Positions 1-64,000 of a stretch of DNA of 64,000 nt are shown here, piece after piece. The notes beneath the pieces were generated by a model. It was not told where the DNA came from, did not search any database, and saw only the letters and a list, made by a program, of their open reading frames with translations. How positions within the stretch are numbered: position 1 is the first letter of the stretch; every line of letters starts with the position of its first letter. The stretch is from Octopus bimaculoides (taxonomy: Eukaryota): NCBI RefSeq assembly GCF_001194135.2, contig NC_068997.1:46162698-46226697 (forward strand), in the 5' to 3' direction. Both the position numbers and the translations under genes were made by a program.

Positions 1-360
1 CTGAAAAGTAATGTTGTGGTTTTCATGAGGTATTTTAGTTAAATACTAATTCCTTCTCTATAAACTTTTCCAGATTTTTAAGATATTCTTGACAAAGTTC
101 ATAAAATTTCATATCTGAGTCTTTGATACAACCCCTCAATTACTGCTTTTACTGTATCATCACCAAGAACAGTTGATCTTCCTGATTGATATTTTCATCA
201 GTGATATCACCATTCTTAAATTTGTTAAGCCATCACTGTCATTATGGTACACTCACTCCATCAGGGTATACGGTGTATAAAGTTTTTATTGCTTATGTTG
301 CACTATTGCCTTTGCAAAATTTGTAAAGTATGCCACATCAAATATGATACTCTTTAAAGT

Positions 361-541
361 TCTTGACAACCGATGGTGGTATGTCTACGTCCCCCGTAAC
401 TTAGCGGTTCAGCAAAAGGGACCGATAGAATAAGTACTAGGCTTACAAAGAATAAGTCCTGGGGTCGATTTGCTCGACTAAAGGTGGTGCTCCAGCATGG
501 CTGCAGTCAAATGACTGAAACAAGTAAAAGAGTAAAAGAGT
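361..541 (+). mobile_element. SINE-like dispersed repeat (3' part)
   Basis: cttgacaaccgatggtgg...gaataagtactagg...gactgaaacaagtaaaag recurs at about 20200-20280 and 60480-60660. Confidence 0.7.
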
Positions 542-888
542 GATAGGTGTTGGTTATGGTCACTCAATGCCTGAACAGCTGTCATCACGTGTGTGTGTTG
601 GCTAAAAAGAAACCACCTGATATTACTTGACAGCACCAGTGCTCTCTGACACTACTAGAGGAATTGATACTCTTTGTATACTGAATGTACACTTAATCTG
701 TTGTTTAATATCACCGCAAGACCCTTGTGTACCTCAGTGAAATCCACTCAATAGTCACATAGCTTAATATTGGTGTATACACCAACTTCCATAAGGATAT
801 CAAAGTATTATATATAGAATAGATTTCTGAAGACATCTGTGTTGAGATAATTTTCTACCCTTTGTGTTTAATTTACCTCTATTTTCAG

Positions 889-1610
889 GATACCCTATGA
901 ATTCAGAAGAGATACAGGACTAAGTCGAGAAAGATTCATTGGCTCTGATCAAGGACGAGATTCTGACAGACGAAATATTTCAGCTCATGATAGATTAGGC
1001 CGAGTGAGAAGTTCTCCTGGTGAGTTTTCATTGTTTTCTCACTGTATATATTAATCTGAAACTGTCTATTTCTCTTTCCCTTTCTCCAGTTGTGTCCTTT
1101 CCTCTGCATAGATATATATATCATTCTCTAGCTCTCGTTAGTTGATGTTTCTTAGTACATCCCCTCAGCCATATTCTTTTCCATATCTCTGTCTGTATAT
1201 TCACGAACCTTTTGCTTTTTTAGTCATCTCTCATTGTTCTATTTTAAAATTATATTTTCTTCCTTTCAGTTGGTGGACCTGACCAGAGACCTTGGGGTTC
1301 CAGCAGTGTAGATAGGAAAGTGGACAACTGGTCCCACATGCATGGAAACATTGGCAACAGCAGCATGAACCGATCCAATGGCCGGTGGCTTGGGGAGTCC
1401 ATGAACACAACTGGCCGTAATGCCACAGGAGCATTTGCTGACAATGGTAGACCCGGTAACAATGAAGGGATGGGGCAGAACTTGAGACCTGGTAACATGT
1501 TTAGCAGCTCTCAGTCACAGGGTGGGATGATGATGAATACGCATGGTGGTGGTAATTTTGGTGGTAATAACATGGGTGGTCGAATGCAAGAGCCTTGTTT
1601 TGATGCTTAA
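889..1610 (+). CDS. 3' end (last two coding exons) of an upstream SAFB/SLTM-like paralogue; 5' part lies outside the window
   Basis: Exons 889-1019 (ttttcag|G...CCTG|gtgagt, phase 2 to 1) and 1270-1610 (tttcag|, stop TAA) join in frame: [70 protein letters not shown]...GGRMQEPCFDA. They are clearly homologous to exons 21746-21885 and 22361-22650 of the downstream SAFB-like gene. Confidence 0.85.
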
Positions 1611-2115
1611 AAGATTGAGGCTTGTGTGAAACTCAAACTGAGGACTTTGTTACAGTTGGAGATGGAAGTCAGAGCAGGGTGTTTGTCTCGGAAGAGCAGA
1701 TGGAATTTGAGACACAGAATAAAACCTTCCTTTACTGTCACATATTCTCCATTCCAGTTGTTATTTTCTCTTCAGTTCTTGGACATCTCATCATTCTTTC
1801 TGTTTATATTTATCATATTTAACATATAACACATACACACACACACCACGCATACACTGTCTTCTCTATATCACAATCTCTACCCACTATTTTTACTGTC
1901 TTAATGTATTTATTTCCTATGTATGTGTTGCTATATTTTATTTCCTAACATTCTTCCTCCTCCTTCATGCAGTTGAATGTAATAAATGAGAGAGAAGTGA
2001 GTGGAAGAGAGAACAAATAGACTGTATTGATGAAAGTGGGGGAGCAGGAAAGAAGAGCAACAACAGACTGTTATAACAAAGTACAAGAGACCACATAGAA
2101 TGTAATATATGGAGA

Positions 2116-2121
2116 AATAAA
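2116..2121 (+). terminator. Poly(A) signal AATAAA of the upstream SAFB-like paralogue
   Basis: AATAAA with TGTA at 2101-2104 and a T-rich tract downstream; the same block is conserved at 23162-23167 in the second paralogue. Confidence 0.6.
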
Positions 2122-3645
2122 TTTTATTTGCTGTAAAATATATAAAGGATGTTGTTGATGTTATCATTTTTTTTTTTTACATCTTTATCTTTCCTCTCTT
2201 GTTTTTTCCATTTTATTTTATATATCAATTTATCTATTTTAATTTATTAGTTAGAAGGGAGAGCGTCCATAATAACATTTGCAGGTTTTTCTCCTGGGCT
2301 TGTGAGATGGATGTGACTAATTATCCAGCCTGGACATCAGATGAAAAAGTATTTGGTTTCCACATATTCAACTTTAATTCCAAATAACATCAGATTCTTT
2401 AATTTACGAGATAAAGTAATTGGTTGATCGTAACCAAAATTCAGAGTTGCATTGATATACCAAAATTGAAAGCAATCTGAGCAAAATTAAAGGGGGGCTC
2501 ATTTTGCGAATGAGAAAGACTAGATTCTCTATGTTCTGAGCTCAAATTCTGCATGCATCAACTCTGCCTTTCTTCCTTTCCGGGTCGATGTAATCAAAGT
2601 ACCTCTCCCCTAAAATTGCTGGCCTTGTGCCTAAATTTGAAATCTATATAACAAGAGTGTTGTTGTTTTTAAAAAGAAACCTTGAAATTCCTGAAACGGT
2701 GCAAGAAATAATTGTTTTTACATAATCGTAAAATAAAGGGCAGCCATAAACTGATAGTGCCAATCTATTAAATTCTTCCCCTGTAAATGATCATCATGAA
2801 ATACCTACGTTGACCCCAGTGTTTGATTGGTACTAATTTTATCGACCCCAAAAGGATGAAAAGTGAAATCAACCTTAGCAGAATTTGAACTCAGAATGTT
2901 ACGACAGATGGTATGTCGCTAAGAATTTTGCTGGTGTGCTAAAGATACTGCCGGCTTGCTGCCCTGACCTGTTCCTAAATTAACAACACAACAACCATCA
3001 GTGGGCCTAAGTCACAGTACCACATTACTCAAAACTTCTGCTACTCATCTTTCAGCCTCATATATTGTATCACCTACAAACTTTATGGCATTCTTTTACA
3101 TTGGGAAAACAGGGGCAATTGGCTTGCTGATTGCTTTCATGAACACATTCAAAGCATTACACTACATATGTTACGTCAACTTGTTGCCACCCACTTCATC
3201 AAACTTTGAATCACTCTAACATTTTTCTGACTTTTTTTTTTTTTTCTGCAATAAATGATTCAATTCAGATTCAACGTGACAAATTATAGTGAAATATCAA
3301 ATTTGAAAATTTTCACTTCATTTCAAAATGTCCAAATTTGTGACAGCCACCAAGATTCGATTTCCCCCTTGTGGAAAAAATTTCAGGAACGTAGAATTCC
3401 GTAAAAGAGGAGAAAGCTTGAAGAATTACGAAAGAGACAGTGGTAATCTTTTCGGAATATACCAGGTATCAGGCTTGACGCTTGTGCCATCTGTTGGCAA
3501 AAGGTAGCTTCGCCACGGATAGAAGGGAGATAACTGTTATATAGAAAAATATTGAAACAGTAAATTGCGTCCTAACCAAGTTTTTTGCTTCAGCGTGAAA
3601 CCATTGGATTAACAAACCTCGACATTCACTTACATATATTATATC

Positions 3646-3780
3646 ATGGCCAGTGCAAGTGGTGAGATATCCAGTGACAAGTTAATAGATTTAAGGGTCG
3701 TGGATCTCCGCAGTGAACTGGAGAAACGAGGTCTGGACAAGACTGGAGTAAAGGCCGTGTTGTTGGAACGTCTGGAAAAG
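3646..3780 (+). CDS. SAFB: SAFB-like exon 1 (SAP DNA-binding domain)
   Basis: ATG at 3646, [45 protein letters not shown], donor AAG|GTAGGA. Confidence 0.92.
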
Positions 3781-6700
3781 GTAGGAGAGATCTTAATGAG
3801 CGACGGTGTTTATGTATAATATATATATATATATAATGGCATAGTGTTGTAATTATAAACAATGTTGGGGGGTTCTTGAACCTTGAAAACTCATGCAAAA
3901 ATGTCAAACAGATCAAAATAAACGTCTGAGTGTTGAAAGAAAATTATGGTTTCATTGTGGCGAAAGTCATTTGTAGCCATTTTAAACCCAAACGGTTTAT
4001 AAATGACTTTTGTTTGTATTTTATAAAAGCATAATTGGATTATTTGTTACTAAATATGAAAAGTCCTTCGTTGTATGTCTCTCTACCCCTGGTCACCCAG
4101 CACCGTTTCATTATTTACGGGAATCTAATGGAATAAATAGAATCAGTTGTTAAACGTTCGGCGAAAGACTGATGCGTAATGGCGGAGTTTTTCCAAACAA
4201 GCTCTGTCCCAAAAAGTTGGATTTTCTCTGTTTTCGCCGGGATTTATGAATTATTTGTTGCACCATGCACTCGAAAGAAGGTAAATCTTAATGGGGGGAA
4301 AGCTTGTTGGAAGAACAAAAAATTAAAAAATCACCTTTCTTTTGTATCTTCACTACCATCATCATATAAAGTCTTTTTTCCTTTCATTATTTTAGTTCAT
4401 ATTTTGAAATATATAATTCGAAGAATAATTAAAATCTGGTATTTTCGTTAGTTTTANNNNNNNNNNNNNNNNNNNNNNNNNNNNNNNNNNNNNNNNNNNN
4501 NNNNNNNNNNNNNNNNNNNNNNNNNNNNNNNNNNNNNNNNNNNNNNNNNNNNNNNNNNNNNNNNNNNNNNNNNNNNNNNNNNNNNNNNNNNNNNNNNNNN
4601 NNNNNNNNNNNNNNNNNNNNNNNNNNNNNNNNNNNNNNNNNNNNNNNNNNNNNNNNNNNNNNNNNNNNNNNNNNNNNNNNNNNNNNNNNNNNNNNNNNNN
4701 NNNNNNNNNNNNNNNNNNNNNNNNNNNNNNNNNNNNNNNNNNNNNNNNNNNNNNNNNNNNNNNNNNNNNNNNNNNNNNNNNNNNNNNNNNNNNNNNNNNN
4801 NNNNNNNNNNNNNNNNNNNNNNNNNNNNNNNNNNNNNNNNNNNNNNNNNNNNNNNNNNNNNNNNNNNNNNNNNNNNNNNNNNNNNNNNNNNNNNNNNNNN
4901 NNNNNNNNNNNNNNNNNNNNNNNNNNNNNNNNNNNNNNNNNNNNTGATATATGTAGAGAACTAGTTTTATTACTAGGAATGGAACGAAAGTACATTTAGA
5001 GGCCCTGGCCTGGGGAACAAATGCACAACTCAATAACGATCCTCTTTACATATATTTGTCTTTGAGCGGTCAAATTTCGTTTTTGCCACGGTTATCTACT
5101 AGGGAACTGTAATGCAGGGGAATAGCAGCTCAACCTGTTCTTCAGCATTGGGGGCACCTCTTTCCAGTACCACTCTACTGTCCACTGCCCGAAAATCTCT
5201 GTCCTCAACAGTATAAGAAGTACAGTCCCTCACAGAACTCTGCTCCCTCTCATGTTGCAGACTCACAGCGCATGACACCCCTACACCACCAAATGAAACC
5301 ATATCTCCACCAACATTGACACCTCCAAGGTGTTTGATTGTGTCCATCCCCATCACCACATCAATTCTGTCTACTACATGGTCAATCATAATCAGTCACA
5401 GCTTCGATGTCATACCTCGCACTGCTATCTCCATGTCATTGCTACCCTTACATCCAATTTTGCTGCCGTCGACCACCCAAACACTACTTGTCTCCTTCCA
5501 TTTTCTCGCTGCCTGGCAGTTGTTGCAGTTGCACTGATACATTGTTGGGAAAGCCATTTATGAGGGCCAGTCATTCTGCCTTCTGTAGACTCTCTCTGGT
5601 TAAAGCCAGACAGCAAGGCCAGTCTCTGAATCTCTGCAGCATATTCATCAACCTGTCCACCTGACCATTCCCACCTTAACAAACGCAGCGTACAACATCT
5701 ACTCCATATAAGCTTCCCTCAAGTGCTGCTCAATCTTCACCACACTCTGTATTGCCAGTGATGAAAAAATAATAAAGGAAGTGCATACTTGTAGATGTTT
5801 TTTATATGTAAGTTGTGTGTACTTGTGTACATGCAGGTGTGGATGTAACAACACTGGTTGCTTAGAAGCTTCCTTCCGAGCCATTTGGTCTTGGGTTCAA
5901 TTCCACTGCACAGCACCTTGGTTCAGAAATACATCTATCTCAAAATCTTTACCTATTGTCATCCTGCATTTTATTCTATTACACTTCTTATGCATCCATA
6001 GGTCACATGGGGTACATGGAATAGAATTTGTATCCACTCCTTTTTTTGGTGAGTTAAGCACGGTCATTTCCTAAACTCTCGGTGCCTTGTCTTTTAACTT
6101 ACTTTCTTAGCAAGTAAGGAACTTTAGTCTGTGTTGGGTTTACTCTGAAGCACCTTCATTGTAGGCTTTCCAATCTTGGAATTTTTTTTCTCTAAACCTT
6201 CCAAAGACTCTGCTGTAAGAACCCGATCATCAGCATGGAAGAGCTTTCGTGGGCATGATCTTAAACTCCACTGTTATGGTTTAGAAGACTATTAAATTGG
6301 TGGGACCTAAGAACTGAGCCCAGAAGAATATCTACTTGCTCTGCAAATTCTTTGCTGAACTCTTTGCCAACCCACACTTTGCTGTCTGCGTCTCCATACA
6401 TGGTTTGCACTACTCTCACTAACCATTCACCTGAATACCAGTTTAATAATGAACAGTTCTTTTACTGAGTCTTTTGTTATTTTCTCAATTAGTTGCAACA
6501 AACACAGTGTATTTCAACAGAAATATGGTTTAAAAATACAAAAACCAAAACGGTTTAACTAGGATTGAAGGAAAATGGCTCCCACCCTTTAAAACTGGTC
6601 CCACGAGAGAGGAGTCACCACACACTTATNNNNNNNNNNNNNNNNNNNNNNNNNNNNNNNNNNNNNNNNNNNNNNNNNNNNNNNNNNNNNNNNNNNNNNN

Positions 6701-9700
6701 NNNNNNNNNNNNNNNNNNNNNNNNNNNNNTCTACTAACTAAATTACACTACTTGATAATTAGTTTTGGATTTGACATTTAACTTAATAATATGTATGAAA
6801 ATATTTCTTGTTGAGTCTGGTAATTACCTACATTCAACAGAGTTAACCAGCTATAAATTTCACAGATAATTCTTCAAACAAAAAACCATTTGAGATCCAA
6901 ATATCTTGTCACATTTACACAGTTACATTAAATATAAAGGGAAGCAATGTAATACGACTGTATGCATTTTGTTTCATCATTTGTTGCTGTTCCTCATGTC
7001 AGGTATTTTCTTTCTTTGCTTTTTAGGAAGAACCTGACGAACCATTAATGGATACCACAGGTATGTCCTTCACTTGTGTTAAATTTCTTAAAATTATCAT
7101 CTTGTTGTATAGTTTGGTTGACTTTACTCCGGCTGTTGAGTCCTTCTCTATCTTTCAGTGAATATAATAAAACACAACTCTAAATATAATATTCACACAG
7201 ATTGTGATTTTCCAGTGGTATATATGTTGTTAATGAAGGTTTGTGTTATTGAAATCATATAAATTTCTGGTTTATGGATGAACTATATTGGTTCAATACA
7301 TGATAATCAACTACTAATTTTGCTATATGGTGTTATTTGAAAAATGTTTACTGCCATTCCACCACTGACAGTTGGTTTGTACAGTTCAGTTTTGAAAATT
7401 ATAATTGGTTTAGTTGGAAGGTTTATATCCAGTTATTGATATAGTGCAGTGTCGGTTTTTTGTAGAAAAGATGTAAAAGCAAAAATATTGTTTGCCCTTT
7501 TCTTTTTTATAAGGATAGTCAATACTGGCTCCTCTACTATAGTGTGTGTGTGTGTTGCTTTAAGTCAAGTGGTTTATAGTTTTCTTGTTTATACCATGTG
7601 TTGCCGTATCACATGTATTTTATTTTTTAATATCTATATTTGTTTAGTTCAACATTTTTAGCAATTAGTTTACTCTGCTTATTTATTCAAATTGTTTCGA
7701 ATTAATCCCTCATTATCTCTTAACTTTGAATTTTTGATGATGTGGTTATTTTTAGAGTGGCATTGTTGTGTAGGTGTGAGATGCTGGATCTGACCAGTTT
7801 GAACATAACATAGGTAGAATATTTGGACTGAGTTAAAATTAGATTTAGATGTATAATTTTGGATTTCTACTTGTTTTATCAGATTAAGAAATTTTTCATG
7901 GGAATGCGTGTCATATTTTGAATATTGTTTTGTTGCTTTAACATAAGCAAAAGGTGACTTCATTTATAAATGAAGTAGAATTAGATTGTGTGAGACTCGT
8001 GCTTTTTTATAATGCAATAATATGAAATAGAAATATCATTTAGAAACAGAAACAAAACCAGGATTTAGATAGTTGTCTGATCCTTACCTCTTTAACATAC
8101 GTATTATCAATTTGTCATCTGATATAAGCAAAATACTCCACGGATGTAAAGAAGGAGAATTGGAATGTTAGCTCATTCATGCCATTCCTCTCTGACAACA
8201 AAAATTAAAATTTGGTTGTGAACTTGATTACATTGGTAGGAGAATTAATTTCTTAATGTTTCAAGAAAAAAATGATTGCAAAATAGCATAAAAATAATTT
8301 CTAATAATTCATGACATCACTTGCAGAAGTGGTTCTGAGTAGAGAAAGTTTTTTTTTTTAGCACAAATAATAAAATAATGGATGAATAATTGTTGATTCA
8401 AGGTAATGGTTGACAGGACTTTTTTCAAGGAATGTAATAATTATTTGAATTCAGAAATTTTGAAACCTGTATTCAGAATGTGTAGTATATGGCAACTAAA
8501 GATTCCTGCCACCCCACCGACTTTGGATGATCATAACTTTCAGAAAAATGGATATTTTTTAATGAAATTTTCTACGAATATGTGTTATATCATGTAGATT
8601 CCGAATATACAAAACTTTTGGGGGAAAGTGTTTTAGGAGGGGATGGGGTGGGGAATTTCGGAAAATTCACCAGTGTCCACTTCAATTCGTCTTAACTCTC
8701 AAGAAAATATATTTTTTAATGAAATTTTCTACAAATATACCTCGGACTATGTAGATTCCGAGAACATAGGAATTTGGGAGGAAACCAATTGGGGGTTACT
8801 TTTGAGGACCATTCCCCACTCGGGGGTGTTTCAGAACAAGTCGTCCATATTTGTTTCATTTTCTCCGTTTTGTGCATTTGTGCATCCATAGATTTCTAGT
8901 CCTCACACACATATATTTGTAATTAAGAAAGTTCAAACGGGGAATTATTCTATTCAATGTCTTTCTGTTAGAAACGTTTAGACCTTTATCTGGTATTTTT
9001 AGCATAACGAGTTTTCTGGTGACAGCTTAATTGCTTGCTGCTTCTGTAGAAATCTACGGATACAGTCAGAGGAAGGTTGCACCAATGACATTTGTAAGAC
9101 ATTATAGGCTGGTGGAAGTAAAAGGTGGAAAAATTAGATGTTGCTAATCACTATTTGATCCTTTAAGTAACACAGTTGGAATTCACTGTCTGTGTGTTTC
9201 TTTCAAATAGGCTGTCCTCTTGGGGTGTTATTCATGAGGTTGGGCCTCAGTTATATCTTGTAGCAGCGTTTCACTGGAGGACTACTCCATTTGTACTCTT
9301 TAACAAACTATAGCACTATACAGTGGAAGCTGCAATCTGAAGCAGCACATCAAGATATTGTGTTATACTGAAACCTTGTTCCAATGTTTGCGATAGAGTA
9401 GGTCTACTGCTCGATAATTTCATATTTACATATATTCTGGGTATGCCAGGTGTTTTGGAAGAAGACCTAACAATTTTACACGGTGTATACCACATTTTAA
9501 CTTTCTCATTTCTCTTTCAGACACATCAGCAATCCAACATAGGAAATGTAAAGGCATGCTGTGCTTGTGTCTCTAGCCACCAACCACAGTGACTTGGAGA
9601 CTGACAGCTTCTTAAACATGGTCAATTCCTTTGTGTTTAAGATCAGGAAAGAGCTAGAGATCACTGGCAAGGATATATGAAATATTTTCTCTGGTCAGAC

Positions 9701-12700
9701 ATCATGAGGATGGCTATATTCATCCAGCAAGTCCAGGACATGAACAATGATGATGCCTAACGAATTTATGAAATCTATTGCCAAGCATCTCAATGTGGTA
9801 GTGTCCACTAGAAGACGTGTTGTGCATGAGGACGTCGTGTACAAGTTCAATATGATGAGGAGAGAGCAGTTTATGTCTGGCAAAACCTAGGAGACCCATG
9901 TAATCTGATTGAAGTACTTGCTGGACAAGCTCAAACCAAGAAACCAGTCATTCCTTGGTTTTTCTTTAACAAACGTTGACCAGGACTAGAAGCTGTACAG
10001 GGGAAAATGACAGGTAGCTTAGCATAGAAATTAGCATAGAACTTAGAGTGATTAACATTATCTGTGATAGTCCTTGGGGGTCATGAATATTGAGGGCCAT
10101 GTCACACTGTCTCAGCTTTTTCTCATAGGGCTTGAGGTAAGCTCTTCCACTGGGACTATGATCCATCCTGCGTGGCGCTCAAACCCATGTGTGGTTGCCT
10201 GAGAATTCTCGTGATTTTGATATCTTAGGTTTCTTGATTTGGACTCCCATGGAGTACCGTGTCAGGGGTATTGTTGAGAGAGATACTAACTGGTGACTCC
10301 ACAATACCAAGGATTCCTTGAAGGCTACCTTTGTGAATGTGATTGGTAGCATGTTTGAGAACCATCTGACACTGGCATCGTCTTTTCTGTGGTCACATGA
10401 AGGCCATCATTGAGGCTGGCTGGGGGTGGTTTTAGTGAATAACCTGCTCCTTTAATATATCCCGTTGAACATGTGTACCAGTTTTTGAAAATGTTCTGTC
10501 TATTATTTTTGTTTTTCTTTACACTTAATTTCATTGTGAATTACGACATTCACCTCCTGCGTGTGTTTGTATTCATATGTCTAGATACAAAGTAGCTGAT
10601 GGAAGAGGTCATTGAAACACCAGCATATTCTTGTGCTATTGCTTTATCTTTGAGCTGGACACTTTTGTGACTCTCAGTGCATCTTGATATAGGTAAAGAC
10701 TCTACATCTAGGGATCTGGCTGGCAACCAACTGATATCCTATTTCAGAACATTCGTCTTTCCCTCATTTATTGCTACAGAATACTCTATTCTGTATAGAT
10801 TTGTGGAAAATGTAATACATATACATTCAGTACAACTGAGAAATTATTTTTCTGAACAATGGATGACTTAGTGATGGGTTTCAAACCTTACTACAGTCAT
10901 TTTATTGCATCTCTGATAAAATTACTTGCCATTGCATAAACAGTGCATGATTATTGAAATTTGCTAAAACCCTCCTGCTTGTAGTTACACAGGCAAATGA
11001 TGCAATATATGCATATGTGCCACGTGCCATTGCACAAGCAGCATAGTATGTTCCAGAGTATATCCAGATCCCATAATTTCTGAGAGCTTTGTCCATTGTT
11101 CTATACAAGTACTTCAGTTGTATTTTGAATGTAAGTTGTGGGCAATACCATTGAAGACATCTGCAGTGAATATTTGATGCTAAATTTCTATGTGAAGTAT
11201 AATTATTATCCATATTTCAGCTATAGAGCTTATAGTCCATTGATCCTGTAGGATTACTAGACTAAGAGCTGTTATTAGTAATGTTTTCTTATTTGCATTC
11301 TTTATTTCTTATTTAAACTCTCACCACAGCACAGTCTGTTGTGGAGTGAGATTTAACAAGTTTTCATTTCGTATCAACTATTTCATTCTAAATTAACTTT
11401 CTGTAGCACCTCCAGAACAGTCATCTTCGTCAGCGGAGACAAATACTAAAGAAGAAAAGAATGAAATGTCCTCATCAACAGAGAATAACACAAAAGAAGA
11501 AAATAGTGAAGAAAAGTCCTCGTCAGCCAGTGTGAAAAGCACAAATCCATCACAGAAATGTAATGAACTGAAAGGAGACAAGGTGGCCAAATCAGCCCTC
11601 ACGGACAGTTTACCTTCAACACCAAGTGTTCCGCATAAAGTGCCATTTGCATTAAAAAATAAAATGAATATGGACACTTCCACCACTCAACAGAGTGAAG
11701 AAAATGAATCACTGATTGTACATGTTGATGATACACAGAACGATTTAGATGCTGATCTTGTGGCATCGAAGGACAAAGTGCGTGGCAAAACTGAAGTGAA
11801 GAAAACAGATGGAAGCAAAGTTGAAGAAAGGGCTAAAGGTAAAACAGAAGGAGGGCAAACTGAGAAGAAGGCTGATGAAAAGAAAGATGATAAAGATGTA
11901 AAGTCGAAGAGGTTGGTTTTCATGTCATCTTTCCCACTGCTTTGATTCAAAGATGTCATTAGTTAAATGATCTTACTTCTCGGTAACAGATGTTGACATC
12001 TTGACTGCAACTGGGGTCTACANNNNNNNNNNNNNNNNNNNNNNNNNNNNNNNNNNNNNNNNNNNNNNNNNNNNNNNNNNNNNNNNNNNNNNNNNNNNNN
12101 NNNNNNNNNNNNNNNNNNNNNNNNNNNNNNNNNNNNNNNNNNNNNNNNNNNNNNNNNNNNNNNNNNNNNNNNNNNNNNNNNNNNNNNNNNNNNNNNNNNN
12201 NNNNNNNNNNNNNNNNNNNNNNNNNNNNNNNNNNNNNNNNNNNNNNNNNNNNNNNNNNNNNNNNNNNNNNNNNNNNNNNNNNNNNNNNNNNNNNNNNNNN
12301 NNNNNNNNNNNNNNNNNNNNNNNNNNNNNNNNNNNNNNNNNTGTAATGATTGTACTGTGGAAATAATATTAAACACGTAGCCTGGGCTATAAATGACCTG
12401 AACTTATCTGAGGTATATTTCCATTAGTTATTCATGTTTGAGACAAAAAGGAATGTATTAAAAACCCACGTTTGCTCCTGGGTCATTTGCTAGTCTCTTA
12501 AAAGATTGATGTAACTTCGTCTTGAGTGTAGATGTGAGGGATGATACCAATGAGGATGTTTGCTAGTTAATGTTGCGCTATCTTTATTAGTAAGTATTCA
12601 TCATATTTTAGATGGTTATTGTAAACTGTAGTTCATGAACTAAAAAAGGGCCAGCAAAGTGTTTGGGGGTTGGCTGGAAATCAGGAATCTCAGTTGAAAT

Positions 12701-13432
12701 ATAATTACACATGCTCAAAGTCAGATATTAAATGATTACCAAATTACTGATGTGTTATCTCCAGGAACAGATAAATCAATGTCAAGACGCAAAAATGTCT
12801 GGATGAAGACACCAACAAACAATTGAAACAGAAGAGGAGGAGGAGGGATCCCGAGTTCCCAAGAATACAAAGATGGGATTCAGTGGATGTTAGATAATGT
12901 TTTTGACAAGATACAAATTGGAAGATGTTTGGAAAACCAGAAGACTAAGTCAGTGGTTCCTGTATTCCAGCCATGTTCCTGCTAAATTAGCAGTTAATGT
13001 TTAGGGAGTTCCACATTTCTTGCTGACCTTTTTAGTTTCATGAAGACTATAGTTCCTGTGTTTCTGTACATTTTTCTTTGTAAGTACTGATGTGTAGAGT
13101 CAGTTGTTAGCTAGTTTAGGTAATCCATTTATTGTCTTAACCAATATCTTCATTTGAAATTAGTGGTTTTTTTATATTCATTTATTCCTGAAAGGGGATA
13201 ATAAATGACTATTATAAAAATACAGCAGGTAAGCTTCTTTCATCATGATACTTTTCCCCATGTGCAATAATAATTTGTTAATAGAAATATTTATATTACT
13301 ACATAATGTGTAGAACATCTTTACTTTAATGAATATTAGTTATGTTGTTATATCATTCTCCCTCCCTTACGTAGTAATAAACATGTCTTTAAGAAGTGCG
13401 TATATGTGTGTGTATGTGGAAATGTGTGTGTG

Positions 13433-13468
<36 letters not shown>

Positions 13469-16400
13469 CACACACACATTTCCACATACACACACACATA
13501 ACTAAATAAATACATAGCACTCATTTGCTTCCTTTAATACATATCTCTACATATCTATTCAGAGTCAGGATCCTAGGATGAAGTGATATCGTTTGAGTGT
13601 AGTAGTTGAAAGTAATTCACATGAATAATCAAAGATTGTTCCAATAAACTTCTATGACATTCACTATTGATGACAGTCATACTAATATTTCTAAATATTG
13701 TTTTATTGTTGCAGTTCTTCAGCTTCTAAACCCAAAGTTATCAAAAGTATCAAGGGTAAGTATTTTTTTCTTCTTTTGTTCTGGACCTTATTCACTAAGC
13801 TAATGTTTTTGATGTGAGGTATTTGAAATCTTAACCTTGAAGGGTCAGATTTCCTGGTAATCTTTCCATATTCGTTTGTTTCTGTACTTCACAGGCAATG
13901 ACCAAAACAGTCGGAATCTGTGGGTCAGTGGTCTTGCCACAAGCACCCGTGCTACAGACCTTAAAGTGCTTTTTACCAAATATGGCAAGGTATGTTGAAT
14001 AAAATCTGTTTCTTCTATTTCATGTAATTTGTTACTAATCATATTTATTGCTAATTAGTACTTACATTCACACTATCTATGCTAGTCTAGTGTGTGTCTA
14101 CACTCTAAACGACTTTCTCTTCTCCAAATGTAGCCACTGTCAAGCCATCAGCACTCATTGCTTTGTGTGTGGTTGTCCACAACACAAGCTCAACACACCT
14201 TGTCTGCTCACTTCAGGTTAGCAGACTGGTTAGAATTCCAACAGTTCTATACTATTTTCTCTGACATACATTCTTGACTCTGGACCCATCAGAAACAGCT
14301 AGGCAGCTGACAGAAAACATACTCTTTGCCATGTTCCTTTATATCCCACACAAAACCAAAATTATTGCCTCGGGTCCTCCAAGTGGGTCAGTCCTAGCTG
14401 TATTGCAGTATTTCATGCAAAGCATACAGCCTGAAATACTTAGAGAACAAGTCCCTCTTACAAACAAGGCTTTTATTTTGTTTGTGACATTGTGTGTACA
14501 CCCTACTTTAGAGCCTATAATAACTCCCATTTTTAGTCCTTTTTCCCAGAATTTGAACTTTCTAGAATCCTTTTCTGGCAGCTGGCATTTGCAACTATTT
14601 AAGCAAAATATCAATCATATAGATTTGTTCAATCTTGGAAAATCTGCAAAGATCATGGAACCTGCCTTTTTCTGTGGACTAAACCAATTAAAGAAATGCC
14701 TGTTGTAAAGAGTTTTACTTAATCTCTGTTTAAAACATTTACTGCTTTTAATCTACAGTATCATTGTAAAAATCTTTTTTTGAAATAATTTATTAGTATT
14801 GGTAATACTGGGCTGAATAAATACCAAAATAAATTTTTATGTATAAAATTTAATTTAGATTTTGTTTTTGTCTACATCAGGTTGTTGGTGCCAAAGTAGT
14901 GACAAATGCACGGAGCCCTGGTGCTCGATGTTATGGTTTTGTAACTATGTCTTCTTCACATGAAGCTTCTAAATGTATTCAGCATTTGAATCAGACTGAA
15001 CTGCATGGCCGTATGATATCCGTTGAAAGGGTGAGTTATCCTAAGTTCGTTATTTTGTTTAGAGACCCAGTTATGTGTGTGTGAATGTATAACATGCAAT
15101 GATATTAGTAATAATCTATTGGTGGAGAGATGTGTGATGATAAACTGTAGATTGTATGTGTCTATTTGCACATAGTACAAATACATCGTTAATAAAGGAG
15201 TAGGGATGAGGTGTCATAAGTAATATTTCCTTTATTTTTCAGGCTAGAAAAGAACCTTCAACTCAGACTAAAGCACCAGAAATCAAGTCAGGAGAAAAGA
15301 AAGTAGAAAAGGCTGAGGTGAAGAAAGATGGTATGACTTCTTCCAGTGTTTCATATTTGTACTCTAAACAGAATTTGGCTCTAGAATTCCAATGTAGAGA
15401 CTCTACAAGTCATTTGCATTGAAGTTAGCTGAACTTAGTGTTTCATGTTACTAACCAAGTAATTAGTTTAATAAAACCATTGGCATTTCACAATTATTTA
15501 ACTACAATAATAGTATTAAAAAAATCATAAATATCAGGTGTGACTGTGTGGTAAGAAGTTTGCTTCCTAACCACATGGCTTTAGCTTCAGTCCCACTGTG
15601 TGGTACCTTAGGTGAGTGTTTCCTACTATATCTCCAGGTTGACCCAAGCCCCATAAATGGATTTGGACTGAAAGAAATCCGTTGTACATATATTACACAT
15701 ATAAACATATCCGTGTATTTGGGTGTGCATGTGTGTATGTTGCTGTCTTCTTGCCTTGACTTTTTGTGATAGCTGTAAAGAAATGTTGCTATGATGGAAN
15801 NNNNNNNNNNNNNNNNNNNNNNNNNNNNNNNNNNNNNNNNNNNNNNNNNNNNNNNNNNNNNNNNNNNNNNNNNNNNNNNNNNNNNNNNNNNNNNNNNNNT
15901 GGCAAGATTTATAGAAATACTGTTATTGGTGGATCTTCGGTGCCAGTGTAGATTTGTAGTTATGTGTGGTACCTTGGGCTAGTGTCTTTTACTTTAGCCC
16001 TGAGATGCCCTCTAAGCCTTGTGAGTGGATTTGGTAGATGGAAACTGAAAGAAGCCTATTGTGTATGTGTGTACATGTGTATGTTATACCATTGCCTTGA
16101 TGTCACTGGATGGTTGTAAAGAAGCATTGCCATCGGACAGAAGAATTTGTTGGTTTTAAGTCATCTATGAAAAGTTTGTGTGGTCATGGGAAATATTACC
16201 TTGCTTGGAAATAGATGAGAATTGGCTACAGGAAGAATATGGACATTAAATGATGGTGATAAAATGATTGACTGTTTCAGACAAATCTCATGCAACTGCA
16301 CCGAATAAGAGTGCAGCTGAAGCAGCTACAAAAGAAGGCTCTGAGAAAAGTGCAGAGCCTGCAGCAGGCTCCAAAGAGAAAGCTCCCAGTACAACAAAAC

Positions 16401-19400
16401 CTAAACCACGAGGGTCCAGTGCGTCTTCTGCCAAGAAAGATATTTTATCATTTGATCAAATAAAAGTAAGTACGATTTTATGTATCTTTTTTAATGTGGC
16501 TAAAGGGTGTAGTTCAAGTAGAATAAGATAAATAATTTTGCCTTGAAACTAGAGTGACTAATATCACTTACTTGACCCTAAATTTAGAGTGTTTATCATC
16601 CCTGATGTCTTCTTGAAATCATGAGATACAGCTCCTCTGCCTTAAAACTGATCATAACTGGGATGTTAAATTTGAAGTGCATTGTTGGTCCAATGAAGGT
16701 CTTAGTGTTTAGCATGGCTGAGATGTAACCTAAAGAAATTGTTTAAATTAGGCTGATTGATTCAGATGTGACTCTGCAATAGTCACAATAGTTGTGGTAG
16801 TAACTGTTGTGGCTGTTGCAGTATAGAACATGTAATGAAGTTTCAAACCAGATTAGGTGGAAGTAGGTCAACTATTTCATTAGAATAGAGGCACTGGGCT
16901 ACTGGGAACATGATTAGAAGTTCAAATCTTTCTGCAGCTGTTATGTTTTGTCTTATTTGCTGTAGTAAATTATATAATTCTACTTACTCAACTTTGCGTA
17001 ACTGATAAAATTTATTCCACATTTACTTCAAGATTGAATTGTTAGCTAGAAGAGAGAAATGTATCTCCTAGTCTAGCATGGAAAAATTATGTAAAACAAA
17101 AGATTTGTTTCTATATCTGGGTATAGGAGTATTATGTTGTTTTTGTGTTTTATTCAGAATAGCAAAAATCTATGATGTCTGTATTAAATTATTGTGGTAT
17201 TTAGATTTGCCATTTTTATGTCCCTCTATGTATAATATCAAGTCTTATTTTGTACGGTTATTTAGTTTCGTGTGGGTTTCTTTGTTGATTTTATGTTGTT
17301 TGTTTTATTCTTTGCTATTTAATAATTATTCTCTTTTCATATTCCATTCTTGAAAATAAAAACAAAATCCCACCAAATTTCTTGACAGAAGGAAAGAGAG
17401 CGACAGCGTTTACGTCAGAGACAAAGGAGTCGTAGGGAACAGGAGAGGCGTCGGTTGAAAAAACTTGACATGGCCCGGATGCTTCAGCAGAATGTGGAAC
17501 GGGAACAGAAGGAGGAAGTGAAAAGATTGGGAAAAGTTAGAGAACAGATAAGGTTTGTGAAAAGTGCATTCACATTTAAACTGTTTTAGACAGAATGTCA
17601 TGATTTTGTGAGAAAGAAATTTACTTCACACCGCCATGATCCCAAATGTTAAAAGCTGTCTCAAGGCCCATTCCTGTTTTTGGTGGTAGAATTATTTTGT
17701 TGTCTTGTTTAAGACTACATCTGGTTCTTGGGTGCCTTTAGCGCATTACACACTTTTTCAAACTTTTAAGCCTGGTCCCTAATCTAAGGATAACTTCTTC
17801 CCTTCTTCAAATTGGTCTTGGAGACGCTGAGAAAGCACTTTAAATACTGCTATGTCTTAAGGGCTTAAGTACTGTTATGTTTTAGATATTTTTGTAGATA
17901 GTAGTTGTGACTTATGAGGAATTAGGAAGTTGTTACAAAAGTAGAGGGTAAGTTATTTTAAATGAATAGTGAAAGAAGGAAGATATTCAGTATATATATG
18001 GAAGGAAAGTAAAGATTAGAATATGTAAGATGTATTGGGTGATATATTTGCTATCTATATTCTTTCTTCAGATTGTTTTAGCAATCTCCTGATATCATTT
18101 TTAACCCTCTTGGGACACCCAAGCTGATTGATCAACCTGAATGATACAAGCTGTAAGGACTTTGATGCCAGTACATCAGTCTGGTGGGAGAATGGTTGTG
18201 AATGGGTGGTTTTGAATTGTAATAGCTAATCAGAGATTGTCTTCCAGTAGATGTATCTCAATATAAAAAAAAGAACAAATGTTGGTCTTTTTGTCTACAC
18301 ATACCAAAACATCGTGTGTCTCAAAAGGGTTAACATTTGATAATCAGTGGATTGGTTGGACACCATTGTAAATTTTTGACTCTCGTTTCAGGATAAAGAT
18401 AGGACGCTATATTTAGAGTAGTTTTCCTCGATATCCTTTCAAAACCCAAAGAAGAATTGAACTTAGCAGCAATGGAAGTTAATGAAATGATTGTCAGACA
18501 AACATTTCCTCAATTCTTGTGGACTTTTTTTTGTGTTATTGTTTATTTATCTTAAAGGTCTATATTGGGTATCTATAGTACTATATTGTCTATGTATTTT
18601 GTGTTTTAAAATGATAGGATATTATATGATACCTCCACATGGTCCTTATTAAGTTGTGGGTGAATGTTTATGTAAGACTTTAGTATCTTTGTCCAAATTG
18701 TGTTTATATTATATATCAAGAGGCTTTTCTTTATAGTTTATGTGTAGATTCCTCAACATCATCTGACAATCCTAACATTTAATGTTAATCTAAAAATATA
18801 CAATCACGTTGTTGAAATGTCAAATCTCTGAGATAATCCAAGATCAGTTCACAAGCAATGCAAATGCTTATGCATGACATTTGACAGGGAAATCTTTGTG
18901 CCAAAGGGTTAAGTGTCTTTATCCATCCTATAGTGATGTTGGTCCAGATTGATATTCTGTTACTTTGTCCACCCTGCTCACTTCTCTTTCCCAAGGGATG
19001 AAATGTGTTTATATTCTATATCAAGAGGCTTTTCTTTATTCTGCTCACCTTTAGAGTTCGTGTAGATTCCTCAATATCATCTGACAATCCTAACATTTAA
19101 GTTTTGTAAATGTTCAAAAGAATGCCACTTCAGTATTATTGTAGAGTAATGTGTTAGAGTGTGTACAAGTTGGTGCGTTTAGGCAGGGATTGTCACTTTT
19201 TTTTTCTGTTTAAATTCTTAATGTTATCCTTATATTCTTTCACTCTTTTCAGGTTAGAGAAAATGAAATTGGAAAAAATGAAACTGGAAAAAGAGAAACT
19301 ATTAAGATACAGAATGGAAAAAGAACTTCTTGAAATAGAAAGACGTAATGTAGAGATGCGTTCTGCTGAGATGTTGCGGTGAGTGAGACAGATTATGTTG

Positions 19401-19812
19401 TTACTGTTAGGGAAACTGAAGAAGGAAGGAGGCCATAAGATTGGACAGTGTTAGAAAGAAGATAAGGTGTTATGTGAATGTTAACTTAAGACTTAAGTGT
19501 CTTTGTCCATTCCACAGTGATGGACAAAGTAGTAGACTGATATTCTATTATTTTGTCCTTTTGACTTCTCTTTTCCAAGGAATGAAATATGTTTATCTTC
19601 TATATCAAGAGACTTTTCTTTATTCTGCTTAACTTTATAGTTTATGTAGATTCATCAGTGTCATTTGACATTCCTAATATTTAAGCTTGTGAAGTAACAT
19701 TTCGACAAAAACATATGACTCCCTCTAGATTCAAAAGAATGTTCTTGTGTAATTTTTGCAGAGGAACATGTATCAGGGTACATACAAGTTGGAGTGTGTC
19801 AGCAGAAATTGT

Positions 19813-19846
<34 letters not shown>

Positions 19847-22650
19847 TATTCTTAATGCTATCTTTATGTTCTTTCACACTTTTCAGGTTGGAGAGAATGA
19901 AACTGGAGAAAATGAAGCTGGAGAAAGAGAAACTATTAAGATACAGAATGGAAAAAGAACTTTTTGAAATGGAAAGGCGTGATGTAGAGATGCATTCAGC
20001 TGAGATGTTGCGGTGAGTGAGACAGGTTATGCTGTAAACTTAATGATTAATTTTTATCTGTAGAATTTAAAGTAGATAAAGCCATAAATAACAGCATGTA
20101 AATATTGGGTTAGGAACCCCTTTTGGATTTTTCTATCTGAAAGAAGCCCGTCGTATATAAGTATGTATGTGTGTGTATATGTTTGTCCCCCCAGCATCGC
20201 TTGACAACCGATGGTGGTGTGTTTACGTCCCCGTAAGTTAGCGGTTCGGCAAAAGAGACCGATAGAATAAGTACTAGGCTTTCTGATCTTTGTTTTCTTC
20301 TAGGTATAATGTTGGACTACATTATCCAGTGCATCCAACATTTTGTTTTTCTTCCAAGACAGTTGGGGATGATTGGAGGATGTTTTGGTTGCTGTTTCTA
20401 GTATGTTTAATGACTGCATGGCGTGTTAGCTCAACTGGTGTCCTGGTTGTTAACTTGTTGAAAGTTAAGGTTGTTTACTATTTTATCATATCCTTCAGCT
20501 GCTAATTACTTGAATTTACTTTTTTTTTTTCTAACATCAGGTTTGATGAAATGAGACATCCTTCAAAAAGATCTCATGATCGAAGTAGCCTACGTGATGA
20601 TGACCTCTGGGATGAACGTAAACGGTCCAGGATGAGTAGTTCCGGTAACCCCTCTAGATTTGAACTTCCTTTCCGGAATGAATCACGGTAAGTTGCCAGT
20701 GGTAGAGACAGTATTTTGTCATTGATTTCTTGTTACCTCACTAATGTTCTAAATTAAAGTTTCTTTTGCATTTCTCAATCTTTTGGCCTCTGAATGTGGT
20801 ATGTGCATTCTTATATATTTTTTACTCCTTCCCCGCACCTCCTTTTTTTTTTTTTTTTTTTTCTCACATGTTTCAGTTCAGTCAACAAACTGCGGCTTGA
20901 AGGTTTCAGCTATATAAATTGTCTCTTGCACTTGTTCTGTCTCTGTCTTTTGCGGAACTGCTAAGTTATAGGGACATAAATAAATACTGTCAAGCAGTGG
21001 CACTCTGTCGCTTACGACGTTGAGAGTTTCAGTTGATCCGATCAATGGAACGGCCTGCTCGTGAAATTAACGTGCAAGTGGCTGAGCATTCCACAGACAC
21101 ATGTACCCTTAACATAGTTCTCGGGGATATTCAGCGTGACACAGTGTGACAAGGCTGACCCTTTGAATTACAGGCACAACAGAAACAGGAAGAAAGAGTG
21201 AGAGAAAGTTGTGGTGAAAGAGTACAGCAGGGTTCGCCACCACCCCCTGCCGGAGCCTCGTGGAGCTTTAGGTGTTTTCGCTCAATAAACACTCACAACG
21301 CCCGGTCTGGGAATTGAAACCGCGATCCTATGACCGCGAGTCCGCTGCCCTAACCACTGGGCCATTGCGCCTCCAATGTCAAGCAGTAGGAGGGAACAAA
21401 CATAAACACAAAGACACACACGTGCGTACGTACGTGTGTGTGTGTGTTTGTGATGGGCTTCCACATAGTTTGTCTATTTAATTCACTTGGCCAAGGTTCC
21501 ACACAGTAGGACTGAACCAGAAACCACATGGTTGTAGAGTGAGCTCCTTAACCACACAGCTACACCTGTGCCTATATTTGTCCAGTATCACGACATTGTT
21601 GTCCACTATATACTCTGAGTTGGTTCCATCTTAAAAGTGAACAACGATTATTTGCCCAGCTTCTACACATTGTCCTTTTACGATGGTTCTAAACCCTTAG
21701 GAAATAATTTTGCTAATTTTGTATCTTATTTATCTCTCTTTCCAGGATGCCTTTTGAGTTAAGAAGAGATATGGGACCAAGTGGGGATCCTGATAGAAGA
21801 TATGTTGGTCCCGATCGAGGACGTGATCACGACCGACGAAATATATCAGCTCATGATAGATTGGGAAGAGTGAGAAATTCTTTTGGTAAGCTTACACTTG
21901 TTTTAATCATTTTCACTTTCCCTCTCTCTCGAATAAAACCTCACCCCCATCCTCCACTTTTTGGTAGCTGTCCCTCTCTATTTTTTTTCTTTTAACATTT
22001 AAGCATTGAAATCGGCCACATTGGGCCCAAATATTCTACCTGTTTTATGTTCATCCAGATCTAGGTTCTCACACCTACTCTACAATGTCATTATCAAAAT
22101 ATAGAATCACATCATCAAAATCTCAAACCTACAAGATAATGCATGATTAATTCAAAACCAGGTAAATAAAGAAACACTACTTTTGACTGAGTAATCTGAA
22201 TGCTAAAGGGTTAAGCCCTATTCTTCTGTGTATCCATCTATCTTGCTATTAATCAACATTCTCCTTGTTTATTCTTTCTCTTATACAATTCTTTTAACTC
22301 TTTATTTTTCATATTTGTGTGTCATTAACTAATATGTTTTCTATGTTTTCTTCCTTCTAGGCGGTGGACCTGACCAGAGACCTCCTTGGGGTTCTGGCAG
22401 TGTAGATAGGAAAATGGACAACTGGTCTCACATGCATGGAGACATGGACCAACCGAATGAACCGTGGTTTGGTAACCCTATGGACAAAACAGGTCGTGAT
22501 GCCAGTGGGGCATTTGTTGACAATAATAGACCCGGTAACAGTGGTGGGGTGGGGCAGAACTTGGGACCTAATAACATGTTTGGCAACTCACAGTCGCGTG
22601 GTGGGATCATGATGGTTACACACGAGGGTGGTAGTGGGGGTGGTATATGA
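3646..22650 (+). CDS. SAFB: Scaffold attachment factor B (SAFB/SLTM)-like protein: SAP domain, RRM, charged coiled coil, G/N/M-rich C-terminus
   Basis: Phase-consistent GT-AG exons: 3646-3780, 7027-7060, 11407-11911, 13715-13755, 13895-13989, 14881-15030, 15243-15330, 16281-16465, 17389-17552, 19253-19378, 19887-20012, 20541-20687, 21746-21885, 22361-22650 (2226 nt, 741 aa). SAP: [37 protein letters not shown]: [76 protein letters not shown], nearly identical to the SAFB RRM. The LSFDQIK motif is also present. One exon after the SAP exon may be hidden in an N gap. Confidence 0.93.
5030..5960 (-). mobile_element. Degenerate Ty3/Gypsy-type gag-protease fragment in a SAFB intron
   Basis: Minus-strand translations [17 protein letters not shown] (gag-like) and [27 protein letters not shown]...TVEDRDFRA (retropepsin-adjacent region); broken by stops and frameshifts. 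Confidence 0.55.
9520..10330 (+). mobile_element. Decayed Tc1/mariner (maT/DD37D-like) transposase
   Basis: Fragments [53 protein letters not shown] and [16 protein letters not shown] follow maT-type transposases in order; many stops. Confidence 0.7.
13895..15030 (+). CDS. SAFB: SAFB-like RRM exons (13895-13989 and 14881-15030)
   Basis: RNP2 (LWVSGL) and RNP1 (RCYGFVTM) motifs with canonical splice sites. Confidence 0.95.
14110..14690 (+). mobile_element. Degenerate CR1/Jockey-like LINE ORF2 fragment (endonuclease-RT linker)
   Basis: [25 protein letters not shown] resembles the DPS..A..IT..I..GM..YIP linker of Jockey/CR1-group LINEs; frameshifted downstream. Confidence 0.5.
18670..20040 (+). 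repeat. Local tandem duplication of about 630 bp containing a SAFB coding exon, plus a partial third intronic copy
   Basis: The motif tatatcaagag(g/a)cttttcttta...gtagattc recurs at about 18710, 19017 and 19600; exon copies are at 19253-19378 and 19887-20012. Confidence 0.9.
20998..21374 (-). mobile_element. tRNA-derived SINE, near full length
   Basis: Minus-strand head GGCGCAATGGCCCAGTGGTTAGGGCAGCGGACTCGCGG...GGTTTCAATTCCC with A and B boxes; its 3' tail is shared with the copy at about 57645-57960 (+). Confidence 0.8.
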
Positions 22651-23161
22651 GTGGATGTATGCAAGAGCCTAGTTTTGATGTCTACAACATTGTGGGGGTC
22701 TATGTGAAACCCAAACTGAGGATTAAGGTGTGAGAGTCATGTTGAGGTGTTCGATTTTGGAGTGGCAGATGGAATCCGATAGATAATAAAATCCTGCCCT
22801 ACAACTGTGTATCATCCACATCCTGCATTCCATTTGTCACTTAGTGTTTGGTTCTTGGGACGTTCAGTCATATTTTTCTCCTTCATACTTTCACACACAC
22901 AGACTGCCATCTCCCTATCTCCACTCTACTCCCTCTAACATTACTGTCTTAATATATTTATTTCCTTCATATTTGTTGCTAATATTTTATTAGTTATTAC
23001 TGACACACACACTTCCCACAGTTGATATATTTTAATGGAAGAGGAGGGTGGGGTGGAGCCAAGATAGATTGTATTTACTAAAGAGGGGGGGGAGGAAGAA
23101 GAGCAACCACAGAATGTAATAAAGAAGCGAGAGAGACCACATAGAATGTAATATATGAAGA

Positions 23162-23167
23162 AATAAA
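23162..23167 (+). terminator. Poly(A) signal AATAAA of the downstream SAFB-like gene
   Basis: Lies in the block gagaccacatagaatgtaatatatg-agaaataaattttatt, which is shared with the upstream paralogue 3' UTR. Confidence 0.6.
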
Positions 23168-26038
23168 TTTTATTCACTGTAAACCACTCACAAAGTATTA
23201 TATTTGTCACTTTTATTTATTCTCTATGTATTCCTCATGACTTTCGTTTATTCTATATTTTTTCTTTATCTTCTCTGGTTTTGCTCTATATCACTCATCT
23301 TTCCTCTTTCTCATTCTTTCTCTCTCTCTCTCTCTGTCTTAACATGTCCCTGCTTGTTTTCCCTGAAGCTTCAGGTAGAACAGTCAAAATGTTTATTTTT
23401 GTATCAGTCTGATTTCGATGTCTTTTTATCAACTTAATTTTCACAAAAAGTTCATTCATTCAAACAGATTCCTCTTGTGATGGCCTCATCCAGAATTGCT
23501 GTTGCCTTGCTCATAGGTATCACGACCTGGCTTTTTTGCTATGTGCTACCACAGAACCTTGCACACAATGACAGTTCCATGTGCAATTATTGGCAGAGGA
23601 TTTGAAGGGTTTAGTTCAGGCCTGGCCAACTTGAATTACATAGTGGGCCACTTTAATCAGAGGAAGTTTTTTGATGGCTGCTTGTATACTGACAGAATTG
23701 AAAGCATTTTGCTTTCTCATGCTATTATTACAATAATGAATGAATGATCGTTGATTCAACATGAAATATTATCGTTGCAAAAACAATAGTATCGTTCTTT
23801 TTTACTTTTCATTACAAACTTTAATTTTTGATAAAAATTTTTTAAATGTTTGTTTAAATAAATCCATTTCAAGAAAGTATGAAGCAAACCTCAGGTTGGC
23901 CAGCCTAGTTAAACAAATCAATCCCCAGTACTTATTTTAAAAAAATTCTAGCACTTATTGTATCGTGATTCTTGCTGAACCAAAAAATTACAGAAGTGCA
24001 AACAAATGATAAATGGTTGTCTAGCGGTGGTTGAGAAACAAACACACACTTATATAGATATCAGAAAGGCTTCCACAGTTTTAAGGCGTTGGTCAGTCTG
24101 GGGCTAGTATCTTTTCAATTTCTGTCACAGATTTGGAAATTTTAAAATTGAAATTAAGTGAAAATTTTCATAATTTGGTATACTTGCTGGACCTGATTTA
24201 CAGATTCATTTAATCCAGAAAAAAAGTTTAGTAAAATGTTACAGATGTTTCAAAGTGTGATCATTTTTAGCCAATCAGAAAACAGGATTTGGAAGATGTG
24301 CATTTTCTGCTTGATGTGAAAGCTGTTTGATAGTAATTACGAAAGTTGTGAGAAGCTGTAATGAGTTTTAATGAATAAAGTCATAGGAAACGCATGGTCA
24401 AATACGAAAACAACAACAACAAAAAAATCCTCAATGATAATTTTTTGTGGAAAATCAATAAACAAATCGGAAATTCGAAAACGCAAGTTTGAGATGCACT
24501 AGAAATTGATCGAATAAATTATAATATTCGTACTAAGAAACTCGAGAGCTAAACAGTAGGTCTTTTGAGAAGAAACCCGAGTGAAGTTTTTGACCCTTCA
24601 CTTCTTTTACACTTTAAGGAGGCTGGGCCGCATCTACGTCTTGTCTCTTGGGTGCCCTTCTATTGACTCTTTTTAGCCACTTAGATATCAGAGACTAACC
24701 GCTGAGAGATTTCATCTTGTTGGAACTGTTCTCTGTTGTCTCAGCTTTCAAATTTATAACTCAAATAAAAAAATTAACGTTTTATCATGTTAATGGTGAA
24801 ACGTGAATGCTACCACACAGACTGGTCGGGAGTTACTTCCCTTACTATTAAAATACGAAAATATTACATTTTAACTGTGGTCATTTTTGTCTCCTTGACC
24901 AGATCCAGTTGGAACTCATCTCCAAAGTTTCTCAAACGAAAAGTGTAAGTTATTCGATCAACTCCAACAGTGTGCGTCATGTATACAGAGTAATAGACAG
25001 GCCGTCATGAGAATGAAACGTATGTGTTTGTGTAAGCATAGATGTATGCGCGTGTGTTAAGAACATATAAGGACGGCAATGAAGCTGATAGTGAAAAACG
25101 TCTACAGCCATCGAAGTGAGAAGTTCATAGACACAAGAAAGATAATAATACCAGTTCGTAGTCATTAGAACCCGGTAGTTGAAATACTGTATCAAGAAGT
25201 CGTGACTATGATACTGCTGCCTGGGTCACTTGATACAGGAGTTCATGCAGGGTGTATATTCGCTGTTGATCCGTAGTGAAATGATTTACGAACAATGAAC
25301 TGTTGGAACCTGGGTGAATTGCTTGCTGAGCTGTGTTCGAAGAGAGATGATGTGGACAACGTTAAGGACATGATGGTGCCAACGAAGAAAGAGGTTACCA
25401 CAATGCTGTTGAATATCCTGGTGACAAAGTTGGTAAGTCAGTAGTGTCGCTGGAACTGGCTGTGTCTTTGTGGTCAGTGGCTAGACCTTAAAAGGTCTGG
25501 AACCAAAGACTTTGGAATGAGGAAAAGCTGAGTTTTTATAAGGAGCTGTAGGCTAAAACAGGCTGTCCCCCGCGATCCTATTTAGAGCCTCCGACTGGTT
25601 ATACACAGCAAGCTGGCTCGACTGAGTAAGAGACAAATTGTGCCAATACCAACCAATCAGGGTAGTAGCCACAACAGGATCCAAATAGCGGCCAAAGGAT
25701 AGCTGTTCCATGCAACGTTTGAATGTACATATATATAATAAATGAGTGAGGAATTTCACCCGAGTCTACGCTACAATTTCAAAAGATTTTATTTCTGTAC
25801 TTGAGGTATCAACATGTCGAAGTTGGCTCTCGTAGATTTCCGTTTCCTTTAGTGCGCTATTTACTGCAGAAGACTGGTCTGCAACACAAACAACTAAAGA
25901 AAGCCACCAATGAGATAGACATGATAGCTGAAAGCAACTCCTGAGATTGACGAGAAATCGCAAGTGGAACCTTCCTCAGGTGAAGACTAATTCAGTCCTT
26001 GCTGCCCAACGCAGGCAAAACCTATAGAATAATGGTTT

Positions 26039-26829
26039 GTGGAAACTACATTTTATTTTCTGGGCTGAGATTCGAAACCGTATCTAAGAATTTACGCTCT
26101 CACGATCCACCACTGGCCGAACAAGCGCGAAAGAAATTTTTTTGTCCTGTCAAAAAGTGATGGATGAGTTGCCACTCGACCTCCGACCTGGCTGTGTCAC
26201 AGAAAGTTCAGCTGGACAACAAGTGACCCAGATAAGTACAAACTATTCCTATGGTATATCCATCCTAGCTTCAGTTTGATTCCCACCACTTCACCGAGCT
26301 CACTCGTCTTCTCGGCTGTAAACACACCCGCACAACAGCGTACCACTCAGCAGCAAATGGCATGTTCGAAAGCTTTCACCGCCAACTTCAGGCGGCTATC
26401 AAAACATATCCAGACTGCTCCAACTGATTGGAATATCTTCCACTCATCTCCCTTGGTACCGGATACACAGTTAAGGAGGGAGTTGGACATATTCCGGCTG
26501 AACTGGTCTATGGCACGGCACTCGTCTTACATGGGCAGATGATCGACCCTCTTTCACCACAAGAGTTTCCAGACCTAGCAAAATGTGTTCATCGATTACG
26601 GACATCCATGTTGCATTTGTCCCCTGCAGGCCCCAGACAACAGAACGTCACTTCACATGTCCAAAGGACATCAATACTTGGACGGATGTTTTCGTCAGAA
26701 ATGATGGAATATCTTATCGACTTTGGCCACCATATTCCGGGCCCTACAAAGTAACCCACAAAGAACCAAAGTATTTCGTTCTTGATATTAGCGGAAACCG
26801 AAATACTGGCACTGTTGATCGCTAAAAAA

Positions 26830-26870
<41 letters not shown>

Positions 26871-28085
26871 CATTCGTGGAACAGGATTTACTATCAGTTC
26901 CCACCATTCCCCAAACCGACTCAACAACGTCAGCTTCAGCCCTCGCAAACACCTAAGATTCTGCACAACGCCGGCACACCAAATCGGGAAGAACAGTTCG
27001 ATTGCCCGCAAGATATGTTCAAGTCTTTCGGGTAAGTACAAATTCTTCAGCTACCCATCATTTCAATTGAAATGTCCATATCAACGAGTTTTTTCTAAAA
27101 AAATAAAGAGAACTTTTTCATGGTTATGAACAATTACCCTTCACATAACCCAAGAGACTATCAACATTGTTCTACTGATTGAACATTTAACCAACGAACT
27201 TTGGTACTACTAAAGCAGCGCGGACCCGAACGCGCAGTCGCGCGTCCGCGCTAGCTAGTCGTGAGTGGTCGATCCTAACCCTAACCCTAAACACGTATTC
27301 ATTTGCACACGCGGGTTAGGGATAGGGTTAGGGTTAGGGTTAGGGTTAGGATCGACCACTCAAGACTAGCTAGCGCGACTACGCGTTCGGGTCCGCGCTG
27401 CTTTAGTGCTTTAGTAGTACCCGAACTTTTTGGATGAACATTTTCATTTCTATGTAAAATTATATTTTGCTTTGTTTTAAAAACGTTTTGTTCTATGTAT
27501 CACACCTGCATACTTACACCACTCATATTTTCATGTGTGCTATTACTTAGCACACTTTCCGCGCTATTGAAAGACAACTTACCTCTATTAGACCTCCAGT
27601 GGGTCGCGTAATCAATAGAATTGCATATCTCTTTCAACGCGCCAGCATATTACATCTATGTTTCTACTTAGGCTATGCATCACCTAGCATATAATTCACA
27701 CACCAACTCTGAACGTTGATTTTTTGCTTTACATTTTTTTCACTTCACGTTTTTGGCATGTATTCATTTGTTTGTAAATGACTGGATATACATTTTGTGC
27801 ATTACACACCAAATCATGCATTTTCAATTTCACACGTATCTGTATCGTTCGATCTCTGGTTTTCTCACTGGAAGTGGGGTAATGTGGAAACTACAGTTTA
27901 TTTTCTGGGCTGAGATTCGAAACCGAATCTAAAAATTCCTGCTCGCACAATCCACCACTGACCGAACAGGCGCGAAAGAAATTTCTTTGTCCTGTCAAAA
28001 AGTGATGGCTGTGTCACGGAAAGTTCAGCTGGACAACAAGTGACCCAAATAAGTATAAACTACTCCTATGGCATATCCATCCTTC
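26039..28085 (+). mobile_element. Internally deleted Ty3/Gypsy LTR retrotransposon: 5' LTR fragment, integrase C-terminus, 3' LTR fragment
   Basis: Direct repeats 26039-26265 and 27883-28083 both begin TGTGGAAAC, the second preceded by purine-rich gaagtggggtaa. Between them lie PAELVYGTALVLHGQ and WPPYSGPYKVTHKEPKYFVLDISGNRNTGTVDR, homologous to 48480-49060 (-). Confidence 0.8.
27203..27421. mobile_element. Merlin-like MITE (219 bp) with 8-bp TSD and internal telomeric repeats
   Basis: Long inverted arms GGTACTACTAAAGCAGCGCGGACCCGAACGCG... / ...CGCGTTCGGGTCCGCGCTGCTTTAG(TGCTTTAG)TAGTACC; perfect TSD CGAACTTT at 27195-27202 and 27422-27429. GG termini with an 8-bp TSD fit the Merlin superfamily. 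Confidence 0.75.
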
Positions 28086-28602
28086 CAGCTAGGATGACCA
28101 TTATGGATTATATTGGTGGTCTTGTTTGTTAGTTGTTTTTTAGATGGTGCATTCATTGTAAAACTCTGCTTTTTTTTTTATAATTGAACTTCTCTCTAAG
28201 TAATTCGCCGATTAATTTCTTGTTTGTATTGTTGTAATTGACTAAAGTAATTTATTTTAAAGGCTATTTTTTAATTCTACTTTAAGTGGCAATTTTATCT
28301 CTGTTTCTTTCCTTTCCCATTCTCAAGTTTGCTTTTCAATTAGTTACCGTTGTAACTACCTAATTATTTCCCCTTTGTTAATTTGGTTGCTAGTGACCAC
28401 TCGAGTGCGATGTCACATTACTATTACAGCATGTCAGCGCTCTAGTGCTGTTTATTCATCGACACTGATTTAAGATTAATTCCTCTGTGTAATAATATAT
28501 TCATATTTATTTTGAAATGCTGTTCTGTAACAACACTTCTAACGTCGATACACCCTGTGAATAAGCACACATCTCTTCGTAGCAACTACTATTAATGAAT
28601 AT

Positions 28603-31600
28603 ATGGCAACGGCTGATTATGTCTCTCCAACAGATATAACGAAACACATTGCTAAGTAAGACAAGTTTTTTTTACCTCTTCGCAATTTTGGTAGATTTTT
28701 AAAGTTTTGTTTTTTAAATTAACGAAACAAAAGGGGCTTTAAGTTTTGTAATATCAGAGTACCAAAATCAGAGGCGGTAATGGAAGCGAAACGTTTTTAT
28801 TTTTTATTGCAAGGAAGTCAACATTGAGGTAATCTTTACAAAGAGAATATTCTACGTACCCGAAGGGCTAAAGAATAAAACTGTATTTAAAATACAAAGA
28901 ATTAGGGAGGAAAACGTTCGTAATAATTTATCCGGTGCAGTTTTCCTTTCTTTAATAACATTTATTGCTGGGATTTAATGCAAAATATTCGGACTGTGTT
29001 TCAAGTTATGATTTCACAAAAAAAAAAAAAACTCGCAAAACTGAAAATTCCCACGTGTAGAATACAAATTCGCAAAAATTTCCTGAAAATTCTGAAAAGC
29101 AAAAAAGTTATGTGGGGTAATATGGCATGCTTAAGGCAGAATTCCGCCATTTCAAAGTTTGAACCAGCCGCCTTTTTTCAGGTTGTGTAAACTCAACTTT
29201 TACCTCCCGCCACACTGTTATCCTCACGATACTCAAATAGTTTGTGTTAGCTCTAGGTCAGCCTTAAACAGACTTTTGATCAAAACATTCCAACCATATA
29301 ACTATCCCATCCTCTCGGGTGTTGTGTATCGTAGGGTATCCCATAAGTGTCCCGTCCTCTCGGGTATTGTGTACGGTAGGGTATCCCTTCCTTTACAGAA
29401 CGGTAGGATGGTTTTGGCTGCCATTTCTAGCAGATTCAGGATCCACACAGAGACTCTTGTCGACTCATCTTCCCTTTTGATGTCAACACGAAAATATAGG
29501 ACAACGACGATTGTATACGCAAAGAATAGCGTTGGCGAATCAGAAGGATGTCCTTGTGCAAACCTGAAATTGACTAAGTAAGATGAAGGCGTCTCTGTTC
29601 CTGAAAAAGAAGATGGTCTAGATAATTCCTCGAAGAACGCACTGCAGTTTTGAATCTGGTTGAAGTACTCGGCAAAAGATCAATTATGCGCTTCATTATG
29701 GCCATTGATTGTGTTTCGTATTCAGGTCTAGCTCACCTGTCAATCTCTTAGGTTTTATTATTGGAATTATTGCTGCTGATTTTAATGTCTTGATTGCTTT
29801 GATCATAAGTGGTCTGCTACTGATTTTAATGTTTCTCTTATTGAAATCTCTTCACAATATTCTTCCATACATTGGTGGCTTATAATAAGTCTGTAGTGGC
29901 GCGTGTGGCCGCCATCTTGGGAAGTGCCATTGCGCATGTGCAAGGGACTTGCCGTCAGCGGAAGTACCCGAACACGCATGCGCAATGCAACAAAAGGAGA
30001 GAAAGCAATAGCGTCCGATCTCTTTTCTCTCTAGCAGCGGTGGCAACAACACGTATCTGTCAGCTCAATACCGACGTGTGGTCAAAGCTTCCTTGGTATT
30101 CTAGCGGCATGCCTGTTCAACCGGGAACGAAACGGCTCTGCACCAACCTAGAATAAACTATTGATAAGTGATTTTCAAATTTTGTGTGTGATACATTTAA
30201 CTTCTTTGCAATATCTTGCACAGTTATATGGCAATCAGATTTAATTATGGCTTTGATTTGGTCATCATCAACTTCAGTAGGTCGACCAGAACATTGGTCA
30301 TCTTCGAGAGAAAAATCTCAAGAATGGAATTTTTAAAATCATTTCTGACACGTGCGTTCTGTTAAGCAATCAACATTATAAACTTCACACATCTCTTTGT
30401 GAGCCTTCAGCAGCTTTCTTGCTTTTACAGAAATAAAAAGCAAAATATGGTGAAATTGTTTGTTTTTGCACTCCATATTAAAATTGACACTGAACTAACA
30501 GCTGTAAGCAAAATTACATGCAATTTACTTGTAAAGTAAGCTAAAAGTAATGGCTCTCAAATGTCAGAAGGAAAAAGTCATAACAATGACAAGAATCATT
30601 AAAAAAAAAAATTGTAACTCTATTTGCTACAAAAACAAATTACTTACTTGCCAACCCAATATAATGAACAAACCAACATTTTTTTCGTCCGCAGATTGAC
30701 TTCAGTTCTTGAATACATTTTACAGTATGTTGAAGGTAAAAAAGAAGAATTGGAGAATAGGTCTGTTGAAAACAAGAAATTATTTAAGAAACCGTAAGTT
30801 TGGCAGTTTTGTTTCGTATTAGGCCACCAGTTATTCTGTAAGAGGAGTGATATCCTCACTTGCTTTACTGTACTAATTTTTTTCACAGCATTGTCTGCAT
30901 AAGAGATCTAAGCCTCCTCCCTACATCTGTCTATGTAGAAACATCATCATAATTGTTTCACATCCACTCTTCCGTGCCAGACGAAGTTTGTTAAAGTGGA
31001 TTTTCTACAGCCAGATGACCACTCTGTTGCCAGACTTCCTTATTTTCAAGCATGGTCATATCTCCACATGGTCAGTCATATTTTCAGGGAAGATTGGAAA
31101 CAACACCTGCATGATGTGGCACTCATTTCAACTATCACATGAAGTCAAAGCAAGGAGACAGTAACACACACACACACACACACACGACAGGCTTCTATCA
31201 GTTTCCATCTGCTAAATCTACTCACAAGGTTTTGGTTGGCCTGGTGCCTACACTAAAAGACATTTTTCCATGCTGCCACGCACTGAGACTGAACCTGAAG
31301 CTATGTGGTTGGGAAGCAAGCTTCTTACCACACAGCTGTCTGCACTTGTATTTATCATTGTTGTCTCCCTCCAGGTCTACTCTGATAAAACAGGTCTGTG
31401 AGGAAAAACATTCAGTAATAAATGTTATGACTAATGAAAGTCTCACATGTTCTTATTTTCCTTGTTTTACATACAAGATGGTGACCCATCTTTCTCGCAT
31501 GCAATTGTATAATTGTAGGTGGTCAAATACTGACATCACTACATATTGTTACGTCACACACTGTACACGTCTCTGTTTACTATAAACGGCAGGTATCTAA

Positions 31601-34600
31601 GCCATGAAGGAGAATATGAGGTGAAGAGATATGAAACTACTGCTGATAAAAATGTTATGGATAAAAACCAAACAAACAATGCTTTAGCACTCCCTGACCA
31701 AGGTAAGATATTTTTATTTTGTTATTGTTTTGTATTATTTTATTATCATTACCATGCTTACTCTTCAGTGATGAGCTTTGTTCAAAATGTCATGATTCTT
31801 GATTCTCTAGAAATCAAATTTACCCAAATTTATGTATGGTTGGCATTGAACAGATTTTTAAAAATGTCTCTTTTTTTATTTTTCATTGTAGCTGATGTCT
31901 GTTCTTTGACTAAAGAACAGTTGGCTGAAATTGAGCTAATTGACCAGGTGCTGAAGAAGGCTGATATAACATGGAAAAAGGTTGGTAAAGAAGAGAGTGA
32001 GCTTTTGAAGTGGTCAGAAGATAGATATTTGGTCTGTTTTAGTGGTATATTGAGTTCCAGCATCAGAGACTTGTGATGATTCCTAAAACATCTGTCAGCT
32101 AGAAATTGTATTTTAATTTGCAAGCTGTAAAAGTCATTGAAACAGGGTACATATAACATGCATGTACCTTCTTTCCGAATGTCTCCTAAAAATGAATGAT
32201 CTATATGTATATCTGATTTGATGTTTGCATTCATTTATATATCTGTGGCCTGTTTTGTTTGCCTTTGCAGTCTTACAGAAAACACCACTAATCTGACATC
32301 ATAGGCACAAAATACTTACACACACCTACACATGCAAAGAAGCACACATAAGTGTACTCAGGCATGTGCACACAGATTCAAATACATGCACACAAGTGCA
32401 AGTTGGCACTATCTCAGATACACAGATGTAAATTCACACTCATACACACACACAGAAAAGTGCAAACAGGCACAGACACATAAGTGTAACCAGGCATGCA
32501 TGTACACATTCAGATACATGCACACAGGTGCAAATTGACACAGACTTAGATACATAGGTGCAAATTCACGCAAACAGGTACAAGCACATGGAAGTGCACA
32601 CACACACACACATCAGGACAAACAGGAATATATGTAAACAGTGACAAACAAACAACAGTATAGAACCAAGACTGTTCTTAGTGGTTACATAATTTTTCCT
32701 TCTCGTTTCTAGCATAAACCAATTTCTCAAAGCATAAAAGACAATGAATCTCTTTCTAAAGAATGGAAACAAATTCTTGACTCAGAAAAGATACTGACTG
32801 ATACGACAAAAGTCGATTCCAATACTGAAGACAGCCCGAAGAATTCAGATATTGGAGTAATCTCTGAAGCTGCTTTGATTCGAGTTCTCAAAGGAGTGAA
32901 TATTCCAAAAGCCAAACCAGTGTCTCATAGAATTCCACAAAAGGCGGCTTCCAGAAAGAATCCCCAAATAGTGGTGAAAGAAAAACAAGTATTAAACACG
33001 AAACCCTCTTCAGTGTCAAAGGCATTGGTGAAGAAAGGTAGCAAGTCTAAAAAGATTGAGAAAGACCATTCAACAAAGATCTTAGATAAATCTGAAAAAA
33101 ATTGTCAAAATTCTCAGACTGATTTGATTCCTTGTTCCAAAGAACAGGTCACGGTTTCTTCAAAAGATCAAACAAGCAGAGGTGATGATGACCATCCCAC
33201 AGTCAGGTAACACATATTAGATATTTATTTTTTATGATATTTGATATTTAATCATTGTTGTAACAGTGGAAATAGGCAATGCAATATATTGATAGAGTTT
33301 GAATGTCTTTTGGTGCAGTGCATCTACTTTGATGTACACTAAACCACTATATTTTACTAAGATATTTTTGTCATCTGAAACTATGGACAAGATCTTTTAA
33401 TATTGTGCTACAACAGAAGGTAATCTCAGCCCTAATATGTGTGTGTCTGGCCGATGACAGTGCCGCTTGGTTGGCACTCGTGTCAATGGAACGTTAAAAG
33501 CACCATTCGAGTGTGATCATTGCCAGGGCCGCCAGACTGGCTTCTGTGCAGGTGACATGTAAAAAGCACCATTTGAACGTGGCTGATGCCAGTACCACCT
33601 GACTGGCCTTCGTGCCAGTGGTATGTGAAAGCACCCATTATACTCTCGGACTTGTTGGGGAAGGAAGTAGTTACTTCATGTCCACCCTGTGTGTGTGTGT
33701 GTTTGGGACACTCTACTACTTACTTGTACTTGTGGGGGCATTCACCTAGTGTGGGTTGAGCTGGGTCCGAGCATAGGATTCGCCACGTTCCTCACAAATG
33801 CTGATCCATATCTGACGGTCAACCCTAATGTTCCAGTAAGCAAAGTAATGCTTTAACCTGCAGCCTAAAAATCCAGCTTGCAAATTTGTCAACTGCTCCA
33901 CTGGCCGAACAAGTGCATCGGACAGAACAGATGCCATAGCTGTGCATTCATTGTCGAGGTATAGAATTCATGTTCAGGATTTCAGTGGGAATACAGATTC
34001 ACTTATGGTCCCCAGTCACATGCATACATACACACTGTATAACGGCTCATCTTGCTGTTGATTGCTGACCATCACAGCATTCACTGACCAAATCACTGGC
34101 AATTATCAGAGCAGACGTAGCCTGGGTTTGAAACAGGTGATACATATTCTAATTAACCCATAGTTAGGATCCTAACAGGTGCTACTACTCCAGGTCAGAA
34201 TAGACCTAGGAACAATAGTGGCTAAGAGATAGCTCCACATCCCTCAAAACCTTGGAATCCCTGTACCAAGACCCCATTACTGGATGCAGTTTAACCCTTT
34301 AGTATTTAATCCAGCCATATCTGACCAAAATAGTCTATCTGCTTTATGTTAAAACTGACCAAACCTAACCTCTTATACGCACCATACGATGTCACTCTAA
34401 AAATGTATAAGCCCACCAGTTGAAATCTTGAAGTTACAAGACAATGTGTGAATAAATAAGCAATATATTTGACAAAGAAATCTGAATGCAAAAAGGTTAA
34501 AGTCTTACCCAGAATACTCTAACCCAATATTTCTACCAATTCAATCCCCTTATAACAGATACAAAATATTTTGTATTGTTGTCAGCTGTTTTACTGCGCT

Positions 34601-35179
34601 CTTGTGTCCACAGGTCCTGTTTTACAGTCCCGACAAATATCAAATCCCTTTGGAAACAAAAATATTCTTTAAGGCAGAATATTCGGAAGCTGTCACAGAA
34701 TTCCTCTCCTGCTGATTCCTTCTGCACTCTTCTGGAAACGGAGGTAATTGTTTATTTTTATTTTTTATATTTTTTTGTCCCTTTTTTTTTTTGTCTATGA
34801 AAGATTTTATTTGGACAGAAACTTTATAGAACAGAAGAGGAGTGAGGTAGGGGGTTATCTTTTACCTTGTTTCATTCATTGGACTTTGTGGCTATGCTGG
34901 AGCATCACCTCGAAGGGTTTTAGTTGAACAAATTCCCCCTAGTACTTAATGCTTTTTGTTTAGTCTTGTGCTTCTATCAGTCTCTTTTGCTGAACCACTG
35001 AATTATGGGGATATAAACAAACCAACACCAGTTGTCAAGCGATGGGGATGTGTGTGACATGTGCGCACACACACACCTTATATGTCTATTTAACATGTAA
35101 AACTTTGTAACTCCTATTACCAAATAAAACACGTGTAATGGTGAATAAATAATATAAAAAAATTACCAATTTCCTGTTG

Positions 35180-35212
<33 letters not shown>

Positions 35213-36191
35213 AAATGATGGGCCTTCACACAGTTTCCATCTACGAAATTCATTCACAAAAACACTTACCCAAGGTGCTCTGCAGTGGAAATGAACTAGA
35301 AACCACATTGTAGTTAAGTGGGCTTTTGAACCACACAAACCTGCTTGTGCCTATGTGAGAAATGTTGAAAACATCGCTTTTAATACTGTGATGTTTAATT
35401 TTTAACCCTTTAGGCAGTGAAATTCCAACACATCTGTCTATATGTTCTGAGTTCAAATTCCACTTTGGTCAACTTTGCCTTTCATCTTTTGGGGTCGATG
35501 AACTAAGGGGTCAATGTAATTGGCTAGCACCTCCCAAATATCAGGCCTTGTGCTTATAGTAGAAAGGATTGTTTTCCATTGAATTTTTTTTTTTATCCAG
35601 AAGTCTGTGCCAGTGGCACGTCTTCGTGTTGGTGCCATGTTAAAAGCACTTAGCACCTACTGTAAAGTGGTTGGCATTAGGAAGGGCATACAGCTGTAGA
35701 AACCAAGCCAAATCAGGCTGGAACCTGGTGCAGCTCTTGTCAAACTGTCCAACCCATGCCAGCATGGAAAACGGACGTTAACGGATGAAGAAGTAGGAAG
35801 GATTTTGTTGGAGAAACATTTTTTAATACCTTTTATATCTGTTTTATACCTAGGTACACTATTTTTTCAATTGTTTATCTGTCAGTTGATCATCACTGAA
35901 GTTGTACAGTATTGTTCCTGATTTCTTTCATTGCAGATGGAGTCCTCTTTCCCATGTGGCAAGCTTCAAGTTCAGTTACTTTCAAAACAGTATGATGACC
36001 TCAATAAACTACTGCAGACTCTGGACCATGTTTGTGTTTCCAGTATGTTCTATTTACTATTTCTTCAATTACCAGCAGACAGCTCAGTGTATAACAGCTT
36101 ATTTAATGTTTAGAATACATTCCTTTCCACCTTTCTCTCTCTCTCTCTTGTTCTCTTTTATGTGTGTGTATATATATACATACATGCACAT

Positions 36192-36246
<55 letters not shown>

Positions 36247-39200
36247 AGGACAGATTTATGTTTATAAGAAAACAAGGCTTTGGTCAGCCCAAGGCTATAG
36301 TAGAAGACATTTGGAACTCAACAGCCCCCTCCACTCAGGAAACCCTCAACCATCATAAGTATATATGTCTACATACATACTGTCCTACTCATGCCAGCAC
36401 GGAAGGCAGACGTTAAATGATGATGAATTTACATATATATATATATATTTACACAGGCATTATTTATGGGATAACCCAATATATTATTTTAGTAGAGTGG
36501 CGAGCTGGCAGAAATGTTAGCACGCTAGGTGAAATGCTTTGCGGTATTTCGTCTGCCACTACATTCTGAGTTCAAATTCTGCCAAGGTCGACTTTGCCTT
36601 TCATCCTTTCTGGGTCAATTAAGTTAGTACTAGTTACGCACTGGGGTCGATGTAATCAACTTATTCCCTTTGTCTGTCCTTGTTTGTCCCCTCTATGTTT
36701 AGCCCCCCGCCCCTGTGGGCAATAAAGGAATAAATATATTATTTTACAAAATTATGATTTACTCATTCTTCCAGCTGATGCATCTCTAATCTGTTATGTT
36801 CTTCTTTCAGATATCTCTAGTCCTAAAGATATTTTGCGCATGAAGGTGTATATTAAACACATAATTGTGAAAACACTGGAGCTTAATCAACAGACAGAAA
36901 AACTTCTCGAAGAAGGTAAAGATCAGAAATTTCCTTTTTTTTTTTCTTCCTGTACTTTTATTATTCACATAATTTACAAGTGAACACAGTTGTGTTGTCA
37001 TTGTCATCATCATCATCACCTCTACCTCCTTATCACATACATTTTCTTTTCATGCCTGCATGAGTTTGCTGAATCTTCAATGCAGTCTCTCCACTTACTA
37101 TCTCCTTTATGAGGTCCAACAATCTGTGACCAGCTTTCACCACTTTTGCCTATGTCTTCCTTTTTTTGCAGGTTCCTTCACTTGAATCTCTTCATGTTTC
37201 TTTATTCAACTGTCCTTCTTTCACATGTTTATAGCAAGATGTTTTTCGCTCTTGCACACTACATCTGATTCCTCTTGTATCCAGTTTTTCTCTTACTGTT
37301 TTGTATATGATATCCTAAAACCTGACATCCTGAACCAACATGATACCCTAAAACCAAGACGCCACATAAAAAGCACCCAGTACACTCTGTAAAGTAGGTG
37401 GTGTTAGGAAGGGCATCCAGCTGTAGAAACTAAGCTAAAACAGACTATGGAATCTGGTGTGGCCTCTGGCCTTGCAGGTTCCTGTCATGCCATCCATCCC
37501 ATTCCAGCATGGGTTAAATAATGATGAAAATAGCATTACACATCTAGCATGATGTCCTCACTTCATTTCTTTCAAGCCTTTTACACCCTCTACCTTTAAT
37601 GCCTATGTTTTGCTACCAGCAATTCATCTAGTTTTCTAAGCAACCACCAGACTACAGTGTACAAAACTCTATTATATACTTTCCCCATAGTGAATGCTGG
37701 TTATAGGAGCTTACTCATTGCTAATAACTTCTGTCATTATCTCATTAGCAAGAGGGCAATGATAGTACTTCCACAAAACTCAACTGCAACTTCACTAAGC
37801 CGATTCTCTTCTTAATCAGTTGGACTATAGCTCTGAGTAACTTTCATAAACTTGTCCATCAATTATGTAGATGCCTTTCTTTAGAGCATTTTTTTTAACC
37901 CTTGTAGCAGCTAATACTGCTATCCCTTGACATTATCAAATATTGTAATATTAATTACTAAAAGTAATTATCTCTGGTCAACATGCACTTTCCAATGATT
38001 CACTTGTATGAGCTTTTTTGTTGAATCAATAATCTTTACTGTTGAAATTCCCATCTTACTACCACTCATTTAAATGTGAGCCATTCATTCATTCATCAAT
38101 CTATTTTCCAACCAACAGCTCAGTATTCTCAGCAAGCTCAAGGTAATATATGTGCCAAGATGCAACACAAATCATTTATTTCCAAATCAGAAATTCCTTT
38201 TGAGGTTTGGCTTCCACCTTATCTTTACCAATGTGAGTCACTTTTACTTATTTTGCTTTCTTCCTCCCTCTCCTCCTCCTTCATCCTTCTTTATTGACCC
38301 CTTTCAGGGTCAATAAAAGTAAATACCAGCTGAGTGATCGACTAACCCTATCCTCACAAAATTTCAGGCCTTGTGCTCATAGCAGAGAAGATTATTATTA
38401 TTATTAGTGGCATTTCTTCCTGCTCTTTAGGTTTCAAGTTCAAATTCGGCTGAGATTGACTTTATCTTTCATCTTTTTGGAAGTTGATAATGGAAGTATT
38501 GTGAAACAAGGGCTTGCTTTGAACAGTTTTAGACTTCTTACTGCAATAATTTCATCACCTTTTTATTTTCAATCTTAACTAAATTCGACTATATTTGGGG
38601 GACTAAATAAATAAACTGATATATGAAATAAAAATAAATTGCAGTCAATATTTGATTAATTTTTTATATTTAATTGTCTGATTTGGGGTTACTTTGAACA
38701 GTAATGTTTTTTTTTTTACTTCTGTTCAAAAGTTGAATATGTTATTTGGAGGGGTAAGTTTTTCCATCAACTGTAAGAGTCGCTTCTAAGTGCTGGAAGT
38801 ATGAGGATACTTCTGTAGCACTTAAAAATGCTCTGGATCTTTTGATATTTTGGTACAGGTGTGATACTAATTAGGACTTGTTTCGGTTTAAAAATGAATT
38901 AACCCATTCAGCTGAAGGAAAATTGTTTTTAAATTGCGTTACTGTGCGACCTTGAGCTGTGATATAAAGAGGAAACAAAATATTATATTCTGTTCAAAGT
39001 AACCCCATTTCATGGTGCCACTTACATACTGTTTTTTGCTTTGTGTCAAATTTGGAAAGAATTATTATTATTTAGGCAATTAGCTGGCAGAATCATTAGT
39101 GTACTGGACTAAATGCTTAGCAGTATTTCTTCTGACTCTTTACATTCTGTGTTCAAATATTGCCAAAGCTGACTTTTTCATCTTTTGGGGTTTGATAAAA

Positions 39201-40635
39201 TAAATGTCAGTTGAGCTGTGGGGTTGATGTTTTTCAGTTCTCTCTCTCCTAAAATTGCCAAGCATGTGCCAAAATTTGAAACTGTTATTATTGTTTATAT
39301 TTATCATAGCATCTGAAGAAAATTGGAAGAAACTGTCTCTGGATCTCTGCTATTCAAGCGTCACAGAACTGAACAAGTATTGGCAACTGAGCCATCAGCT
39401 ACAGCTAAAAATATTGTCCGCTCATCTTTTGGAGTTGTTTGCTAATAGCTTGATGTCTCTCCTGACATCATCTGACATACCAAGAAGGTAACGAGTTTCG
39501 TTTCTTAGTATTTTAATTAACCTCATTTTGTCATTGAGAGATTATTTTGGTCTTTGTTATGTATCTTTGTTTCAAAATAAAAGAAGTATAAAAAAACCAC
39601 ATTATTTATCAGATGACCCAATATTTATATGGTTATGTATTTGCATGAATGAGAAGATTGCATGTTTGAGTTTTCTTATAATATTTCCATGTTAACCACG
39701 AGGTTTCTATGCAGCTTGCAAGACTGGACCTTGAGTAGGGTGGAAGAATTTCATGCTAGGTTAATAAAGAATAGAGAAGGGTGAAGTGCGAGAGAAATGG
39801 GCTGGAACAGAATAGGTTTCTTGCTGAAGAACTACATGACTACTTGTGTTTTATATGTGAGCGTTTGGGTGGGGGAGGCTGAAAAGTGATATAATTGGTA
39901 ATGAATTGTTAGAGTAAACCGTCAGGGTACATTAGTGGGTAGGAATGAGTGGGGATTATCTGATAGTCTAGAGCAGCAAAATAGAAAATGATACAGTAAA
40001 CAGGTGTATGAAAGAGAGATGACATACTGTTGAGCAAGTTGCAGGAGTGGATGTGGGAAGAGAGAGAGAGAGAGGGGGGCAGGAGCAGTGTATGAAAAAG
40101 GGTGGGATGGATGGTGGTGGTGGTGGAGGAAAGATAATTTGGTAGAACTTTCATCTCTGTAGAGCCCTGGCAAAGATAAGAGAAATAGCAGTAATACACT
40201 GATGTGTTAAATCTATTTACTGTATTGAAGTTTATGAGTTTTGATTAGTTTTTCTGCTGCAAGAAAGAGAGAGAGCTAATGTCTTGGGATAGGATAGTGA
40301 TTTAAAACCTTTCCTTCCAAGGAAAAGAGCAGCCCTGAAGCATTAGAGATCTCTTCTCTGCATGATTTACAAACATCCAACCTAATCAGTTTTACTGAAT
40401 AAATTTTTGATGGTGCAGACTATCGCCATCTGTTTTTATTATATGTTAATTGCCAAAAGTATCTTGTTCTTTATATGACTTTGTGCTGAAGACAGAAATT
40501 ATTTTATTTATTTTTTCTGTTTTTTTTTCTTCTTTTAGTGACAGAATGATTATCTTCCGAATACTTCAAGGTATTTTGTGGCACAATGGAGAGCAGTTTC
40601 CCACATTACTTAAACCCAGAGGTTCCACTAGTTAA
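28603..40635 (+). CDS. TEDC2: Tubulin epsilon and delta complex protein 2 (TEDC2/C16orf59)-like protein
   Basis: Phase-consistent exons 28603-28655 (tentative first exon), 30695-30793, 31593-31702, 31892-31980, 32713-33206, 34614-34743, 35937-36042, 36811-36915, 39310-39487, 40539-40635 (1461 nt, 486 aa). CSLTKEQLAEIELIDQVLKKA matches TEDC2 CTPSPQDLKELEFLTQALEKA. LCYSSVTELNKYWQLSHQLQLKILSAHLLELFANSLMSLL...IFRILQGILWHNGEQFPTLLK matches the TEDC2 C-terminal LVYSSTQEL...RAVHSLLCEGG..LTILR pattern. Confidence 0.75.
29895..30050. promoter_or_regulatory. CpG-rich promoter-like motif cluster (YY1, NRF1 x2, ETS)
   Basis: GCCGCCATCTTG (YY1 site, minus orientation), TGCGCATGTGCA and CGCATGCGCA (NRF1-like), and CGGAAGT (ETS) all within about 90 bp in AT-rich DNA. 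Confidence 0.6.
30167..30661 (-). mobile_element. 5' remnant of a mariner transposon
   Basis: TA followed by TIR TTGGGTTGGCAAGTAAGTAAT at 30661-30639. The transposase N-terminus MECKNKQFHHILL...KEMCEVYNVDCLTERTCQK.F...DFSLEDDQCSGRPTEVDDDQIKAII...IAKKLNVSHT..ENHL is truncated at about 30167. Confidence 0.85.
32290..32625. repeat. CA-rich degenerate minisatellite with a period of about 130 bp
   Basis: cacataagtgta..caggcatg...atacatgcacaca.gtgcaa.ttg repeated at about 32346 and 32477. Confidence 0.6.
36160..36243. repeat. Compound (TG)/(CA)/(TA) microsatellite
   Basis: Directly visible; similar microsatellites at 13410-13500, 35180-35210 and 61540-61562. Confidence 0.9.
36497..36735 (+). mobile_element. 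tRNA-headed SINE (second family)
   Basis: ggcgagctggcagaaatgttagcacg...gagttcaaattc...gcaataaag; two inverted tandem copies at about 61600-62010 and further copies at 35390-35570 and 56750-56960. Confidence 0.75.
37545..37800 (-). mobile_element. Degenerate RTE-clade LINE reverse transcriptase fragment
   Basis: Minus-strand translation resembles QEK.LAKSKPLYLAF..LEKA..RV...V.WW.LRKL; many stops. Confidence 0.45.
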
Positions 40636-41984
40636 CAGTTGTTACCTATCAATTGCCATGTGGAAGAGCAATGAATTTATATCCAAAATTGGGAGGAAAG
40701 CCCTTTGGAGTAAGTCAACTTTTACTCACATCTGATGGAACTGAAGAAGAAAACTTCAGGGTAGAAGACTTGATTATGGCTTTTCATAAAATGATAGCAC
40801 AATTGACTGACTTTTCATGAATTCTATCACTTAAGTGTGGTTTCGTCTTGGTGGGAAGGGTCACACATATTTAACCTGCTGTTAATAGGAGAACATGCAG
40901 CTTTCTGTGAACAGGAAGATGTGTGTGATTTTACCTTAACAATGGAAAATCCCTATCCAGGGAGATCTCCATCAATAGCAGTGGAAGGTAAGGTGAGCAT
41001 TCCTCTGTATTTATGTTGGTATTTTGACTGTGGGGAGTGCTGAGAGGTTTTTTTTTGGTATGGGTTTTGTATCAGGGCCTGTTGGTCTTGGTAGTGGTGA
41101 TGATGATGCTTCTGTATTTGTTGCTTTGGATTTTGCTGTTGTGTTTGAGGTGTTGGCAATGAAGGCACTTCTTCCTTTCGATCTTTGTTCTGGGAAGAAA
41201 ACCCTTAAGCGCTTAAAAGTACCACATAATGTACAAATTTGATGTATTTTCATGTATGTGACTTAAGAAATAATGAAATTATCAAAAGATGAGAAGTGAA
41301 AAATCTTGCATAAATGTAGGACACAGCTTTTGGCTACAACAAGAATAATCTCTATAGAGAGCTGAATGCTGGGGTTTCTATAAGCTGACTAAAAAAATTC
41401 TAGAACATTCCATAAAACCTTTACATGTGAAAATTAAGTTTTTCTTTTTGTCTGTCAAAAACTGGCATCAAAGATTGGCTATCAAATATGTTGGTTGGTA
41501 TTATAATAGAGTCCAGGGATATAGTCAAAATTAATTCCACTTGACATTATCAAATATTGTAATCATCATCAACATTGTTTGACGTCCGCTTTCCATGCTA
41601 GCATGGGTTAGACGATTTGACTGAGGACTGGCGAACCGGATGGCTGCACCAGGCTCCAAGCTCATTGTTCACTAATAGTAATTATCTCAGGTCAACATTA
41701 TCAAATATAATCATATTAGTCACCAACAGTTTTGACTTTTAAACTTACAACATTCCAAGTTTGAATTCAAGGAAGTTCTCTCTGCTACTGTATTTGTATG
41801 AATTCTTCCTAAAAGTATGTATTTGTGGCTCTTTTCTTAGCTTCCTCTTCCTTAAGGCATATGGCTACAACCATTCCATGACATTCCTCTCCTTACATTC
41901 CATATCAAAGCACTGACATCTTTCAAACATTTTTTGGCCTTTATCAGGGCTGGATTGTCTACTTTTAAGAGTTTTTATATATAT

Positions 41985-43360
41985 GTAACGGTTTATGAAT
42001 AATAACTTAGAACATTCAAAAAAAGATATGCACATGAATTTAGCAGCTTTAGTGAAATGAGTCGTCGCAGAATTTGTGCATCACAGAATGTGTACATTGC
42101 GGAATATGTAACTCTTCAACAAATAAGTGTGCAGTACAAACAGAGCAATACAGTAAGCAAAAATAACAAACTTAGCTGAAAATAGCGTCCTTTGTGAAAA
42201 ATCTACTGCTGAAAGTGAAAAGAAGTGCATGCAAAGAAAAAGAGTTGTTGAAAGTCTATGTGAGAGTCTTATGCACGTGCAAAAAAGATCATATACAATG
42301 CAGGGCCTGTATGCCAGGACGAGATGCAAAGTGTGTGTGTGTGTGTCGAAAAGGTTGCATGTGCGGGCTTCCGTATTTTCTTCCAGTTAGTTTCTGGGCA
42401 TGTAGCTGTCGAATTGATGCATTTATCAGCGGCATTCGTTGTGCGTCGGCTATATTGCATTGTTGTGATGTGCATCGCAGTGTAGAGCTTTTTGTAGCAG
42501 GTCGATGGAGGGTGCATGTTGGTGGTGACGAAGGTTGTCATTAATTTTCCCTTTGGTTTAGCGACTGTTGTTATTTCGTTCGAAGTCAGCAAAAATGCAG
42601 AAGGTAGTAATTCTTTCGCTCTGGGTCGACAGTTGTGACTGTTGGTAATGCAGTTTCTGAAGGCAGCGGTTCTTTTTTTACGGGGTCACCAAGTTGTTGG
42701 TAATTCAGCTTCAGAAGGCAGTGATTCTGTTTTTTTATGGGGTCACCACTTGTAACGGTTTTTGTAGGAAGGTTACCAATTGTAACGATAAATTGATTGG
42801 TTGCTATTGCAGTAATTCTCTTGTTCAGGTTCACCAATTGTACGATAATGTTTTTGTGGTTGTGATGATAATTTTGTGTAGTTACCGATTGTAACAGGTT
42901 GTAAGATGAACGATGAACAGTGATCGAAGTTGTAAAGAAATATTTATTTACCGTTATGTTAATAAATGCCATACCATGACGGGTAGGTTAGAGTAACAGT
43001 ATAACACAGTTCGTAAAGCATGCAAGGTAAAGAAAGTCGATTTCGGCCTGTATATGTGTGTACACGATTTTGTGGTATTAAACAGATAAAGATAGGGTAA
43101 TGTTAGCGAGAAAAGGGAATGAGCTAGTCAAAGTTGTATAGTGTGGGACGTTGTCTCACAGTGGCTGCCAGTAAACTTCATTTCTCCCTCTGGCCAAGGT
43201 TCTAGCTGGTCAGCCAGACTGTGTTGTCACTGAGTCGTCACCGACTAGTGACTAAACTGGTTGAGTCATCACCGACTGGTGACTGAACTGTTGAGTCGTC
43301 ACCGACTGGTGACTAAACTAAATTTTTCTTGGGATTTCCTTGCTTTTATAACAATCCAGA
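41985..43360 (-). mobile_element. LTR-like segment with TATA box, 31-bp repeats and PBS array, followed by a non-coding internal region ending in an LTR-end motif
   Basis: On the minus strand: TTATAAAAG at about 43345, repeats at 43231-43320, AATAAA at about 42945, repeated CGTTACA-TGGTGACCC units at 42620-42900, and a terminal CCGTTACA at about 41985. Confidence 0.55.
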
Positions 43361-43369
43361 AGGATAGCT

Positions 43370-46350
43370 ATCCAGCCTGATATACCAAAGCGTGACAGAC
43401 TGATTCAGCGGAGATGTCTGCAAAGGGAATGGCTTCAGGCTGTAGTGGAAAAGGTGTAGCAAAAGATATTGCGGTAGCAGATGAAATAGGCATGTGGACA
43501 ACTTCAGAGTAAAACAATGGGAAAACATTGGGTTATAGTTCAAAATAATTTATTTAAACGACTCTTGCATTTACTTGTTGTATACACCAAAAATTTCACT
43601 ACATCACATTACCAACTGTTTCAAGCTGGCAAAGAAATTAACAGGATAAATACTGTGTTGATGTGATAGGGTAGAACTGGACGTTTTGTGTCTGTGTGTG
43701 CATTGGTCATTCAGTAGTGTGTGTTTTTGTTCTTCGACTACGACTGTCATTCATGTTGAATATCCGTCTGTGTTGTTCAGGGACATATGGGTTCTCGTGT
43801 CCTGTGGAAACATCACACCATATTTGACCGGTTGAAGAAGATAGTGGGCAGAGTTGGAATTTGAGGGACGATGAATTTCGTAACTTATTAAGTTCTTCGT
43901 CGTCCTCTTGGTCCGCTGCGATCTGCTGTAACTCAATCGGTTCCGAAGTATGCAGTGCATTAAGATGGGCGCGGGACAAGGTGTCTGCGGCCGTGTTATC
44001 GGAACCTTTAATGTACCGAATATCAGTTGAATATTGAGAGATAAAATCAAGGTGACAGATTTGTCTCGGAGAATGTCAGTCATTCTTCGTTTTAAAAGCA
44101 TAAACCAGTGGTTTGTGATCTGTGTAGATGCTGAAGGCAGTCCCCTCAAGCATATGGCGAAAATGTTTAACAGAAAGGTATGCAGCGAGTAGTTCTTGTC
44201 CGAAAGTGCTGTATTTAACTTCTGCGGGCTGTAGTCACTTGGAGAAGAAAGATAGTGGTTGCCAAATTCCATCTACAAACTGTTGCAGGATGCCGCCGAT
44301 TCCAATCTGAGAGGCATCGACCAGTAATGCGAGTGGAGCATCATGTTTGGGATGAACTAGCATCTTATGACAGTGTCGATGAAACGCTGAAATGTTTGTG
44401 CCCTATTTCGTAATCCAAACGGCATTCGCAAGGATTGATATGCACCAAAAGGAGTGGCAATTGTGGTTTTGGGGACATCGGCCGGTTCAACGGGTATTTA
44501 TTGTAGGCCCGAATTAAATCTATTTTGGAGAAAATCCGTGTTCCGTTCAGCGAAGCAGAAAAGTCCTGCAAGTATGGTACGGGATAAGTGTCAACCACTG
44601 TAGCTTTGTTGAGAGCTCTGTAATCTCAGCATGGACGCCAACTGTTTGTTTCCTTCTTAGGAACTAAATGAAGGGGGCTGGACCAACTGCTGTTCAACGG
44701 TTGAATGATCCCTAGATCTAGCATGTGCTGAAATTCCTGCTTTGCTATGCGCTAGCGGTCTGGGGGCAGTCTTCTCGGTCGCAATGCTACTGGTGGGCCT
44801 GTGATCTTGATATGATGCATGATGCCATGTTTAATCTCGGTGTTTCTAAATACCGGTCTTGTGATATCCGGAGACTGGCGAAGAACATCCAAGTAACGTC
44901 CAGTGTGGGGAGATAGAACGATTGATCCGACTGTGGGTATTCGTGCGGTAATGCTGTGCACAGTTAGATTGGTGGTGCTATCTACAAGTCTGCGTCGTTT
45001 AACATCGACCAAAAGACCAAAGTGGTGTAGAAAGTCGGCTGCTATTATTGGTGTTGGTAATTTGGCAACAACGAAAATCCACTGAAATACTCGTCGAACA
45101 CCTAAATTCAGAGTCAAGGACTGTTTGCCAAAAGTCTGAATGGGAGACTGGTTAACTGCTTGGAGAAAAGTTGGCGTCTGTTTCCTGTGGCCTGAGGTTA
45201 GTGAAACGGGGAGGATGCTACTCTCGGCTCCGGTATCCATGAGAAAACGGGTACGTGAAGTACGGTCGTGAATATACAACAGACGACTTTTGTTGACTCG
45301 GCCAGGTACGTTCGTCATCCTTATGTCCTGGCTTGGTCGTTTCCCGAATTATGAGGGATGTTGATTTTGTATGAGCAGGGTGGCTTGCATGAACGTGCGT
45401 GCTTTCCGAATTTCGTGTGGTAGAAGCATAATCCGGAACAGCGAGTGGCGTCTAATAAAATGCCGGTATGGACTGTGGTCACGAGACGAACGGTCATGCA
45501 CTATTAACTCCTGCAACTGTGCTGCAAGTGTCTGGATCTGTGCAGGCTGTTGCACTATTAACGCGCGTAGTTCCAACATCTCAGAGGATTTCGGAAGGTT
45601 GGTGAAAGGGTTGGTCGAAGATGCTACTGGTGTAACGGTAGCAAAGGGGTTTGTCGACTCAGTAATTCTATCGGCCATTTCTGCAAGTTCCTCTATGGTG
45701 GTAGATTCCTTCGTCAATGCCAAAATGACTTGCGTGTTAGCAGGCAATCGCTTAACGAAAATCTGTTTCAGGATGCGATCTGGGAGGTTGTTGTCTCCGA
45801 GCAACTGTCGCATCCGGCGTAATAATTGTGATGGGGTTTTGTCCCCCAATTCCTCGGAAATCAAGAGTTGGTGCAATCGCCATTGCTCCGACTCGCTTGT
45901 CCTTTTTATCAGCTCCGATTTGGAAGGTTCATAAGACACAGAACCTGGTGGGGCCATGACGAATTCCCTCACTTCCATCATAATTTCTGGCGACAGAGCG
46001 TCGATTAAATGAATTAATTTCGCCGTATCTGTGGTTACGTGGTTGGAGGCAAACTGTGCTTCGATGTGAGCAAACCAGAGGGTGGGGTCAAATGACCAAA
46101 ATGGTGGCACTCTTAATGAAATAGCAGCTTGGGGAAGCGCCAGATCGCCAGAAGATGATGCTGGGTCTTGATTGGTCTGATGCATGTATAAACAGGTGCT
46201 TTTTTAAAAATATTTTTTTATAAATAGAATTAAAGTTTTGTTTGCTGTAAAGTTATAGGTAAATGTGGCTGTCCATCACAAAACCCAAACCCATTTTTCT
46301 TAACAGGGTCAACAGATATAAGATATTTGGTTGAAGTCGAGGGTCACCAG
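43370..46350 (-). mobile_element. Dead Ty3/Gypsy unit: PBS, gag, protease, partial RT, RNase H, partial integrase
   Basis: PBS TGGTGACCC at 46349-46341. gag ORF 46185-45349 (VPPFWSFDPTLWFAHIEAQF...EELGDKTPSQLLRRM). Protease FLMDTGAESSILP. RT DTYPVPYLQDF...FSKIDLIRAY, then a jump from FQRFIDTV to RNase H (APLALLVDAS), so the YxDD core is deleted. Integrase PEAIPFADISAESV at about 43430. Confidence 0.9.
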
Positions 46351-46439
46351 ATATAAGGTATTTGGATTCTGCCACGGAGGAAGCCGATGTTCAATTTACG
46401 TGTTTGCTGACTATACTGTTTTGGTGTCTCTCTTGTTTA

Positions 46440-48470
46440 TAATCAGGTGTAGAATTGGTCCCTGTCAACGATATGGCCGAGGAAAGGCAGAGATGAGACA
46501 CCAAAAATACATTTACTGGTCTTGATTAAGATGCTGTAGTCAGCCAACCACTGGAATACTTGATCTAAATGCTTTTCATGTTCGGCTTCGGATTTGCTTG
46601 CTACCGATATATTGTCGATGTTCGCATACACGAATGGTAAGCCCCTAAGTTACGGTATCCATAAAACGCTGGAATGTCTGCGCTGTGTGATGGAGACCGA
46701 AGGGCATCTGCAAACACTCGAATAGCCCGAAGGGTGTGGCAATTGCCGTTTTTGGAACATCTGCAGGTTCAACGAGTATCTGGTTGTAGGCCCGCACTAG
46801 GTCGATTTTAGAAAAAATCTGTGCTCCGTTCAGTGAACGAGAAAAATCCTGCAAGTATGGAATCGGATAAGTATCGGCCACTGTAGGTTTGTTGAGGGCT
46901 CTGAAGTCTCTGCATGGATGCCAGCCGTTCGTCTCTTTCTTAGGTACCAAATGTAGCAGACTGGACCAACTGCTGCTGGATGGTCGAATGATCCCCAGAT
47001 CTAACATATGCTGAAATTCTTGTTTAGCGACCCACAGGCGGTCTGGAGGCAGTCTTCGCGGTCGTGAGGCAACAGGTGGGCCGGTGGTTTCGATATGGTG
47101 CGTAATCCTGTGCTTGATATCCTTGTGTTTGAACAGTGGTCGGGTGATGTCCGGATATTTACGGAGGAGCGCTTCGTATCGGCTGGTCTCTGTACGTAAC
47201 ATGACTGGACCTACTGTGGACATACGTGCGGTTATACCACGTACAGTGAGGTCAGTTGTTGTATCGACAAATCTACGTTTCTTCACGTCGACCAGGAGGC
47301 AGGAGTGGGTAAGTTTACTATGACGAAAATCCACTGGAAAGCGCGACAAAGGCCTAAATTTAACGTGAGGGATTGCTCACCAAAAGTCTGGATGGGTGAT
47401 TGATTAACAGCCTGAAGAAAGGCCAGCGTTTGTTTTTTGTGTCCCGAGGTTAGTGAGACGGGGATGATGCTAACTTCAGCCCCAGTGTCCACAAGAAAAC
47501 GGGTACCTGTAGTACAATCCATTATGAAGAAAAGGCGACTCTGTTTACCTGCGCCAGGAGCGACCGTCACCCCTAAAACCTGGCTTGGTCATTTTCCGGG
47601 CCAGCGGGAGTATGACTGTGGAAGGAACAGGGTGGCCTGCAGGAAAGTGTGTTTTTGCCGTATTTCCTGTGGAAATAGCAAAACCGAGGAAACCGCCAGT
47701 TGACGCTAGGGCTCCTCGAACATCTTCTATGAAAGCATCGGGGTTGGTTGCCCTTGTGCGGTGAGCGGCTGCGACATGTCAGCCCATGCAATTGCACCGA
47801 GAGTGTCTGAATCTGTGCTGCCTGTTGAGCCAGGAGTACACGTAGTTCCAGCAGTTCCGAAGAATCCGAAGAAGCAGCAAAAGGATTGGTGGAAGATATT
47901 GGCGCCATTGTCGAGAAGGGGTTGGCTGCCTCAGCGATTTGATCCGCTATCTCGGCCAGTTCATCGACAGTGGCCGACTCTTTTGTAGATGCCAGAATCA
48001 CTTGTGCATTGGCAGNNNNNNNNNNNNNNNNNNNNNNNNNNNNNNNNNNNNNNNNNNNNNNNNNNNNNNNNNNNNNNNNNNNNNATATCTGTTTGAATAT
48101 CCCGTCTGGCAAGGTGCGATCACCTAACAGTTGTTTCATCCTTCGTAATAGTTGAGACAGAGTTTTATCTCCCAGCTCTTCGGAAATTAAGAGTTGGTGT
48201 AGTCGCCATTGCTCTGAGACGGAGGTCCTTTTAATCAGTTCGTTCTTAAGTGTCGTAAGACACGGAACCTGGTGGGGCCATAATCAAGTCCCTGACCTCC
48301 ATCATTATTTCAGGAGAAAGGTCACCAATTAAGTGCGTTAATTTCGCTGCATTGCTCGTTATTCTATTCGCAGCAAACTGAGCCTCGACGTGGGCGAACC
48401 AGAGGGCTGGATCGAAAGACCAGAAGAATGGCAATTTTATGGAAATTGCGGCCTGTTATGTGTTGATGTA
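46440..48470 (-). mobile_element. Second Gypsy unit of the same family: gag, protease, RT (truncated)
   Basis: gag PFFWSFDPALWFAHVEAQF; protease FLVDTGAEVSIIP; RT ORF 47349-46645 (LGIIRPSSSSWSSLLHLVPKK...FSKIDLVRAYNQI...MPFGL...FQRFMD). The catalytic motif reads IDN instead of IDD. Confidence 0.9.
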
Positions 48471-49370
48471 GGCATTCATGTAAGAAGCTGGGTAGGTTAA
48501 AAGTTGGGACTTACCCGAAAAACTTGCACAGACCAGCGAACAATTCTTCCCGATTTGGTGTGCCGGGGTTGTGCAGAATCTGTAGTGTTTGCTGGGGTTG
48601 GTGAATCCGTTCGAGAAACGGAGGGAACTGAATGTAAGCCCTCCTCGATGAAGGCTTTTTTCAGACGATCAATCGATACTGTATTTCGTTTACCTCCGAT
48701 ATCGAGAACGAAATACTTGGGTTCTCTTTTGATGACTTTGTACGGCCCGGAATATGGTGGCTGAAGTTAAGATGGTATGCCATCGTTTCTCACGAAAACA
48801 TGAGTCCAAGTGTTGATATTCTTTGGAACATGTGAAATGACATTCTGTTGTCTGGGGCCTGCAGGTGACAAATGCGACATGGATGTCCGCAATCGGTGCA
48901 CATATTGTGCTGGGTCAGGAAGGTGTGATGAAATAGGTTCGATCATCTGCCCAGGTGAGGTGAGTGCTGTGCCATAGACGAGTTCTGCTGGAGTATGTCC
49001 AACTTCCTACTTAACCGTGGATCGAATACCAAGTAGGATGAGGGGGAGATTTTACGGAAATTGCAGCCTAAGGCAGTGCCATGTGTACAGAAGAAGAGGA
49101 TGCAGGCGTGTCTTGCTCCGGAAAGTGCATATATAATAAAAAAGGTGGTGGTAATTTCTCTTTACACGGGGTCACCAAGTTGTTGGTAATGTAGCTTCAG
49201 AAGGCAGTGGTTCTTTTTTCATGGGGTCACCAATTGTAACGGTTAGCTTTTAATTGTTGTAGTGATTTGTATTATGATGCAACGTCGAGATCGCCAGTTT
49301 GTAACGATAAAGTTTTTAGTTGATGTTGAGGGTCACCAATTGTAACGGTTAAGGTTACCAGTTGTAGTGG
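48470..49370 (-). mobile_element. Non-autonomous Gypsy unit: PBS array, gag stub fused to integrase C-terminus
   Basis: After the last PBS (49177-49168), MHFPEQDTPASSS..AAISV is joined directly to LPLILLGIRSTVK.EVGHTPAELVYGTAL and PPYSGPYKVIKREPKYFVLDIGGKRNTVSIDRLKKAF. Confidence 0.8.
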
Positions 49371-49384
49371 GAGAAATTTGATTT

Positions 49385-51300
49385 GTAAACATAACCATGC
49401 AATAACCTCCACGGTGTGGTACCATAGATTTGCATGTAGTTTCTCTTTGACAATAGGTATTATCTTGTCTAAAATATTTTTGCTGATTCTTCCGAGGTCG
49501 GATTTTGTAGGGCATATTAAATGAATAGATGGTTTTGTAATGAAATCCTTCTTGTGATCCTTGAGGTTGAAGTGTGGCGGTGTGGGGCAGTACGGTTCTG
49601 TTCTGTCGTCCACGTTTAGCTTCCTCATGATTTTCGTATTCTACCACTCCTAACTTCGAATCTATTATAGCAACTTCTAATAACTATAAACTTACGCAAC
49701 CATAACTACGCTAGCGCCAACACCCGACCCACACATACACCCAACACGGACATTAATATACGTTCTTCTAACAATAACGCTCGTACACTCGAACAAAACC
49801 ACGGTAGATCCCAACCCATTAATATTCTCGATAATAATAATGATAGGACAAATAGCTATAACAATAATTCCATTGATCTAGATTCTTACACATCCCCCAA
49901 TAACATATCCTCCAATAGTAATACCTCACCCACCAACGGACACCACTCTCAAGTCTCCTATACTTGTAACTGTCGCTCCGTGACTATTTGTCCACTTCAA
50001 ACACATTGCGTAAGATACAACGTAATATATAAATGCACCGTGAGAAATCTATTACATAACTCTACAGCTACATACATAGGTGCAACTAAAAACTTCAAAC
50101 ATCGCTACGCAGCCCATTTGCACTCTTTTAGATATGACAAACACAGTAAATCTACAACATTAGCCAATCACATTCATCACCTCAAAAGCACAAATACCCA
50201 ATATACTTTANNNNNNNNNNNNNNNNNNNNNNNNNNNNNNNNNNNNNNNNNNNNNNNNNNNNNNNNNNNNNNNNNNNNNNNNNNNNNNNNNNNNNNNNNN
50301 NNNNNNNNNNNNNNNNNNNNNNNNNNNNNNNNNNNNNNNNNNNNNNNNNNNNNNNNNNNNNNNNNNNNNNNNNNNNNNNNNNNNNNNNNNNNNNNNNNNN
50401 NNNNNNNNNNNNNNNNNNNNNNNNNNNNNNNNNNNNNNNNNNNNNNNNNNNNNNNNNNNNNNNNNNNNNNNNNNNNNNNNNNNNNNNNNNNNNNNNNNNN
50501 NNNNNNNNNNNNNNNNNNNNNNNNNNNNNNNNNNNNNNNNNNNNNNNNNNNNNNNNNNNNNNNNNNNNNNNNNNNNNNNNNNNNNNNNNNNNNNNNNNNN
50601 NNNNNNNNNNNNNNNNNNNNNNNNNNNNNNNNNNNNNNNNNNNNNNNNNNNNNNNNNNNNNNNNNNNNNNNNNNNNNNNNNNNNNNNTGTCCTTGGTTTG
50701 TCACCCATACCCCACCACCTATATACTACCTCTGCGCATTCCTTCTTCCTCACTAAACCATTTAACCTCATCCCCCCTTCCCTCACAATACTCATCTTCT
50801 CTGTCCAGTCAGATTAACTGACCACAAAAAATATACCACTACCATTCCCCACCGGAATCTTTCCTCTATCATCTTCCCATTGTGTCTTTAAGACTTGACC
50901 TATTTACCCTACACACATCTCTCACTTGACTTGGGACATCCTTCAAGTAAACACAAGCAATATACCTCGGTCACAATATGGCATATATCCACCTGTGCTA
51001 TTTCAGCCTTTGCTGTAGCAACTATTTCCGGAAAATTCCCACAAGGGTTACTTTACACGGATACTTACTACTGGAATGAAACTACACTCCAAGTACTGTT
51101 CTTTCTTTCTTTCTTTTTTCAGCGCATCACACTCACTCTCACTTCATACTATAACTCTCCGCCTATGGATATAATAATCGATTCCTTTACTATTTCTGTC
51201 TCCGATAAAGGGAAGTTTTGGATCTTCCCAGAAACAGCTGTAAGACTCTATCCATAAAATATATTTCCAACTTTACCATTGCTCTCTTTATCTTTTTATA
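49385..51300 (+). mobile_element. Penelope-like element: inverted RT fragment (49640-49385, -) abutting GIY-YIG endonuclease (about 49650-50210, +) and 3' region
   Basis: Minus strand: HFNLKDHKKDFITKPSIHLICPTKSDLGRISKNILDKI...NLW...EVIAW (PLE RT N-terminal motif). Plus strand: TCNCRSVTICPLQTHC..YNVIYKCTV...TYIGATKNFKHRYAAHLHSFRYDKHSKSTTLANHIHHLK (PLE GIY-YIG). Confidence 0.85.
51198..51246 (+). ncRNA. Degenerate type I hammerhead ribozyme of the Penelope-like element
   Basis: GTCT-CCGATAA-A-GGGAAG(TTTTGGAT)CTTCCC-A-GAA-ACAGCTGT-A-AGAC: stem I GTCT/AGAC, stem II 6 bp, palindromic stem III, GUA cleavage triplet. The core differs from CUGAUGA at two positions. Confidence 0.65.
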
Positions 51301-51820
51301 TATTTATACATACACACGCTAATACNNNNNNNNNNNNNNNNNNNNNNNNNNNNNNNNNNNNNNNNNNNNNNNNNNNNNNNNNNNNNNNNNNNNNNNNNNN
51401 NNNNNNNNNNNNNNNNNNNNNNNNNNNNNNNNNNNNNNNNNNNNNNNNNNNNNNNNNNNNNNNNNNNNNNNNNNNNNNNNNNNNNNNNNNNNNNNNNNNN
51501 NNNNNNNNNNNNNNNNNNNNNNNNNNNNNNNNNNNNNNNNNNNNNNNNNNNNNNNNNNNNNNNNNNNNNNNNNNNNNNNNNNNNNNNNNNNNNNNNNNNN
51601 NNNNNNNNNNNNNNNNNNNNNNNNNNTTTTGGTATTTTGCATTGTACTATACCTCGTAGAATTCTCCATCTACACATAATTTCCCTCGGTATAAATAAAA
51701 AATGTAAAAATAAAAACAGAACACAAAGGATTCCGCGGTACATGTGTTTCAAGCTTTATAGTCGTTGCATCATTATATTGGTATATAATTGATAGACAGG
51801 ATGGTATAAAGCTAAGTAGT

Positions 51821-52480
51821 GGGGTCACCAAAATGTGGTGGAGTAATGTTGTATGTTTGTTTTATCGTGTCAGGGTGCGATAGGCATGTGTTTGCCTGTG
51901 AATAAACAAAGTGATAACTATGTTCAACCATAACATATTTTATTTGCTGCATTGAACTCTGGTGTTAGTAAATATTCTTCACCACTACATTAAATTTTGG
52001 CAACTTACTTCGAGTTGCTAGGAAAAATGAAACCAGGGTACATCTGTGGAGTTGATGTATCCGAAGACTAAATATGTTCATGTGTGTGTGTGTGTTTTTG
52101 TTCTTTCATCTTGCGGTAGTTCTCTCTCTCATTAGCATGGCATGGCAAATCTCTGTGTGATAGTCGCGGAGCACTGGGTCAGTCTGTGGCGAATCACAGT
52201 CTCTGTCCTCCCTGCTAAATTCTCCTATCTATAAAAATCAGGGGTAGCTAGAAGGATGGACATGCTGCAGCAGGTTTAGCACCTAAGTAGGTCAGTCGCT
52301 GTCCAGTGAACTTCGCTTGACATCTATGAGGTTATAAGGTCGAGGGGAGTCTATCCATCATTTTTTTTGACAAGACAAAGAAAACCTGATTTCGCACCTG
52401 TTGCTCACAGTAAATCCGACAAGGGAAAATTCTTAGATTCGGTTTCGAATCTAAGCTTGGAGAAGGGAAATGTTAGTTTT
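51821..52480 (-). mobile_element. Gypsy LTR (about 650 bp) plus tRNA-Trp-type PBS; same family as the 26-28 kb LTR fragments
   Basis: The minus strand starts TGTAAAAAC after purine-rich GTAGGGGCATA, shares AGATTCGAAACCGAATCTAA and TGTCAAAAA..TGATGGAT...CTCGACC...GAAGTTCA.CTGGACA with 26065-26230, and ends ...CCACCACA followed by TTTTGGTGACCCC. Confidence 0.75.
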
Positions 52481-53199
52481 TACATATATGCCCCTACATT
52501 TCACTTCCCTACCATCTACTGCTCAGAGCGTGGTATTTCCTCTTCAGCTCTCAACCATGTTTGTGGTCACTAGGGTTGTTGTGCAGCCCATATCCACAAT
52601 GACCTTCTTTAAGTTTGCTGAATGTCTGGTTCGGAACTGTGCTGACCACCAACTTTAGACAAACTGGTTGGCGAGACTCAATCAGCTTGAACTGCCATTT
52701 TAAGGAAGATATAAGGGATCTAATATTCACGTTAATTACGTGGAGAGGAACCAGAGGGCATAGGAACAATATCTGCTAATCTGAGGTGGTGTTGGATGGG
52801 CAGACGTTTTTCAACAGCTTGGAGAGAGCATAGGGCAAACGGGTTTATGCTCTCTTTTAGATCTGTTCACTTTTTGAATTTGTTCATTAATTTATCAGTT
52901 TTGCTCATTGTTCATTTATCTGCATTGGTTTCTAATTTTTTGTAGAAATGTTGGTCATTTGGTTGTTTTAAGACCATTTCTCTGTAATGGGTCTTGTCCA
53001 TTATTATAGTGGATTATGACAGGAATCTTTCTGTAGACATTCCAATGCTTTTTGTTCTTCATTTATGCTTGATTTTATATGGTTTGTTGGAATATTTGAG
53101 TTTATAGATCTTTTTAGACACATTATATATTCCCATTTATTCCTATTTACTGGAAGTTTAAATCCTATTTTGTTTTTCAGAAGTGATGAAATCTGTGTT

Positions 53200-54400
53200 G
53201 TGTTTATTTTGGAAGAATTCTCATAGACTGAGCTTTCTACAAAATTTCATTTTCCATCATGTATCACTGTGACAGGTTGATTACTTTTAGTTCAGTTGGT
53301 TCCATATTTTCTAAGACTCTTCATATCGATCATTGTTTGGCTTCTGATTAAATGGGCTTCAAAAATTCTAAATACATTTGCTGACAATTATTTCTGTTCG
53401 TTAGTAATGTTCACATTTTTCATTCATTCACAGCCTTTTGGTCCTGTGCTAAACTGTACTCATCATGCTGGAGATTACGAAGAGTTTTGGGCCCAAGACA
53501 TAACTATGTTTCTTGCCAATCTCAATATGTTCCTGAGTGTTATGTGGGTGATATTTACTTGGTAGTAATTGGAATTAAATCTCATATTGGTCTACTGAGA
53601 ACATATATTGTTAGTGAGAGCTTTAGTGTCCCTCTCTGATGTATTTCAATATTGCTTGTTGAAAAAGACCAAGTTGATGTCTTCATTTTGTATTGTTATT
53701 GGTGATAAAGTATTTGATTAGTTTGACACCAATTTCAGCACATCTACTGTCAGGAAAGACCATTGATGAATCGGTGTACATATTGCAGTTCATCAAAATG
53801 CCTTGGTTTAGAATTTCTATAAACCCAGGAACTTCACCTGAGGCCAGTTTATCAGGAATTCCAAAAATAAGAAATAAATGCTGGAGTCTAGTTATAAATC
53901 CATCGTTACCATTGAATGGTGGTTTCTCAAGAATAGGTTGTGTATATGATGTGCATATATTGAGATTTTGGAAGGTCATGTCGGTGTTAGACGAAAGAAA
54001 AAAATTGGGTAAGAGAATGGAACTCTGTGGTACTTCATTTAGGAAAATTGCAAAATCTGAAACCTTTGTTTTTGAACACTACTTAGAGCTTTGGCAGGTT
54101 GTTTGCTAGCCAACATTTTAATGTTTCTTAAAGTAGTATGGGTTATCATTATTTTTTTATAAGTGAATATTGTGGAACAATGAAAAAATTACTGCCAAGT
54201 ATTATAAACATTAATACCAGATTGGATTCAGAATCAGCTGTAGTGTCCACAATTTCCAAAGATGATGTAACTTCTAAACTGATTATTTCAAACAAATAAT
54301 GCCTTCTTTTTATGTTTCCTGCGAATTGCAGAGGACCTGGACAAATTCTAGTGTTGTTCAATAAATTTAATGCTCTTCAAATTTACAAACCATATTAATT
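53200..54400 (-). mobile_element. Degenerate Gypsy integrase of a different (K02A2.6-like) family
   Basis: NGNDGFITRLQHLFLIFGIPDKLASG..P.F...SSMVFPDSRCAEIGVKLIKYFITNN resembles the rve core of this family; many stops. Confidence 0.7.
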
Positions 54401-54889
54401 TATTTATTTATTTATTTTTGTTGAAGACTGAAAAAATAAAATTTAAAAACCAAAAAAATCCTGATTTAATGAGAAAATGTTATTGTGTTGTATTAAAGTT
54501 TATATTTTCCTTAACTTTTGTTCATTCTTATTTATTTATTGTTACACCCTCCTCATACACTCCAACTGCCTGTCTTCCCTATCCGCTCCTGCAACCCACC
54601 CATCAGCATTTCAACTCTCTGTTGTCCTTCTCTTGTTTACTGTGTGTCATCATTCCTATTCTGCTATTCTGCTACTATCAAACATTCCCTATTCCCCACT
54701 CATTCCACCTTCCTACTGGTTGGCATTGGGAAGGGCATGTGACTGTAAAAACCTCGCCAAGGCAGATGCTGGAGCATGATGTAGTCCTTGAGCCCACTGG
54801 AGTCTGTCAAATCATTCAGCCTATACCAGCATAGAACATGGTTGCTAAATGATGATGATGAAATAGGTTTATTTTATTTACCATTTCAT

Positions 54890-55185
54890 TCTTATTAATT
54901 CATTGAATATCTAATTCACCTTCCTGCTTTCCATCACTTGTGAAAATGGCTCCAAGATACTTTAAACTTCTCCACTTGCTGCAGTGATGTTCCACTAACA
55001 TGCAGAGTATACTGGGAAGATTTTCTTGAGATGACTAATATTTCAGTCTTTGCAACACTGATTTTCATCTCTGCCTTTCAGCCCTTGGTAGTGAACCCGT
55101 TCACTGCATGCTGGAGATCGTCTCCTGATGAGTCAAGTAGCACTATCTCATTTGCAAATGTCGGACAACTCATCCTACACTCTCA
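54890..55185 (-). mobile_element. RTE-clade LINE RT fragment
   Basis: SSGDDLQHAVNGF...MKISVAKTEILVISRKSSQYTLHVSGTSLQQVEKFK. Confidence 0.7.
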
Positions 55186-55688
55186 AATTGTGATGTCAGA
55201 GAAGCAATGTGAAATAAAAATATTACAATTAAGAAAACCGAAGATTCTTTGGACAAGAAAAACTGAACAAAAGGAAGGCAAGTGTGGTGTAGTACCTTGT
55301 AGTCTGAATAAGACAGTTTTGCAATTTCTCTATCAAATTGACTTGGCCTGAACAGGTGCACAGGGTACCACATGTCAGGTTGTGAATTGATTGCAGAGCA
55401 ACTTGAGATCAAGTATTTTGCTCAAGAACACAGGACACCACCCAGTCCAGGAAGTGAAACCACAACCTTATGATCAGGAGTGCAACATCTTAATCACTAG
55501 GCCCTGTGCCCTTACAGAGGAAAATTATCCTAATAAGAAAAAGTAAACCAGAACGTCAATGAAAAACTACTATTCATATAAGAAATGATCAGAAATCAGT
55601 TATAAATTTGGTTTAGTTCTCTGAAAATGAAATATTTTCAAAATATAATTTATTAATTAAAAAAAAAATTTAATTTTCATTTGAAATG

Positions 55689-58600
55689 TTATTTATAAAA
55701 TATCAAATATGAATAGAGAGATATGATTCCAGGATTCCTTTGTGGGTTTGGAGTTTTGCCCTTATACCAACCAAAATAGTTGATAACATTTTGTTTGCTA
55801 ATGTCATTTGTGATGTCGATGAGCCAGGGATCAACCTGCAAACCGTCACACCAACCATCACGTCCATACAGCCAAGTTCCATGCTCATTTGGAACAACAC
55901 CTATTGGTGCTTTGTTTGCGCAACCAAGTGGAGTCCCTGTGAGAGACAAAAAGAGAAATGACATCAACAGTGCTATTATTCAGCAAAAATAGGATAAAGT
56001 AGAATTAAAGAAATACTTACCTGCATTATCAAATGTGATGTTGTATACTTTTCCGTTGATGTTAAAATGGTGAGATGTCACACAGAATTCTCCACATCCA
56101 TTTTCATCACTACCGTGTCCTGTTATCACAGCATATATCATGACCTAAAGAGAAAGGACAGAGAAGACTTGCTTAATTAATCTTACACACCGGCACAAAG
56201 CTGCGATATTTTTACAAGAGGAATTCTTTTACTGCTGAGTCACTGAACTGCTGCCAGTCTTGAACACTATCTCCAAGGGTTTTACTCAATCATATAGACC
56301 CTTGTATTCTATCTTGTTACTTGCTTCATTGTTCACAGAAGATACACCTATGTGTACACTAGATATGTCATAAGGTATTTGCGTTCCACAGAATTAGTAT
56401 TTGTTTGCTCCATGTTAATCTGTACAAATGTACAAGCATAACTGTGTGCTTCAGAAGTTTTCTTTGGAACCGCATATTTTGGTTTCAATTCTATAACACT
56501 TTCAGGTTGGCCTATGCCCTGTAGATGAAATTTGTTAGATGCAGAATTTCATTATTCATTCATACATGTGTTTGTCTGTGTCTTTGCATTGCCACTGCTT
56601 AGATAGCAGTGATACTTGTCTGTGTCCCCAAAATTGGGAGTTTGATGTGCAAAGAACAGTAGAATAAAGTACGTTACTTGAAATAAAGAGACAGTTGGTC
56701 CAAGGAAAGGGCTGTCTTGTGTAACCCATGTCAATATGAAAAGAGCAGGCGACAAGCTAGCAGAAACATAAGCACGCGGTGCAAAATGCTTAGCAGTATT
56801 TCGTGTCTTTATGATCTGGGTTCAAATTCCGCCGAGGTTGACTTTGCCTTTCATCCTTTAGGGATCAATAAATTAAATACCAGTTGCGTACTGAGGGTTG
56901 GTCTAATCAACTAGTCCTCCCCCAAAATTTTGGGCCTTGTGCCTAGAGTTGAAAAGAATATGAGAAGAGCAGGTGTAAAAATAAATTAAATATTCACAAA
57001 CACATACACTCATGCACATACAGACCATTTTCTGTCATCCAATTTTCACTCATAAGGTATTGTTGAATCCAAGGCTAGGGTAGGAGACACTTCCTCAAAG
57101 TGCCACACACTGGGATCAAATCCAGAAGCAGTGGAATTTGAACTCAGAACCTAAAGAGCCAGAAGAAATGCTGCTAAGCAGTTTGTTTGATACAGTAATG
57201 ATTCTGCCAGCTTGGCTATATTCTTTTTGATATTCTTTTCTATATTCTTTTCTTATATCATTCAATGCTATGAAGTTATAAAACATGAAATAAACTACCA
57301 ACCTTGCTATATTTTTTGTCAACTTCAAAGTAATATGGTTTGAAGTGATTGTTGTAATTGTGGTCAAATACTGCACCTGGTTGGAAAAGTGGCATAGCTT
57401 CTACCGGATATGAAGAATTTGAACCTGTACAGAAAAAAAAAAAAAATCTTACAATTATCTATTTGACATTGAGTTGTTACACGCATTAGTTAAACTTAAG
57501 CACAAATACTAACCTTACAGTTGTTATTTTCTCCCAACTGAGCCATGATCAGGTTAACCTATGGTTAAAAGCATTTGAGTTATGACTCTCCTGTCATTCT
57601 ACTAAGCATAATACATCCAAGACCATGTTATTCTGTATGTCAGTCAAGACACATGGCTAAGTGGTTCGGGTATTACAGCTCGTGGTTGTGAGTTCGATAC
57701 CTGGTGGTGTATTGTGTTATTGAGCAAGACACTTTGCTTCACATTTGTTCCAGTCCATTAAACTGGCGAAAATGAGTGGTACCTGTAACTGAAAGGTCCA
57801 GCCTTGTCACAGTCTGTGTTACACTGAATCTCCTTGGGAATTACATTAAGGGTATGCATGTCTGTGGAGTTCTCAGCCACTTGCATGTTACTTTCACAAG
57901 CAGGCTGTTCCATTGATTGGATTAACTGGAACCCTCATTGCTGTAACTGATGGGGTGCCAGTTAATTCTGTATGCCAGTTTTAAGATACTAGGATGATAT
58001 TTGAGGGATATTTGGTTACTATTCTTAGCAAATTGAGCAACTACATAGAGGACAACTCTGCTGGTTTACAATTGTTGGTGGAAGTAGTTTTAGATGATGA
58101 GTTCTGTTACCATGGGATGAGAAATAGCTACCTTCACATCTTTGATGAAAGACCAGCTTCTTTGATCCTGACAACAACTGAATTACGACCCCCTTCCAAC
58201 ATTACAAACATGGTGGAAACAGTCGTAAATGATCCCCACCATCATTGTTTTGAATATCTCTCTCACTTTTTTCTCCTTGTCAATACAGTTTCCATAAAAT
58301 TAGATTTTGCATAAACTTGTTCTTATTGTTACTCACCAGTTGTTCCTCATCACTCAATGACTTTAACGAAACAAAAATATTTTTACATCAGCAAAGTTTT
58401 ACACCTATGGCTTCCCTTTGTCTTTTTTCTTAGCATAGAAGTATGGTTTAAGTTCAGAACTTAAAGTAAACAAACCAACACCAGTTGTCAAGCGGTGTGT
58501 GTGTAGTACAAATACAAGCACAAAGACACACACACACACACACACATGCGTGCTCGGATTGCCATACAGTTTCTATCTACCGAATTCACTCACAAAGCAT

Positions 58601-61600
58601 TGTTCAGTCCAGAATTATAGCAGAAGACACCTGCTCAAGCTGCTGTACAGTGGGATTGAACCTGATAAAATACAGGAATGCCTTTGGTCATAATTTTGCT
58701 AGATCAGGACTGACCTATGCTTAAAAAGACCAATAGCAAAATCTTTAAATTAACTCTGTTATAAGAGCTCAACTAACGTTAACCCCTCTTTAGCATTAGA
58801 AAACTACAAGTGAAAAACAGACTTACTGTTCTTCATGTGGGGGTTTGAAAACCTGAGAGAGACTGATGGCTTCCATGGTGATGCCCAGGGGTCAGTGAAC
58901 ATGCGGAAGGTACATTGGCGAGAGGTCAGCAAGGGTAGTAGAGGACTCACATCTGTTACCCAAATTCCAATACGCCTAAAAAGTGGAGAGGAGAAAAGAA
59001 TGTAATAAGAAAATAATATGGGTTTACATGTAATATGCATATAAAGACATTCGAGCGAGATTGTTGCCAGTGCCGCCAGACTGGCTCCTGTGCAGGTGGC
59101 ACGTAAAATACATCATTTTGAGCGTGGCCGTTGCCAGTACCGCCTGACTGGCCTTCGTGCAGGTGGCACATAAAAGCACCCACTACACTCTTGGAGTGGT
59201 TGGCATTAGGAAGGGCATCCAGCTGTAGAAACTCTGCCAAATCAGATTGGAGCCTGGTGTAGCCATCTGGTTCACCAGTCCTCAGTCAAATCGTCCAACC
59301 CATGCTAGCATGGAAAGCGGACGTTAAACGATGATGATGATGGTCTGATCAAAAAGTACCAGGACCACTAGTAATAGAGCTAAAGTACACAGAGTGAAGC
59401 TGTTTGGCACTGATTGACCTTGAACTCTGTCATGCATGCACATTAAATAATAACATTCTTGTTCACTTCTGTTGTTTATAGCAGTACTTGGAAGCAGTGT
59501 AGTTATCAGAATTGCATGTGTCCAGTGAGAGGCAGCTCTACCATGACAAAGCACCTACCCATTCAGCGCAGTTTTTCGCCAAGCACAACATTCCCCATGT
59601 TCAACAACCACCATACTTCCCAAATCTTTCCCTTCGTGACTTTTCCCTCTTTCCAAAGCTCAAATCCCACTTGAAAGGGATGCGACGAGGTAGCTGCTTG
59701 CTATCCTCCAAAAAGGAGTTCCAGGAATGCTTCTATCAATAGAAACAATGTGTGGCTTCAGAAGGAGACTACTTCGAAGGTAATTATAGCACCAATCCGG
59801 ATACTTTTTGATCAAGCCTCATATGTATACACCTGTCTCTGTGTTTAGCAAGTTTCTTTTCAACTATGTGGTTTAGGCTGAGTTCTTCACCAGGGGATGC
59901 TGCCATCATCATTCTCATCCATCATCATCATCATCGTCGTTTTAATGTCCACCTTCCATGCTAGCATGGGCAGGACAGTTTCACAAGAGCCGGCCAGGCA
60001 GTTTATTTGTATGTGTGTATGAATATATATTTCTGTGTATGTTTATACCTTCATACATATATTATAAATGTATGAATATGTTTCATTTGTCAGTTTTTAC
60101 GTGTCTGCATTTGTATGTTTTATCTGTTTGAGCATATGTGCAAGAGCATGCAAGCTAAAAATTAACAGTTCCTTTGTGCAAATGACAGAATTTTCAGAAC
60201 CTTCAAACCCATGTGAACATGAATATACAAAAAAAAACGAATCAAGGAAAGAAAAAAAAAAAACCCCCAAGGTAGTGTGGTAAGAAGCTTGCTTCCCAAC
60301 CACATGGTTCTTGGTTCAGTTCCACTGTGTTGTACCTTAGACAATTATTTTCTTCTATAACCAAAGCCCTGTGAGTTCATTTGGTAGACAAAAACTGAAA
60401 ATGGCCCATCGTATATATATATGTATATGTATATATCTATGTGTGTGTACCTTTGTGCTTTTTGTTTGTCCTCCACCTCCACTTGACAGCAGTTGTTGAT
60501 GTGTTTACATCCCTGTAACTTAGCAGTTCACCAAATAGACACCAATAGAATAACTGCCAGGGTTAAAAAGAAATAAGTCCTGGGATTGATTTGTTAGACT
60601 AAGACCCCTCAAGGTGGTGCCCCAGGATGGTTGCTGTCAAATGACTGAAACAAGTAAAAGATAAGAAAAGAACGAAAAATAAAATACCTGCGGAATGGTG
60701 TGATCCATCGTCCTAGTTCCATGTTGCACAATGGGGAAGACTGATTGCAGCACACATGTAACCCAACAGTGCGGTCCCATGCAGGGCAGTCTTCATCTCT
60801 GGTGCCAGGACAAGACAGGTTCACTTGTAGTTCAAAGGTTGAGTAGGTTCTCAACTCTGGAATGATAAAGGACATAGGGGGAGAACATGGAGATTAACCC
60901 TTAAGCATTTAAACTGGCCATATCCGGCCCAAATACTCCACTTATTCTATATTTAAACCAGCCAGAACCAGCCTCTCATACTTACCCTATAATGTTATTC
61001 TAAAAATATATAGTCATGTCATTGAAAATTATTTGAAACAAAGTCATTGTATTTCAACTGAAATATGGCACCAAAAGGGTTAACTTTGATCACAGAAACA
61101 ATGGCAAATCAGTGAAAAGACATGTTTGTGAAATACCTACTTTCCAAAGGTGGTAATGTAACATTGGCAATAATTCCACTTTTGCCTTGCATTGTGGCAT
61201 TCTCAAATAATGGCACAAGAAGGTCTTTGTTCCAGAGTCTTCTCTCGAGTTTATTTTGAAATTTCATCCTGAAATATTGAATTTAGAGAAGTGACATTCT
61301 TACAAATAATGGTAAATTATAATACATACACAGACAGGGACACATATACACACACACTGATGGATGGGCTCACCTACTCATACACACATTGACAATAACA
61401 CACACACACACACACACTAAAAGACGCATGGACAGACATAATTCACATACACACACTCACATTAACAAATACTCATACAGAGGGTGGGGAGACAGACATA
61501 CTCATTACATACATTAATACAAATACAAATGGACAGATACACACACACACACACACACACACTTGCACTGATGGATGGGCAGACATACTCATACATTCTT

Positions 61601-62478
61601 TTCTACTCTAGGCACAAGGCCTGAAATTTTGGAGGAAGGGGCCAGTCGATTAGATCAACCCCAGTATGCAACTGGTACTTAATTTATCGACCCCGAAAGG
61701 ATGAAAGGCAAAGTCGACCTCAGCAGAATTTGAACTCAGAACATAAAGACAGACGAAATACCACTAAGCATGCTAACGTTTCTTATTTCTTTATTGCCCA
61801 CAAGGGGCTAAACATAGAGGGGACAAACAAGGCCAGACAAAGGGATTAAGTTGATTACATCGACCCCAGTGCGTAACTGGTACTTAATTTATCGACCCCA
61901 AAAGGATGAAAGGCAAAGTCGACCTCGGCGGAATATGAACTCAGAACGTAGCGGCAGACGAAATACCACTAAGCATTTCGCCTGGTGTGCTAACGTTTCT
62001 GCCAGCTCACCACCTTTACTCATGCACACATTGACACAAACATACACAGGACGAACAGACATGTGCATTGATACAGACACATATACTCACACATATATGC
62101 ATTTGCATTAATACATGCACACACACACACACATACACTGACACATACACACATAAACGGCTGAAGAGACACACACACACACACACATCAAAACATGGAC
62201 ATAGATCTTGAAAAATTATTACAAAATATCAAATTAAAATAATTACATAAATATTCAATTAAAATTAAATTTAGATGGGAAATAATAACTATAATAAATG
62301 TAATAAAATAAACATAAACCATGTCAAAATGCACACTCACCATTCTGCTTGCCATACCAAAAAGTTTGCTGATGGATACAACATCCATCCAGCTTCTGTC
62401 AGTTTACCTAATGAATCAATGGCCATGTAGAAATTTTGTGATGGTGTGTTCTGGAATTTTATAGTTGATGGACCATTG
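55689..62478 (-). CDS. PNGase F-type peptide-N-glycosidase (N-glycanase) family protein, 3' seven exons; gene continues beyond the window
   Basis: Phase-consistent minus-strand exons 62478-62341, 61268-61141, 60856-60688, 58975-58827, 57424-57303, 56144-56021, 55936-55689 (358 aa, stop TAA). Motifs: FQNTPSQNFYMAID..G.L.EAGWMLYPS..FLVWQAEW, LSCPGTRDEDCPAWDRTV, ELGRWITPFRRRIGIWVTDVSPLLP, VITGHGSDENGCGEFC, GTWLYGRDGWCDG. Tentative further exons at 64000-63956 and 63693-63602 do not yet phase with 62478. Confidence 0.88.
59338..59823 (+). mobile_element. Internally deleted mariner element with both TIRs
   Basis: TIRs tgatcaaaaagtaccagg / ccggatactttttgatcaagcctcata; transposase C-terminus LYHDKAPTH...PPYFPNLSLRDFSLFPKLKSHLKG...FQECF...CVASEGDYFEG. 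Confidence 0.85.
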
Positions 62479-64000
62479 CTGTAGAAAACAGAACAGAGGA
62501 TGAGATGAAAATGAAAATTATTTAGACACATTTTCCACCCCTTAATTTATGCATTATTTATATCTGTATAATCATCTTCATCACCATTTAATGTCTTTTT
62601 TTTTCAGGCTGGCATGGGTCAGACGATTTGATAAAGACGGTAAGCCAGAGGACTGCACCAAGCTCCAATGTCTGCTATGACACTGTTTCTACAGCTGGTT
62701 GCCCTTCCTAATGCTAACCACTCGACTGAGTGTACTGGAACTGGGTGCTTTTAACATGGCACTAGTACCAGTGAGGTCACTAAGTAATTCACAAGACAAG
62801 ACACCCTCAACTGAGGAGGTGTAGTATTGAGGGAGGAGGGGGCTTTATAAAAAGAAAAGGTAAACTTACTTTCTCAAGTCATGCTGACTAGTAAGGGCTG
62901 GTTTCCTGGTTTCATGGCATAAGGGCTGGTTTCCTGGTTTCATGGGACACTGGTCCATTACAGGATTACTCATTTTTGCCAGCTGAGTGGACTGGAGCAA
63001 TGTGAAATGAAGGGTTTTGCTCAAGAATACAACCTGTTACCTGATCCAGAAATTGAAATCACAATATTTCAATCATGAGTCCAACACCCTAACCACTAAG
63101 CCACACACCTCCATGAGGGGTCAACCCTTTAGTATTTAAACAGGTCATATCTGGCCCAAATATTCTACCTGTTTTATATTCAAACTAGCCAGATCTGGCC
63201 CCTCACACCATGCCTACAGCATCCTTTTAAAGATAAACAGTTACCTCATCAAAACCTCAAAGTTACAAGGTAATGCAAGATTAATTCAAAACATGTGAAT
63301 AATTAAGCATTACATGTGAACACTAAAGGGTTAAAGTATGATAGACAGACAGAAACAGGTGTCTTGCTCAAGAAGAGATACATGGCTACCCCATATTTAT
63401 ATTTATATAAATTAATCAACATGATAAATAAAATGCGAATGATGTGTAGATAGACTAATGGTGAAAAAGAGAGCAAGGGAAGGAAAGAGAAAGAGAGAGA
63501 CATAAATTGAAGGACAGATAGGTATTTTATTTAACTGTCAAACATATAGATATATTTACAATAACATGTCATTTATTTATATGCTCTTTATAGAGAGTTA
63601 CATGTTCATGAGACGCACAGGAGTGGTTGGGTGGCTGGTAGTCAAAAGTACTCATGAAATGAGGTTCGTGAATAGTCAGATAGCTAATCATACCTGTGAG
63701 CAACTGTATGTAATAAAAGGCTGAGACTAATGCTGCAGAGGTGGGCATATTAGTACTTCTATTATGACATTAATCCACAGGTTCAAGTGTTAGTAACTCT
63801 ATCATGACACTAATCTATAGGGGGACATTTAGTCCTTTTATCACACTGATTTTAAATTTTAGCATAAAGCCAGCAATTTCGGGGTGGTGGGATAAGTTGA
63901 TTACTATTAGATGCAAGCTACCTCAACACACATCACACACATGGTGACTACTTACAGCTAGGTGGACTGGGTATGAATCTCAGCTGTGAACACAGCCAAG

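Follow-up and report, generated by a model that had tools for sequence, protein, structure and literature searches.

INTRODUCTION

In teaching and in annotation software, LTR retroelements are given one primer binding site beside U5, and the repeats found in the leaders of gypsy-type and Mag-like elements lie downstream of this single site and bind host proteins. In Culex, the Mag-like elements cqgypsy_24, _25, and _66 carry tandem repeats between the 5' LTR and gag, and the number of these repeats varies among copies (PMC3286476). A further Culex element, cqgypsy_1 of the Osvaldo lineage, has a 26-nt direct duplication of its 5' LTR end at the boundary between the LTR and the primer site, which was attributed to the insertion of a head-to-head tRNA dimer, a Twin-like element (PMC3286476). 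On a larger scale, tandem LTR-element-LTR-element structures have been reported to be common in plants (PMC13570524). The CsRn1 clade has as its hallmarks a tRNA-Trp primer site, a 4-bp target duplication, and a C-H-C-C gag (PMC2582038) and has been reported in 9 of 12 cephalopods (PMC6238403).

Here we describe a retroelement leader within a 64-kb stretch of DNA (the window, that is, the whole stretch analyzed) in which an LTR-end-like motif followed by a tRNA-Trp primer-site-like sequence recurs six times (array 1). A literature search found no description of tandem units that hold both the U5 end and the primer site, and to our knowledge, none are known. The reading that we favor, with moderate confidence, is that a dead and truncated CsRn1-clade copy has array 1 as its 5' leader and that a segment otherwise present only once was multiplied there in tandem and subsequently decayed.

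RESULTS

Probable CsRn1-clade identity of the array-bearing element

On the minus strand of the window, broken retroelement pieces lie tangled together between about 49400 and 42600 (Table 1). Pfam searches of the window returned DUF7041 gag, retroviral protease, and reverse transcriptase (RT) domains; the closest gag proteins come from Octopus bimaculoides and O. vulgaris, and the pol relatives have Ty3/gypsy-type RT, RNase H, and integrase domains (RVT_1, RT_RNaseH, and rve). These Pfam domains and Ty3-type best matches, together with a C-H-C-C gag, a tRNA-Trp primer site, and the target duplication of a relative, support the assignment of the array-bearing element to the CsRn1 clade of Ty3/gypsy LTR retrotransposons. 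The gag motif C-x2-H-x9-C-x3-C is present in an open reading frame of copy A (47573-48139) and in relatives P0122-P0132, and units 4 and 5 of array 1, like the relatives, match 10 to 12 nt of the complement of human tRNA-Trp. As the copies in the window are truncated, the target duplication was read in the relative L002, a young O. vulgaris element with 584-nt LTRs that are 100% identical and have TGT...ACA ends, a single primer site 2 nt past the LTR, and the 4-bp duplication CCAT on both sides.

Table 1. Features of the arrays and of the surrounding retroelement pieces. Duplex energies are predictions against the 18-nt 3' end of human, not octopus, tRNA-Trp; 10-mers are given in plus-strand coordinates with their minus-strand start points in parentheses.
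Feature	Position	Strand	10-mer	LTR-end-like motif	Identity to TGGTGACCCC	Duplex (kcal/mol)	Description
LTR, 3' part	42890..43352	-					TATA-like box through U5; ends ...GTTACA at 42890
Array 1, unit 1	42878..42897	-	42878-42887 (42887)	CTGTTACA	6/10	-6.1	LTR's own end CTGTTACA, AT, decayed primer-site-like CGGTAACTAC; duplex at background level
Array 1, unit 2	42827..42846	-	42827-42836 (42836)	CGTACA	8/10	-15.8	ATCGTACAAT + TGGTGAACCT
Array 1, unit 3	42769..42788	-	42769-42778 (42778)	CGTTACA	7/10	-9.6	Short unit, TCGTTACAAT + TGGTAACCTT
Array 1, unit 4	42739..42758	-	42739-42748 (42748)	CCGTTACA	10/10	-21.1	CCGTTACAAG + TGGTGACCCC; opens long unit of primer site and leader start
Array 1, unit 5	42682..42701	-	42682-42691 (42691)	CCAACA	10/10	-22.7	Long unit, ACCAACAACT + TGGTGACCCCG, 11 contiguous matches
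Array 1, unit 6	42622..42641	-	42622-42631 (42631)	GTCACA	7/10	-12.4	Decayed long unit, CAGTCACAAC + TGTCGACCCA; missing from array 2
Leader remnant	42590..42621	-					Past last unit of array 1; placed by alignment of the two arrays
Tail	41985..42589	.					Unassigned; CCGTTACA at 41984-41991
Copy B pol	43377..45429	-					Protease, RT, RNase H, integrase start
Copy B gag	45349..46185	-					DUF7041; Pfam PF23055, E 9e-24; tblastn
Copy B leader	46305..46359	-					Two units, ...CTTATATC + TGGTGACCCT and ...CTTATATC + TGTTGACCCT, 35 nt apart
Copy A pol	46443..47681	-					Protease and part of RT; Pfam RVT_1, tblastn
Copy A gag	47574..48455	-					Array subfamily; keeps C-x2-H-x9-C-x3-C; contains assembly gap
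Integrase C-terminal fragment	Between array 2 and copy A						3 in-frame stops, no frame change between HSPs
Gag-start fragment	49049..49131	-					Downstream of array 2; 87.6% to L001 9946-10034
Array 2	49168..49370	-	(49360, 49338, 49296, 49232, 49177)			-10.6, -18.5, -21.8, -21.8, -24.6	Five units; energies listed for all five
Single primer site	51821..51830	-		...CCACCACA		-21.5	TGGTGACCCC, 3 nt past the LTR end; control

Two further copies lie between the arrays. Copy A, which has 89 to 91% nucleotide identity to the O. bimaculoides element L001 in its gag, is broken there by one in-frame stop and one frame change and in its pol by two of each; the pol breaks off near residue 416 of 1081, where it meets the start of copy B. 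Copy B belongs to a different subfamily, about 70% identical, with the LTR end ...CTTATATC. Its gag has no stops in the part matching relatives, with no frame changes counted, and the C-terminal C-H-C-C was not recovered in frame; its pol, with 87 to 96% nucleotide identity to L004, is interrupted by 11 in-frame stops, shifts frame at least twice, and breaks off near residue 817 of the 1081 in the L002 pol, at the point where the LTR of the array 1 copy starts. The copies found in O. bimaculoides have 87 to 96% identity to those in the window, which probably derives from this species or a close relative. The single primer site at 51821..51830 represents a third subfamily, the same as that of L007, and served as an in-window control with the normal one-site layout. 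The open reading frames upstream of array 2 are reminiscent of a Penelope-like element; Pfam gave no match for them.

Array 1 comprises six units that are not clustered by chance

The six units of array 1 occupy 42622-42897 on the minus strand, and each consists of an LTR-end-like motif, 1 to 2 nt, and a 10-mer resembling TGGTGACCCC. The motifs preceding the 10-mers take the forms (G)TTACA, GTACA, CAACA, and TCACA, and successive 10-mers are spaced by 51, 58, 30, 57, and 60 nt. The first-pass annotation had claimed at least six minus-strand units around a list of cores, and the 10-mers were indeed found within a few bases of those cores. Head-to-tail repetition between a 5' LTR and gag is apparent both from the six units past the LTR end and from Tandem Repeats Finder, which reported a 55-nt period with 1.9 copies at 42640-42748, corresponding to the two best units.

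A short motif might be expected to cluster by accident in AT-rich DNA, and single 10-mers with up to three mismatches are common here, at 81 to 92 per strand. However, the combined motif TTACAANTGGTRACC, with at most two mismatches, has 8 matches in the window versus 1.57 expected, and none of 100 shuffles reached 8. These matches are clustered in three leaders: four lie within 42741-42894 and three within 49225-49367, and seven of the eight fall in three short stretches. For TGGTGACCCC with at most one mismatch, there are 10 matches in the window versus 2.27 expected. The array is, in addition, in register with the LTR end and is homologous to a second array and to the leaders of relatives. 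The clustering of the motif in array 1 is therefore not due to chance, and this explanation is already refuted.

Array 1 starts at the U5 end and is cut off behind the leader

The 5' limit of the LTR upstream of array 1 probably lies at about 43352-43400. BLAST matched window positions 43240-42930 to positions 15396-15662 of the L001 LTR at 65.8%, and the window LTR could be aligned with the 3' LTR of L001 up to ...GTTACA, beyond which the two diverge: the L001 3' LTR ends in ...AACCGTTACA and is followed by host DNA, and the window LTR ends in ...CCTGTTACA at 42890 and is followed by AT and the first unit. Since the alignment stops at ...GTTACA, array 1 begins exactly at a genuine U5 end, at 42890. 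This homology supports the earlier interpretation of a unit as a U5 end followed by a primer binding site.

The same annotation had also placed an element terminus at 41985, for which we found no support. CCGTTACA does sit at 41984-41991, but this 8-mer is repeated elsewhere, with five occurrences on the minus strand, and the one inside gag is clearly due to chance. Comparison of the tail of some 600 nt (41985-42589) upstream of this position with LTRs, with the remainder of the window, and with L001, L002, L004, and L007 revealed no similarity. Its candidacy as a 3' LTR was rejected, as no LTR similarity was detected even by Smith-Waterman alignment against shuffles, and the terminus at 41985 was therefore rejected as well.

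The copy is instead cut off at 42590..42621, directly past its leader, with no coding region following. This last stretch corresponds to the one directly before the gag start codon downstream of array 2. Of the two LTRs that flank the primer site, gag-pol, and polypurine tract in a complete LTR retrotransposon, the array 1 copy has one; LTR pairs are present in the relatives L001, L002, and L003. Because the element stops just past the leader, array 1 must be inactive now.

Units and spacers derive from the family's own leader

Two kinds of unit can be distinguished. Long units (units 4 to 6 of array 1 and units 4 and 5 of array 2) measure 55 to 60 nt, consist of the primer site and the start of the leader, and can be aligned for about 60 nt to the beginning of the single-copy leaders of L002, L006, and L007; unit 4 of array 1 is homologous to these single-copy leaders by alignment. 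Short units measure 22 to 35 nt and consist of the U5 end and primer site alone. In unit 3 of array 1, only about 18 nt of U5-end-like sequence separate the 10-mer from unit 4; in unit 1 of array 2, 10 nt of the U5 end separate it from unit 2.

As these alignments show, the spacer of a long unit is the first ~45 nt of the family's own leader, with no foreign DNA. It had been proposed that the array is a repeat-spacer structure built by repeated insertion or template switching at the primer site and that its spacers could be checked against LTR ends and leaders. The check did produce matches, in that the long-unit spacers match the leader of the element's own family, but foreign spacers were not found and the short units are spacer-free, so that a repeat-spacer record of insertions is not borne out. 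The array is a degenerate tandem repeat of a segment that comprises the U5 end, primer site, and leader start.

Rfam searches of 40-53 kb with permissive thresholds gave no match, and ARAGORN, run on the window and six loci, detected no tRNA genes. When metagenomes were scanned for the unit, 96 single matches on unrelated contigs and no arrays were obtained. A 128-amino-acid open reading frame across array 1 is without a homologue and was set aside as spurious; a search with it brought up no further arrays.

A single primer site is the norm among relatives

Nine other leaders were inspected, namely, those of L002 and L006 from O. vulgaris, L004 and L007 from O. bimaculoides, L003, L105, and L106 from ENA assemblies, and L107 from Strongylocentrotus purpuratus, as well as that of the window site at 51830. 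All nine, which include young elements with identical LTRs, have one primer site 1 to 3 nt past the LTR end, as was expected in the first-pass annotation for an LTR element. All three multi-unit leaders are in this one window and in decayed copies only.

The only further copy of the array-bearing subfamily that was found is L001, which is located on another chromosome of O. bimaculoides (CM046618.1) and has LTRs that are 99% identical. Its assembly has a gap exactly over the leader. The gap length, which like all gap lengths is an estimate, implies a leader of about 268 nt, compared with about 115 nt in single-site relatives. This implied length fits an array, albeit weakly.

A second array and an independent duplication in copy B

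Array 2 lies 6.5 kb from array 1 in the same orientation, lacks an upstream LTR, and stops some 35 nt short of a gag start codon. The two arrays are collinear, with 89% identity over 91 nt in the last two units. Matching units across the arrays are more alike (89%) than are neighboring units inside one array, which places the multiplication before the two copies split. The arrays differ in content and arrangement: array 1 alone has unit 6, array 2 alone has a 106-nt block with a 19-nt direct repeat at its borders, and two blocks stand in rotated order. Arrays 1 and 2 could be copies made in place, for instance, as a tandem LTR-element-LTR-element structure, rather than independent insertions, which would speak against the reading that we favor.

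The leader of copy B has two units in the place where its relative L004 has a single unit, and this duplication is an independent event. The short upstream segment of the copy B leader had no second occurrence downstream in L004 or in the window. Unit number and order thus vary between copies, both between arrays 1 and 2 and between copy B and L004, and the leader is not one fixed sequence, the finding that would have refuted the first-pass annotation.

These comparisons bear on the idea that the arrays are a minisatellite that expanded in the chromosome after the death of the copy, by slippage or unequal crossing-over, with array 2 as a local duplicate, with no role for reverse transcription, and without a replicating element ever having carried the array. 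It is in keeping with this idea that both arrays are within one rearranged 8-kb tangle in the same orientation, that all nearby coding parts are broken, and that no independent array-bearing insertion was found. We nevertheless regard it as distinctly improbable. Matching units differ by about 11% and the arrays have been rearranged since, which indicates that the array is old; the flanks of the arrays are unrelated, with an LTR versus other DNA upstream and the tail versus gag downstream; L001, with its 99% identical LTRs on another chromosome, has an unassembled leader of array-like implied length; and copy B shows the same kind of duplication independently.

Predicted pairing with tRNA-Trp

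TGGTGACCCC(G) agrees over 10 to 11 nt with the sequence complementary to the 3' end, CCA included, of human tRNA-Trp (bioRxiv 10.1101/400127), so that the proposed complementarity of the motif to the tRNA-Trp 3' end is confirmed with respect to the human tRNA. The site of the sea urchin relative L107 matches 12 nt of the same complement. Predicted duplex energies with the human reference (Table 1) were compared with a background from the window, which had a mean of -5.8 kcal/mol and a 0.1% quantile of -19.9 kcal/mol. By this prediction, good pairing with tRNA-Trp could be left in only two of the six units of array 1 (units 4 and 5), the other four probably being too decayed. In array 2, strong predicted pairing is seen in four of the five units (-18.5 to -24.6 kcal/mol).

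The retention of predicted pairing in these four units is what one would expect if the extra sites had been selected for a function, whether to back up priming, to act as decoys for site-binding repressors or 3' tRNA fragments, or to regulate the element in the manner of the 5'-UTR repeats of gypsy-type elements. Regulatory tandem repeats in the 5' untranslated region are known in other LTR elements (PMC3286476), and repression by 3' tRNA fragments via the primer site is established in mouse (bioRxiv 10.64898/2026.01.22.698655). A selected function nonetheless seems very improbable to us, as four of the six units of array 1 have decayed to near-background predicted pairing and nine other leaders manage with one site. 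Furthermore, the RNA structure of the arrays does not go beyond that of shuffles, with folding z-scores of +0.78 and -0.36 for the two arrays.

Do the short units record errors of primer handling?

The short units could alternatively be scars of replication that were made during reverse transcription, in which case unit number would shift with replication cycles. Two routes can be envisaged: plus-strand strong-stop DNA, ending in a copy of the tRNA 3' end, might jump onto a short minus-strand product, or the second strand transfer might anneal out of register among the copies of the site. Such events would leave a 10-mer followed directly by 10 to 18 nt of the U5 end and then by the next 10-mer, an arrangement present at units 3/4 of array 1, at units 1/2 of array 2, and in copy B. 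Two subfamilies whose LTR ends differ thus have the same junction in duplicate. Furthermore, unit 3 of array 2 matches positions 10 to 15 of the human tRNA-Trp complement, past the usual 11 to 12 nt, and the first unit of copy B pairs over 9+4 nt.

We consider this origin of the short units unlikely, if less so than a minisatellite. The junctions amount to two independent events only, and plain tandem duplication explains the long units. The extended match concerns one unit against the human tRNA and has a chance of about 0.01 when corrected for about 13 units, and the extension in copy B is not readable as a complement of the T-arm. An interpretation of the 9 nt past the first copy B site as a copy of the tRNA T-arm was rejected, because they do not fit the T-loop complement. 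That the junction-only units are primer-error scars, and that a multi-site leader gains and loses units by out-of-register strand transfer, is a tentative proposal that we doubt. Were it true, the arrays would be a natural record of primer handling in this clade and might buffer against silencing directed at the primer site. It is of note that the boundaries of the short units coincide with the boundary of U5 and primer site in two subfamilies; random duplication would not lead one to expect this, and the observation weighs against the reading that we favor.

DISCUSSION

In the reading that we favor, that of a once-only leader segment multiplied in tandem, the unit copies would have arisen by ordinary duplication between short repeats, either through template switching by reverse transcriptase or through unequal recombination or slippage in the genome. 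The multi-unit leader would then have become a heritable trait of one subfamily, with later unequal exchange among the units changing their number and order; annealing among several copies of the site may be another way in which units were added or removed. Were the element live, tRNA-Trp could anneal to any intact unit and minus-strand synthesis could start there, with the units upstream of it simply being copied into the strong-stop DNA. Because priming would be possible from any intact unit, the extra units would be tolerated but not needed. The array is most likely a by-product of replication or duplication.

A lineage with two to six copies of the junction of U5 end and primer site indicates that the one-site layout can be multiplied and inherited, and such naturally occurring arrays lend themselves to a study, through sequence comparison alone, of how strand transfer copes with repeated sites. 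They also serve as a warning for annotation and assembly, given that the one close relative found is gapped exactly over its leader. If the extra sites are merely decayed duplicates, the arrays are a curiosity of one octopus family.

With regard to known systems, the element resembles members of the CsRn1 clade (CsRn1, PwRn1, AgCR, and Kabuki) in its C-H-C-C gag and tRNA-Trp site, in the position of this site 1 to 3 nt past an LTR ending in ...ACA, and in the pol order of protease, RT, RNase H, and integrase; its relative L002 has a 4-bp target duplication, and the clade is reported to be common in cephalopods. The element differs in that the published members, as far as the accessible parts of their descriptions go, and the nine relatives have one primer site, whereas two to six are present here. 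A tandem LTR-element-LTR-element structure is similar in that, at this locus, an LTR and primer site lie downstream of the coding region of another element in the same orientation; it would account for two arrays 6.5 kb apart but not for several sites per leader. With cqgypsy_1, the locus shares a duplicated LTR end at the boundary of the LTR and primer site; here, however, there is no tRNA-like insert, as searched for with ARAGORN and Rfam. Similar to the leader repeats of the gypsy insulator and the Culex Mag-like elements, the repeats described here are in tandem between the 5' LTR and gag and vary in number among copies, but the repeated unit includes the primer site and the U5 end. Taken together, tandem repeats in the leader are already known, and repeats that include the U5 end and the primer site are a new and unusual form for which an ordinary explanation is available.

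Self-complementarity at the primer sites and in the LTR

The U5 end and the start of the primer site are partially self-complementary. In the long units of the two minus-strand arrays of LTR-end and tRNA-Trp primer-site units (42682-42701 in array 1 and 49168-49187 in array 2), an upstream TTACCAA can pair with the primer-site TTGGTGA to give a 7-bp hairpin, and GTTAC...GTAAC arms are found around other units. The LTR of the array 1 copy also contains a 30-nt tandem repeat located immediately downstream of a TATA-like box (~43340-43352), and every copy of this repeat carries a GTCACC...GGTGAC inverted repeat. The window LTR holds 2.9 copies, whereas the LTR of L001, a related O. bimaculoides locus, has a single one. 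The repeat may represent a multiplied hairpin at the transcript start. Several further dispersed or tandem repeat families (D3-D10), located at 18752-22645 and 60962-63292, are unrelated to the primer-site arrays.

In L001, an assembly gap (9527-9945) coincides exactly with the 5' LTR end and leader; a gap at this place would be expected if internal repeats in this region prevented assembly from short reads.

Related elements and fragments

Additional features in the window
Feature	Position	Strand	Remark
30-nt tandem repeat, 2.9 copies	43231-43319	minus	within LTR
Integrase C-terminal fragment	48479-49051	minus	81% aa identity to pol residues 889-1077 of L002 (O. vulgaris relative)
Second integrase C-terminal piece, same clade	26272-27043	plus	~72% nt identity to 48462-49053
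LTR end (...CCACCACA) plus one TGGTGACCCC site	51821-52120	minus	third subfamily
ORFs immediately upstream of array 2	49272-49628; 49980-50210	minus; plus	possible Penelope-like element

The integrase C-terminal fragment, interrupted by three stops, is bordered on one side by the gag start downstream of array 2 and on the other by the gag of copy A (a broken copy of the arrays' subfamily); a ~25-nt gag-start segment occurs on both sides. The second piece lies in the opposite orientation to the first.

The third subfamily is that of the O. bimaculoides locus L007, and the body of the window element enters an assembly gap. For copy B, a broken copy of a different subfamily from that of the arrays, the primer site is preceded by just ~100 nt of homology with the O. 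bimaculoides locus L004 (TGATTATAAAC...CTTATA; 46357-46457, minus strand). A search for a second copy of this segment downstream found none; the segment is an LTR that either was very short to begin with or has been truncated.

A Pfam search of the ORFs upstream of array 2 returned no match; a tentative reading, from a putative reverse transcriptase N terminus and GIY-YIG-like motif, is that they derive from a Penelope-like element.
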